Below are positions 1-64,000 of a DNA stretch of 64,000 nt, piece by piece. This DNA is from Mobula hypostoma (lineage: Eukaryota): NCBI RefSeq assembly GCF_963921235.1, contig NC_086097.1:85624001-85688000 (forward strand), read 5' to 3'. Below the pieces are notes generated by a model that saw nothing but the letters and a program-made list of their open reading frames with translations, was not told where the DNA came from and did no database searches. A program made the position numbers and the translations under genes. Position 1 is the first letter of the stretch, and each line of letters begins with the position of its first letter.

Positions 1-750
1 ACATAGACATCCCACACACTTAAACAGTATTTGGAAGTGCTCTCAAAGAGCACAGATCGAGTGCAGGAAGATGGGATTAAGCTGAGAAGCTCTTATAACT
101 AATTCAGACCCAGAGGGCTATGTGGCATGCATCTGTTATGTAAGCCCTCTATGATCCCATCTACCATCTGGAAATGACTTTGTATGCGGTTCTTCAGTGA
201 CAGCAGGTGTACTTTGGATCTGCAAATCCACTTCACCTCCCCTTCACTTTCACATGACTTTTAAGTGTAACTAATTTGATAAAATGACAATAGACTTGAC
301 GAGACCACCAGGCAGCACTCTCTCACATCAGGACTCGCATCGGAGGATTGCGGGACACACTCCAGTCCGTGTGCTGCCATTCAGGTGAGGAATGGCTGGC
401 CAGCAAAACGCAGACTTCCAGTGGTGGTTGGATTCAGTGCTCACTTCTAAGAGGTGGAGCCATACTGTCAGTTAGTTAGCACTGATTGATAATCTCAATG
501 GACATCAGTCTCACCCTAAAGCACCGGAAAGTCACTCAGACCTCTTAATGCACGAGGTCCACACATAAAACACACGCAGTTCAATCTGGTTAGGCCGCAT
601 GTACAGTATTGCATCAATTCCTTTTACTTCATTAAACAAAGGATGTGGAGGCTTTGGAGAGGATGCAGAAGTGGTTTACCTGGATGCTGTCCGGTTTAGA
701 GGGCATGTGCTATTAGAGATTAGACAAACTTGCTTCTTCCCCCTCTGGAG

Positions 751-1383
751 CAGTGGTCCCCAATCTCCGGACCGCAGACCGATACCGGGCTGTGAAGCAT
801 GCAGGGGTGCAGCAGTAGCCAGAGCGCACCCAACACATCTTTAAGAAAAAAGCCGAAATAAACAAGCTAACTAATTAGGTGCTGCCCGGCACGTAAATGT
901 CGGCTCAGATCAGAGGCGATTGATGATTTCACTTGCTCTACGCGATGTTCACTCCTCCTTCCAGGGCGCTGGAGCCTTTAGCTGTTCCATTGTTTGGTCA
1001 ATTTAAACGCTAGCCCAGACAGGCTGAAAAGACAAGGCTGTCAGGATCCAGGTGACATGTTGAATCTACACAAACTTCTAATAAAGTATAGGCACTGCTG
1101 TGCTTTCTTTTTAATGACAGTTATGTGCTGGTCCCAGGACAGATCCTCTGACACTTTTCAGAGAGAGAAATGTCGATCCTTAATGCCGAAGAATATAAAG
1201 TTATTGACCCTCTCCACCTCAGTTCCTCTAATGAAGACTGGATTCTGGGTGGCACCTAATTAATTAGCTTGTTTATTTCGGCTTTTTTCTTAAAGATGTG
1301 CTGGGTGCATTCCGGTTACCGTTGTACCCTTGCATGCTTCGCGGCCCGGTATCGGTCTGCAGCCTGGAGGTTGGGGACCACTG
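751..1383. mobile_element. Non-autonomous hAT-like MITE with ~140-bp terminal inverted repeats (TIRs) and an internal Rex1/Babar-like fragment
   Basis: 751-890 (cagtggtccccaatctcc...aaagccgaaataaacaagctaa...taggtgc) is the reverse complement of ~1245-1383 (gcacctaattaattagcttgtttatttcggc...ggaggttggggaccactg). CAGTGGTCCCCAA ends are hAT-like. No clean 8-bp TSD. Confidence 0.75.
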
Positions 1384-1417
1384 AACGAGAGCAACCAGAG
1401 GCTGATGGAAGACCCGA

Positions 1418-1499
1418 TAGAGTCCCAACCTCTTTTATGTCATGGACCCCTACCATTCACTGAGGTTCCATGGACTGGGCCCCAGATTGGGAACCCCTG
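1418..1499. mobile_element. Small degenerate hAT-like MITE
   Basis: Imperfect TIRs (tagagtcccaacc ... cagattgggaacccctg) and an internal repeat of catggac. Confidence 0.45.
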
Positions 1500-1595
1500 T
1501 AGGTTTATAAGATTATGAGAGCCAGCTTCAAAATATTTAATACTAGAAGACTTGCAATTAAGGTGAGATGGGTAAGTTCAACAGAGATCTGTGGT

Positions 1596-2240
1596 GTTAT
1601 GTTTTGTAACTCTAAAACATAAAATTGATAGAAGGAAAAATATGGGAGCTGGGGATAACGTGTATGTTTAGTTTTACTTTTGTGAAGCAAGCAAAAATGG
1701 TGGAATGACGTATGCCATATGATGTATAAACCATAGTAAATTATGTAAACAACACAGAATGTTTAAACAATGTATTTACAATATTACTCAAATATAACTG
1801 TAACATTAAATACACAACGCTCCGCTCTGCTGAGCTATAATCTCCAACTCAGTATAGAATGCATCTGAACTTGTACACATATAGATATATAAAAATAATA
1901 GAACTACTATATAGACATCTCAACAGAGGAAATTTTAAGTTGTCCCATTCAGACTTAAAGGCTTAATTGCTGTGGAGACTTTCTTACTATTGAGGGATAA
2001 TGTCTTTCTGCTTGGCAGGTGAGAATTGTTAATGTGAAACAATCAGGGATCTTCCTCCATGGTGGTTGTAGGAGTTCACTCTGGGACTGCAGAAAGTAGT
2101 TCTGGACACTTTTCTTCCCTAACAATCAACACAGCTCTCCTCAGCTGATCGATGTGCCATCTCCAGGTGCCATCAGACACAATCTCCACTGTGTGGGAGG
2201 ATGATCCAGTTCTTTCCAGTACCCACCTTTGATCACCTTT
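1596..2240 (-). mobile_element. Gypsy LTR-retrotransposon remnant (3' end of integrase plus probable LTR)
   Basis: Minus-strand peptide TGSSSHTVEIVSDGTWRWHIDQLR resembles the Gypsy integrase C-terminal W-R-R-H-x-D-Q-L motif. The adjacent segment starting tgttatgttttgtaac looks LTR-like. Confidence 0.55.
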
Positions 2241-2469
2241 GCAGCCCCTCGACACGTTTTCTTTTACATAGAGTGGCGGGTGCCTGGAATGCACTGCCGG
2301 GGTGGTGCCGGAAGCAAATATGACAGAGGCATTTAAGAAGCTCTCATGAATATGCAGAGAATGGTGGGATATAGAGATTGTGTAGGCAGACAGGTTGTGA
2401 TCAGAAGGGCCTGTTCTTGTGCCATCTTGTCTCAGCATAATTTGTTTAGATAATGAATGTCTATAAAAA

Positions 2470-3085
2470 TTAAAGAAATTTGGCCTGTCCCCTAAAACTC
2501 TATTTTTTATAGATGCACTGTAGAAAGCATTCTTCTAGGGTGCATCACAACCTGGTATGGAAGTTGTCCTGTCCAAGACCGAAAGAAGCTGCAGAAGATC
2601 GTGAACACGCCACAGCACATTACACAAACCAATCTTCCGTCTGTGGACTCATTCTACACCGCACGCTGTCGGAGCAGTGCTGCCAGGATAATCAAGGACA
2701 CGACCCACCCAGCCAACACACTTTTCGTCCCTCTTCCCTCTGGGAGAAGGCACAGGAGCTTGAAGACTCATACGGCCAGATTTGGGAACAGCTTCTTTCC
2801 AACTGTGGTAAGACTGCTGAATGGATCCTGACCCGGATCTGGGCCGTACCCTCCAAATATCTGGACCTGCCTCTAGGTTTTTTTGCACTACCTTACTTCC
2901 CATTTTTCTATTTTCTATTTATGATTTATAATTTAACTTTTTAATATTTACTAATTTTAACTATTTTTAATATCTTTAATATTTAATATTTGTAATCCAG
3001 GGAGTGTGAAGCGCAGAATTAAATATCGCTGTGATGATTGTACGTTCTAGTGCCAATTGTTTGGCGACAATAATGTATAAAGTAT
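2470..3085 (+). mobile_element. Rex1/Babar-like LINE, 3' portion
   Basis: Translates to FYRCTVESILLGCITTWYG...IIKDTTHPANTLFVPLPSGRRHRSLKTHTARFGNSFFPTVVRLLN, followed by an AT-rich 3' UTR. Confidence 0.8.
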
Positions 3086-3249
3086 CCCCGTGGATCATAC
3101 CTGGTCATTCCCCATTCTCCACCTCCTCAGGTTTCTTGGTCATATTTTCCTCTCTTCATCCCCAAACTTGATTTTTTTTAAAGAAAACATTTGCTCAGGT
3201 TTTTCTTCTTCTAATCTCTAGAGAAGTTTGAATATGAATGAGAATTAGG

Positions 3250-3800
3250 TCATCGACTTTATTATCACTGACATATCTGCATGTCATGAAATGTGTGGTT
3301 TTGCTGTAGCAGTACAGTACAAGACATAAACATTATGATACATTATGAAGTAAATAAATAATGCAAAAGATGAATAATGACTTAGTGCTCATTGGCCCAT
3401 GGACTGTTTAGAAACTTGATAACGGGGGAAGAAGCTGTTCTTAAAACACTGACTGAGTCTTCAGGCTCTTGCACCTCCTCCTTGATGGTAGTAACACAAA
3501 GAGAACATGTCCCAGAGGGTGAGGTCCTTAATACAAGTTGCTGCCTCTTAAAGATATCTTTGATGGCAGGTAGGGTTGTGCCCATGAGGGAACTGGCTGA
3601 GTCTACTACCCTCTCTACCGATCTTGTAGATTGGAGTCTCCATACCAGATGATGATACAGCCAGTCAGGATGCTCTCCACCACACATTTGTAGAACTTTG
3701 CAAGAGTCTTTGGTAACATACCAATCTCCTCAAATACCTAATGAAATAGATAATGCTGCTGTTCTTTCCTCATGATTGCAACGATGTGTTGGGCCAGATG
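3250..3800 (-). mobile_element. Rex1/Babar-like LINE 3' remnant
   Basis: Degenerate minus-strand RT C-terminus (RVVDSASSLMGTTLPAI...) with a tail toward 3250. Confidence 0.65.
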
Positions 3801-4984
3801 TGCTGCAGTTTCAACACACAGTATTTGATACATCACTTTTTTTTTAAGCTTCTCTGTCAAACAATTGTGCCACTAGGCAGATAGAATTAAAGCACATCAT
3901 TCAGATTTTTGGATTTGGGTATCAATCTCAGGTTGCAGAAACAGTCCCGTTTGTGTAATAACTCCTTCAGTGTTTGGCTTCTAGTATTGCAGAACTTTTA
4001 ACTAATTTCTCACTTTCTGCTTGAGCCGAGAAGAACAGCCATCATTTCTTTACGTGGTGATTAACCAAAGTTGTAAATTATCTCCGCCATTCAGGAGCTT
4101 TCATTGAAAAAACTACTGTCAACTTAGAGAAGGTTCCACAATTTTTCTGAATGGAGAAAGACAAATAGCAAATCTTCCATGGAAGATGCAGCAAAATTAC
4201 TTTCCACACAGATTCACAAGCACATACTACAGAATATGAGGTAGAAAGACCTCAGTATCCACATTAAAATTATCTTTGATTCTCTAAGACCTCTAGTAAT
4301 TTGGAAAACAGCCTAGGTAATTAGATGCATTGGCAAATTTTCTTTTCAACTATGAAATATCCGTGAGAAAATCAATTGCATAACTCCTTTCTTCAGCACT
4401 GCACATGAAAATCAATTTTCCCCCCAGAGAGAAACACATTGATGATTATTTCTGTGCCACTTGTATCACTGCAGAAATTGGACCAGTGATTTATGAAGCG
4501 TCACCTTTGCACTTTAAGTGTCAGCACTGAGCAAGATAGTATTGCTGCCTGAAGAGGTGTTGGAGGCAGATATTTTCACATTTCAAAAGCACTGAGACAA
4601 GTACTTGAAATGTCAAGGCAAAAGTGTCAATGGACCTAATGCTGATAAATGGGATTAGTGTAGATAGGTACAGTAGGACATGTAGACTATAGGACCTGTT
4701 TCTGTGCTGCATTCTCCGTTTGACTTTCTATTTAGTGCATTACAGGATAAGTCAGGCCATAAAGCTCCCAGAGGGACTGTCATGAGATAATCCTGAGATA
4801 GCCGAGACTTCCCAGTGTGAATAAATACCTTGCTCACCTTCATATTTCAGGCTTAGCTCCAGCATCCCAAACATTTAATCTGCTCAGATGCCACCACCTC
4901 CTCACACTTCAAAATCCCCACCCCATTGAAAATCTAGGGCTGCATCCTCTTCTCCTGACTTTACATCCAATACACTCAGGACTG

Positions 4985-5815
4985 TGTGGCTTGATTCTTC
5001 TGTGACCCCGTCTACAGGTTGCCAGATGATACCACTGGAGTGTACTGAATCTGAAATAATGATGAGTCGGAGTGCAAGAAGGAGATAGAGAGCCTGGTGG
5101 CATGGTGTCATGACACCAACCTTTCCCTCAATGTCAGCAGAGCTGCTTGTTGAGTACAGGAAGGAGAGCAATGCACATTCTCCTATTTGCATCAAAGGTG
5201 CTAAGGTCAGGAGGGTTGAGAGGCTTCAGGTTCCTAGGAGAGAACATCACCGATAGCCCGCCCTGCTCTTACCTTAGCCAAGAAAGTGCACCAGCAACTC
5301 TACATCTTCAGGAGGCAAAGACATTTGACATGTCAACTTTGACCCTCAAATTTTTACAGATGCACCACAGAAAGCATTCTACCTAGACGCAGCACAGAAA
5401 TCAACCTCCAGTCCTTGGACTCTTCCTGTGCTTCTCACTGCCTTGGTAAAGCAGTCAACATAATCAAAGACCTCACCCACCCCTGATGTTTTCTCTTCGC
5501 CCCTTCACATTAAGCAGAAGATGGAAAGACCTGAAAGTTCTAACAAACTGGGCTCAAGGACAGATTATTTCCAGATGTCTAATGAACAGTCCCCTAGTAT
5601 GATAAAATGGGCTCTTGACCTCTCAAGTAACTCACTTAATTTCTTCCTTCTCAATACTTTCTCTGTAAGTGTAAAACCTCTTTCTGCATTCTGTTATTAT
5701 TTTTCCCTTGTCCTGTACCACCTCAATGTGCTGATTCAAATGATCCATAAGGATGGCATGTAAAACAAGGTTTTTCACTCTACCTCAGTGCATGTGATAC
5801 TAATAAACCAATTTA
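4985..5815 (+). mobile_element. Rex1/Babar-like LINE remnant
   Basis: Degenerate RT (gttgccagatgatacc; LVAWCHDTNLSLNVS; FRFLG) and 3' UTR ending aataaaccaattt. Confidence 0.65.
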
Positions 5816-6039
5816 TCTCACAGACACACTGCCCTGATCGATTCAACTGCTAATTGAGACAGCCCGCCCCTTCTCCCAAAGCCCATAATACAATCTGGCT
5901 CCAATTCGCCTGGCACCTAGAAGCTCAAAGAGGTCTGTTGCTAACAACAACCACCGCTCCCAGATTCCAGACCCTGGAAGAAGAACAAGGTGGTACATCC
6001 ACCGCTCTGAAGCATGAGGGTTATTCATTGAAATTCATT

Positions 6040-7910
6040 GAATTCTTCATTAAGATGGAGAGTGACATAGTTAATTCAGAAACAAAGGTTCTGAACTTAA
6101 AGAGGGGTAACTTTGAAGGTATGAGACGTGAATTAGCTAAGATAGACTGGCAAATGACACTTAAAGGATTGACGGTGGATATGCAATGGCAAGCATTTAA
6201 AGGTTGCATGGATGAACTACAACAATTGTTCATCCCAGTTTGGCAAAAGAATAAATCAAGGAAGGTAGTGCACCCGTGGCTGACAAGAGAAATTAGGGAT
6301 AGTATCAATTCCAAAGAAGAAGCATACAAATTAGCCAGAGAAAGTGGCTCACCTGAGGACTGGGAGAAATTCAGAGTTCAACAGAGGAGGACAAAGGGCT
6401 TAATTAGGAAGGGGAAAAAAGATTATGAGAGAAAACTGGCAGGGAACATAAAAACGGACTGTAAAAGCTTTTATAGATATGTAAAAAGGAAAAGACTGGT
6501 AAAGACAAATGTAGGCCCCCTGCAGACAGAAACAGGTGAATTGATTATGGGGAGCAAGGACATGGCAGACCAATTGAATAGTTACTTTGGTTCTGTCTTC
6601 ACTAAGGAGGACATAAATAATCTTCCAGAAATAGTAAGGGACAGAGGGTCCAGTGGGATGGAGGAACTGAGCGAAATACATGTTAGTAGGGAAGTGGTGT
6701 TAGGTAAATTGAAGGGATTGAAGGCAGATAAATCCCCAGGGCCAGATGGTCTGCATCCTAGAGTGCTTAAAGAAGTAGCCCAAGAAATAGTGGATGCATT
6801 AGTGATAATTTTTCAAAACTCGTTAGATTCTGGACTAGTTCCTGAGGATTGGAGGGTGGCTAATGTAACCCCACTTTTTAAAAAAGGAGGGAGAGAGAAA
6901 CCGGGGAATTATAGTTGTTTACAATATATATTAATGACTTGGATGAGGGAATTAAATGCAGCATCTCCAAGTTTGCGGATGACACAAAGCTGGGTGGCAG
7001 TGTTAGCAGTGAGGAGGATGCTAAGAGGATGCAGGGTGACTTGGATAGGTTGGGTGAGTGGGCAAATTCATGGCAGATGCAATTTAATGTGGATAAATGT
7101 GAAGTTATCCACTTTGGTGGCAAAAATAGGAAAACAGATTATTATCTGAATGGTGGCCGATTAGGAAAAGGGGAGGTGCAACGAGACCTGGGTGTCACTA
7201 TACACCAGTCATTGAAAGTGGGCATGCAGGTACATCAGGCGGTGAAAAAGGTGAATGGTATGCTGGCATTTATAGCGAGAGGATTCGAGTACAGGAGCAG
7301 GGAGGTACTACTGCAGTTGTACAAGGCCTTGGTGAGACCACACCTGGAGTATTGTGTGCAGTTTTGGTCCCCTAATCTGAGGAAAGACATCTTTGCCATA
7401 GAGGGAGTACAAAGAAGGTTCACCAGATTGATTCCTGGGATGGCGGGACTTTCATATGAAGAAAGACTGGATGAATTGGGCTTGTATTCGTTGGAATTTA
7501 AAGATTGAGGGGGGATCTGATTGAAACGTATAAGATCCTAAAGGGATTGGACAGGCTAGATGCAGGAAGATTGTTCCCGATGTTGGGGAAGTCCAGAACG
7601 AGGGGTCACAGTTTGAGGATAGAGGGGAAGCCTTTTAGGACCGAGATTAGGGAAAACCTTCTTCACACAGAGAGTGGTGAATCTGTGGAATTCTCTGCCA
7701 CAGGAAACTGTTGAGGCCAGTTCATTGGCTATATTTAAGAGGGAGTTTGATATGGCCCTTGTGGCTACGGGGGTCAGGGGGTATGGAGGGAAGGCTGGGG
7801 CAGGGTTCTGAGTTGGATGATCAGCCATGATCATAATAAATGGCGGTGCAGGCTCGAAGGGCCGAATGGCCTACTTCTGCACCTATTTTCTATGTTTCTA
7901 TGTTTCTATG
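6040..7910 (+). mobile_element. Young CR1 LINE, 5'-truncated, with ~408-bp internal deletion
   Basis: Near-identical to 47334-49600. Junction gggaattatag|ttgtttac at 6914/6915 skips 48209-48616. Ends in a (tttctatg)n tail. Confidence 0.95.
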
Positions 7911-8080
7911 AAATAGCTGCTGTACATGTCTAGCACACCCCTCAAAGCACTGGAAAATACACGCAACATGTCTTAAAGTTCTTGCATTGCTAATCTTTCC
8001 CTATTAATCTTGTCCAGACCTTTCTTCCCCAACTACAGTAATACTTTTGAACCTATTACCTCTTCACATTCCCTTCCCAG

Positions 8081-8306
8081 CGGGGAACGCCGACTCAGAC
8101 TACGAGAGGCCTGCATCGGACATTCTCATGCCTTACAAGGCGCAGATTGGAAGTCTGTGTGGGGCGCCACTCCTCGCACAAACTAGAGCAATGTGTGATT
8201 AAGTGCCTTGCTCAACGGCACAAACATGCTGCCACAGCTGAGGCTCGAACTAGCGATCTTGAGGTAACTAGACGAACGCCTTAACCACTTGGCCACGTGC
8301 CCAACA
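8081..8306 (-). mobile_element. tRNA-derived SINE with 9-bp TSD
   Basis: Minus strand has A-box TGGCCAAGTGG, B-box GTTCGAGCC and CORE-like ttgagcaaggcacttaa. TSD ccttcccag at 8072-8080 and 8307-8315. Confidence 0.85.
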
Positions 8307-9905
8307 CCTTCCCAGAGGTGCTACCATATTCTCAGACTCCCAATTCTACCTCGCTCAATTATTCCATTATTGTCACTTTAATATTTCCTTTTGCATTACA
8401 TATGATTGCATTTTAATCTTTATACCATTATTTTTATTTGTGCTCAATGTTGTTCATATTATTGTATTTATTTGTATCATATATACTGCTTACGTTGTGA
8501 AGTTCATGGGAGCAAGGGATTTCATTGGACCCTGGTCTATATGACAATTAACTAAACTAATTTTATGTTTACCCTTTTCAAATAAGCCCTCAACTTCCTG
8601 GATTAACCTGTAGAAACTCAGTAAACCTTAGTCCAGAACATAATTCCCTCTAAGCTGTGCATGTGTATGCGTGCGCACGCGTTTTTCAACCAGCACACGA
8701 AGGAAATTAATGTAAGCACAAAAGGTTAGTTATCTAAAATAATGTAGTTGTTAATAATTATACTTATTGAAAATAATCTTTTAGCTAACTGTTTCTATTA
8801 ACTAGTTAGTCGGTTTTTCAAATACCACAATGCACGTCACTAATTTACGTCACCTCACCTATCCTGTTCTGGTTTGTACAACTGCATCATGGCGGCAGCC
8901 ATGTTTGGCGGACAGTGTTCATATCGTAAAGTTTACAAAGATCTTTTTCAAATCCCGTAGGTAGCTTACTAAGTTTTTATTGGAAAAAATATTGATTCAC
9001 TATGTTGAATTCAAAAGAAGTGAAGGGTGTGAAGCGCAAAAGAATTGCAAATTTGTTTAAAGTTGAAAGGCTTAACAAAATAGTAGAAACTGTTACACCG
9101 AAAGCTCATGAGGTCATGAATGTTCAGCTATGAGAAATATTTATGTATGATTCAGAAACTGGAGTTACCTGTTTGTATTGTCGTGATGTGAAAGTTGCTG
9201 GAGAATTTGCTAGTGGAAAGAAGTGGGATGATATTTGGAAACTTGACTTTTTGAAGCGTCATTTGGCAAGTAAATCACATTTGGATGGTGTGCAAAAGCT
9301 CAGGCAACAGAACCCATCATTACCCGTTACAGGAGTGCTACACATGTTACGGTTGAGTGCAGATGAGCGAGAGCGAAAACAATCAAACTCAGAGGAGATC
9401 AAAGTTGAGGTGAAGAATGGTCAGCTTTTGATTTCTCCGCAATTACAGATTGTGACTTCACATTTGACGATGAACAAGTTAATGCCTTATGTCTAAAATA
9501 TCATGATTTTCTAACTGAAAATATTGTAATAGTTATACAATTTGATGATTTCAAATTTTCCATGCAAGAAAAAATTAAATCCAAACTGATTTCAAACTTT
9601 TCTCAAATGGTGGCATTTGTACTTCAAAATGAATAGTTTTGCAACTTTGCACAGTTGATGGACATTGAGGGAACCTTTCTTGCGTCTAGTGTGGACTGTG
9701 AACAAGGTTTTAGCCTAATAAATCAACTCAAAAACAAGCTGGAAACCGTTTTGGTGAAAGTCATTTGGATATGTTAATGAGAATCAAAAGCTATCAATGC
9801 GATGGAAGTTCTATTAGTCGAGAAAGAGTTTACAAAGAATGGGTAAATGCCAAAGACAGGAGAGAAAAAATAACTGAGTGACTTAAATATGATAAAAATT
9901 AATAT

Positions 9906-10377
9906 CTCCAACCTGATGGCATGAACATTGACTTCTCTAACTTCGGTTAATGCCCCTCCTCCCCTTCGTACCCCATCCCCTAATTATTTATTTATTATTA
10001 TCATTATTATGATTTTTTTCTTTCCCTTTTTTCTCTTTTTTTCTCCCTCTGTCTCTCTCACTATAACTTCTTGCCCATCCTCTGGGCTTCTCCCCCTCCC
10101 ACTTTCTTTCTCCCTAGGCCTCCCGTCCCATGTTCCTCTCCCTTCTCCAGCCTCGTATCCCTTTTGCCAATCAACTTTCCAACTCTCAGCTCCATCCCTC
10201 CCACTCCTGTCTTCTCCTATCATTTCGGATCTCCCCCTCCCCCTCTCACCTTCAAATCTCTTACTATCTCTTCTTTCAGTTAGTCCTGACGAAGGGTCTC
10301 GGCCTGAAATGTCGACTGTACCTCTTCTTAGAGATGCTGCCTGGCCTGCTGTGTTCACTAGCATTTTTTGTGTTTCA
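9906..10377 (+). mobile_element. Penelope-like element 3' fragment nested in the hAT element
   Basis: Homologous to 44032-44470. 12-bp direct repeat gacttaaatatg at 9880-9891 and 10378-10389. Confidence 0.85.
10282..10317 (+). ncRNA. Minimal hammerhead ribozyme motif (stem III mutated)
   Basis: agtc-CTGACGA-agg gtctcgg cct-GAAA-t-GTC-gact. Confidence 0.6.
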
Positions 10378-11859
10378 GACTTAAATATGTATGTTATTTT
10401 GTTGTTATTCTGTGCAGTTGTATGTCAAGTATTTTGTAAACCTACATAAACTGTCCAATGTGTGCATTCAGTGCACACATACTTTTGTCACAGGAAAAAA
10501 AATTGCACAACCTAAGATTTTTGTGCACACTGACTACTAAAAATTAGAGGGAACATTGGTCCAGAACTTTTTGGTTCTCTCTAAAAATGGAATTGCTGTA
10601 TTCCATTTTTCATCTAACTTGTTTTTGCTTCTCAAACTGCTAGCAATATAAGCTGATGATAAGTAGATGGGGCATAAGTCTCTACTGAATGACAGAGGCA
10701 TAGGGAAGTGAAATATAAAGTGTGGAGGAAGGAACAAGATTGTGCAGAAGAGAATTTAACTAGAATCAAGTTGGAGGTAGAAAGAGAAATATTAGGTTTT
10801 TTTAAAAAAGACCAAATTTCTATTAAAAGCACAGTCAGAAAAAAAATGCAAGAAAATGAATATTTCACAAAACCCCTGGCAACAATTTGTGTCGTGAGCC
10901 TTCATGGTTATAATTGTTGTCTCTAAGTTGAACAGCAAATTAGGACCAATAGATTCTCCTTTGAAAGGAATCTTTTAGTTCTGAAATACCCATTCTAACT
11001 CCCTGCCGTGACTTTAATTCATTTTTATAAACCAAATTTAGCAATTTCACAGCAATCTCTTTTTATGAGAAATAGGACAAAGACATCCAATAACACATAA
11101 GGATTTGGAACACGGTTTATTTCTTTCTCCTCATAATTGCTGCTTTTCCTTAACACACTAATAATTACTTCTTTGAAAACACCGTTCATCAGCAAATTTT
11201 GGGCTATTACTAACAATAGACTTTGACCAGTCAAGCTGGGAAGTCCATTTTAACTTGCTTTAGTGCTAGCAAGTTTATTTAGACCAGGCATTCCCCCTTC
11301 TTGGAAAAAGACGTGAAGGACCATTAACTTTTATGTCTGTTGGACTTGTACAGACACTTCAGAACAATCTATTAGCAGATCATTGCAAAAACCTTCAATG
11401 AACTCTTGTGAAAGATAGGAGTGTAAGAGCCGTGATAATAAATTGCACCTTGGGCTTGCTCCTGCTGATAATCTGATTCCTTATTTTTCCTGAGTTGGTA
11501 GCCAAGCTGGCGAATCAGCTCCCTGCTGTTGCCCTTATCAGCTCCTCTCACTCAAATTCTTCCTTTTAATGCCACTCTCTCTAAACAGCATTCCCTATAC
11601 CTTGGAGTAAATATTCATACATGAAAAGAGGAGAGGAGCTTGGCACTTGAAGCCTGCCCTGACAATCAATATGATTGTGACTGATTTGAACTGCTGAGAA
11701 ATTACTGGGATAAATGTTTGAGACTTCCTTCCCATTGGAAATAAGTCAATCTCCATTAATTCACTTGGGTATTTGCTGGCAGATTTTCCCAACTGTTTCC
11801 CAATTTTCCCAACCATTTTCCAGGATTTTACCAACTATTTCACTGGCAGAGTTTCCCAA

Positions 11860-12430
11860 TAACCAGCTGGGAAAATGGACCGAAAAATGTTTGTTAGAGT
11901 TTAATGCAGACAAGTGTTAGGTGTTGCACTTTGGGAGGAAAGCGCAGAGCAGAATTTACACAATGAACCACTCTGGCAGAAAATTCCAAACACCCACCAT
12001 TCTCTGTGTTCATTTAAAAAAAACCTTGGCTATTCCCTCACCCTAACTTTTCCTCTAAGCACCTTAAAGTTATAACCCCTCAGATTAGCCATTTCTGTCC
12101 TAGGAAAAAGCCACTGGCTGTCCACTCTATTAATGCCTCTTATCATCTTGTACACCTCTAACAAGTTAGCTCTCATTTCCTTCCCTCCAAAGAGGGAAGT
12201 CGTAGCTCTCCCAGCCTTTCCTCATAAGGCGTTCTCAAATCCAGGCAGCATTCCAGTAAATTTCATTTGCATCCTCTCTAAAGCTTCCTTATTTTTCCTA
12301 TAATGAAGTGACCAGAACTGAACACAATATTCCCAAGTGTGGTCTAATGTAATTAGGGTTTTTATAGAACTCTCAGTGTTTGAATTCAATCCCCCGACTA
12401 TTGAAGGCCAACACACCATATGCCTTCTAG
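11860..12430. mobile_element. Old CR1 RT fragments in rearranged (plus, then minus) orientation
   Basis: 11860-11966 + encodes QLGKW.EK.LLEFNADKC. 11968-12430 - encodes downstream EYCVQFWS...ALERMQ. Confidence 0.7.
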
Positions 12431-13359
12431 TTAATAATACCAATAATGGGCTTCAAATGCAGAAAAATACTCTTTCTCCCCCTATGCTGATATACTCCTC
12501 TGAAAAATACAACATTTGCTTAGCCATCCATAATGGATAAAAATTGTTCTGCCTTGTGTCGAAACATGGTTTCTTCCTGAGGTAATTTGAGCACCTCAGA
12601 TTGATTTGCTGTCCCGACAGACCACGATTAGAGTGAGCACAAGAATCACTGAAGTAATTCCAGCCTCCATAAACGTACCCTCACTTAATGAAATGGCAAG
12701 CATGTGGCAGACACTGCCATTTGTATTGTGAAGGGTTGTGGGTGCAATCATATCTCATACTTATCACTTTGTCCTCTGGTAGAGAAATTTTAAAAAGTAT
12801 CAGAAGCAGAGAAGTGATCCACAGCCTTGCTTTGTTGCTATTGAAATCAGTGGTGGTTCTACACTTGATGTAATTCGTTGATGGCTAGAGGAGATTAGAG
12901 CAGTCAGATCACTGTCCTACTGACTAACAGCTTACAGGGGAATCTGGCCAGAATGTGTTGGCCGTTTACATGTTAGCTTTAAGCTTACCTGGCCAGTCCT
13001 TTCCCCCTAACTCCATATCTGCTGAGAATGTTGCCCACCATATCATTATCATAATCCTATAGTTAGTCTGGGGTAAGTCACACTCTGCACTGCTTTCCAG
13101 CCCCCAATTTACAAGACACTTTGCCTATTGATTCAGACACATCTACCAGGGATGTGCATCATCAGACCTCACCTAGATTACATTCTTATTTTCTTGTTTG
13201 ATACACTTATTATCAAAAATTCCTGCCAATGGCAACAATTTTCAAGATCAATCTCTTCCTCTTATCTACCTGTGCAATTCAAGCTTTGCAAAGTCATTAA
13301 AGCACATTTGTCAAAAATCTCTTTGGCTGTTTCCAAACATGTCTATTGATGATGCAGTC

Positions 13360-16300
13360 AGCAGTACTGCACATCAAGTTACTTAGGTGCATTTGGGACC
13401 TCCTGGCAGGTGCCTTGTCTAAGATAACGTTCTCTGCTGCAGGTGTCATGTTGCTGTTAATGACATGATCATCAGTGATAGATAAGTCCGGTGGATGCAA
13501 TGTGTCCATCTTGTTGGACGCAAATGACCCAGGTGTGTTCTTTGGCTGAACATCCAGTATCTGTTCCACATGCCATCTCAATGTCTGATCTCCAACATCC
13601 ACTGTGTACATCAGTGGTCCAGTTCCTGTAGCTATCCTACTGGATGTCCAATTATCTTACTGGTAATCACACACTAGGACTTCATGTCCAATCTCAAAGC
13701 TCCTTGCTGATGTATTTGGCAACTGGCTGAACTGTTTATTCTGCACTTCCCTCCGTAGATCTGGTTGCAGGAAGTCTGTGTGAGATCTCAGATTTCTGCT
13801 TACGAACAGCATTGCAGGTGTTTGGATAGCCTTCGCATGAATAGAGTTCTGATGCACATCTTGACTGCGTACCCAGGTGTCCTTCATGCAGATTTTGGTG
13901 CACAGTTTAGAGGGAACCACAACACAAGTTCCACACATCAGGGTTCTTTGACGTACAGACAGTTGGTTTCGTCTCACTGAGAACTCTGGAAACATAGGAT
14001 TACCGTGAGCTGGCCATCCTTGCAGGGTGATTTCATAGACTTTTGCCAATGTTGTACCCTTGTTTCTCTTGGTATTTCAGAATTTGTTACCAGCAGTTGG
14101 TCCACCGATGTTGTATGGAACACCTCTGCTGGGTCACAGAATGAAGACTTCATCAGTTGTCAATAGTGGAAGACATGACAAGCCGTCAGCAATGTTGTGT
14201 TGTTTGGTACCCTTGAACTCTATGTAATAAGAGTGAAAAGTGCCCAACATTGCAACCGGTTAGCAGATATCACTGGGATTGAAAATGGACACAAGGGGCT
14301 GGTGGTCTGTCATTAGGGTAACTTTTATCAAGAGCAGTAGTGATGGAACTTCCTTACTCCCTATACTAGAGTAAGGGCCACTCAGTCAATCTGCGCGTAG
14401 TTGCACTCCCGCTCATCAGTGATCTTGAAACAAATGTAATCAGACATTCAGATCCATCTTTCATATTGTCTGACAAAATGGCACCAATGCTATAAAGGGA
14501 TGCATCGCACGCCAGACTGATGGTCATAATGGGTGAGAAGTTCATCTCACGTTATTAGTCCCTTTGTTTCCTTGAATACTCTTTCACATCTTTCTGCCGA
14601 CTCCTACTTTGCTCCTCTCTGCAAATGTGTATTCAATGGGCGCAGAATCTCGCAAGATTTGGGAGAAATCAGTGGTAGTTTACAAGGCCCAAGTATGAGC
14701 TGAGTTGTGACGCGTTTTCCAGTTTGGGTGCCTGCAGCGCTGCTTCAGTCTTCCTTTGTGACTTCTGTAAGCACATGTTTGTCAATGACATGTCAAAAAT
14801 ATGAGATTTTATACTCAAAAAACTCACATTTGTCTCTCTCTGCGCGCAGACCATACTCACTCAGCCTGGTAAGCACTTTACCAAGTTTCTGGAGCTGCTC
14901 TTCATCATTTTTGCCAGTCACAATGATCTCATCAAAGTAACATTTTGTTCCTGGGATATCTTGGAGCACTTGGTCCATTGCTGTTTGCCAAATAGCTGGA
15001 GCTGATGCAACACCACAGATGAGACGATTATACTGAAACAGTTCCTTGTGAGTGTTGATTGTGAGGAACTTTCCAATGAACTCCTCAATCTCCATTTGCA
15101 GATAGGTTTGTGACAAGTCAATCTTTGAAAACCTCTCCCCACCTGCCAATGATGCAAAAGCGTCTTCTTTTCTATTCTATGCAGAGTACACAGCACAGGA
15201 TTACTGCTCACTTTGAAGTCCTCGCATATGTGAGCAGCTCCAGCCTTTCCTTTCCTGATCAACAGGACAATGGGCATGACCCAATCACTCCACTCAACCT
15301 TAGAGAATGCCAGACTCCTCCAGGCTCTAAAGTTCAGCATCCAGTTTAGAACGTAATGCATAAGGCACTGGATGCGCTTTATGGAATCTTTGTATTGCTG
15401 CTTCATCCAGTTCAATTCTGGCTTTCATGCCTTTGAGTTTACCAATTCGCTTCTCAAACAACTTATTAGCATTAAGAATCTGTGCCAGTCTCTGGTTAGT
15501 GCTACCATTTGGGCTGCAATTGCCTGTTGATGACACATTGAGAGCTTTGATTGAATGCCAGTCTAGTTGGATTTTTCTCAACCACTCATGTCCGTAAAGT
15601 ACTGGCCCTCCATTTATCAACACATGTAGCTCTAACTGCTGTGTTTCACCTCCCTATGTCACATTAACTTTCAGTTTGCCTTTGGGGAGATATTTTTTCG
15701 CCTGTGTACATCTTTGGTATCACCCAGGTCTTTTCTAATGGTAGCTTCGAAAACAGTCTGTTGTAGTCAGCCTCTGAAATTACAGTCAAAGCTGACCCTG
15801 TCTCCAGCTCCATTTTCATTTTTACACTGGACACATGTATCATGATCCATGTGATTTTGCAATCTGCTTCAGTAATGCTAGACATGACAGCTCACCTTGT
15901 AGACTCTGTGTGGTCTGATTCAGTTTCACATTTGGTCATTTATGCATTTGTTTAGTTTTGTGTTTGAAACTTTTCACTCTGTGTGGTTTTTGTCTGACTT
16001 GCACACTCCCTCTATGTGACCTTGTCTATGACACTTCCTGCAAGCTTTTTTTTGACCAGCAGTCATTTGCATCATGGGAGGATTTGCCACATCGACAACA
16101 TTTGACTTTTCTTGCACCATTCAGGGACATTTTGTGCATTTCACATTCTAAACTCTGTTTCTGTAGTTCTCTCGCATTCTTTGCTGCTATCTCCATTGAT
16201 ATTGCAAAGGTCAATGCCCAATCTAAGGTTAGATCTCTTTCTGATAGAAACCTCTTTTAAATGCTTACCATATACAAGCCTATCCCTTAATGCGTCTCTA

Positions 16301-16980
16301 AAGTCACAATATTAGGAAAGTTTGTGCAGTTCTGAAATGTATTCAAAAATGCTTTTATCCTTTGACTGGTTTCTTTTGTGATATCTAAATCTGTCAGCTA
16401 TTACTAGTGGTTTTGGGCTCAAGTGATTTTGTAAAATTTCAACAATTTCATCGAATGTCTTGCTGGCTTTTCAGGAGTTACCAAGTTGTGTAAGAGACTG
16501 TACATTTTAGCTAAGAAGTGTGGAGACTTTCTTCCCTTCATCCACATTGTTAGCAGTACAGTACAGTTCAACCCTCTCAATATATGATTCCCAGTCCTCA
16601 TTAGCACTATCAAATTTGTCGACTTTTCTGACTAAGGCCATCATCACATTGTTTTCATTTTTGCCTTGCTAGTTGTGCGTCTGTCACTGTGTACTGTGCA
16701 CTGTCACTCACGCATCCCCGTGACTGCCTTCTCTGTACTGGTTCACTCTTTCCTCTTGCTGTCTTTCTCCCTTCCTCTGAGTTCTGTCATCTCGTAACTG
16801 TCAGTGCAGATAGTGATATTTGCTGACATTCTGGTTCATATTCATTGCCAATTTGCTGTGTCTGTACAACTACATATCAAATAAATAAGGCACACACTCA
16901 GAGGTGAAGTTAACTTGTATGTTCACTTTCCAGAGAGAACAATAGAGCAATGCACATGGGTAAGTTATCAGTCAATAATT
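13360..16980 (-). mobile_element. Degenerate Gypsy/Ty3 LTR retrotransposon (gag-pol pseudogene)
   Basis: Order on minus strand: gag with CCHC knuckle (CCRCGKSSHDANDCW), protease (LETGSALTVI), RT (FSKIDLSQTYLQ; YFDEII), RNase H, partly deleted integrase (LRWHVEQI). PBS-like tggcaatga near 16850. Many stops and frameshifts. Confidence 0.88.
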
Positions 16981-17039
16981 AGTGCCAAGGGGAGTCATAG
17001 TACAAAAAAAATCATACACTTACAGACACAGCCTCAGAA

Positions 17040-17250
17040 TAGAGGGCATCCTTTTAGAATGTGGAGGCCAGGTCATTGGGTATACTTAAGGCAGATGTTG
17101 ACAGATTCTTGATTAGTCAGGGCGTGAAGGAATACGGGGAGAAGGCTGGAGATTGAGGCTCAGAGGGAAAATGGATCAACCATGACGAAATGGTGGAGCT
17201 GACACAATAGGCCGAATGGCCTAATTTTCCTCTTATATCTTATGGTCTAT
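17040..17250 (+). mobile_element. CR1 3' tail remnant
   Basis: cacagcctcagaatagaggg...ggccgaatggcctaattttcctcttatatcttatggtct. Confidence 0.7.
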
Positions 17251-17809
17251 CCAGCAGATCTGCTGACATGTTGTCACATTAAAGATTCAAGGTTGTTTAT
17301 TGTCATTCTTCTATATACAAGAATGAAATGGCTGGTACTCCGAATCCAATGCAGCATAAAAAATACACAATAAGCATGAAGAACACAGTAAAAAAAACCT
17401 CTAAGTATAAACATAAAAGCAAACTTATGAAACACAATGGACAAGTGACTGTTATATACACATACAGTGCCTTTTATAGGATTGCTTTCATATTTATTTT
17501 TACTTACTGAGCATAGTTGACTGTTACTTCATACTGTACATAAAGTATTCTTACAAATTGTATGGGCTATCTAATCGCACTGTAGTGCAGACTGTAGCAC
17601 AGGGGTGTGCAAAGAATATCTGATTTCCTATGTGGGTAAGAACACCAAATCCATAAATTAGAGTTGATAATAATAGGGAAATGACCAGCTAACTCTGTTT
17701 GAATCCAGGCCATATGCAAAAATACAGGAAAGTAATGTTCCAAGATGACACTGCGAAGTAGTAAGTTGATTGTTAGCTATGATTTGGGGAGTCACTAACA
17801 CAGAAGATT

Positions 17810-17995
17810 CTGGGTTGGCTGATGTCCAGGGTATTACTGAACGAGCATTATACTGTTGTAAATACCAACTTTTAGATGAGATGTTAAGCCACAGACCCTG
17901 AACCCTTGCAAATGGATGTGAAAGATCCCATGGCTCTATTTCAGAGGACAACAAGAAACCCTTGAATTTTTGGCTAATGATTTTATCAAGCACCA
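17810..17995 (+). mobile_element. Ancient DeuSINE-like (SacSINE1/AmnSINE1-type) remnant
   Basis: Deu-domain-like ttttagatgagatgttaagcc...ggatgtgaaagatcccatggctctattt. Confidence 0.6.
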
Positions 17996-18566
17996 TTTAA
18001 AAAAAAATCAGTTCTTTAACTCAAACCCAGATTTTAGTGAATTACTTAAATTTCTGTTTCCTCAGCTGTCATGTCAGATTCAAACTCATGTCCCTGATCA
18101 ATGGTCCAGAACACTAGATGGATGTCCAATACTCGCGTATCTTAGTCTGCTGAGAGCTCCTCAGTTACACTGTTTGTCCCAGCAATAAAGTGGAGATTAA
18201 CTTGATTTGATCTGAAGTTGTCCTTTTTCAGTGGAAATCTTTACTCTAAGCTTTCTGCAAATGGATTGTTTATCTAAACTGACATTATTGAAAACCAACA
18301 GGAGACTATATGCATTACCTTGAAGAAATGGAACTTAAAAAAAAACACACACAATCAAGATGGACTCTTGGCATCACAATCTGCCTCGATATGATTTTGC
18401 ATTTACTTGCATTGTACTCGTCCGGTAGCTTTTACACTTTATCCTACATTGTTATTGTTTTACCTTATTCTAGCTCAATGTACTGTGTAATGATTTGATC
18501 TGTACCTTGGTACATGTGATAATAATAAACAAATAGCAGTGCTAATCCTCCAACAGGACAACATCC

Positions 18567-19620
18567 TTGTCATAGGGATTGGAAGCTTGCGTGCCTCAAT
18601 GACCTAGAGAGCTATGTCGGAGTCAGAGCCTTGTGCTTTGACTCTTGGTATGGTCACCCATGTAAAAAAAGGAGAAATGGTAGAGGCCAGACTAAGAGTG
18701 GTCCACTGGTCCTCCAGATTCAGGGTTTCAGCTATGGTTTAACACCCCAGACGTGAGTGACTCTGTCTCGAAGCAGCAAGGAAGACTGAAGATCCAGGTG
18801 AATGCAGAGGGGGGTCAGTGATGGCTTGGCATGAGATGGCTGGCAGCTGGTTCGATGTGTTTGGCCCAGGGTCGGGTGGGCGGCGTCTGGCTCTGGATCA
18901 GCGGCCCAAGTCGGAGGTCACTTTTTATGGAAGGACTGAGTTCCTGTGGATGCTCTTTTCATATGCAGTGAAAAGATGTTTCCCATATTCTAAGATTTAT
19001 GTGCTTTTTGGACTGTACTTTATATTGGCTTCCTTCAATTTTTGGTCGTTTTCTTTCTTGTGGTCAATTGGCGGGAGAGAGATCTGTTAATTTTTGTGTG
19101 TAGGAGGTGGGGTTGGGGATTTGGCACTACTGTTGCTGTTCTTTTCTGCAAATGAGAGTGTCGGGGATTGTTATGTGCAGAGGATGGTTGATTTTTTTTG
19201 TAGCTTTTTCTGCTATGGGGAGGGTGGGATTTTTGGGTTCTGCGAGTTTTGTTTCTTTTTCATGCTGGTTGGGGATGAGGGTGCGTTGATGTATTTTCTT
19301 TCTTCTGTATTTCATGGCTATCTGGAGAAGACAAATATCAGAGTCGTATTGTAATGCATACTTTGACAATAAAATGAACCTTTGAACCATTAAAACAAAA
19401 TTGTTACAGAAACAGCAATCCTTCTGTATTTTTGAGTCACCACCCGGGACTTGCATGACTGACAGCAGTGAAAACTGAGAGGTAACTACTGGCATGATGA
19501 AGGAAGCCCTGAACACCACCAAGACCAAGACCAAAATTGGTTTTGATGGCTCGGAATAGACAGAGATGAAGGACCTCCATTGCTGCCCTAAACACTAGCA
19601 ACATAACGAGCGGTAAGAAG
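18567..19620 (+). mobile_element. Non-autonomous RTE (Rex3/Expander-like) derivative interrupted by a LINE 3'-UTR insertion (~18753-19388)
   Basis: Expander-like 5' region (gcttgcgtgcctcaatgacc...ggtcacccatg...ccagactaagagtggtcc) and RTE-type 3' end (gatgaaggacctccattgctgccctaaac). The insert ends aataaaatgaacctttgaacc. Confidence 0.55.
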
Positions 19621-20789
19621 ACCAATACTAATATTGTTCTGCGTGCTTATGAGTGATGCTTGATCTTTAAAAGGACCCCCTGACTTAACTTACCAGTGTG
19701 AACCATCCAGTTCTTAGCTATTCAAAGAAAAATATTCAGGAAAGAACATATTAGGAAAGACATAGCTCATCTTAACAACATTTCAATGTCACAGAATTGT
19801 CATCTACCATGTATTAATGTTTAATATATGATAGATAACAGGCTTATTAAAAAGATTCTAAATTATGCACTAGAATGTATCACACTCAACACTACTGTAC
19901 CAGTGGTTTTTCATGGTGTCACTTGATACTCCTTTAAGTTGGGGCAGAATGAGCACTCTAGAATGGAATTTGGTTATAAACTTAAATGTTATGAATTGTA
20001 TTAATAGAGTCTTCATTTACTAAATTTGAAATTCCACATAGGGCACTAGTCAGGAATTCTTAATGGAAAATTAAACTCTGTTTAAAAACAAACTCTAATT
20101 CTTGTTTTGTGTCCTTACCAAAATGGAGAAGATTGCTTGATTTTCTGACTGCCCACTGAAACATCAAACAGCCATTTGGAATTTGTGAAAGATTTCACTT
20201 CTGCCCTTGTTCCTTGGAATGCATCCTCAGCACAAAGCAATGTATCAGTGTGCAGCAATATAAACATGGATACTGAAGCTGATCTGTCTTATAATTTTCA
20301 GACTGGAGACTCATCAGAACTAGTAAAGAGGATCTCTGGTCTGAAATGTTAACTGTTTCTCTTTCCAAAGATGTTACCTGACTGGCTGAATAGTTCCAAC
20401 GTTTTACAAAATAATTTCAGGTTTCGAGCATCAGAAGATCCGAAATAAAACATGCAAATTTAAGCAGTGATATATGAGTAGAGATTGAGTCAATATTGCC
20501 ATTTTACACCACTTCATCTGAAGTCCATCTTACCCTTACTGATGAAATCCACAAAAAGAAGCGACTGACCTGAATAAAATACAGGATGAAAAGTATGGAA
20601 AACAAAAGTGGAGTTAAAGGTATTAATAGGTAATCCTGTTCCAGGAAACAATTGACAGTTATAGATGCTTGTGCATTGCCAAACAATTTAGAATTTTTCA
20701 ATCAGTTCATTGATTTGAGATCACTTGTAAGGCATCCGTTATTTATTATCTATACAGAGTGTTGTCACAGGAAAGCAACAAATCTCACT

Positions 20790-21195
20790 TCAGCAGTCAG
20801 AAGTGGAGAGGGTCAGCAACTTTAAATTCCTCCATGGTATTATTCTGGAGGCCCAGCACACAAGTGTAATTACAAAGAAAGCCTCTACTTCCTTAGGAGT
20901 TTGTGAAGATTCAGCGTGGCACTTAGAACTCCGACAAACTTCTATAGATGTGTAGTGGACAGTATATTGACTGTCTGTCTTACAGCCAGGTATGGAGACA
21001 CCAATGCCCTTGAACGGGATATCCTACAGAGAGTAGTGGATACAGCCCAGTCCACCATTGTGCACATCTACACAAAGCACTGTTGCAGGAAAGCAGCATC
21101 CATCAATAGGGTCCCCCACCACCCAGGTTATGCTCTGTCTTCACTGTAAATGGTGACATAAATACTTTGATAATACATTTACTTTGAAATTTGAT
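20790..21195 (+). mobile_element. Rex1/Babar-like LINE remnant
   Basis: NFYRCVVDSILTVCLTARYG...LQRVVDTAQS; (actttga)-type tail. Confidence 0.7.
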
Positions 21196-21785
21196 GCCCG
21201 TGTTGTTGCTGATGAGTATCATATTCTTATTTAGATTGGTAGCACAGGGACAGGAAAACTGAATTAGTTTACTCATAGACTCCACATCTGACTAAATCTA
21301 AGCTTTTAAATACTAAAGTTTATTTTTGATGTTAAGTGCCAATCTACTTGAATATTTCTTTTTAAGTCTAGCTGGTTGTTTAACTGATGGTCTTGCAAAT
21401 TTGTGTGGAATTGTAATGGCCATCTTCTGTGTCTGTTGTTAACTCTTAGATTGGTTGAGCTCTTGTCCTCACATGGTTGGAAAAATACAATCTAAAGGCT
21501 CTGTTCAGAAAAGTTTTGACAAAAGAGTGTACATTGTCCAAATTAATTAGTTTGAAAATAATCAATTTCGTTTCCAAAATAACACAGATGTTGTTTGTAA
21601 ATCAGCTGAAATCCTTGGCAAGCTTCTGTTTTGTTATAATCCATTACCATGATGTCATGGTATGTGTGTGCCAATGAACTGTCTCATAATTGCGAGTTGC
21701 AGATTTATGATGTTGGTTCACCTTTATTTTCATCCACTTATACTTATGGTTTGGGCCTCATTGATATACTTAATTCTGCAGATAG

Positions 21786-22054
21786 AGAAACATAGAAACA
21801 TAGAAACATAGAAAATAGGTGCAGGAGTAGGCCATGCGGCCCTTCGAGCCTGCACCACCATTCAGTATGATCATGGCTGATCATCCAACTCAGAACCTTG
21901 TACCAGCCTTCCCTCCATACCGCCGATCCCTTTAGCCACAAGGGCCATATCTAACTCCCTCTTAAATATAGCCAATGAACTGGCCTCAACTGTTTCATGT
22001 GGCAGCGAATTCCACAGATTCACCACTCTCTGTGTGAAGAAGTTTTTCCTCATC
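21786..22054 (-). mobile_element. Young CR1 3' fragment
   Basis: (catagaaa)n tail and reverse complement of RKNFFTQRVVNLWNSLP... Confidence 0.92.
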
Positions 22055-23329
22055 TTTCTCTATATCCCCTGGTCTTCATAGGTTCAATATGATGTCATTG
22101 ATCTTTTCCCCTTTTTCACTAATCCTCATATCTTCAGATCCCACTGGAATGCTATTACCCATGCTGTGAATCAATCAATATTTCAACTTTTACTCTGAGT
22201 AGCTAGCAGAAGAGAAACTTAAGATTTATTTTTACAGATGCCTTAAAGTAGCAATGTCTGCTCTAACAAAATCCTCATAAGGCTAGAGAACACCGTGGCT
22301 TTGGGAGGTCAATGCATAGCAACATTTCTTGGAACAATTCAGATTTAGATCTGAATTGTCTGGTTCAGATTCATTCATTTATCACATATACATCGAACAT
22401 ACAGTGAAATGCATCGTTTACATTAAAAACCAATACAACCTAAGGATGTGCTAGGGGTAGGACACATCTGTCACTACACATTCTGGTGCCAAGATAGCAT
22501 GCTCACCATGTTTAGCAGAATAACACAAGCAGCAACAACAACAACAAAACAAACCCTGTCCCATCCTCCCATCCACCCATCCACCAACTCATTCACATGT
22601 GGAGATGGGTCTTCAATCCCAAGAGATGCCATCGCCAGGCTTCCAACCACCAGTTCCTGGCTCCAGACCCTGAGACTCACAGATACTGGGTCTCCAACCT
22701 TCAGTCCCTGACCTGGAATCGCAGACTTGCAGACTCCAACCCAGGGGCTTCAACCTATGGACCTCAACCTCTAGATTCCCTGACTTCAGTTTTTGACCCT
22801 TAGGCTTTGACATCTGGACTTCCTAATCTTTGGACTTCAAACTCCAACTGACTTGGGGGACCAACAGCCACTGCCCACAGGGTTACTGACCATGGGGATC
22901 ACTGATCTTTGCCTCTGTGCCTGCTGACCCAACATCTGTCCACGTGGATCACTGGTCTTTCACCTCAGTGTTTGCCAATCCAAAATCTGTCCTCGGGGAT
23001 TGGTGGCATTCAACCGCCGAGCATTCCTACCTGGACTCTGACCACCAGCTCCTGACTGTAGCTCTTCATTTACTTCTGATCTCTCACTACCCCTTACTCC
23101 TGTGCCTAAACAGTAACCTGTCAAAATTGTGACGCGTATAGAGATAATCATCGAACAGCCAATTCAGAAAGTTAACAGACGATATGAAGCAATTTGTATC
23201 AATGTTGAAATAAACTAGATTGGCAGGGGTTTGGGATTCCAAGCTTCAGTGAGGAAAATGAGAGGCCGGGAAGTGATGCGGGAGTTAATGATAGCAAGCT
23301 GAATAGGCGTGACAGACAGGAGAACGGTC

Positions 23330-26300
23330 AGCTGTAAGCAAAGTCTATTGGATTAAATTGTACTTGTTCTAATGCAAGAGGACTCACAGGTTGGGCAGAT
23401 TCTAACCATTATGGAAATGAGGCTGAGGGAGGGACTCTGGTGCCAGCTTAATGTTCAGGTTACAGGTATTTTAGGCAGGATAGAGTCAGAGGAAAGAGAG
23501 GAGGGGGAGTTGTATTTTTGACTGAGGGATGTCATAACCGTAGTCAGATGAAATTACCAAAGGAACATCTGATAAGTCTTTACGGGTGGAGCCGAGAAAT
23601 AAGAAAGGGATGTACTATAGTCAAGGGGAATTAGAAACATAGATATGTAGGGGATTGTGCAGAGCTGTAAGTATAATAGGTTATAATAGTAAGTTTAAGG
23701 GGAGCGGCCATTGTTGCCATGGGTCAGGGACAAAGTGGAGATGTTGAGGCTTTGGCTCAAGAGGTTTCAGCAAGAAGAGGTGGAGGCAAAAGTAAGTTTC
23801 CTCTAGTTTCCTTCTTTCTTGTTGCACAGTTAAAGTAGTGGGAATGAAAGTCGGGTCAGTGGAATGCTCCTCTTGTGGGATGTTAGAAGACCTCCGGTGT
23901 TGTGTAGCTGTAGCTTCTTACAGACCGTGACAGCAAATTAGAGCTAGATCTGGATACACTTTGGATCATTCAGATGGCTGAGTGATTGTTTGACAGGAGA
24001 TGCAGGGAAGTAGTTATATCTAAGGTGCAGGACACAGGTAACACTGGGTGAGCATCAGGGAACTGAATGGGGATAGGCAGCCAGGGCAGATGTACCTGCA
24101 GCCATCAGCCTCAATAGCTATTGTTCTGAATACTATTGGGGTTGGGGGAATGACTTAGCAGAGGAAAGCCACAGTAGCAAGGTCTCTGGCTTTGTGTCTC
24201 AGAAAGGAAAGTGGAGAAGAGACAATCAGTAGTGATAGGGATTCATTCATTAGAGGTACAGAGAGGAGACAATTCACAGGTGGTATTGATGCTTCTTAGG
24301 TGTCAGGGTCAGGGACATCTCAAATCAAGTCCCTATCATTCATAAGGAGGAGGGTGACATTGGTGCCTCTGTCATCTGTACCAATGACCTAGGCAGGAAT
24401 AGTGAAAGGTCCTGCAAAGTGATTTGAGGGAGTAAGATACTAAGGACAGGAATTCCAGGATGGTGATCGCAGGATTGCTACCCATGCCACGTGCTGATGA
24501 GGCCAGACTAAGAAGCTAATATAATTTAACACATGGCCAAGGAGATGGTGCAGGAGGGAAGGCTTCAGATTTCTGGATCACTGGGATCTCTTCCGGGCAA
24601 GGTGGGACCAAGACAAATGAAACGATTTGCACCTGAATTGAAGGCGGGCCATTATCCTTGTGGGAAGGTTGTAATGCTGGTCTGGAGAATTAAACTAGAA
24701 ATGCAGGGGGATGGAAACCAGAGTTCCAGGGCACACAGTGCAGTGGTTGAGGGGTAAAATGATGTTAAGTCTACATACAAATATAGGAACCAAAATGTTG
24801 AGCGTGGTGGGTGTAATGTTCTGAGTTGCATCAATTTCAATGCAAGGAGTATTGTAAGTAAGGCAGATGAACTTAGAGGATGGATCAGCATGTGGAATTA
24901 TGATATTGCAGTAATTAGTGAGACTTGGTTGCGGGAGGGGCAGGACTCAACGTTCCATGGGTTCCGTTCTTTTAGACATGATAGAGAGGGAGGGGTGGCA
25001 TTACCAGTCAGAGAAAATGTCACAGCTGTGCTCAAACAGGACAGATTGGAAAGCTTGTCTGCTGAGTAAACTATATGTGGGTGGAACTGAGGATTAAGGA
25101 AGGTATGACCATGTTAACTGGATTACATTATAGGCAACCCAATAGTCAGCAGGATTCAGAGGAGCAAATAATGTAGTGAGACAGTTGTAAGAAAAATAAG
25201 GTTGTGATAGGTGATTTAAATTTTTTACATATTGACTGGGACTCCCACACTGCAAAAGGACTGGATGGAACAGAGTTTGTTAATTTTGATTGAGTTTGTC
25301 ATTAAAGTGACTCAAATACCACATAGATAAAAGACAAATGGAGGACTCTGTGGGAAGGAAGGGTTAGATTAATCATAAGACTAGATTAAAAATGGGCTCA
25401 ACATTGTGCGCCAAAGAGTCTGTAATGTGCTGTAATTTTCTATTATTCTAAAACATGCTCAGAAAAGTCTCCAATAATCAATATATAAAGATCCTAACCA
25501 CAGATAGTGTGTTGCTGGATCTCCTGATAGGGAACAAGAAAGAGCAGGTGTAGGAGAACATTCATAATTTCACTAGTTTTAAGATAATTATGGATAAGGA
25601 TAGGAATGGTCTTCCAGTTGAAATTCTAAATTGGAGAAAAGCCAATTTTGATCGCATCAGAAAGGATCTGGCAGTTGTGGATTGGGATAGGTTGCTTTCT
25701 GGCAACAGGATGCTTGCTATGTGGGTGGCCTTCTAAAGTGAAATTTTGAGAGTACAGAGTTTGTATGTTCCTGTTAGAATAAAAGGCAAGGATAACAGGT
25801 TTAAGAAACCTTGGTTTTTGAGAACTATTGAGTCCTTGGTGAAGAAGTTGCAGAACTGGTATAGGCAGCAAGAAACAAGTGAGGTACTTCAGTATAAGTG
25901 CAAGAAATATTTAAGAAGGAAATCAGGAGAGCTAAAAGAAGGTATGAGATTGCACTAGCAGACAAGATGAAGGAGAATCTGCCGGGCTTTTACAGATACT
26001 GTGTATTAAGAGCAAATGGATAGCAAGGATCAAAATTGACCCATTTGAACATCAGCATGGTCATCTATGCACTGAACTGAAAAAGATGGGAAAATCTTAA
26101 ATGGATTTTGTTGCATGTCTGTTTCAGTGGGTGATTGACACTGAGTCTACAGAACTGAGGCAGAATGGCCATGACATGATGGACCAAATACAGATTACAG
26201 AAGAGAAAGTGTTTGCTGTCTTGAGACAAAGAATGGTGGATAAGTTCCCCTCCGACCTTGTGGAAGGCTAGTGTAGAAATTCCAGAGGCCTTAAGAGAGA

Positions 26301-27660
26301 TATTTAAAATGTCCTTGACCACAGGTGAAGTGCTGGAGGAATGAAGGATAGCTAATGTTGTTGCATTGTTCAAAAAAAGCCAGGAAATTATAGGTCAGTG
26401 GGCCTGACATCAATAGTGGGGAAGTATTCTAAGAAACAGGACATAAAGTATTTGGATAGACAGAGGTTAATTAGGGACAGTCAACGTGGCTTTGTGCATG
26501 GTAGCTTGTGTCAAACCAATCTTATAGAGTTTTTCAAGGAGGTTACCAAGATAGTTGATGAAGGAGAGGCAGTGGAAGTTAGCTACATGGACGTTGAGGT
26601 ATTTGAGAAAATCCCGCTCGGGAAATGGTCAAAGATGGCATTCAGGATGAGGTGGTAAATTGAGGTCGACATTGGCTTCGCAGGTGAAGCCAGAGAATAT
26701 TAGTAGATGGTTGCCATTCTGACTGAGGGCTGAGACTAGTGGTGTGCTGCAGGGATCGGTGCTGGGTCTATTGTTGTTTGTCATCTATACCGAAGATTGG
26801 GGACATAGTAGACAACAAGGAAGCTTGCAGTGGGATCTGGGTCAGCAGGGAAAATGGGCTGAAAAATGCAGATGGAAGTTACTGCAGACAAGTATGAAGT
26901 TTTGCTCTTTCAGAGGACACACCAGAGTTAGACATATACAGTAAGTGTTTGGGTACAGAGGAATGCAGTAGAACAAGGGGATCTGGAGACACTGATCCAT
27001 GATGCTATAAAAGTGGCATCACATGTAGAGAGGGTCATAAAGGAGAGATTTTAACACATTGGCTTACATAAATCAGAGTATTGAGTACAGAATTGGGATG
27101 TTATGTTGAAGTGTATAAGACAATGATGAGGTCAAATTTGGGGTACTTTGTGCAGTTCTGGTTACCTACCTACAGGAGTGGTATCAATAAGACTGAAAGA
27201 AAAAACTTACAAGGATGTTGCCAGGACTTGAGTTATAGGGAAAGGTTGAAAAGCTTAGGACTTTATTTCTTAGAGCACAGGAGAATGAGGGGGAGATTTC
27301 ATCGAGATATACTAAATTGAGGATATAGATAAACAGACTTTTTCTACTGAGGTTTGGTAAGACTAGAACAGAAGGTCATTGGTTAAGGGTGAAACATGAA
27401 ATATTTAAGGTAAACCTGAGGGGAAACTTCATCACTCAGATGGTGGTGCAAGTGGGAATGATCTGCCAGTAGAAATGGTGAATGTGACTTCAGTTGCAAC
27501 TTTTAAGATATGTTTGGATGAATACATTTATGGGAGACACATACAGGGCAATGTCCAGTTGTGGGTCAATGTGACTATGCAGAATAACAGGTCAGCACAG
27601 ACTAAATGGGCCAAAGGGCCTCTTTCTGTGATGTAGCGCTCTTTGACGCTATGATTCTAA
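23330..27660 (+). mobile_element. Old CR1 complex: endonuclease (APE) fragment, then a degenerate near-full-length CR1 from ~23690, with a CR1 tail inserted at ~25290-25450
   Basis: ORF1 remnants (ECSSCGM; VVIGDS; FRFLDH), APE (NARSI.SKADEL; SETWL), RT (SQRGFV; LQGSVLG) and a tail ending ctatgattcta. Confidence 0.85.
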
Positions 27661-28834
27661 TCTTTGCTACCGTCAACCAAAGCCTAGTGAGAACTAACAT
27701 CACCAACTTTAATATTTTGAATATGCCCCCTCTTATTTATATCACCATCAATGGATTTGCCTTTAACTGCCTGGCTTCTGATCCCAAAATTAATTTCCCA
27801 TATCTTCCCACTTCTCTCGCCGCCTTTAAAGTACATTCTAAAACCTTCCATTCTACCAAGCGTCAGTCACCTGTCATAATAGCTCCATCATTGGATTGGT
27901 GTTCATAATTTGTCTAAATACACTATGTTATTAATGTTCATAATAATTTACTTTGATCCAGGCACTTGCTAAATACAGGCTACTGCTGCTGGACCAGCAT
28001 GCAGTCTATTTATTCGACCATTTATCAATTGCTCAATAAACTGATCTGACAGTCGTAGCTGAAAATAACATTGGTTTTATAGATTTATTCTAATGTTTCT
28101 ATTAGGTGGGAGAGCCAAAGTAAGCAAGTGTTGGATAAGAAATGAAAAAAAGAGAGGTTATTTGTTTATTGTCCTTGGCAGACCAGCCTGCCAGGGGAGC
28201 CAAGAACAATCCAGGAAAATTTAAAAATCCAGTGTGATTATAACGGGAAAAAGACGAAACAAGCAACATGTAATTATTACAGAGAACTTCAGGCTAAATC
28301 CTAAAGAAATTAAACTATCCTTAACTATTTTAAATAAAATAACCAGACAGAAATGTCTTAGTTGCTTGACGATGAGAGAAGAGCTTCCAAATGAAGTCCC
28401 TGGGAACACAGTCCATTTAAGAATTGATACTCCAGATGGTTGGTTCCTTATTAAGTTACATAATCTCTAATCTCACTTAAATAAAAAAGAAATCCAAAAT
28501 CTGGTTGAAAGTAAGTGCTTATTTAAGGGGAGCAGAAAAAAATTAAAATTAGAAGTTAGGGTTACAGACATTGAGCGGATTTGAATTTTTGCCATATCCT
28601 TCACTTCTTTCAGCTGATTATTCTTGTATTATAGCCATTACTATAATGAAGCATTCACAGTATTCGATACATGCAAAACAAGTTCACATAATTGCCATTA
28701 AAAAAGAAGAGAATATATACACAATGCCATGGGGTAGAAACGAGCTCCATTTCAACAGAAAATGTTGACCATCTTCAGGAAAATACACAAAAATCACTCT
28801 ATGGTAACCCTGCCTCATAGGAACAAACGCACAA

Positions 28835-30680
28835 AGTCATAGAACACTACAGCACAAAAACAGGCCATTTGCCCCATCTAGTCCATGCCAAGCCATTAAT
28901 CTGCCTAGTCCCATCAATCTGCACCCAAAGGATAGCCCTCCATGCCCCTCCCACCCATTTACCTATCCAAGTTTCTCTTGAGTGTTAAAATCAACCCCAC
29001 ATCACTTGTGTTGGCAGCTTATTCCGCATTCTCATCACCCTCTGAGTGAAGAAGTTCTCCCCTCATGGTCACCTTAAACATTTCACCTTTAACCCTTACC
29101 CCATGACTTCTAGTTGTAGTCTCATCCAATCTAGTGGGAAATGCCTGCTTGCATTTGCCCTGTCTACAGTGCCTTGAAAAAGTATTCAGCCCCCAACTCT
29201 TTGTTCACATAAATGAATATTACCACCAGGAATATTAATCATTCTAACTGAAGATTTTTATTTGTGAATCATATGCTTCCTTTTTCACAGTGAAGTCCAA
29301 AAAAACAGGGAAAATTGTAAAGCATGAAAAACTAGAAATCCAAAAACTGAAATGACAGCATTTCAAAAGTATTCATCCCCATTTTTTCAGACAAAGTTGC
29401 TCAACCTGTGCCAGGTTAGTTGGGGAACAGCAGTCGACATCAATCTTGAGGTCTTGCCAGAGTTGTTCGATTGTGTTAAGGTCAGGACTCTGACTGGGTC
29501 ACTCAAGGACATCAATTTTCTTCATTTGAAGCCACTCATGGTTTCTCTGGCAGTGTGCTTTGGGTCATTGTCATTGTCCTGCTGAAAGACAAACTTCCTC
29601 CCCAGTTTAAGATTTTTTGGCAGAGGCTAGCAGGTTTTTATTCCAGAATCTCTCTTGTGTTTAACAGCATTCATCTTCCCATCAATCCCTGACTAAATTT
29701 CTAGTCCCTGCTGCTGAAAAGCAGCCCCATAGCATGATGCTAATTCCACCATACTTTCCAGTAGGGATGGTGTTACCTGGCTGATGTGCAGTATATATAT
29801 TTACAGTACATACATTGCTTAGTGTTGAGGCCAAAAAGTTCCACTTTAGTCTCATCTGACCACAAAACCTCCTTCCAAGTGATGCTTTGCAAAATATTTA
29901 TAGCAAGGACATGCTTTTTTTAAGGCAGGGCTTCTTCCTTGCTGCTCTTCCATAAATACCCTTTTTGTGCAAGGCCTTAGAGATTATGGAGCCATGAACT
30001 TCATCTCCAGTGGCAGCCACTGAGTGACTGTTAGTATCACAGTACCCTCTTTTACAAGTGCCATTCTTCTCTGGCAACTAAGTTTAGAGGGTCGGCCTAT
30101 GTGGCTGTGGTTTCATATAGCTTCCACATTTTCACAGTGCATTACAATGAGCTCTGAGGTATGTTCAGTACCTTTTGAGATGGTCTTTTACCTTTCCTTA
30201 GATTTGAGCTTCTCCATTATTATTTCCCTTGTCTTTACACTCTTGTCTTCATTTTGGTTTGGTCTTTATGCTCTCTTGTCTTCATTTTGGTTTGGTCTAT
30301 TGAAAATCTACCACATTGTTGGATCTTACAGAGAGAGAAGGTATTTATTCTCACGAATACTTTGAAAACTGGTGATCCTCCAATTCTCTACATCAACAAA
30401 TTTGGTGAGTTGGTAAGGTAATATTGCACATGAGGAAAGTTAGCGTAGTAATTACAAAGGGGACGAATACTTTCTCAGCCTCATAATTTTTGATAAATTG
30501 TTGGTAATTTTGGAATTTATCTTTTGATTTGACATGATGCACAATATTTTGTAGATTAGCTCAAAAATCCGACTTCAATATATTTTACATTTAGAAAATG
30601 AAACAGTAAAATATAAGTATAGTTGTGGGTCTGAATACCTCTTCAAGGCATTGTATACCCCATCATTTTGTATGTATGCA
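28835..30680 (-). mobile_element. CR1 3' remnant split by a Tc1 insertion
   Basis: gtcatagaacactacagcac...gcatttgccctgtcta|tacccc; the CR1 sequence resumes after the Tc1. Confidence 0.7.
29167..30653 (-). mobile_element. Tc1-family DNA transposon (IR/DR type), degenerate
   Basis: TIRs cagtgccttgaaaaagtattcagcccc / gggtctgaatacctcttcaaggcattg. TA duplication at 29165-66 and 30654-55. Inner direct repeats at ~29362 and ~30460. Transposase remnants on minus strand ([15 protein letters not shown] at ~29830-29865). Confidence 0.9.
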
Positions 30681-30839
30681 CATCAGATTTAATAATGTTA
30701 TGGGAGCTCGATCATATACTGTATATGAGTGTCTCTAAGTCAGGTGTTCTTAAACCAGGAACCACCTATAACATAAATTACTTTAGAAGTTTGCAAGACA
30801 CCTCCTGAGAACTTAAATGCTTAAGCCACAGATAAAAAA

Positions 30840-31150
30840 TGTAGGAAACACCAAAACCAATTTGCATATTGAAATGCAATAAACAAAAACGCAATAATGG
30901 TAATAACTTAAGAAAAGAGAATCTGTTTACAGTGATGTTGGTTCAGAGATAAATTTTGGTGAGTCTTCTTGGAGAACTTTACTGCTGATTTTAAATACTG
31001 TTGAGGAGCATTACAGTTTTGTCATGGATTAATACCTCATCCAAAAAACACCTCCCCCAGAATAGTGCTAGACTGCTATCCTAGTATATATATTAATATC
31101 TTCGGAATAAAATTTGAATTCATACACTAATTTAGATGGGAGAGTGATGA
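30840..31150 (-). mobile_element. Ancient DeuSINE-like remnant
   Basis: gtgatgttggttcagagataaattttgg...ggagaactttactgctg resembles the copies at 33.4 and 57.7 kb. Confidence 0.5.
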
Positions 31151-31744
31151 TATGGATAGTAATCCCTCAGTAAGTGCCACAAAAATATATTTGTGGTTTA
31201 CTGAGGGGTTACTACTGGTTCAACACTGATGGACTTCCCATTCATTTGTTAATGTCAGCAGAGCTTCCTTTCTACTGCAATTCTCTGTCATGAAAGAAGT
31301 TTTCCATCAGCTAATTGAAATGTCTTTCATTGACATATGTAACTGTATGCTTGGCAATGCAGTGTGGCTGTGGTTTGTGATCTTTTAAATGACATTATTG
31401 GTAAATCAACTATTTTGTAACAAGCTTTATATAGCAATGGCTGTTCTGTTTCAGTGTTGTAAAATCACTTTATCAAGCAAGCCTAACATTGGAATTTACC
31501 CTGCTCCAGAAAGGATATTTGACTGATACAGCCAGGTTAATATTTAAAATCCAGAGATTTGGCTGAAAATTCAGGTAAGGAATGGAAAATTCTGGTGGAA
31601 TAATGCATTGTATATCATACCTGGGAAATATTAAAAGATTGCTGATTACTACAAGATATTATCTTGCATCCTTTGTTTTTATTATGAGGACTTTGAAATA
31701 TCACTAGGGTTGATTACAGTCACTACTTCTTCACTGACATTTCA

Positions 31745-32992
31745 TACATCACGAGGCTGGTCCTGGCTCATCTCCTACCCCTGGTTAGATCAGCCCTCAA
31801 TCCCCTGCAGTTTGCCTAACAGGAGCCTAATGGAGTTGACACTGCTGTCATCTACCTGCTGCACAGAGCCTACTTTCATTTAGATAAGCAGGGCAGCACT
31901 TGAGTATCTTTCTTAAGTACCTTCAGTAATACAGCCCTCATTGCTGGGGGAAAGCTCCATTCAACGCAGGTTAACACTTCCATTGTATCCTGGATAATGG
32001 ACCGCCTGACTGGCAGACCACAGTTTGTGCAGCTTCAGAGCTGTGTGTCAGACACTGGGGCCCCACAGGGGTCTGTACTGGCTCCCTTCCTGTTTACCCT
32101 GTATACCCCAGACTTCAGATACAACAGTGAGTCATGTCAGCTGCAGAAATTCTCTGATGGCTCAGCAATAGTTGGGTGTATAAAGGGAGGACAGGAGAAT
32201 GAATACTGTACTAGGCCCTGGTGGAGGACTTTGTCAAATGGTGCAAGCTGAATTATCTGCAGCTCAACATCAGTAAGACAATAGTGATGGACCTTAGGAA
32301 GATTAAGCCTGCACTGCTCCCTCTCACTACTGATGGTGAGGACGTGGATGTGGTGAGGCCCTACAGGTACCTGGGGGTGCACCTTGGTGACAGACTTGAG
32401 TGGAGCATCAACACAGAGGCTGTGTATAAGAAGGTCCAGAGTCATCTCTACTTCCTGAGGAGACAGGTCCCCTGAGTATGCAGACCTCTCCTTCACATGT
32501 TCTACCAGTCTGTTGTCATCAGTCCAATGTTCGATCTGGGGGTGTGCTGGGGCAATGGCATCAACACGGGTAATGCCAACAGGCTCAATAAACTGATTAG
32601 AAAGGCTGGCTTTGTTATAGGAGTCAAACTGGACACACTGGAGGCTGTGGTAGAACAAAGCACCCTCCAGAAAATCCTGGCAATTCTGGACAATGTTTCT
32701 CACCCTCTGCATGCCACCTTGGCTGAACAGAGAAGCATTTTCAGTAATAGACTAAGACAACTGCACTGCTGCAAAGAGTGCTATATGAGGTCATTCTTGC
32801 CATCGGGCATTAGGCTTTATAATGGGTCAACCTATAGCCGGGGAAGTGATGAACCCCTCCTCCTGTTAGACTGTTTGATGTAACTAATTTTTTATTCTTT
32901 CTTACTTCTCTTCTAATATTTATATCTGTCCACTTGTAATGCTACTGTGACACTGTATTTTCCTTTGGGATCAATAAAGTATCTATCTATCT
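31745..32992 (+). mobile_element. Rex1/Babar LINE, 5'-truncated RT pseudogene
   Basis: PLQFA, TGAPQGSVLAPFLFTLYT, LQKFSDGSAIVG, YRYLGVHL, MFYQSVV, SHPLH; tail caataaagt(atct)n. Confidence 0.9.
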
Positions 32993-33209
32993 TAATTACC
33001 ATATATATGAATTATCAGTAATAAATTTGCAGTGATAAGATACATGCCAAGTGTCCTGAATAAGATAATTGCTTGTGCCAGGCTCAGCAAAGGTGTAAAG
33101 AAAAAAATCCCCTGACACAATCATTGTTTTATACAGCCAATGCTATTCTAGTTGTGCCTTGTTAATCAGCCTTCAGCGACAGTAAGATCTGTTTCTTGGT
33201 CATTCACTG

Positions 33210-33610
33210 GAGAAAGACTTGCATCCATTTAAATTTTCCAGACTGCACCATATCTCGATGACTTCACAGTCAAAGGAGTTCAAAGAGTAGTTACTATTCC
33301 AGAACAGTGTATTTCCCACAACATGCATACAAAAATCTTCATAACAACAAATAACAGTAATGACAATGTCCATGAAATCTATGATTTTTTGTGATGATGT
33401 GCTGGATAAATATTAGCCTAGGAATGAGAAGAACTTTCCTGCTATGTTTCAAAATGATGCTATGTCTAAAAGAGATTAATATCTCATCTGAAATGCAACA
33501 TTTCCAAGGGTGCAATGCTGCCTCAGTATTTTATAGCGGGGTGGGACCAGATTTCAGCAATCCGGGGCTTCAACCCATAACCTTCTGATTCAAAAGCAGC
33601 TATCCACTGT
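33210..33610 (-). mobile_element. Ancient DeuSINE-like remnant
   Basis: ggataaatattagcc...gaactttcctgct and tRNA-head-like caacccataaccttctgattc. Confidence 0.55.
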
Positions 33611-34222
33611 ATTATAGATCATACTGTAGTCGATGAAAAGAAATAGTGAGCATCAGTTATGGCATTCCTTACTTCTTCATTTTTAATGCAACCTATCTAT
33701 ATTACCTCATTTCTCTTTCCTTAACTGAATTTTCTTTAACTTAATCTTTTCATGAGAGATTAATAAAGTAGGTCTAGAAATTAAAACACATAATGCAGTT
33801 TTGTTCAACATTATGTCAGAAACATTTTTTTTCAAATTTCAAACATGATATAGGTCATTTCCACAGGAGATTTTGTATCACTCTGGGAATGTGACTAGGC
33901 ACGTCCAGTTGTGAATCACCTCTGTGACTGTCTCAGTTTCAGCATCAGAGTGTCTGGAGTAGCAACATTCCCTAACCAGTGTGCCTTTTGGAGTACTTCA
34001 GATATCTAAGAACACATTCCAATGGAAGTAATCATCGTTGAGTACACCCAGGAAAACTAGATCTTCTGGGCTGCCTAATTCCATCTCTTCTCCTTGTCCA
34101 CAATCCTAATCCACCAATTTACATTTCATTGTAAATTCTTCAATACAGTAACTGTTTAATCTTTCCACTGTGGTGATATGATCCTAAGTAATATTGTGAT
34201 ACCTTTTGATATAATCACACAT

Positions 34223-35500
34223 TCTGACGAATCTCATAGAATTTTTTGAGGATGTAACTAGTAGAGTGGATAGGGGAGAACCAGTGGATGTGGTATATTT
34301 GGATTTTCAAAAGGCTTTTGACAAGGTCCCACACAGGAGATTAGTGTGCAAATTTAAAGCACACGGTATTGGGGGTAAGGCATTGGTGTGGGTGAAGAAT
34401 TGGTTAGCAGACAGGAAGCAAAGAGTGGGAATAAACGGGACCTTTTCAGAATGGCAGGCGGTGACTAGTGGGGTACCGCAAGGCTCAGTGCTGGGACCCC
34501 AGTTGTTTACAATGTATATTAATGACTTGGACGAGGGAATTAAATGCAGCATCTCCAAGTTTGCGGATGACATGAAGCTGGGTGGCAGTGTTAGCAGTGA
34601 GGAGGATGCTAAGAGGATGCAGGGTGACTTGGATAGGTTGGGTGAGTGGGAAAATTCATGGCAGATGCAATTTAATGTGGATAAATGTGAAGTTATCCAC
34701 TTTGGTGGCAAAAATAGGAAAACAGATTATTATCTGAATGGTGGCCGATTAGGAAAAGGGGAGGTGCAACGAGACCTGGGTGTCATTATACACCAGTCAT
34801 TGAAAGTGGGCATGCAGGTACAGCAGGCGGTGAAAAAGGCGAATGGTATGCTGGCATTTATAGCGAGAGGATTCGAGTACAGGAGCAGGGACGTACTACT
34901 GCAGTTGTACAAGGCCTTGGTGAGATCACACCTGGAGTATTGTGTGCAGTTTTGCTCCCCTAATCTGAGGAAAGGCATCTTTGCCATAGAGGGAGTAGAA
35001 AGAAGGTTCACCACATTGATTCCTGGGATGGCAGGACTTTCATATGAAGAAAGACTGGATGAACTGGGCTTGTACTCGTTGGAATTTAGAAGATTGAGGG
35101 GGGATCTGATTGAAACGTATAAGATCCTAAAGGGATTGGACAGGCTAGATGCAGGAAGATTGTTCCCGATGTTGGAGAAGTCCAGAATGAGGGGTCACAG
35201 TTTGAGGATAGAGGGGAAGCCTTTTAGAACCGAGATTAGGAAAAACTTCTTCACACAGAGAGTGGTGAATCTGTGGAATTCTCTGCCACAGGAAACTGTT
35301 GAGGCCAGTTCATTGGCTATATTTAAGAGGGTGTTAGATATGGCCCTTGTGGCTACGGGGGTCAGGGGGTATGGAGGGAAGGCTAGGGCGGGGTTCTGAG
35401 TTGGATGATCAGCCATGATCATAATAAATGGTGGTGCAGGCTCGAAGGGCCGAACGGCCTACTCCTGCACCTATTTTCTATGTTTCTATGTTTCTATGTT
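34223..35500 (+). mobile_element. Young CR1 LINE, 5'-truncated; RT C-terminal frame open (34266-35399)
   Basis: [31 protein letters not shown]-like; (tttctatg)n tail. Confidence 0.95.
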
Positions 35501-36714
35501 AAACAATAATAATCAAATTTTCAAAAATATAAATTAATTGTTGCTGCACCCTAGGGCTGTACAAAGAGTAGCTCAAAATGAAGTCCTCCCACACATTAAA
35601 TTACAAGTGTCCGAAATTCAATGGTCCTTGGAATTATAACAATTTTGGGAAAAAAAAATCAATTTTATTGTAGAGACCTTGATGTATCTCAATTCTAGTG
35701 TATTGACAAAACTGAAGAAATAGGTGTTTGATGCTTTGGCTAACAACCAGCAGTTTATTCACCATCTGATGTTGGAATCTGACTGAAGGAACTAATGATT
35801 CTTTCTCAGGATGTATTTATGCTGGATGTGATTGAACTTCCCACTTCTAAGTAGCTTTAAGTTCTGGGGTGTCAAATGAATGGCCAGTTTGTTTTTTTAT
35901 TAAAACAAAGCACCCCAAACAGCAAAAATCCACAAAACTAAATGTTTTGCGACATGGCAAATTTTTTCATATGTAGTACACTGCAGGCTGCAGATTTATC
36001 CATTGTACCTTTAAAGCCATTTGTCTTCTGGCTTGTGAAATATATACTGTACACAATTCAAATATAACACACTTTAAATACCAATAGTACATCTATTTTC
36101 CTTTGCAATTATGCAATTCACTGATTTTAAAAAATCTACAACTTGTTCAACAGGATGATCATAATTTTACTGCATTTGTCATGTTGAAATTGGCTGTTCA
36201 ATTTTAGCTCATCTTCAAGCTCTCCTTGAGATTCTGGAATTCTATGACATTGAAAAATGTCTCTTCCAACTCTAAAACCATCGAAATATATATCATGTCT
36301 CCTGTTGAAAAACACGAGACAGCTCTTCACAGATCCATCCTTTAAACCCTAGTATTAATCTTAAAGGCTTTCTCCAATGACATAATGCAAACTCCCCTTG
36401 CAATAAGGATAACAAAGCTGGACATGATTTTCTCAGTCTCCCTACGTTTAAAATGAATTCTTTCACTTTGTGATGTACCCATGTTACCAATATCTTTTTG
36501 CTTTCTGCCCCGGGCTATTGATACTGGCAAACTTCCCTCTACCAATCTCTTAAGGTCTTCTCTTTCTCTGAACTTGATTTCTCTCACTGAGCAAAGATAC
36601 TGCTTTTAATGATTTTCAGCCAGAGTCCAGAATTTAAATTTATTTGAAACTTGTACTTTAGTTTTTGTTTGTTTTTGCCTAAAAGTTACACAATATTTGA
36701 ATTAATATCTGAAT

Positions 36715-37260
36715 TGATTATGTTTTTTTATTGTCATATACATAATGGTACAATGAAAATTTGTCTTGCATGCCATCCATGCAGATCAATTTATTACAAC
36801 AAAGCATTGATGTTTTACAAAAAGCAGTAACAGAATGCAGAATGAAGTGTTACAGCTACAGAAAAAGTGCATAGCAGATAGACAGTAAGGTGCAAGCTCA
36901 TAACAAGGTAGATTGTGAGGTATTTTATCATGCTAGGTAGTCATTCAATCGTCCCACATCGGCAGAATATAAGCTGTCCTTGAGTTTTGGGGTATGTGCT
37001 TTCAGGCTTTTGTACCTCTTGCCTGATGGGTGGGGGGTGAAGAGAGAATGTCTGGGGTGGCTGGGGTACTTGATTATGTCAGATTCTTTACCAAGGCAGT
37101 GAGATGCATAGACACTGTCTATGGAGGTGAGTCTGGTTTCTATGACGTGCTGAGCTTTGTCCACAACTCTCTGCAGTTTCTTGTGGTCATGGGTAGAGCT
37201 GTTGCCATAACAACCTGTGATGGATCTGGATAGAATGATCTCCATAGTGCATTGATAAAT
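36715..37260 (-). mobile_element. Rex1/Babar-like LINE 3' remnant
   Basis: ORF 36928-37245: KKLQRVVDKAQH...SHPRHSLFTPHPSGKRYKSLK. Confidence 0.75.
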
Positions 37261-37538
37261 TGCTGTGGGTCAATTAATGAATTAAATCATTTCTAAAATG
37301 ATAAATATAGGTGATATTAACACTGTTGCCTGATTTAGCATTAATTTAGAATCTTTTTGGACTGAGAGCAGCATTAAACCACTCACCCCTTGAACTTACT
37401 TCATTCATTATTATGGTTATATTTCATATACAATTCATCTCTGATTTTCCACCTCTACTCCACATTTCTTGACATTAATCTTGTTCCTTCACCAGTCCCA
37501 TTGAGGAAAACGTCACTGATGCAGACCCTAGTCCTCTT

Positions 37539-38083
37539 TAGGGTTGCCAACTGTCCCGTATTTGCCGGGACATCCCGTATATTGGGCTAAATTGGTTTGT
37601 CCCATACGGGACTGCCCTTGTCCCGTATTTCCCCCGCTAAGGTACAGCTTTCGTATGAAACCGTTTGTAAGCCGAAATGGCATAAAGCAAAGAAGAAATT
37701 GCCATTAATTTATATGGGAAATATTTTTGAGCGTTCCCAGACACAAAAAATAACCTACCAAATCATACCAAATAACACATAAAACCTAAAATAACACTAA
37801 CATTTAGTAAAAGCAGGAATGATATGATAAATATACAGCCTATATAAAGTAGAAATAATGTATGTACAGTGTAGTTTCACTTACCAGAATCGGGAAGATT
37901 AAACCAAAACTGATTTATAGGAAAAAATCAGCACGTACACGCATACACACGTCATGCATGTGCACACAGGTGCTTGCGCAAGGCTTCATGGTCATGGTAG
38001 TCTTTCTTGGGGTAAACACAAGTGTCCCGTATTTGACTGCTACTTTTGTCCCTTATCTGGGAGTAAGAAAGCTGGCAAGCCTA
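37539..38083. mobile_element. hAT (Blackjack-like) MITE with 8-bp TSD
   Basis: TIRs tagggttgcca / tggcaagccta. Exact TSD gtcctctt at 37531-37538 and 38084-38091. Subterminal tgtcccgta/cgggac repeats. Confidence 0.88.
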
Positions 38084-39850
38084 GTCCTCTTCCACCTTAA
38101 AACGCAGAAACCTGCTTGTTTTAACTCTCTAAAAATCTTTCTCCATTATAACACTCAGCCTCACCTTCAGTGTTTTTTCTCTCTACCCCCTTCTGACTGG
38201 CAGAACTTCTTTGTTTGCCTCATTTCCCACAAATCTTTCTATATTCTTCCCTCACATTCAGTTCTCATTTAGAGCCATAACTTTGCTCTATACATGAAGT
38301 GCTGACCACACACTTCCCACTTACTCTATGTCCTTAAATTTTTAAAAAAAAACACTATTTCTTTCAATTTTTGGAGCTCTTTTTGTGCTTGTTTCCACTG
38401 AAGCTAAGAGAGTTCTCAAAACTTCTGACATTTTTTTTGTTTACCTACGTCTTGTGAACTTGCCCCAGTTTTAGAATGATATCCTTGTTCGTGAGTTGTA
38501 CACCGTGACCCAAGGTTATGAAATGGAAATTTCACCTTGATGCTACACATGTTGTTCTTTCATCGAACGAGAAAGGATACAATTAGAACACCGCTATTCC
38601 CCACTTGGCATTACCCAGTGGAGACACTGGATAAAGAGTTGTCTAACTCGCTGGTTAATGATAGAATTCCCCAGAAGTTCAGAACTATTCTTAATTTCTA
38701 AAGGAGTGCAACTGTCAGGTTATAATGTGAGTCCAGTACTGGTATTTAGATCTGCTCCACCAGCAACTCTCATTCATGTTCTTGGAGTGGAAACCAGGGG
38801 CAAATCTGACTTTGAGTGATTATAGTGTGCATAATAGCATGTTGGCAGCGTGGCTTACACATACCTTAATTAATAATTTCCTCTGTTGCCTTTAACTGCT
38901 TAAAATGTCAGGAGAAACAACCAGCCTGTTGAAAAGTTATTATTTTTCATCATTATGTTTTGTTATGTCAGTGAAGAGGGCCTTTTGGCCGACTGAGTTT
39001 ATGTTGGCTCTTACAGCTATCTGGTCCCTCACATTCACCCAGCTAATTACATAAAGATGTAACAAACTTGGACAGCAGAGAGCTAATCTTTTCCTTTCCT
39101 CCAGTTTTCAAACTTTCTCATTTACACATTGTCTTATTCAGTGATGTATTCTCTGATATATCTGCTCTCCAGAATTTTGATTAGTTTTACTTGGCTTTTA
39201 ATCCAGGCTTGTGCAGACGACAAAAGACTTTTCAACAGTTCTCTTTGGCCTTTCACACCGGCCGCAATCCCATACATTCCAAAACTCTTGCCCCGCTTTC
39301 TAGCTTACACGCTGGTAGGTCAATTTCCAGTGCTACTTAACATTATGATTCGTGACAGCTTTCACTAAGCAACATGAATAATACTCTCCAAAATTAGACA
39401 TTCCATAAACTACCGGGATGAATCATGTCACTGCAAAAACAGCAAAAGCTGAAGCTCAGTATCACATGCATTTGTTTTTTTGTCATATAATTGATGACCT
39501 AAATTATTACTACTGGCCATATTAACCTTCTGGTAATGAGGCAGTTAAAATGTTCATTTGGCAGTGCTCAACTCAATAGCGGACTCCAGAACCACCTCTC
39601 ACAGACACTTGACAGATGCGCACTCTTTCTTGTTGGGAATTTTGCATTCATTTCCATAAATAATGAGAGTGCTGGTAAGTATGAGTGTCCAGTACCAATT
39701 TCTTATAGCTTGTCATCCAGCATTCCTTGTCTACAGATGGCAACTAACTTTAGAATATGGTAGAAATGCAGGATCAGGTACGAGAGATGTTGCATTGGTG
39801 GGTCCTGTGTCTGTTTACAAATAGCTGCATAAGAATAGAATGGAGACTTG

Positions 39851-40416
39851 TACTCAGTGGCCACTTTATTAGGTACATCTGTACACCTACTCATGAATAC
39901 AAGCATCTAATTAGCCAAACATGCAGCAGCAACTCAATGCATAAAAGCATGCAGCCATGGTCAAGAGGTTCAGTTTTGCTAAGACCAAGCATCAGAATGG
40001 AGATGAAATGCGATCTAAGTCACTTTGACCGTGGAATGATTGTTGGTGCCAGAAGGGGTGACTCGAGTACCTCAGAAACTGTGGATCTCCGAGGATTTTC
40101 ATGCACACCAGTCTCTGAGGTTTACTGAGATTGGTGCGCAAAACAAAAAAAGTTCAGTGAGCGGTAATTCTGTGAGTGAAACTGCCTCGTTAAAGAGAGA
40201 GACCAGAGGAGAATGGCCAGAGTGTTTCAAGCTGACAGAATGGCAACAGTAACTTAAATAATCATGTGTTACAAAAATAGTGCGCAGAAGAGCATCTCTA
40301 AATGCACAACATGTCGAACCTCGAAGTGGATGGGTTACAGCACTGGAAGTCCACAAACATGCACTCAGTGGCTACTTTATTGGTACTCTTGTACCTAATA
40401 AAGTGGCCACTCAGTG
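39851..40416 (+). mobile_element. Non-autonomous Tc1 derivative retaining the transposase N-terminal DNA-binding region
   Basis: TIR actcagtggccactttattaggtac at both ends, TA after 40416; peptide KCDLSHFDRGMIVGARRG...GFS. Confidence 0.88.
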
Positions 40417-40419
40417 TAA

Positions 40420-41610
40420 CTCCAATACCTTAGTTATAATGCCCACTAAGATACTGAGGGAGGAACAGCTATGCTGGTAGATTATGGTAAGGTGTGAAAA
40501 CAATAGGGCTGTTGTCTTGGGAACCTCCAGCTTAAACCGGCACCTTTTGAGTGCAAAAGGTTTCAGTGGGGTAGAATTTATTAGGTGCCATCAGGAGAGT
40601 TTCTTAAATCAATATGTAAGTTAGTCCAACAAGAGGAGGGGCTATACTTGATCTCATGTTGGGTAATGAGTCTGTCCAGGTTTCTGACCCTTCAGTGTGT
40701 GAGCAGTGACCACAACTCCTTAAGCTTTAAGACAAATATAAATAAGTATGGAGCTTGCAAGAGAGTATTAAACCAGAGCAGGGCAAATTATGAGTGCACA
40801 AACTAGGGATAAATAACTGGAAGCAACTGTTTTTGGGCAAGTCCACATCTGACATGTAGAAGGTGTTTATAGACCAACTGCACAAAGTACAGAGCAGGTA
40901 TGTTCCAGTTGGAAGGAAGGACAAGGATGGCAAGGTTAGAGAACCTTGGATATTGAGAGAGGTGATTAATTTAGTCAAGGAGAAAAAGGAAAAGTATGTA
41001 AAGCTTCAGAATCTAGGATCAAACAGAGCCATTGAGGATTATAAAAAAAAGCCAGAAAAGAAATCATGAGGAGAATCGGGAAAGCCAAGAGGGGCCATAA
41101 AAAGTCCTTGGCAGGTCGGATTAAAGAGAATCCCAAGGCATGCTATACATACCTCCGGAGCAAAAGGCTAACTAAGAAGAAGATAGGACCACTCAAAGAT
41201 AAAGGGGAAAACATTTGCTTGGATGCGAAGGACATGGGTGAGATCCTTAATGAATACTTCATATCATTATTTACTAGGGAGAAGGATGGGAGGATAGTGA
41301 GATCAGTGCCAATAGTATTAATATAATTTTAATATATAACTTCAAAGGAGATATGAGGGGCAGATTGTTTCCCCCGCAGTGAGTGCTGGATGTCTGGAAT
41401 GCGCTGCCTGGGGTGGTGATAGATGCAGACACATTAGGATTTCTAAAAGACATTTAGATAGACACATGATTGTGAGGAAAATGGAAGGATATGGAGAGTG
41501 TGTAGGCATGAGGGATTTATTTAGTTGGCTATCTGATTACTAATTTAAGTGGTTCAGCACAACATTGTGGGCCAAGGGGCCTGTTCCTGTACTGTATGTT
41601 CTATGTCTAT
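40420..41610 (+). mobile_element. Old CR1 remnant with large internal deletion
   Basis: APE/linker remnants (SDHNSL; RIKENPKA; IGPLKD) joined directly to the 3' tail ending ctgtatgttctatg. Confidence 0.75.
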
Positions 41611-42302
41611 GCTCTATAATATAGAAGAACTTTGTACAAACCATTCACTCCAATCATGTTGGGCATTGATGCCAGATATCGCTGGCACAGAGCACATTAT
41701 CCACTGATGGGCAGGTTTATGCCAAGAATCAATCAGCACCATGGGAGTGGGAGGGGTGGGAAGAGGCAGGAGAAAAGCTGATCCAAGCCAGCCAGAGGCA
41801 AGATCGCTGTCAGTCACTGAATTCAAACAGTTATTTCTATGCAGAGGTAAATCTCACTGTTGGTGCTTATAACCAGAAAGCTAAAGTCATCTAGTCAATG
41901 GACTACTGCAATTAGAATAACTGCAGAATAGTTGGTGGTCTTTCCATCTGCTGCTTTACGCCAAGAAACTCTGAAACGCGGTTAGCTTGACTTAAGTAGA
42001 AAGCTAATGGTGCTTCTTTATGCATCAGTGGATTGCAAACTGCAAAATGTTGCAAATACCTAAAACATCTAGCATAACGCTGTCAAATGCATTAATAGTT
42101 CATTGTTTCAGTCACTTTGACAGCTTTGGAAATGTGGTCTTTGCCCAACTCAGACATTAGTTTTACCTGGACTATGGGACAGATTCAGAAAGGACATTCT
42201 TATTAAACGACCCATTCCTCAAATCTTGCCCAAAGAATCTGTTGTTATCAGTGCAAATATGCTGAAGGCATTTTGTATCCAAGATCCAATGTAGTATATT
42301 TG

Positions 42303-42769
42303 CTTAGTGTCCATTTTATTACATACAGGAGTGAAATCAGGTGTGGTTTTCTGTTGTTGCAACCAATCCACTTCAAGGTTCAATGTGTTATATGTTCAAA
42401 GATGCTCTTCTGCATATTACTGCTGTAATGTGTGGTTATTTGAATTACTGTCGCTTTCCTATCAGCTTGAACCAGTCTGGCTATTCTCTTGACCTGTCTC
42501 ATTAAAGAAGCATTTTTGCCCACAGAACTACTGTCACTTGACGTTTTTTTTTGTTTTTTCACACCATTTTCTGTAAACCCCAGAGATTGTTGTGTGTGAA
42601 AATCCTGGCAGATTACATTTCTTCCGCATTCTGATGCTTAGTCTGAACAACAACGGAACCTCTTGACCATGTCTGCATGCTTTCATGCATTGAGTTGCTC
42701 TCACATGATCAATTAATTAGCTATTTGCATTAACGAGCAGACATAAAGGTGTATCTGAAAAAGAGGAAA
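42303..42769 (-). mobile_element. Non-autonomous Tc1 derivative (same family as 39851-40416)
   Basis: Minus-strand RIARLVQADRKATVIQITTHY; degenerate TIR at both ends. Confidence 0.8.
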
Positions 42770-42864
42770 CAACAGGAATTCTGCAGATGCTGGAAATCCA
42801 AGCAACACACATAAAAGTTGCTGGTGAACGCAGCAGGCCAGGCAGCATCTGTAGGAAGAGGTAC

Positions 42865-42900
42865 AGTCGACGTTTCAGGCCGAGACCCTTCGTCAGGACT
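42865..42900 (-). ncRNA. Minimal hammerhead ribozyme, intact core
   Basis: Minus strand reads agtc-CTGACGA-agg gtctcgg cct-GAAA-c-GTC-gact, with palindromic ACGT at stem III. Confidence 0.8.
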
Positions 42901-43194
42901 AACTGAAGGAAGAGTGAGTAAGGGATTTGAAAGTTGGAGGGGGAGGGGGAGATCCAAAATGATAGGAGAAGACAGGAGGGGGAGGGATGGAGCCAAGAGA
43001 TGGACAGGTGATAGGCAAAAGGCACATGAGAGGATCATGGGACAGGAGGTCCGGGAAGAAAGACAAGGTGGGGGGGGACCCAGAGGATGGGCAAGGGGTA
43101 TATTCAGAGGGACAGAGGGAGAAAAAGGAGAGTGAGAGAATGAATGTGTGTATAAAAATAAGTAACAGATGGGGTACGAGGGGGAAGTGGGGCA

Positions 43195-43534
43195 TTAGCG
43201 GAAGTTAGAGAAGTCGATGTTCATGCCATCAGGTTGGAGGCTACCCAGACGGAATATAAGGTGTTGTTCCTCCAACCTGAGTGTGGCTTCATCTTTACAG
43301 TAGAGGAGGCCGTGGATAGACATGTCAGAATGGGAATGGGATGTGGAATTAAAATGTGTGGCCACTGGGAGATCCTGCTTTCTCTGACGGACAGAGTGTA
43401 GGTGTTCAGCAAAGCGGTCTCCCAGTCTGCATCGGGTCTCGCCAATATATAAAAGGCCACATCGGGAGCACTGGACGCAGTATATCACCCCAGCCGACTC
43501 ACAGGTGAAGTGTTGCCTCACCTGGAAGGACTGT
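43195..43534 (-). pseudogene. Penelope GIY-YIG endonuclease, C-terminal fragment
   Basis: VIYCVQCSRCGLLYIGET...RFAEHL...HFN...LEEQHLIFRLGSLQPDGMN. Confidence 0.85.
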
Positions 43535-44076
43535 AACAGGATCCCACCACTAAGCACATCTTTCCCTCCTCCCCTCTCTCTGCATTCCGCAGGGATCGCT
43601 CCCTACGCAACTCCCTTGTCCATTCGTCCCCCCCATTCCTCCCCACTGATCTCCCTCCTGGCACTTATCCGTGTAAGCGGAACAAGTGCTACACATGCCC
43701 TTACACCTCCTCCCTTACCACCATTCAGGGCCCCAAACAGTCCTTCCAGGTGAGGCAACACTTCACCTGTGAGTCGGCTGGGGTGATATACTGCGTCCGG
43801 TGCTCCCGATGTGGCCTTTTATATATTGGCGAGACCCGACGCAGACTGGGATACCGCTTTGCTGAACACCTATGCTCTGTCCGTCAGAGAAAGCAGGACC
43901 TCCCAGTGGCCACACATTTTAATTCCACATCCCATTCCCATTCCGGCATGTCTATCCACGGTCTCCTCTACTGTAAAGATGAAGCCACACTCAGGTTGGA
44001 GGAACAACACCTTATATTCCATCTGGGTAGCCTCCAACCTGATGGCATGAACATCGACTTCTCTAACTTCCGCTAA
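43535..44076 (+). pseudogene. Penelope linker plus GIY-YIG endonuclease fragment
   Basis: PGTYPCKRNKCYTC linker, then VIYCVRCSRCGLLYIGETRRRL...PDGMNIDFSNFR*. Confidence 0.85.
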
Positions 44077-44375
44077 TGCCCCACTTCCCCCTCGTACCCC
44101 ATCCGTTACTTATTTTTATACACACATTCTTTCTCTCACTCTCCTTTTTCTCCCTCTGTCCCTCTGAATATACCCCTTGCCCATCCTCTGGGTCCCCCCC
44201 CCCTTGTCTTTCTTCCCGGACCTCCTGTCCCATGATCCTCTTGTGTGCCTTTTGCCAATCACCTGTCCAGCTCTCGGCTCCATCCCTCCCCCTCCTGTCT
44301 TCTCCTATCATTTTGCATCTCCCCCTCCCCCTCCCCCTCCAACTTTCAAATCCCTTACTCACTCTTCCTTCAGTT

Positions 44376-44411
44376 AGTCCTGACGAAAGGTCTCGGCCTG
44401 AAACATCGACT
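44376..44411 (+). ncRNA. Minimal hammerhead ribozyme motif (variant)
   Basis: agtc-CTGACGA-aagg tctcgg cct-GAAA-c-ATC-gact; the ACGT palindrome is lost. Confidence 0.6.
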
Positions 44412-44489
44412 GCACCTCTTCCTACAGATGCTGCCTGGCCTGCTGCGTTCACCAGCAACTTTTATATGTGTTGTCTGAAAAAGAGGAAA

Positions 44490-44745
44490 TGGGTACCCAA
44501 GGGATGTCAGGGGTACGTTTTCCCACACAGGAAGTGCTGGGTGTGAGGAATGCACTGCCACCGGCGGTGGTGGAAGTGGATACAAAAGGGCCTTTTAAGT
44601 GCCTGTTAGATAGGTACATGGAGCTTAGAAAAATAGAGGGCTATGCACTAGGGAAATTCTAGGCAGTTTCTAGAGTAGGTTACATGGTCGGCACAACACT
44701 GTGGGTTGAAGGGCCTGTTATGTGCTGTAGATTTCTATGTTCTAT
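44490..44745 (+). mobile_element. CR1 3' tail
   Basis: ggaatgcactgcc...gaagggcctgttatgtgctgtagatttctatgttcta. Confidence 0.75.
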
Positions 44746-44747
44746 TA

Positions 44748-44982
44748 ACAGTTTCTGAGATAGTCAAACCCCCACCCCCACCCCCACCACTCCCGTCTGG
44801 TAACAACATTCATTCCATTATTAAAGACACTTGGATCACATTTCGTCCCCATTCTGATGTTCGGTCTGAACAATAACTGAACATCTTGACCATATCTGCA
44901 TGCTTTCACTTGATTGGTTGATTAGCTATTTGCATTAATGAGCAGACACAAAGGTGTACCTAAAAAAAGAGGCAACTGAGTG
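44748..44982 (-). mobile_element. Second copy of the Tc1-derivative terminus
   Basis: cagtttctgagatagtcaaacc...aggtgtacctaaaaaaagaggcaactgagtg followed by ta. Confidence 0.75.
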
Positions 44983-45540
44983 TATATGCCAAAGCATCAG
45001 GTACTAGTGAATGGACCCTTCACATCTACTTTCATGTGTTGCACCACTGCAGTGCAAGTAAAGGAAGATTAGATTTAGGGATGGGTCTAGCAACCTCAGT
45101 CTTGGAACAGGTCACAGATTCCAGGTTCAATGAGATATCAGTCTGGGGTTGAACTGAAGAGTCTGAGTGAGATTTGAGAGTGATTAACGATTCAGAGCTG
45201 GGATTAGTAGGTGGGAGGAGGACCCAAAGGAGAGGATGAAAGGAAGGGAATTAACCAAATTAGTATTGCTATCATCACCTAAACTCATCTACTGAGGCTT
45301 TATGGGTGGAAATGAGGAATAAGAAAGATATGAGCACATTAATGGGGCTATGCAGTGCAGTGCGGCAGATTTAAAAGGAACAAAGTCTCATAGAGCGGGC
45401 AGCGTAGTTTGCGGGCTGCAGAGTGAGCCGGGAGCATAGTGAAGACTTAAGGGCTTCGGCTCAACGGGCTTAGGCGGAAACGAGAGGGGCGAGGAAGGTT
45501 TGGCATTCATTTTCTGTTGTTATTTGAGGAGAGGGGCATT

Positions 45541-46476
45541 ATGACTGTGAGGGCAGTTTGCTGTTCTCGGTGTCGGATGTGGGAGGCCCTGGAGTCTCCA
45601 AGCCTCCCGGACGTCTACATCTGCGCCAAGTGCATCGAGATGCAGCTCCTAAGGGACCGCGTTACGGAACTGGAGCTGCAGCTCGATGACCTTCGTCTGG
45701 TCAGGGAGAGTGAGGAGGTGATAGAGAGGAGTTGCAGGCAGGTGGTCACACCGGGGCCACGGGAGGCAGACAAATGGGTCACGGTTAGGAGGGGGAAGGG
45801 GAAAAGTCAGGTAATAGGGAGTACCCCGGTGGCTGTGCCCCTTAACAACTGGTACTCCTGTTTGAGTACTGTTGGGGGGGACAGCTTACCCGGGGGAAGC
45901 GACAGTGGCCGTGCCTCTGGCACAGAGTCTGGCCCTGTAGCTCAGAAGGGTAGGGCAAGGAAGAAGAGGGCAGTTGTGATAGGGGACTCGATAGTAAGGG
46001 GGTCAGATTGGCGATTCTGTGGACGCAGTCCAGAGACCCGGATGGTAGTTTGCCTCCCTGGTGCCAGGGTCCGGGATATTTCTGATCGTGTCCAAGATAT
46101 CCTGAAGTGGGAGGGTGAGGAGCCAGAGGTCGTGGTACATATAGGTACCAATGACATAGGTAGGAAAAGGGATGAGGTCCTGAAAGGAGAATATAGGGAG
46201 CTAGGAAGGGAGTTGAGAAAAAGGACCGCAAAGGTAGTAATCTCGGGATTACTGCCTGTGCCACGCAACAGTGAGAGTAGGAATGCGATGAGGTGGAGGA
46301 TAAATGCGTGGCTGAGGGATTGGTGCAGGGGGCAGGGATTCAAGTTTTTGGATCATTGGGACCTCTTTTGGCGCAGGCGTGACCTGTACAAAAAGGACGG
46401 GTTACACTTGAATCCTAGGGGGACCAATATCCTGGCAGGGAGATTAGCGGGGGCTACTGAGGTGACTTTAAACTAG
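45541..46476 (+). CDS. CR1 ORF1 protein (Zn finger, coiled coil, SGNH/GDSL esterase), apparently intact, 311 aa from ATG 45541
   Basis: CSRC..CAKC, LRDRVTELELQLDDL, VVIGDSIVR, VHIGTND, DGLHLN. Confidence 0.9.
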   Translation: MTVRAVCCSRCRMWEALESPSLPDVYICAKCIEMQLLRDRVTELELQLDDLRLVRESEEVIERSCRQVVTPGPREADKWVTVRRGKGKSQVIGSTPVAVPLNNWYSCLSTVGGDSLPGGSDSGRASGTESGPVAQKGRARKKRAVVIGDSIVRGSDWRFCGRSPETRMVVCLPGARVRDISDRVQDILKWEGEEPEVVVHIGTNDIGRKRDEVLKGEYRELGRELRKRTAKVVISGLLPVPRNSESRNAMRWRINAWLRDWCRGQGFKFLDHWDLFWRRRDLYKKDGLHLNPRGTNILAGRLAGATEVTLN

Positions 46477-46481
46477 AATGG

Positions 46482-49400
46482 TTGGGGGGTGGGAATCAAA
46501 TTAAAGAGGCTAGGTGTGAGGAGGTTAGTTCACAACAGGGGGATGGGAACCAGTGCAGAGAGACAGAGGGGTGTAAAGTGAGGGTAGAAGCAAAAAGTAT
46601 TAAGGAGAAAAGTAAAAGTGGCAGGCCGACAAATCCAGGGCAAGCATTAAAAAGGGCCACTTTTCAACATAATTGTATAAGGGCTAAGAGAGTTGTAAAA
46701 GAGCGCCTGAAGGCTTTGTGTGTCAATGCAAGGAGCATTCGTAATAAGGTGGATGAATTGAAAGTGCAGATTGTTATTAATGATTATGATATAGTTGGGA
46801 TCACAGAGACATGGCTCCAGGGTGACCAAGGATGGGAGCTCAACGTTCAGGGATATTCAATATTCAGGAGGGATAGACATGAAGGAAGGGGAGGTGGGGT
46901 GGCGTTGCTGGTTAAAGAAGAGATTAACGTAATAGAAAGGAAGGACATAAGCCGGGAAGATGTGGAATCGATATGGGTAGAGCTGCGTAACACTAAGGGG
47001 CAGAAGACACTGGTGGGAGTTGTGTACAGGCCACCTAACAGTAGTAGTGAGGTCGGAGATGGTATTAAACAGGAAATTAGAAATGTGTGCAATAAAGGAA
47101 CAGCAGTTATAATGGGTGACTTCAATCTACATGTAGATTGGGTGAACCAAATTGGTAAAGGTGCTGAGGAAGAGGATTTCTTGGAATGTATGCGGGATGG
47201 TTTTTTGAACCAACATGTCGAGGAACCAACTAGAGAGCAGGCTATTCTGGACTGGGTTTTGAGCAATGAGGAAGGGTTAATTAGCAATCTTGTCGTGAGA
47301 GGCCCCTTGGGTAAGAGTGACCATAATATGGTGGAATTCTTCATTAAGATGGAGAGTGACATAGTTAATTCAGAAGCAAAGGTTCTGAACTTAAAGAGGG
47401 GTAACTTTGAAGGTATGAGACGTGAATTAGCTAAGATAGACTGGCAAATGACACTTAAAGGATTGACGGTGGATATGCAATGGCAAGCATTTAAAGGTTG
47501 CATGGATGAACTACAACAATTGTTCATCCCAGTTTGGCAAAAGAATAAATCAAGGAAGGTAGTGCACTTGTGGCTGACAAGAGAAATTAGGGATAGTATC
47601 AATTCCAAAGAAGAAGCATACAAATTAGCCAGAGAAAGTGGCTCACCTGAGGACTGGGAGAAATTCAGAGTTCAGCAGAGGAGGACAAAGGGCTTAATTA
47701 GGAAGGGGAAAAAAGATTATGAGAGAAAACTGGCAGGGAACATAAAAACTGACTGTAAAAGCTTTTATAGATATGTAAAAAGGAAAAGACTAGTAAAGAC
47801 AAATGTAGGTCCCCTGCAGACAGAAACAGGTGAATTGATTATGGGGAGCAAGGACATGGCAGACCAATTGAATAATTACTTTGGTTCTGTCTTCACTAAG
47901 GAGGACATAAATAATCTTCCAGAAATAGTAGGGGACAGAGGGTCCAGTGAGATCGAGGAACTGAGCGAAATACATGTTAGTAGGGAAGTGGTGTTAGGTA
48001 AATTGAAGGGATTGAAGGCAGATAAATCCCCAGGGCCAGATGGTCTGCATCCTAGAGTGCTTAAGGAAGTAGCCCAAGAAATAGTGGATGCATTAGTGAT
48101 AATTTTTCAAAACTCGTTAGATTCTGGACTAGCTCCTGAGGATTGGAGGGTGGCTAATGTAACTCCACTTTTTAAAAAAGGAGGGAGAGAGAAACCGGGG
48201 AATTATAGACCGGTTAGCCTAACGTCGGTGGTGGGGAAACTGCTGGAGTCAGTTATCAAGGATGTGATAACAGCACATTTGGAAAGCGGTGAAATGATCG
48301 GACAAAGTCAGCATGGATTTGTGAAAGGAAAATCATATCTGACGAATCTCATAGAATTTTTTGAGGATGTAACTAGTAGAGTGGATAGGGGAGAACCAGT
48401 GGATGTGGTATATTTGGATTTTCAAAAGGCTTTTGACAAGGTCCCACACAGGAGATTAGTGTGCAAACTTAAACACATGGTATTGGGGGTAAGGTATTGA
48501 TGTGGATAGAGAATTGGTTAGCAGACAGGAAGCAAAGAGTGGGAATAAACGGGACCTTTTCAGAATGGCAGGCAGTGACTAGTGGGGTACCGCAAGGCTC
48601 AGTGCTGGGACCCCAGTTGTTTACAATATATATTAATGACTTGGATGAGGGAATTAAATGCAGCTTCTCCAAGTTTGCGGATGACACGAAGCTGGGCGGC
48701 AGTGTTAGCTATGAGGAGGATGCTAAGAGGATGCAGGGTGACTTGAATAGGTTGGGTGAGTGGGCAAATTCATGGCAGATGCAATTTAATGTGGATAAAT
48801 GTGAAGTTATCCACTTTGGTGGCAAAAATAGGAAAACAGATTATTATCTGAATGGTGGCCGATTGGGAAAAGGGGAGGTGCAACGAGACCTGGATGTCAT
48901 TATACACCAGTCATTGAAAGTGGGCATGCAGGTACAGCAGGCGGTGAAAAAGGCGAATGGTATGCTGGCATTTATAGCGAGAGGATTCGAGTACAGGAGC
49001 AGGGACGTACTACTGCAGTTGTACAAGGCCTTGGTGAGACCACACCTGGAGTATCGTGTGCAGTTTTGGTCCCCTAATCTGAGGAAAGACATCCTTGCCA
49101 TAGAGGGAGTACAAAGAAGGTTCACCAGATTGATTCCTGGGATGGCAGGACTTTCATAGGAATAAAGACTGGATGAACTGGGCTTGTACTCGTTGGAATT
49201 TAGAAGATTGAGGGGGGATCTGATTGAAACGTATAAGATCCTAAAGGGATTGGACAGGCTAGATGCAGGAAGATTGTTCCCGATGTTGGGGAAGTCCAGA
49301 ACGAGGGGCCACAGTTTGAAGATAGAGGGGAAGCCTTTTAGGACCGAGATTAGGAAAAACTTCTTCACACAGAGAGTGGTGAATCTGTGGAATTCTCTGC

Positions 49401-49513
49401 CACAGGAAACAGTTGAGGCCAGTTCATTGGCTATATTTAAGAGGGAGTTAGATATGGCCCTTGTGGCTACGGGGGTCAGGGGGTACGGAGGGAAGGCTGG
49501 GGCGGGGTTCTGA
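46482..49513 (+). pseudogene. CR1 ORF2 (APE endonuclease + reverse transcriptase) with one frameshift (~48474) and two stops (49157-49165)
   Basis: [51 protein letters not shown]. Lesions are visible against the 34.2-kb and 61.3-kb copies. Confidence 0.93.
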
Positions 49514-52206
49514 GTTGGAGGATCAGCCATGATCATAATAAATGGCGGTGCAGGCTCGAAGGGCCGAATGGCCTACTCCTGCACCTATTTTCTATGTTTC
49601 TATATTATAGACCACTCAATAATCCACAGGATTTAGAGGAACATGTTTGTACAGAGATCACAGGCTAATGCAAGAAACATAAGGTTGTTATAGTAGGTGA
49701 TTTTAACTTTCCACTTATTGACTGGGACTCCCATACTGTAAAAGAACTAGATGGGATAGAGTCTGTCAAAAGTGTTCAGGAAAGTTTCCTTCATTAGTAT
49801 TTAGGAATCCCGACAAGAGAGTGTGTAATACTTGACCTGCTATTACAGAATGAGACAAGGAAGGGGATAGAAGTTTGTGTAGATGAACAGTTTGCACCTA
49901 GTAACCATAATGCCATTAGTTTCAAAGTAAATATGGAAAATAATAGATCTGTTCTGCAGGTTGAGTTTCTAAGATGGAGCAAGGCCAATTTTGATAGTAT
50001 CAGAAAGCATCTGGCAAGTGTGGTTTGGGACAGGCTGTTTTCTGCCAAGGGTGTACTTGGTAAGTGGGAGGACTTCAAAGTGAAAATTTGAGAGTACAAA
50101 ACTTGTATGTATCTGTCAGAATAAAAAGTAAAGATAACAAGTTAGGAAACCTTGGTTTTCAAGAGATATTGAGGCCCTGCTTAAGGAAAAAAAAGATGTA
50201 TAGCAGGTTTAAACAGGTAGGAACAATTGATGTACTTATGCAGTATAAGAAATGCAAGAGGACACTTCAGAAAGATATAAGGAGGAATAAAAGAAGACAT
50301 GAGATTGCTCTAGCAGACCAGGTGAAAGAGAATCCCAAGGGATCCTACAAAATGTTAAGAGTAAATGAATTGCAAGGGGACAAAATTGGTCATCTGGAAG
50401 ATCAGAATGGAGCCAGACGAGATGGGGAGATCTTAAAAAGATTTTCGTATCTGTATTTATTTGGGAGATGGACAAAGAGTCTGTAGAAGTGGGGCAAAGC
50501 AGCAGCGAGATCACGCTTCTGTACAGATTACAGAGGAGGTGGTGTTTGCTGTCTTGAGGCAAATTTGGGTGGATATATCTCCAGGGTCTGACAAGCCATT
50601 CCCACGGACACTGTGGGAGGCAAGTGTGACAGGTGAGGTACTGGAGGATTGGCAAATAGCTAATGTTACTCCACTGTTTAAGAAAGACTTTAAAAATAAA
50701 CAAGAAAATTATAGACCAATGAGTCTGACATCAGTAGTGAGAGTTATAGGAAGGTATTCTAAGGGACAAGATATATGTGTCTTAGGATAGACAAGGACAG
50801 ATTAGAGATAGTCAGCATGGCTTTGTATGTGATAGGTTGAGCCTAACCAAATTATAGAGTTTTTGAGGAAGTTACCTGGAAAGTTGATGGAGGTAAGACT
50901 GTGAATTTTGTCTACATGGATTTTAGCAAGGCATTTGTTAAGGTCCCACATGGAAGGTTGTTCAAAAAGTCCCTTAGCATTCAAGATGAGGTGGTAAACT
51001 GGATTAGACATTGGCTTTCTGGGAGAAGCCAGAGAATGGTAGTAGATGGCTGTCTCGCTGACTGAGGCCAGTGACTAGTGGAGTGTTACAGGGATCGGTG
51101 CTGTGTCTGTTGTTGTTTGTCATCTATATCAGTGATCCAGATTATAATGTGGTTAGCCGGATAAGAAATTTGTGGGTGACACCAAGATTAGGTGTGTAGT
51201 GAACAATGAGGAAGGCTATCAGAGCTTGGAGTAGGATATGGACCAGTTGGAAAAATAAAGGATAGAATTGAATGCAGACAAGTTTGACATGTTGCACTTT
51301 GGTAGGATCAACCAGCATAGGTCTTACAGAGTGAACGATAGGGCACTAAGGAGTGCGGTAGAACAAAGGGAATACAGGTCCATAAAGTGGTGGTACAGAG
51401 AGACAGGGTCACAAGGAAAGCTCTTGGCACATTGGTATTGAGAGCAAGAGATGGGATGTCATGTTGAAGTTGTTTAAGACATTAGTGAGTATTGTGTGCA
51501 GTTTAGGTCACCAATCTACAAGAAAGATATAAATGAGGTTGAAATAGTACAGAGAAAATTCACAAGGATGTTGCTGGGACTAGAGGGCCTGAGTTATAAG
51601 GAAAGATTGAACAGGTTATGATTTTATTCCTTAGAACATAAAAGATTGAGAAGAGATTTGATAGAGGTATATAAAATTATGAGGGGTATTGATAGGGTAA
51701 ATGCAAGCAGGCTCCTTCCATTCAGGTTGGGGGAACTACAGCTAGAGATCATGGCTTGTGGGTGAAAGGTGAAAAGTTTAAGTTTAGAGTAGAACAAGCT
51801 GCCAGTGCCAGTGATGCATGCAAACTCAATTTTAATGTTTAAGAGAAGCTTGGATAGGTGCATGGTTGAGTGGGATATGGAGGGCTATGGTCCAGGTGAA
51901 GGCTGATAGGACTAGGCAGTTTAAATGGTTCAGCATAGAATAGATGGGCTAAGGGGCCTGTTTCTGTGCTGTGCTTTTCTATCACTCTATGACTCCATGG
52001 TTGATCAAAGAATATACTGTATCTGATGCACCTAAGAACATCAAATCTTAATTTCCCTGTCAGTCTTCAGAGAGGCACATATAAGATTATATTCCATGTG
52101 TATTTGGTGCACCAATCACATCCTTAGTGCAAATATCACATCCTTAGTACAGGTACAATCTTTGACCAAATTTCTGGAGTGGAGCAGATTGATTCAGAAA
52201 TTGTCA

Positions 52207-53652
52207 CAATTGTGTTCCACTCCAGAAATGGCTGATGTAAAAATAATTATTTAAACATAAATTTCTTGGCCTTATTGCTGAGACACAGGGAGAAGGAATT
52301 ACTTCCTGTGTGCCTTGTGCAGAAATGGCCTCATATTGAGAACTGCTTTGCTTCCTTTCCACACCCGCCTTTCAAATGTATTGTCCCATTGTGCATCGTC
52401 CTCTGCCAAATCCCCTATTAATGCCACACTGCAAGGTGAATAGCTGCACATAAACCTATAACTGAAACTTGAGATCAGAGAAATTCCTTAAGCACTTTGC
52501 ACACAATTTCTTCTAGATTTAGGTCAACTGATACAACCATGCAAACTATGAAACTACTTGGTGAACCACAGCAAATGGTACAAAGAAATGAACCCAGCAA
52601 CAAACTGGCAAATAGTGACCTCTAATTAATGCTGGAAGGTACTGCTACTTGCTGCTAACATTGTCCGACCGTGCAGTGTTGAGCGGGACCATGATGGAGC
52701 TTTTCAGCTCCAAAATGTCATGGGCCTATGTCAATACTATATACTGCTCCTTACTCCCTACATGACCTATGGGTGTCCTTTTGCAGCTCCAGTTGTGGTT
52801 GTAGCACCCGGAAAGGGGTACTCGTTTCTAATCATTCAGCTCATGCAACAAAGTAGGGTACCACGTACAATTCTGATTTGATGGAGACAGATGTGAGAAT
52901 ACGGAGGAACATCCGGAGAAATTTCTGAAATGCCCACTTCGCTGCCGCTGCTACTGTGTGGTAACCGAAATCTCCTGAGCAGAAGGCCCCGAATCCTCGG
53001 CTTTGCATGTTTCAACAGCCGGGGTGGGGTCGAAGGCACTCGGGAGGCTGTATCGGAGGGGCTGATCGGAGGCTCGAAGTTTTTGGATGGATGGACTCAG
53101 TGTCGGCTGTGGTCGGCTGCTTCCAAGTCATCGGCAAGTTGTCGGTGCCTGGAGGTTTACGGCAGGAAGTTTCTCCCTTTTGCCGCCTGCTATCGGGGAC
53201 TCGGGAGTCGATCGACTCGGGACTTTCAGGCTTTTTTTTTTACCGTGCCCATGGTTTGTTCTTCATCAAATTATGGTATTGCTTTGCACTGCTGTAACTA
53301 TATGTTATAATTATGTGGTTCTGTCAGCGTTAGTCTTTGCTTTGTCCTGTTTTCTGTGATATCACTCTGGAGAAACATTGTATCATTTCTTAATGCACGT
53401 ATGCATTTCTAAATGACAATAAAAGAGGTCTGAGTGTTCTCATAATCTTAAAAAAAGTCTATTACAGCAAATAATATTTTAACTGTGCTTCAAAATTTAT
53501 TAACTAATGACTGGTTTATTGGACTGCTGCAATCAGTATTTAACAGGTCTTGTGCGATACAAGATTAGAAGTAATGATGCACACAAACTTACACTAATTG
53601 TCGACAATTAGCCATAAAACATCTGAGCTAACTTGCCACTAATATAGTTTCT
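52207..53652 (+). repeat. Copy 1 of ~843-bp direct repeat (contains a 599-bp insertion)
   Basis: caattgtgttc...aacttgccactaatatagtttct aligns end to end with 56350-57193. Confidence 0.95.
52855..53453 (+). mobile_element. Unclassified CpG-rich non-LTR retroposon fragment with 5-bp TSD
   Basis: Absent from repeat copy 2. aaagt at 52850-52854 and 53454-53458. aataaa plus short A tail. Confidence 0.75.
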
Positions 53653-56349
53653 TTCTTTTCAAATCTTTTTATTGTTATTATCCAAAATTAACAAAAGTAA
53701 ATCGAAGTAGGGAACACCTACTATGTCTCAAGAAAAAAAACATTGTTTTAAAGATTGAAAAAATTTTGGTGACAAAAAAAGAGAAAAAAACCCTACTAAG
53801 GAAGGAAAAGTGAGGAAAAAAACCCCATTAGGTGTTCAACCCTGGAGCCATGCATCATACAAAAAGCTTCTAAAGACAAACATCAAACCGCCAGCAAGAA
53901 AAAAAATGTACCAAAAATTCACAATTAAATCGTGGAGGAAATCTATCAATTAACTCAAATGATAGTAATGAGCAAATGAACCCCATCTTTTCTCAAAATC
54001 AAACATAGGTTCCAAAGTTCGACTTCTAATTTTCTCCAAACGAAGACATAGCATCACTTGAGAGAACCATTGTGACAAAGTGGGAGCTGATGTATCCTTC
54101 CACTTCAACAAAATGGCCCTCCTAGCTATCAATGTAACAAATGCAATAGCATGTTGGTCAGACAAAGAGATACCGCGGATATTTTGAGGAATTATTCCAA
54201 AAAGCACAGTTAATTTGTTAGGTTGTAAATTAATTTCAAGTGTTTTAGAAATTGTAGAAAAAACTGACTTCCAGAACTGTTCCGGTATAGAACAGGACCA
54301 AAACATGTGTGTCAGTGTAGCTGTCTCAGTTTTACATCTATCGCAATAACTATCAACATTAGGACACATTTTAGACAATCTCTCCTTCGTCACATAGTAA
54401 CAATGTACAATTTTAAATTGAATCAGTGAATGACTAACACAGATCAAAGAAAAGTTAACCAACTCCAAAATCCGCGTCCAGTCCTCCATCATAAAAGTCA
54501 AATTAAGTTCCTTTTCCCAATCTTGTTTAATCTTAAATAAAGGACGCTTATCCCATTGTAATAGTAAATTATAAATTCTTCCAATCGAACCCTTCATCAA
54601 AGGGTTCATACTTATAATAGTTTCTAACAGGTCAGCATCTAATATGTAAGGAAAATTACTTAAATATTTTTGTAAGAAATGCCTAACTTGAAGGTATTGT
54701 AAAAAGTCTGAGTATGAAAGAGAATATTTATCAACTAATTGTTCAAAAGACATCAGTCTATCTTCTTTAAATAAATCCAGAAAAGAATTAATACCTTCAT
54801 TTTACCAAAGTAAAAAAACTGGATCACTCAAAGAAGGCTTAAAAAATGTAATTTCAATAAATTAAACTACAAAGTTTAAATTTTTTAAGATTAAAAAAAT
54901 TACGGGACTGGAGCCAAGTTTGTAAAGAAATCTTAATCACAGGGTATAAATTTAAATTAGCAACTTTAGCTAATTGTATAAGTAAAGCAGCTCCCAATAA
55001 CAAGGTTAAATAAAACTGTTTCACAGCTTTCAATTCCAAATCTACCCAAACTGGCCGATAGTTCTTATCAACCCAGTGTAACCAAAAGGACAAATATCGC
55101 ACATTAATAGTCATAGTTATAGTCATACTTTATTGATCCCGGGGGAAATTGGTTTTCGTTACAGTTGCACCATAAATAATAAACAGTAATAGAACCATAA
55201 ATAGTTAAATAGTAATATGTAAATTATGCCAGTAAATTATGAAGTAAGTCCAGGACCAGCCTATTGGCTCAGGGTGTCTGACCCTCCAAGGGTCAGCACA
55301 GTAACAGCCCAGTAATACATTCTTAAATTAGGCAAAGCGAGACCTCCATCCTTTTTCAACTTTTGTAAATGACATTTACTAATTCTTGGTCTTTTATTAT
55401 TCCAAATAAAAGATAAAATAATAGAATCAATCCGATCAAAAAACTTCTTAGTCAGAAAAACAGGGATATTCTGAAATAAATATAAAAATTTTGGTAAAAT
55501 GATCATTTTGACTAGATGGATGCGACCAACAAGTGAAAATGTAAGTGGGTTCCATGTACTAAACAAATACTTCATAGAATCTACCAACGGAACAAAATTA
55601 GTTTTATAAAGATCCTTATATTTTTAATGATTGTAACACCTAAATATCTAAAGGAATCCATGACTTTGAAAGGAGTATTATCATATATAGAAACCGACTC
55701 ATTTAAAGGAAACAGTTCACTTTTACTAAAACTTATTTTATGTCCTGAAAAATCTCCAAATTCATTAAATAATTTTAGCAAGGCAGGAATAGATTCCTCA
55801 GGATTGGATATATAAACCAGTAAATCATCAGTGTAAAGAGAAATCTTATGAATGGTCTCATTCACAAAAAACCCATAAATATCTTTAGCTTCACGGAGCA
55901 ATAGCAAGGGGTTCTAGTATTAAATTAAATAACAAAGGACTTGATGGACAACCTTATCTTGTCCCCCGTGAAAGCTGAAAAAAAGGGGATCTACAGTTAT
56001 TAGTAATAACAATTGCAATAGGGTTTTTATATATCATTCTAATCCAATTATTAAAATTAACACCAAAGCCAAATTTCTCTAAAACATAAATAAATATTTC
56101 CATTTGACTCCATCGAACGCTTTTTCCGCATCCAAAGAGACGACGCATTGTGGAGTTTTAAAAGAGGACGCATATATAATATTAAATAATCGCCGAACAT
56201 TTTAACCAGAATAACGGCCCTTGATAAAGCCTGTTTGATCTTTAAAAATAATTTTACCCAAAATATTCTTATCTTTGACAGAATCTTAGCATAAATATTC
56301 AATAATGAAATCGGTCTATATGAGGCACAATCAGTAGAATCTTTATCTG
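53653..56349 (-). mobile_element. L1-clade LINE, 5'-truncated ORF2 pseudogene
   Basis: SYRPISLLNIYAKILSK, LSRGTR.GCP, ISLYTDD, LPKFLYLFQ, GGLALPN, Cys-rich CDRC...HMFWSC; aataaa and A-rich 3' end at ~53653-53675. Confidence 0.92.
55108..55295 (-). mobile_element. Short LINE 3' tail inserted in the L1
   Basis: Interrupts L1 YYWAV|NVRYL. TSD gcacattaa (55099-55107) / gcacagtaa (55296-55304). (atgact)n tail. Confidence 0.8.
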
Positions 56350-57193
56350 CAATTGTGTTCCCCCCCAGAAATGGCTAATTTAAATATAATTATTTAAACA
56401 CAAATTTCTTGGCCTTATTGCTGAGACACAGGGAGAAGGAATTACTTCCTGTGTGCCTTGTGCTGAAATGGCCCCATATTGAGAACTGCTTTGCTTCCTT
56501 TCCACACCCGCCTTTCAAACATTTTGTCCCATTGTGCATCGTCCTCTGCCAAATCCCCTATTAATGCCACACTGCAAGATGAATAGCTGCACGTAATCCT
56601 ATAACTGAAACTTGAGATCAGAGAAATTTCTTAAGCACTTTGCACACAATTTCTTCTAGACTTAGGTCAACTGATGTAACCATGCAAACTATGAAACTAC
56701 TTGGTGAACCACAGCAAATGGTACAAAGAAATGAACCCAGCAACAAACTGGCAAATAGTGACCTCTAATTAATGCTGGAAGGTACTGCTACTTGCTGCTA
56801 ACATTGTCCGACCGTGCAGTGTTGAGCGGGACCATGATGGAGCTTTTCAGCTCCAAAATGTCATGGGCCTATGTCAATACTATATACTGCTCCTTACTCC
56901 CTGCATGACCTATGGGTGTCCTTTTGCAGCTCCAGTTGTGGTTGTAGCACCCGGAAAGGGGTATTTGTTTCTAATCATTCAGCTTGTGTGACAAAGTCTA
57001 TTACAGCAAATAATGTTTTAACTGTGCTTCAAAATTTATTAACAAATGACTGGTTTATTGGACTGCTGCAATCAGTATTTAACAGGTTTTATATGAAATA
57101 TAGGATTAGAAGTAATGTTGAACACAAACTTACATTTATTGTGGACAATTAGCCATAAAACATCTGAGCTAACTTGCCACTAATATAGTTTCT
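56350..57193 (+). repeat. Copy 2 of ~843-bp direct repeat
   Basis: Aligns with 52207-53652 minus the insertion. Confidence 0.95.
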
Positions 57194-57494
57194 CAACTTA
57201 CCGCATGCTTTCTCACCTTACAACTTCTAGCGTCACCGTGTACAAAAGGATAACAAGAGCGTGGAAGACTTTAATTGAATTGTAACAAGACTTTACCTCC
57301 TTAGAAGTACCCCCTCAAAGTGAGGAAATGACAGTAGTACGAGGGGTTCAGTGAATAGAGGCTTGAATTAGATGCTTTGGAAAGGATAGTTCAAGGCCTG
57401 CTCTCAAAATGAGGGACAAGGGTGAATACAGTACCTTTGATCTTACTTCCCTCCCATGCATTATAATGGAATCTATTAATGCTAGACAAACACA

Positions 57495-57925
57495 AAAATC
57501 CTGCATTTATATAGTAACTTCCTTTATCTCAGGATTTCCATATTGTTTTACATACAATGAGTGTATTTGAACTTCTATTGCAACTTTAATATAAGAAAAA
57601 CAACCTAAAATTTGCCCAGAGCAAGCTGCCATTGACGAAATTATTTTCAATAGCATTGGTTGAGGGATTAATATTGGCCAAGGCTCTTGGGAGATCCATG
57701 CTACTTCCCTGAAATCATGAAATAGGAACTTAAGCTTCCACCTCAGAGAACAAATGCAGTTTTGCCCATCTCAAAAGAGAGCATCTCCAATAGAACATGC
57801 CTCAGAACAGCATGAATTATTAACCTACTGTACATTATTGGGCTTGAGGCTTTGGACTAAACTTAAACTCAGAACCTTCTGATGTAGGAGCAAGAATGTA
57901 GCAAACAGAGGTGCCGCAGACACTA
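57495..57925 (-). mobile_element. Ancient DeuSINE-like element
   Basis: ttggttgagggattaatattggcca...; tRNA-head-like agaaccttctga; tail ctgcatttatatag. Confidence 0.65.
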
Positions 57926-57974
57926 ACACAGGAATCAGCAAATTTCATTCAATCATAACCAAAAATACAGTAGG

Positions 57975-59335
57975 TAAACAGGCCTATCAGCCCATCATGT
58001 CTGAGCTGTCCATCAACTACCCAAATATGCTATTCCTACATTAATCCATAATTTCACTCTCATCATGTTCTCATTGGTTAATCAATAGAAAGCAGACAGT
58101 TGGGATACATGGTTATTACTCTGGTTGGCAGTCAGTGACGAGTGGTGTGCCGCAGGGGTCGGTGCTGGGCCCGCAACTGTTCACAATATACATTAACGAT
58201 CTGGAAGAGGGGACCGAGTGTAGTGTATATAAGTTTGCTGATGACACTGACTTGAGTGGAAAAGCAAATTGTCAGAGGATACAGAGAGTCTGCAGGGAGA
58301 TAGAGATAGGTTAAGTGAGTGGGCAAGGGTATGGCAGATGGAGCACAATGTTGGTAAATGCAAGGTCAGCCAATTTGGAAGGGAAAATGGAAGATCAGAT
58401 TATTATTTAAATGTAAAAGATTTCAGCATACTGCTATGCAGAATGGCTTGGGAGTGCTCGTGAAAGGTTGGTGCAGCAGGCTATCAAGAACTCAGATGGA
58501 ATGTTGGAATTGCTAGAGGGATTGAATTCAAGAGCAGGGAGGTCATGCTGCAACTGTACAGGGTGAGGCCACACCTGGAGTACTGTGTGCAGTTCTGGTC
58601 TCCTTACTCGGGGAAGGATATACTGACTTTCAAGGCGATGCAGAGGAGGTTCACCAGGTTGAGTCCAGAGATGAGGGGGTTAGGCTATGAGGAGATATTA
58701 AGTCGCCTGAGATTGTACTCACTGGAATTCAGAAGGTGAGAGGAGATCATATCGAAACATATAAAATTATGAAAGGGATAGATAAGATAGAGGTAGGAAA
58801 GTTGTTTCCACTGGTAGCTGAGACTAGAACTAGAGGACATAGTCTCAAGATCTGGGGCCATAAATTTAGGATGGAAATGAGGAGGAACTGCTTTTCCCAG
58901 AGAGTGGTGAATCTGTAGAACTCTCCGCCCAATGTAGCAGTGGAAGCTACCTCAGTAAATATATTTATGACAAGGTTGGATAGATTTTTGCATAATAGGG
59001 GAAAAGGCAAATAGGTGGAGATGAGTCCATGGTCAGATCAGCCATGATCTTATTGAATTGCCGAACAGGCTCGAAAGGCCAGACTTCCTACTCCTGCTCC
59101 TATTTCTAGTGTTCTTATGTTCTTATCAACTCCCCTATTGTTCTACCACTCACCTACAGGGGCAAGTACAGCAACCTACCAACCCATGTGTACTTGAGAT
59201 TGGGGGGGAGAAACACAGGGAGCCTGACAGAAGTTCTGAGGAAGAAGATGCCACCTTCACACCAGCACCACAATCAGGATTGAATCCATGTCTCTAGCGA
59301 CTCTGAGGCCTTGCTGACTACACCCACTGGGCTGT
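57975..59335 (-). mobile_element. V-SINE (HE1-like) remnant split by a CR1 insertion
   Basis: Halves 57975-58074 and 59125-59335; head-like caggattgaatccatgtctct...ctctgaggc. Confidence 0.55.
58075..59124 (+). mobile_element. CR1 RT 3' portion (different subfamily)
   Basis: [32 protein letters not shown]; tail gttcttatgttctta. Confidence 0.9.
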
Positions 59336-59489
59336 CCAATATTTCATTGTTCCTCCATGTGTAACAATAATCAGGTTCACCACCGTCAATGTGGATTCGG
59401 AAATTGAGATTCAAACTGATCCAGGTCTTTGACTCTTCTGAGAAAGTAGTGATGGCCAATGAGTCTGGTTAGACCTGGGATGCAATGTA

Positions 59490-59671
59490 CACTTAGTAGC
59501 CACTTTATTAGGGGCATCCTGTATCTTATAAAGTGGCCATTGAGTACATGTTCATGGTCTTCTGCTGCTGTAGCCCATCCATTTCAAGGATTGGCCTGTT
59601 GCACATTCAGAGATGCTCTCCTGCACACCACTGTTGTAATGCATGGTTATTTGAGTTACTGTCACCTTCCT
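59490..59671 (-). mobile_element. Terminal fragment of the non-autonomous Tc1 derivative, cut by the RTE
   Basis: Palindromic TIR end cacttagtagccactttatt...taaagtggccattgagt; minus-strand LKWMGYSSRRP. Confidence 0.75.
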
Positions 59672-62600
59672 TTCTCCTGGGTATGATGATAAACTACATC
59701 TGGCTGTGGAGCATTTGCTTTGGGTAATGAGGTTACCATTAACCACAGCTACCTCCAGGTCACCCTTAGGCACCTGTTAGCCTCCCTACTTGGGTTACAG
59801 TGAAGCCACGGAATGCAGGTGATGGATGAAGCAGAAGGCAAGTTGTGAGTAACACAATCAACGGTTCCTGCTTCTCAGACGCTCAGCAGTAGATCCTTTT
59901 AATAGGACGATGTTCAGGGTCACCCGTCTTGTAAAGACACTGCATCGGAAGCAAGCAAGGGAAAGCTACTTCTTGTATTTTATCCCTAGTACAACCATGG
60001 TTAATACATACACAAATGTAAAAGATAACAGCATAAATAGCAGCCCACTTCCAAATAGTGTGGACACCTCGCTCGGTAGGGGATATCATGTAAACAGATA
60101 GGTGAGCCCAGATCGTCACACCACTACTGTCTGCAAGAACAAGAGACTGCGAATTGCCACTTGGAATGTTCCAACCCTGCACCAAGCTGGTAAGCTAGAA
60201 AACGTAAAATTAGAAATGAAGAGGCTAGAGGTCAGCATCCTAGGCCTAAGTGAAATAAGGTGGAAAGGCACTGGAGTATTCCAATCAGACGACTACAGGA
60301 TGATATACTCTGGTGGAGGTAAACATGAAAAGGGTGTTGCAATCATCTTAGACAAAGAAACATCCAAGAGCCTGCTCGGATACTGGCATATCTCAGACAG
60401 AATGATGCTAATCAAACTAACAGGACAAGAAAATAACATCTCTATCATCCAAGTATATGCACCCACAATGGAAAGCTCAGGGGAAGAAACTGATGCCTTC
60501 TACCCCTCCCTAGACAAAGCACTAGAAGAATGCAAATCACAAGAAGCCATCATAGTCATGGGCGACTTCAATGCACAAGTTGGTGAGGGAAGAGAAGACC
60601 ATATTGTTGGAGACCAGGGATTGGGAGAAAGAAATGAAAGAGCAGAAAAGCTTATATCATGGTGTAAAACAAACAATCAGATAATCACCAACACGTGGTT
60701 TAAACAACATACAAGAAGGAAATGGACATGGAGAAGCCCAGATGGGAACAACAAAAATCAAATTGACTACATAACGATCAATAATAGTTTCAAAAACTCG
60801 ATAACTCAATCTAAAAGCTACCCTGGAGCAGACTGTGGAAGCGACCACATACCAGTCATTTCCAAAATGAAAATAAAGATGTGAAAATTAAAGAAACCAA
60901 AAAAATCAGAACCACTGGATTATCAACAACTACAGAACAACCCTCATCTGAAAACAGAATACACAATCAAGGTGAAAACCTGTTTTCAATTGCTGCAGGA
61001 TGAAGGAGGCAAATCTTCCTGGGACATACTGAAAGAATCCATGGTTGTAGCTGCAAAAGAAACCATCCCATGAAAAGAACGGAAAAGTAAGAAGAAATGG
61101 ATAACTGAAGATATAATACAATTGATGCAATGAAAACAGACCATCAAACTAAGAGACAGCGAAGAATACAAACAACTTGATAAGACAATAAAAAGAAAAT
61201 GCAGAGATGTTAACGACAGATGGCTAAATGTGAAATGCTCAGAGATAGAAATGCTACAAACCCATTCAGAACCTTTTCAGAATGGCAGGCGGTGACTAGT
61301 GGGGTACCGCAAGGCTCAGTGCTGGGACCCCAGTTGTTTACAATATATATTAATGACTTGGATGAGGGAATTAAATGCAGCATCTCCAAGTTTGCGGATG
61401 ACACGAAGCTGGGTGGCAGTGTTAGCAGTGAGGAGGATGCTAAGAGGATGCAGGGTGACTTGGATAGGTTGGGTGAGTGGGCAAACTCCTGGCAGATGCA
61501 ATTTAATGTGGATAAATGTGAAGTTATCCACTTTGGTGGCAAAAATAGGAAAACAGATTATTATCTGAATGGTGGCCGATTAGGAAAAGGGGAGGTGCAA
61601 CGAGACCTGGGTGTCATTATACACCAGTCATTGAAAGTGGGCATGCAGGTACAGCAGGCGGTGAAAAAGGCGAATGGTATGCTGGCATTTATAGCGAGAG
61701 GATTCGAGTACAGGAGCAGGGAGGTACTACTGCAGTTGTACAAGGCCTTGGTGAGACCACACCTGGAGTATTGTGTGCAGTTTTGGTCCCCTAATCTGAG
61801 GAAAGACATCTTTGCCATAGAGGGAGTACAAAGAAGGTTCACCAGATTGATTCCTGGGATGGCAGGACTTTCATATCAAGAAAGACTGGATGAACTGGGC
61901 TTGTACTCGTTGGAATTTAGAAGATTGAGGGGGGATCTGATTGAAACGTATAAGATCCTAAAGGGATTGGACAGGCTTGATGCAGGAAGATTGTTCCCGA
62001 TGTTGGGGAAGTCCAGAACGAGGGGTCACAGTTTGAGGACAGAGGGGAAGCCTTTTAGGACCGAGATTAGGAAAAACTTCTTCACACAGAGAGTGGTGAA
62101 TCTGTGGAATTCTCTGCCACAGGAAACAGTTGAGGCCAGTTCATTGACTATATTTAAGAGGGAGTTAGATATGGCCCTTGTGGCTACGGGGGTCAGGGAG
62201 TATGGAGGGAAGGCTGGGGCGGGGTTCTGAGTTGGATGATCAGCCATGATCATAATAAATGGCGGTGCAGGTTCGAAGGGCCGAATGGCCTACTCCTGCA
62301 CCTATTTTCTATGTTTCAATGTTTCGATAACCCTGGAACAAAGTTGATGCACAATAAGATTAAAGAACTAACAGGGAAATTACCTTACTCAGCAAGTGGA
62401 TGAATCAAGGCAAAAGATGGCAGCTTAATTATGAACAAAAAGGAATTCCTAAACAGATGGACGGAATATATAAAAGAACTTTTTGAAGACCAAAGAGGAG
62501 AAAAACTGAACATAAAGAAGAATCTTGAAGGACCTAGCATTCTAAAATCAGAAGTTCGAGCAGCCGTAAATAAAACAAAACATAACAGAGCAACTGGTCC

Positions 62601-64000
62601 AGACAACATCGCTGTTGAAATGATACTGGCCTTAGAAGATTTTGGAATAGAGAAAATAAAAGAAATAGCAAATGAAATCTACGATCATGGGGAGATACCT
62701 GATGATTTAAGTAAATCAGTGTTCCTCACACTTCCAAAGAAAGAGAGAGCAACAGAATGTGAGTTACATCATACAATAAGCCTGATGAGCCACGTGGCAA
62801 AAATTATTCTCAGAGTAATCATGATGAGAGCAAGACGCTGTATAAAACCAGAAATCAGTAAAGAACAATGCGGCTTTGTGGAAAACACTGGAACCAGAAA
62901 TGCAATTTTCATGCTACGGATGATCAGTGGACGTGCCATACAGGTACAAAAAGACATCTACCTATGTTTCATTGACTATACAAAAGCTTTTGACACTGTC
63001 AGACAGCAAGATCTTCTGGAAATGCTTCAAGATCTTGACATAGATGGGAAAGATGTACGCTTCTTAAGAAACTTATACTGGGACCAGACTGCACCCATCA
63101 GAATAGAAGGAGAAGTGAGTGAGTATCTGAATATCATGAGAGGAGTCAGGCAAGGTTGTGTCTTTTCACCAGACTTATTCAACCTGTATAGTGAAAATAT
63201 CTTGAGAAGTATCAAAGACAGCAAAGGATTCACAATCGGAGGCCATAATATAAATAACATCAGAAATGCTGATGACATCGTACTAATAGCTGACTCAGAA
63301 ACAAAACTTCAAGAACTACTCACTATAGTGGCAGCAGAAAGTAATCGCAGAGGCCTCTCAAGGCAGAAAGCATGGTCATCTCCAGAAAGACAAACATCCC
63401 ACAATGTGTGATCAAGATCGGAAATACAAACATCAAACAAGTCAACAAATTCAAATATCTTGGCAGCCTAATAACAAGTAATGGCGGGTGTGACACAGAT
63501 ATCAAATACAGAATAGCAACGGCGAAAGAAGCATTCCAAAAAATGAAGACCATATTAACAAACAGAAAGATGAGCATGCACACTAAAAACAGAATACTGC
63601 AGTGCTACATTTATTCTATCCTGACTTATGGAAGTGAATGCTGGACCATTTCTCCAGCAATGGAAAAGAGACTAGAGGCAGCTGAATTATGGTTCTACAG
63701 GAGAATGTTAAAAATATCATGCACCACACACACATCAAATGAAGAAGTTCTCAGAAGAGGCCAAGCAGTTCGATCACTCATACCAACAATGAGAGAAAGA
63801 CAACTCAGATTCCTAGGACACATCATGCGGAAAGATGAACTAGAAAAACTCATAATCTCCGGAAAAACTGAGGGGAGTAAACCTAGAGGAAGACCTTGGC
63901 TTATTTACATCAAAAGCATAGCCAGATGGCTGCACATCGAGGAAATGGAAGTTATCCAAAAAAAGGATAGATCTATATGAAAAACCATGGTCACCAAAGT
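59672..64000 (+). mobile_element. RTE-clade (BovB-like) LINE, near full length, disabled; continues past the window end
   Basis: ~400-bp 5' UTR; APE (IATWNV, GLSEIRW, QVYAPT, GDFNA, NQIDYI, GSDH); RT (EQCGF, CFIDYTKAFD, GVRQGCVFSP, NADD, FKYLGS, LTYGSECW); several stops and a frameshift near 63360. Confidence 0.93.
61271..62325 (+). mobile_element. Young CR1, 5'-truncated, nested in the RTE
   Basis: Near-identical to 48554-49600. RTE frame ...KCSEIEMLQ | NPGTKLMHNKIKELTG... is interrupted. Confidence 0.95.

Follow-up and report, generated by a model that had tools for sequence, protein, structure and literature searches.

The locus lies in a window of 64,000 nt, that is, the whole stretch of DNA that was analysed, and consists of an L1 element between two direct copies of a host DNA segment, the unit (Table 1). 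Self-BLAST of the window aligns 52207-52854 with 56350-56997 at 96.1% identity and 53454-53652 with 56993-57193 at 92.5% identity, which bears out an earlier, sequence-only reading that DNA at 52207-53652, minus a later insert, recurs at 56350-57193. The duplication, given there as ~843 bp, is present; its length is corrected to 842 bp for copy 1, after removal of a 599-bp insert and one copy of the 5-bp duplication of that insert, and to 844 bp for copy 2. Over 842 columns the copies show 38 substitutions, of which 26 are transitions and 12 are transversions, and one additional 2-bp indel, a divergence of 4.5% (K2P 4.7%). The boundaries are sharp: the copies agree at 3 of the 20 bases that precede the unit and at 7 of the 20 that follow it, with none of the first four matching on either side. 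A search at word size 7 found no third copy of the unit in the window.

Table 1. Features of the locus, in window positions.
Feature	Position	Strand	Remark
Copy 1 of unit, first part, 648 bp	52207..52854	+	in L1 sense, lies after the poly(A) side
225-bp tract identical to copy 2	52535..52759	+	putative gene-conversion tract
599-bp insert in copy 1	52855..53453	+	AATAAA, short A tail; 5-bp duplication AAAGT
Copy 1 of unit, second part, 194 bp	53459..53652	+	ends at L1 3' junction
5'-truncated L1, 2,697 bp (2,500 bp without nested insert)	53653..56349	-	broken ORF2
L1 3' end	53653..53673	-	AATAAA at 53673-53668; A/G-rich tract into AGAAA of duplication
283-aa open piece, ORF2 C-terminus	53953..54801	-	zf-RVT match, E 5.8e-5
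188-bp insert nested in L1	55108..55295	.	9-bp duplication with 1 mismatch
ORF2 piece	55264..55623	-	human LINE-1 ORF2p residues 778-884, E 5e-24
RT piece	55584..55913	-	RVT_1, E 1.6e-7, above cut-off
L1 5' junction	56348..56349	-	truncation near human ORF2p residue 521
Copy 2 of unit, 844 bp	56350..57193	+	contiguous with ancestral right flank
225-bp tract identical to copy 1	56678..56902	+	from copy comparison
Putative first-nick site	57188..57195	-	L1 sense TG/AGAAAC; human canonical TT/AAAA

The L1 fills the gap between the copies exactly, as had been proposed, without any flank- or unit-derived DNA. It contains a broken ORF2 that begins where the RT region starts and continues to the C-terminus, with a stop codon at 53952-53950, and about 300 bp of 3' UTR; the APE endonuclease and ORF1 were lost with the 5' truncation. 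A Pfam scan covered seven of the eight ORF pieces (the eighth contained a stop), and the zf-RVT match of the C-terminal cysteine-rich region of ORF2, at 24.1 bits, falls below the Pfam cut-off of 27.5. The last 11 residues of the piece at 55264..55623 read into the second 9-bp duplication copy and the nested insert, and a further, weak match corresponds to human ORF2p residues 522-550 (E 0.09). By its RVT_1 and human ORF2p matches, rather than by a tree, the element would be classified as a LINE of the L1 clade. There is no other L1 copy within the window.

Comparisons, which covered 4 of 24 listed runs, were made between the source organism (A), a closer relative (B), and two distant relatives (D and F). 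The L1 belongs to a dispersed multi-copy family: in three DNA-like runs the summed contig depth over the L1 bins, which is not a copy number, is about 1,900-18,800 versus 3.5-10 over unique DNA. Two small inserts are present at the locus. The 599-bp insert in copy 1, flanked by AAAGT at 52850-52854 and 53454-53458, is later than the duplication and appears retroposon-like; contigs of B, D, and F cross the matching position in copy 2, 56997, unbroken. The 188-bp insert within the L1 is flanked by a 9-bp duplication at 55099-55107 and 55296-55304.

Copy 1 and the L1 3' end meet at gtttct/ttc, as previously described. This end had been called A-rich, and it is, although not as pure poly(A): AATAAA is followed by a 15-nt A/G-rich tract, after which the duplication begins with AGAAA. 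The human L1 endonuclease motif is TT/AAAA (PMC12633430), and 57193/57194 would be a degenerate nick site of the L1 type. All-purine 5-mers with at least 4 A occupy 11 of 840 unit positions on that strand, a motif that was scored after the site had been seen and by a human standard that may not be the preference of this L1 family. No second nick-like site was found near the unit start. At the L1 5' junction, 1-2 bases agree with neither the left flank nor the continuation listed for the family. There is no short target-site duplication (TSD) at the L1 ends; within 30 bp of both ends, no end-to-end repeat exceeds a 7-mer, which lies inside the L1. The geometry of flank, unit, L1, unit, and flank is exact, with the direct repeat abutting both ends of the element.

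In both distant relatives the orthologous locus contains a single unit and no L1. The unit runs straight into the right flank, and the letters to its left are shown only as non-L1. In D, a single 1,322-nt contig covers 56350-57551 at a flat depth of 9.72, and its remaining 130 letters, left of 56350, do not align to the L1. In F, one contig extends past 57193 into the flank and its alignment starts at 56395, so the left boundary of the unit is fixed by D alone. The loose letters that precede 56350 in all three relatives presumably represent the left flank. Three substitutions (56410, 56568, and 56662) and a 1-bp indel (56414) set B and the two A copies apart from D and F. Because of these four characters, the single copy in D looks ancestral rather than reverted, and its secondary loss by recombination between the repeats is disfavoured. 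The event postdates the split from D and F, as shown for these two relatives; they place both changes on one branch, which does not by itself make the changes simultaneous.

The contigs of B break exactly at 57193, with an overlap of 30 bases, and a third contig, at a depth of about 6, fits the same 30 bases; this second branch probably represents the L1 tail. There are also two versions of 56581-56723, at depths of 5.0 and 3.7 versus 3.5 in the flank. The two unit versions and the contig fork precisely at 57193 make it probable that the event is shared by B, in which case it would predate the A-B split. At the unit start, the contig of B continues without a break into sequence that is not L1, 56411-56556 is covered by a single contig, and none of the listed contigs joins the L1 to copy 2. 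The sequence-only reading had named as counter-evidence a tandem duplication without the L1 in relatives, an L1 with a single flank, and a unit that is a dispersed repeat or LTR. What was found is one copy and no L1 in D and F, signs of two copies in B (with the L1-copy 2 junction unseen), and a flat, single-contig depth over the unit, the L1 being hundreds of times deeper.

The A-D distance is 4.2% and 6.0%, compared with a divergence between the copies of 4.5%, or 6.2% outside a 225-bp identical run. As the copies are as far from each other as A is from D, little time may have separated the D split from the event. The per-copy divergence of 2.3-3.1%, a figure lowered by gene conversion, compares with at least 2.7% between the L1 and its family majority (448 bp; 12 of 13 listed sites), a lower bound against mixed subfamilies that was taken over 55900-56349 only. 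The ages of the repeat and the L1 may be compatible, in rough agreement.

The 225 identical bases and a four-gamete pattern suggest gene conversion between copies 1 and 2 across the L1. That the tract is an exon or conserved element was considered and rejected, given the indels and replaced segment in the distant relatives: in F, 82 bases (56820-56901) are replaced and 10 bp are deleted, and in D there is a deletion of 2 bp as well as an insertion of 10 bp. A 104-aa frame over the tract has no Pfam match, and there is no Rfam match in 51900-58100. In a presumed-RNA run (X12) the unit is uncovered and a single 209-nt contig lies at 57314-57522, which is uninformative either way. As far as tested, the DNA is non-coding.

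Very probably, a single L1 insertion made the 844-bp TSD after the split from D and F, and the copies were later gene-converted. For this to occur, the L1 endonuclease would first nick at 57193/57194, and the T-rich 3' end would prime reverse transcription on the tail of the L1 RNA. The L1 copy, 5'-truncated at 2.5 kb as seen here, would then be joined through its cDNA end to a host end 844 bp away rather than 10-20 bp away, with 1-2 extra bases and no evident microhomology, and fill-in synthesis would copy the 844 bp. Copy 1 and the L1 each later gained the small insert that they now carry, and the copies would have exchanged sequence across the L1. Completion through a distant second nick with strand displacement has close to an even chance; replication-coupled completion, by break-induced replication or with a sister-chromatid end, is a serious possibility that falls short of even. 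Since both would leave the same end structure, the two are not separable. Of the earlier proposal, the part in which the L1 itself duplicated host DNA is favoured, and the second nick 840 bp away stands beside the replication-coupled route.

Endonuclease-independent capture, in which break repair produces a tandem duplication and L1 cDNA or RNA is patched into its junction, also predicts one copy in the outgroups and an L1 exactly at the junction, and the 1-2 extra bases at the 5' junction resemble end joining. However, such insertions usually lack an intact 3' end or tail and an A-rich purine target site. Here AATAAA and the tail are kept and the 3' junction falls on an A-rich purine site (11/840 positions). 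Because of this intact 3' end and the L1-type nick site, duplication by the L1 is favoured over passive capture, which is improbable. It is more improbable again that the tandem duplication came first and an ordinary L1 arrived later at its junction. The two changes share a branch, and their order cannot be read from the relatives compared. However, an independent L1 would hit a 1,688-bp pair at most 2 bp from its junction with a probability of about 0.3% (1.2% for at most 10 bp), and a later L1 should carry its own short duplication, none of which was found. Unequal crossover between two same-orientation L1s, located at either end of the unit on different haplotypes, would yield the same layout with a chimeric L1. 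This scarcely credible origin requires two co-segregating insertions 844 bp apart, whereas copy 1 has no all-purine nick-like site 5-30 bases in and copy 2 has only G runs there. Finally, an LTR element is superficially suggested by the two long direct repeats on either side of RT-coding DNA, but a dispersed repeat in an LTR-like composite or an assembly artefact can largely be dismissed, given a unit depth of 5.7-10.1 (B), 9.72 (D), and 8.71 (F) versus about 1,900-18,800 over the L1, a unit present once and joined to the flank in D and F, an interior that is L1 ORF2, and, against mis-assembly, 38 differing sites and an insert private to one copy.

Long TSDs are relevant to how LINE integration is completed, still an open question, since the far host end records the site of second-strand breakage or priming. 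The published kilobase cases that were found were observed in cultured cells or in tumours; the present locus, for which two relatives provide empty sites, indicates that such an event can enter the germ line. The duplication lasted through at least one probable speciation, and its copies apparently underwent conversion instead of collapsing. A single non-coding locus does not discriminate between mechanisms, no effect on a gene has been shown for it, and it is not credited with a function; it serves as a clean example that invites a genome-wide count. A broader and rather doubtful reading is that kilobase-scale, pseudo-LTR-like L1 TSDs are a regular source of inherited tandem duplications in this fish lineage, overlooked since a limit of about 30 bp is frequent in TSD surveys. 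If so, long TSDs would act as pseudo-LTRs, undergoing mutual conversion and perhaps allowing clean L1 excision to a secondary "empty" site, and the locus would offer a dated, natural check on the published prediction of a short lifetime for long TSDs.

A large TSD made by an L1 is a phenomenon already described but rare, of which the locus would be an old, well-polarised, inherited example. Large target-site duplications of engineered human L1 were reportedly described by Gilbert in 2002 and 2005. Ordinary 5'-truncated L1s have a TSD peak of 14-16 bp, and of the truncated L1s of human and chimpanzee 14.6% carry additional bases at the 5' end (PMC2912911); the present L1 shares the truncation and the extra bases, but that collection could not have revealed such a case because only TSDs of 5-30 bp were included. 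The available portions of 10.1101/522623 and PMC13320814 contain nothing on kilobase TSDs. HERV-K (HML-2) loci with TSDs of 250 bp and 111 bp are likewise inherited and proven by an empty site, but the TSDs are shorter and arise by retroviral integration, not target-primed reverse transcription (PMC5488345). Zebrafish ZfL2-2, also a fish LINE with a kilobase-scale TSD, produced one of 1,228 bp in 1 of 25 wild-type insertions in chicken DT40 cells; however, it is a different LINE in a heterologous cell assay (PMC2666801). L1-associated small tandem duplications are present in tumours and RPE-1 clones, where cases of 1-10 kb were named large TSDs and break-induced replication was proposed (10.1101/2024.12.14.628481), and megabase L1-bridged duplications have been described (PMC7058536). 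The present locus resembles these in having an L1 at a tandem-duplication junction and an endonuclease motif at the 3' breakpoint; unlike these human somatic cases, it is slightly below 1 kb and inherited. In NER-deficient cells, engineered L1s generated TSDs that ranged from 5 bp to 5.3 kb around a median of 1,495 bp, with TSDs >100 bp in 57-91% of events in NER-deficient lines versus <10% in HeLa (Servant et al., PMC5223499). The 844 bp found here falls within the 0.1-5 kb range of those direct duplications, although the engineered events were de novo in cultured cells and the present one is endogenous, inherited, and 4.5% diverged. Because long TSDs can recombine, such events are expected to be short-lived (PMC5223499); the present locus, in contrast, has persisted.

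Comparison of the window with itself recovers the direct repeat that the sequence-only reading had placed on either side of an L1: 52207-52854 matches 56350-56997, and 53454-53652 matches 56993-57193. The unit length, put there at ~843 bp, stands as a size class and is refined for each copy (see table). Over 842 columns the copies show 26 transitions and 12 transversions, 38 substitutions in all (K2P 4.7%), and they differ by a single 2-bp indel. The unit ends sharply at both boundaries, and a word-7 search found no third copy within the window. The inserts within copy 1 and within the L1 are both later; neither has an Rfam match.

Features of the window (window coordinates)
Feature	Position	Strand	Remarks
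Copy 1	52207-53652		842 bp without insert
Insert in copy 1	52855-53453		599 bp; flanked by 5-bp duplication AAAGT
L1	53653-56349	minus	5'-truncated; interrupted by stops and frameshifts
Insert nested in L1	55108-55295		188 bp, with 9-bp duplication
Copy 2	56350-57193		844 bp
Young LINE family	5854-7910, 34215-35498, 45451-49606, 61271-62328		copies at 97-98% identity; longest has a 341-aa frame upstream; presumably CR1-like, from motifs
Split element	60102-63977		split by young LINE copy at ~61271-62328; presumably RTE-like
Inverted pair	42803-43534 / 43737-44473		96% identity; taken to be Penelope-like
179-aa frame within pair	43537-44073		presumably resembles GIY-YIG nuclease
Broken frames	13300-15653	minus	presumably resemble LTR retrotransposon pol gene
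120-aa frame	9134-9493	plus	weak zf-C17orf113 match (E 0.026, below cut-off); possibly a DNA transposon remnant

The truncated, reverse transcriptase (RT)-bearing L1 described between the copies is also borne out. A Pfam scan covered seven pieces, five of them from the L1; one L1 piece matches RVT_1 above the cut-off, one matches zf-RVT below it, and the remaining three have no Pfam match, although one of these matches residues 778-884 of human LINE-1 ORF2p at E 5e-24. The 5'-most piece weakly matches ORF2p residues 522-550; this puts the truncation close to where the RT region begins. Since the insert and its 9-bp duplication are nested additions, the L1 was originally 2,500 bp long. After the stop, its 3' end has a UTR of ~300 bp, AATAAA, and 15 A/G-rich bases.

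Read in the sense of the L1, the right flank is followed by copy 2, the L1 with its tail, copy 1 and the left flank, a layout matching that of a target-site duplication (TSD); no short duplication of the L1's own was found at its ends. The reconstructed target at the 3' junction is TG/AGAAAC (slash at the junction). Within the unit, 11 of 840 positions on the same strand carry an all-purine 5-mer that has four or more A, a motif scored post hoc by analogy with the human TT/AAAA target [PMC12633430]. At the other end, past 56346-56347, contigs of the family in three read runs (X10, X13 and X12) read on with (T)CTTTTT; the window instead has TG and then the unit. On this comparison the 5' junction holds 1-2 additional bases and lacks evident microhomology, relative to family contigs whose parent subfamily may differ.

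A query of 56350-58060 found part of its sequence in 20 of 24 runs listed, from organisms A to H. The share of query words is 0.87-0.92 in DNA runs of A (probably the source of the window), 0.55-0.57 in B, a closer relative, and 0.07-0.17 in C-H. Four of the 24 runs were compared over 55900-58060, a stretch reaching from the L1 5' end through copy 2 into the right flank, with the left flank outside. In the guessed-RNA run of A (X12), a 209-nt contig lies at 57314-57522 with zero differences, and may be DNA or unspliced RNA. In both distant relatives, D and F, a lone unit continues into the right flank, with no L1, the state that the orthologous-locus check proposed earlier would take as support for a simultaneous origin. 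In D, a single 1,322-nt contig spans 56350-57551 (72 other letters, 32 gaps), extends 358 bases beyond the unit, and wholly accounts for a flat depth of 9.72; 130 further letters left of 56350 have no placement on the L1. F has a single contig over 56395-56819 and 56902-57271, of which 267 letters remain on the left. Because D breaks exactly at copy 1's first base, these left-over letters would correspond to the sequence at 52206 and upstream. F also has a second match of ~44 bases (~56624-56667, depth ~8.7) that agrees with the window at three sites and probably reflects partial matching by chance.

In B, one contig stops at 57193 and the flank contig begins at 57164; the two overlap by 30 bases, as is usual where an assembly graph forks, and around 57193 the residual depth equals that of one further contig (6.0 over 30 bases). 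Two versions of 56581-56723, differing at at least five sites, have depths of 5.0 and 3.7, compared with 3.5 in the flank. Two paralogous copies, and a second way out of the unit at the L1 3' junction, would fit this pattern. On the other side, no L1-to-copy-2 contig is among those listed, the unit-start contig reads unbroken for 254 letters into non-L1 sequence, and a single contig covers most of the unit; these observations may reflect low depth and graph cleaning.

In the flank, A differs from B by 1.8% (16/897); the A-D distance is 4.2% (21/500) and 6.0% (72/1,192), the A-F distance 7.2% and 8.7%. The divergence of the copies (4.5%, or 6.2% without an identical run) is close to the A-D distance, which would place the duplication shortly after D branched off. 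B shares three substitutions (56410, 56568, 56662) and one indel (56414) with both A copies, to the exclusion of D and F; this speaks for an ancestral single unit in D rather than a collapsed pair. The L1 differs from the B family majority at 12 of 13 sites among those listed (448 bp, at least 2.7%, subfamilies mixed), compatible with 2.3-3.1% per copy of the unit.

The identical run spans 225 bases at 56678-56902; a run of this kind arose in 6 of 50,000 random placements of the 38 differences. Selection on this tract is unlikely because F has 82 bases replaced and a 10-bp deletion there, and D two indels. Position 56870 is T in the two A copies and C in B and D; at 56629 and 56676 all four combinations occur among the two A copies and two B versions, the version at depth 3.7 agreeing with known states at 5/5 sites compared. 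Exchange between the copies (gene conversion) would be the simplest reading.

Very probably, a single L1 event made both the insertion and the 844-bp duplication, the option of the sequence-only reading in which the L1 itself duplicated host DNA. The geometry, the identity of the element, the empty sites and the later inserts are directly shown, while the nick, the simultaneity and the route of completion are inferred. An endonuclease nick would have allowed priming at 57193 and reverse transcription into a 2.5-kb cDNA; this would then have been attached to a host end lying 844 bp off, followed by fill-in synthesis. Completion may quite plausibly have relied on strand displacement from a distal second nick, or, somewhat more tentatively, break-induced replication or a sister-chromatid end. 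Passive capture of an L1 at a duplication junction would also leave the element between two copies; with AATAAA and tail kept and the 3' junction on an A-rich purine site, it is improbable. Duplication followed by chance insertion is still less credible, since an L1 would land within 2 bp of the junction in only ~0.3% of cases. A crossover between two L1s is very doubtful, and a dispersed repeat or artefact is the least likely of all. The locus is real, and a giant L1 TSD with later conversion between its copies is the most likely reading.

Large L1 TSDs are already known. Engineered human L1 gives TSDs >100 bp in <10% of events in HeLa cells, whereas in NER-deficient cells the median is 1,495 bp and the longest TSD 5.3 kb; recombination is expected by the authors to remove long TSDs [PMC5223499]. 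Of 25 zebrafish ZfL2-2 insertions in wild-type DT40 cells, one had a 1,228-bp TSD [PMC2666801]. Tumours and clones contain 1-10 kb tandem duplications termed large TSDs [10.1101/2024.12.14.628481] and megabase-scale L1-linked duplications [PMC7058536], and inherited TSDs of 111 and 250 bp have been reported at HERV-K loci [PMC5488345]. One genomic L1 survey was restricted to TSDs of 5-30 bp [PMC2912911]. A literature search covering few subscription papers found no report in fish of a fixed, outgroup-polarised L1 TSD of sub-kilobase or larger size. To these known cases, the present locus adds a probable new one, inherited and well polarised, with likely later conversion between its copies.
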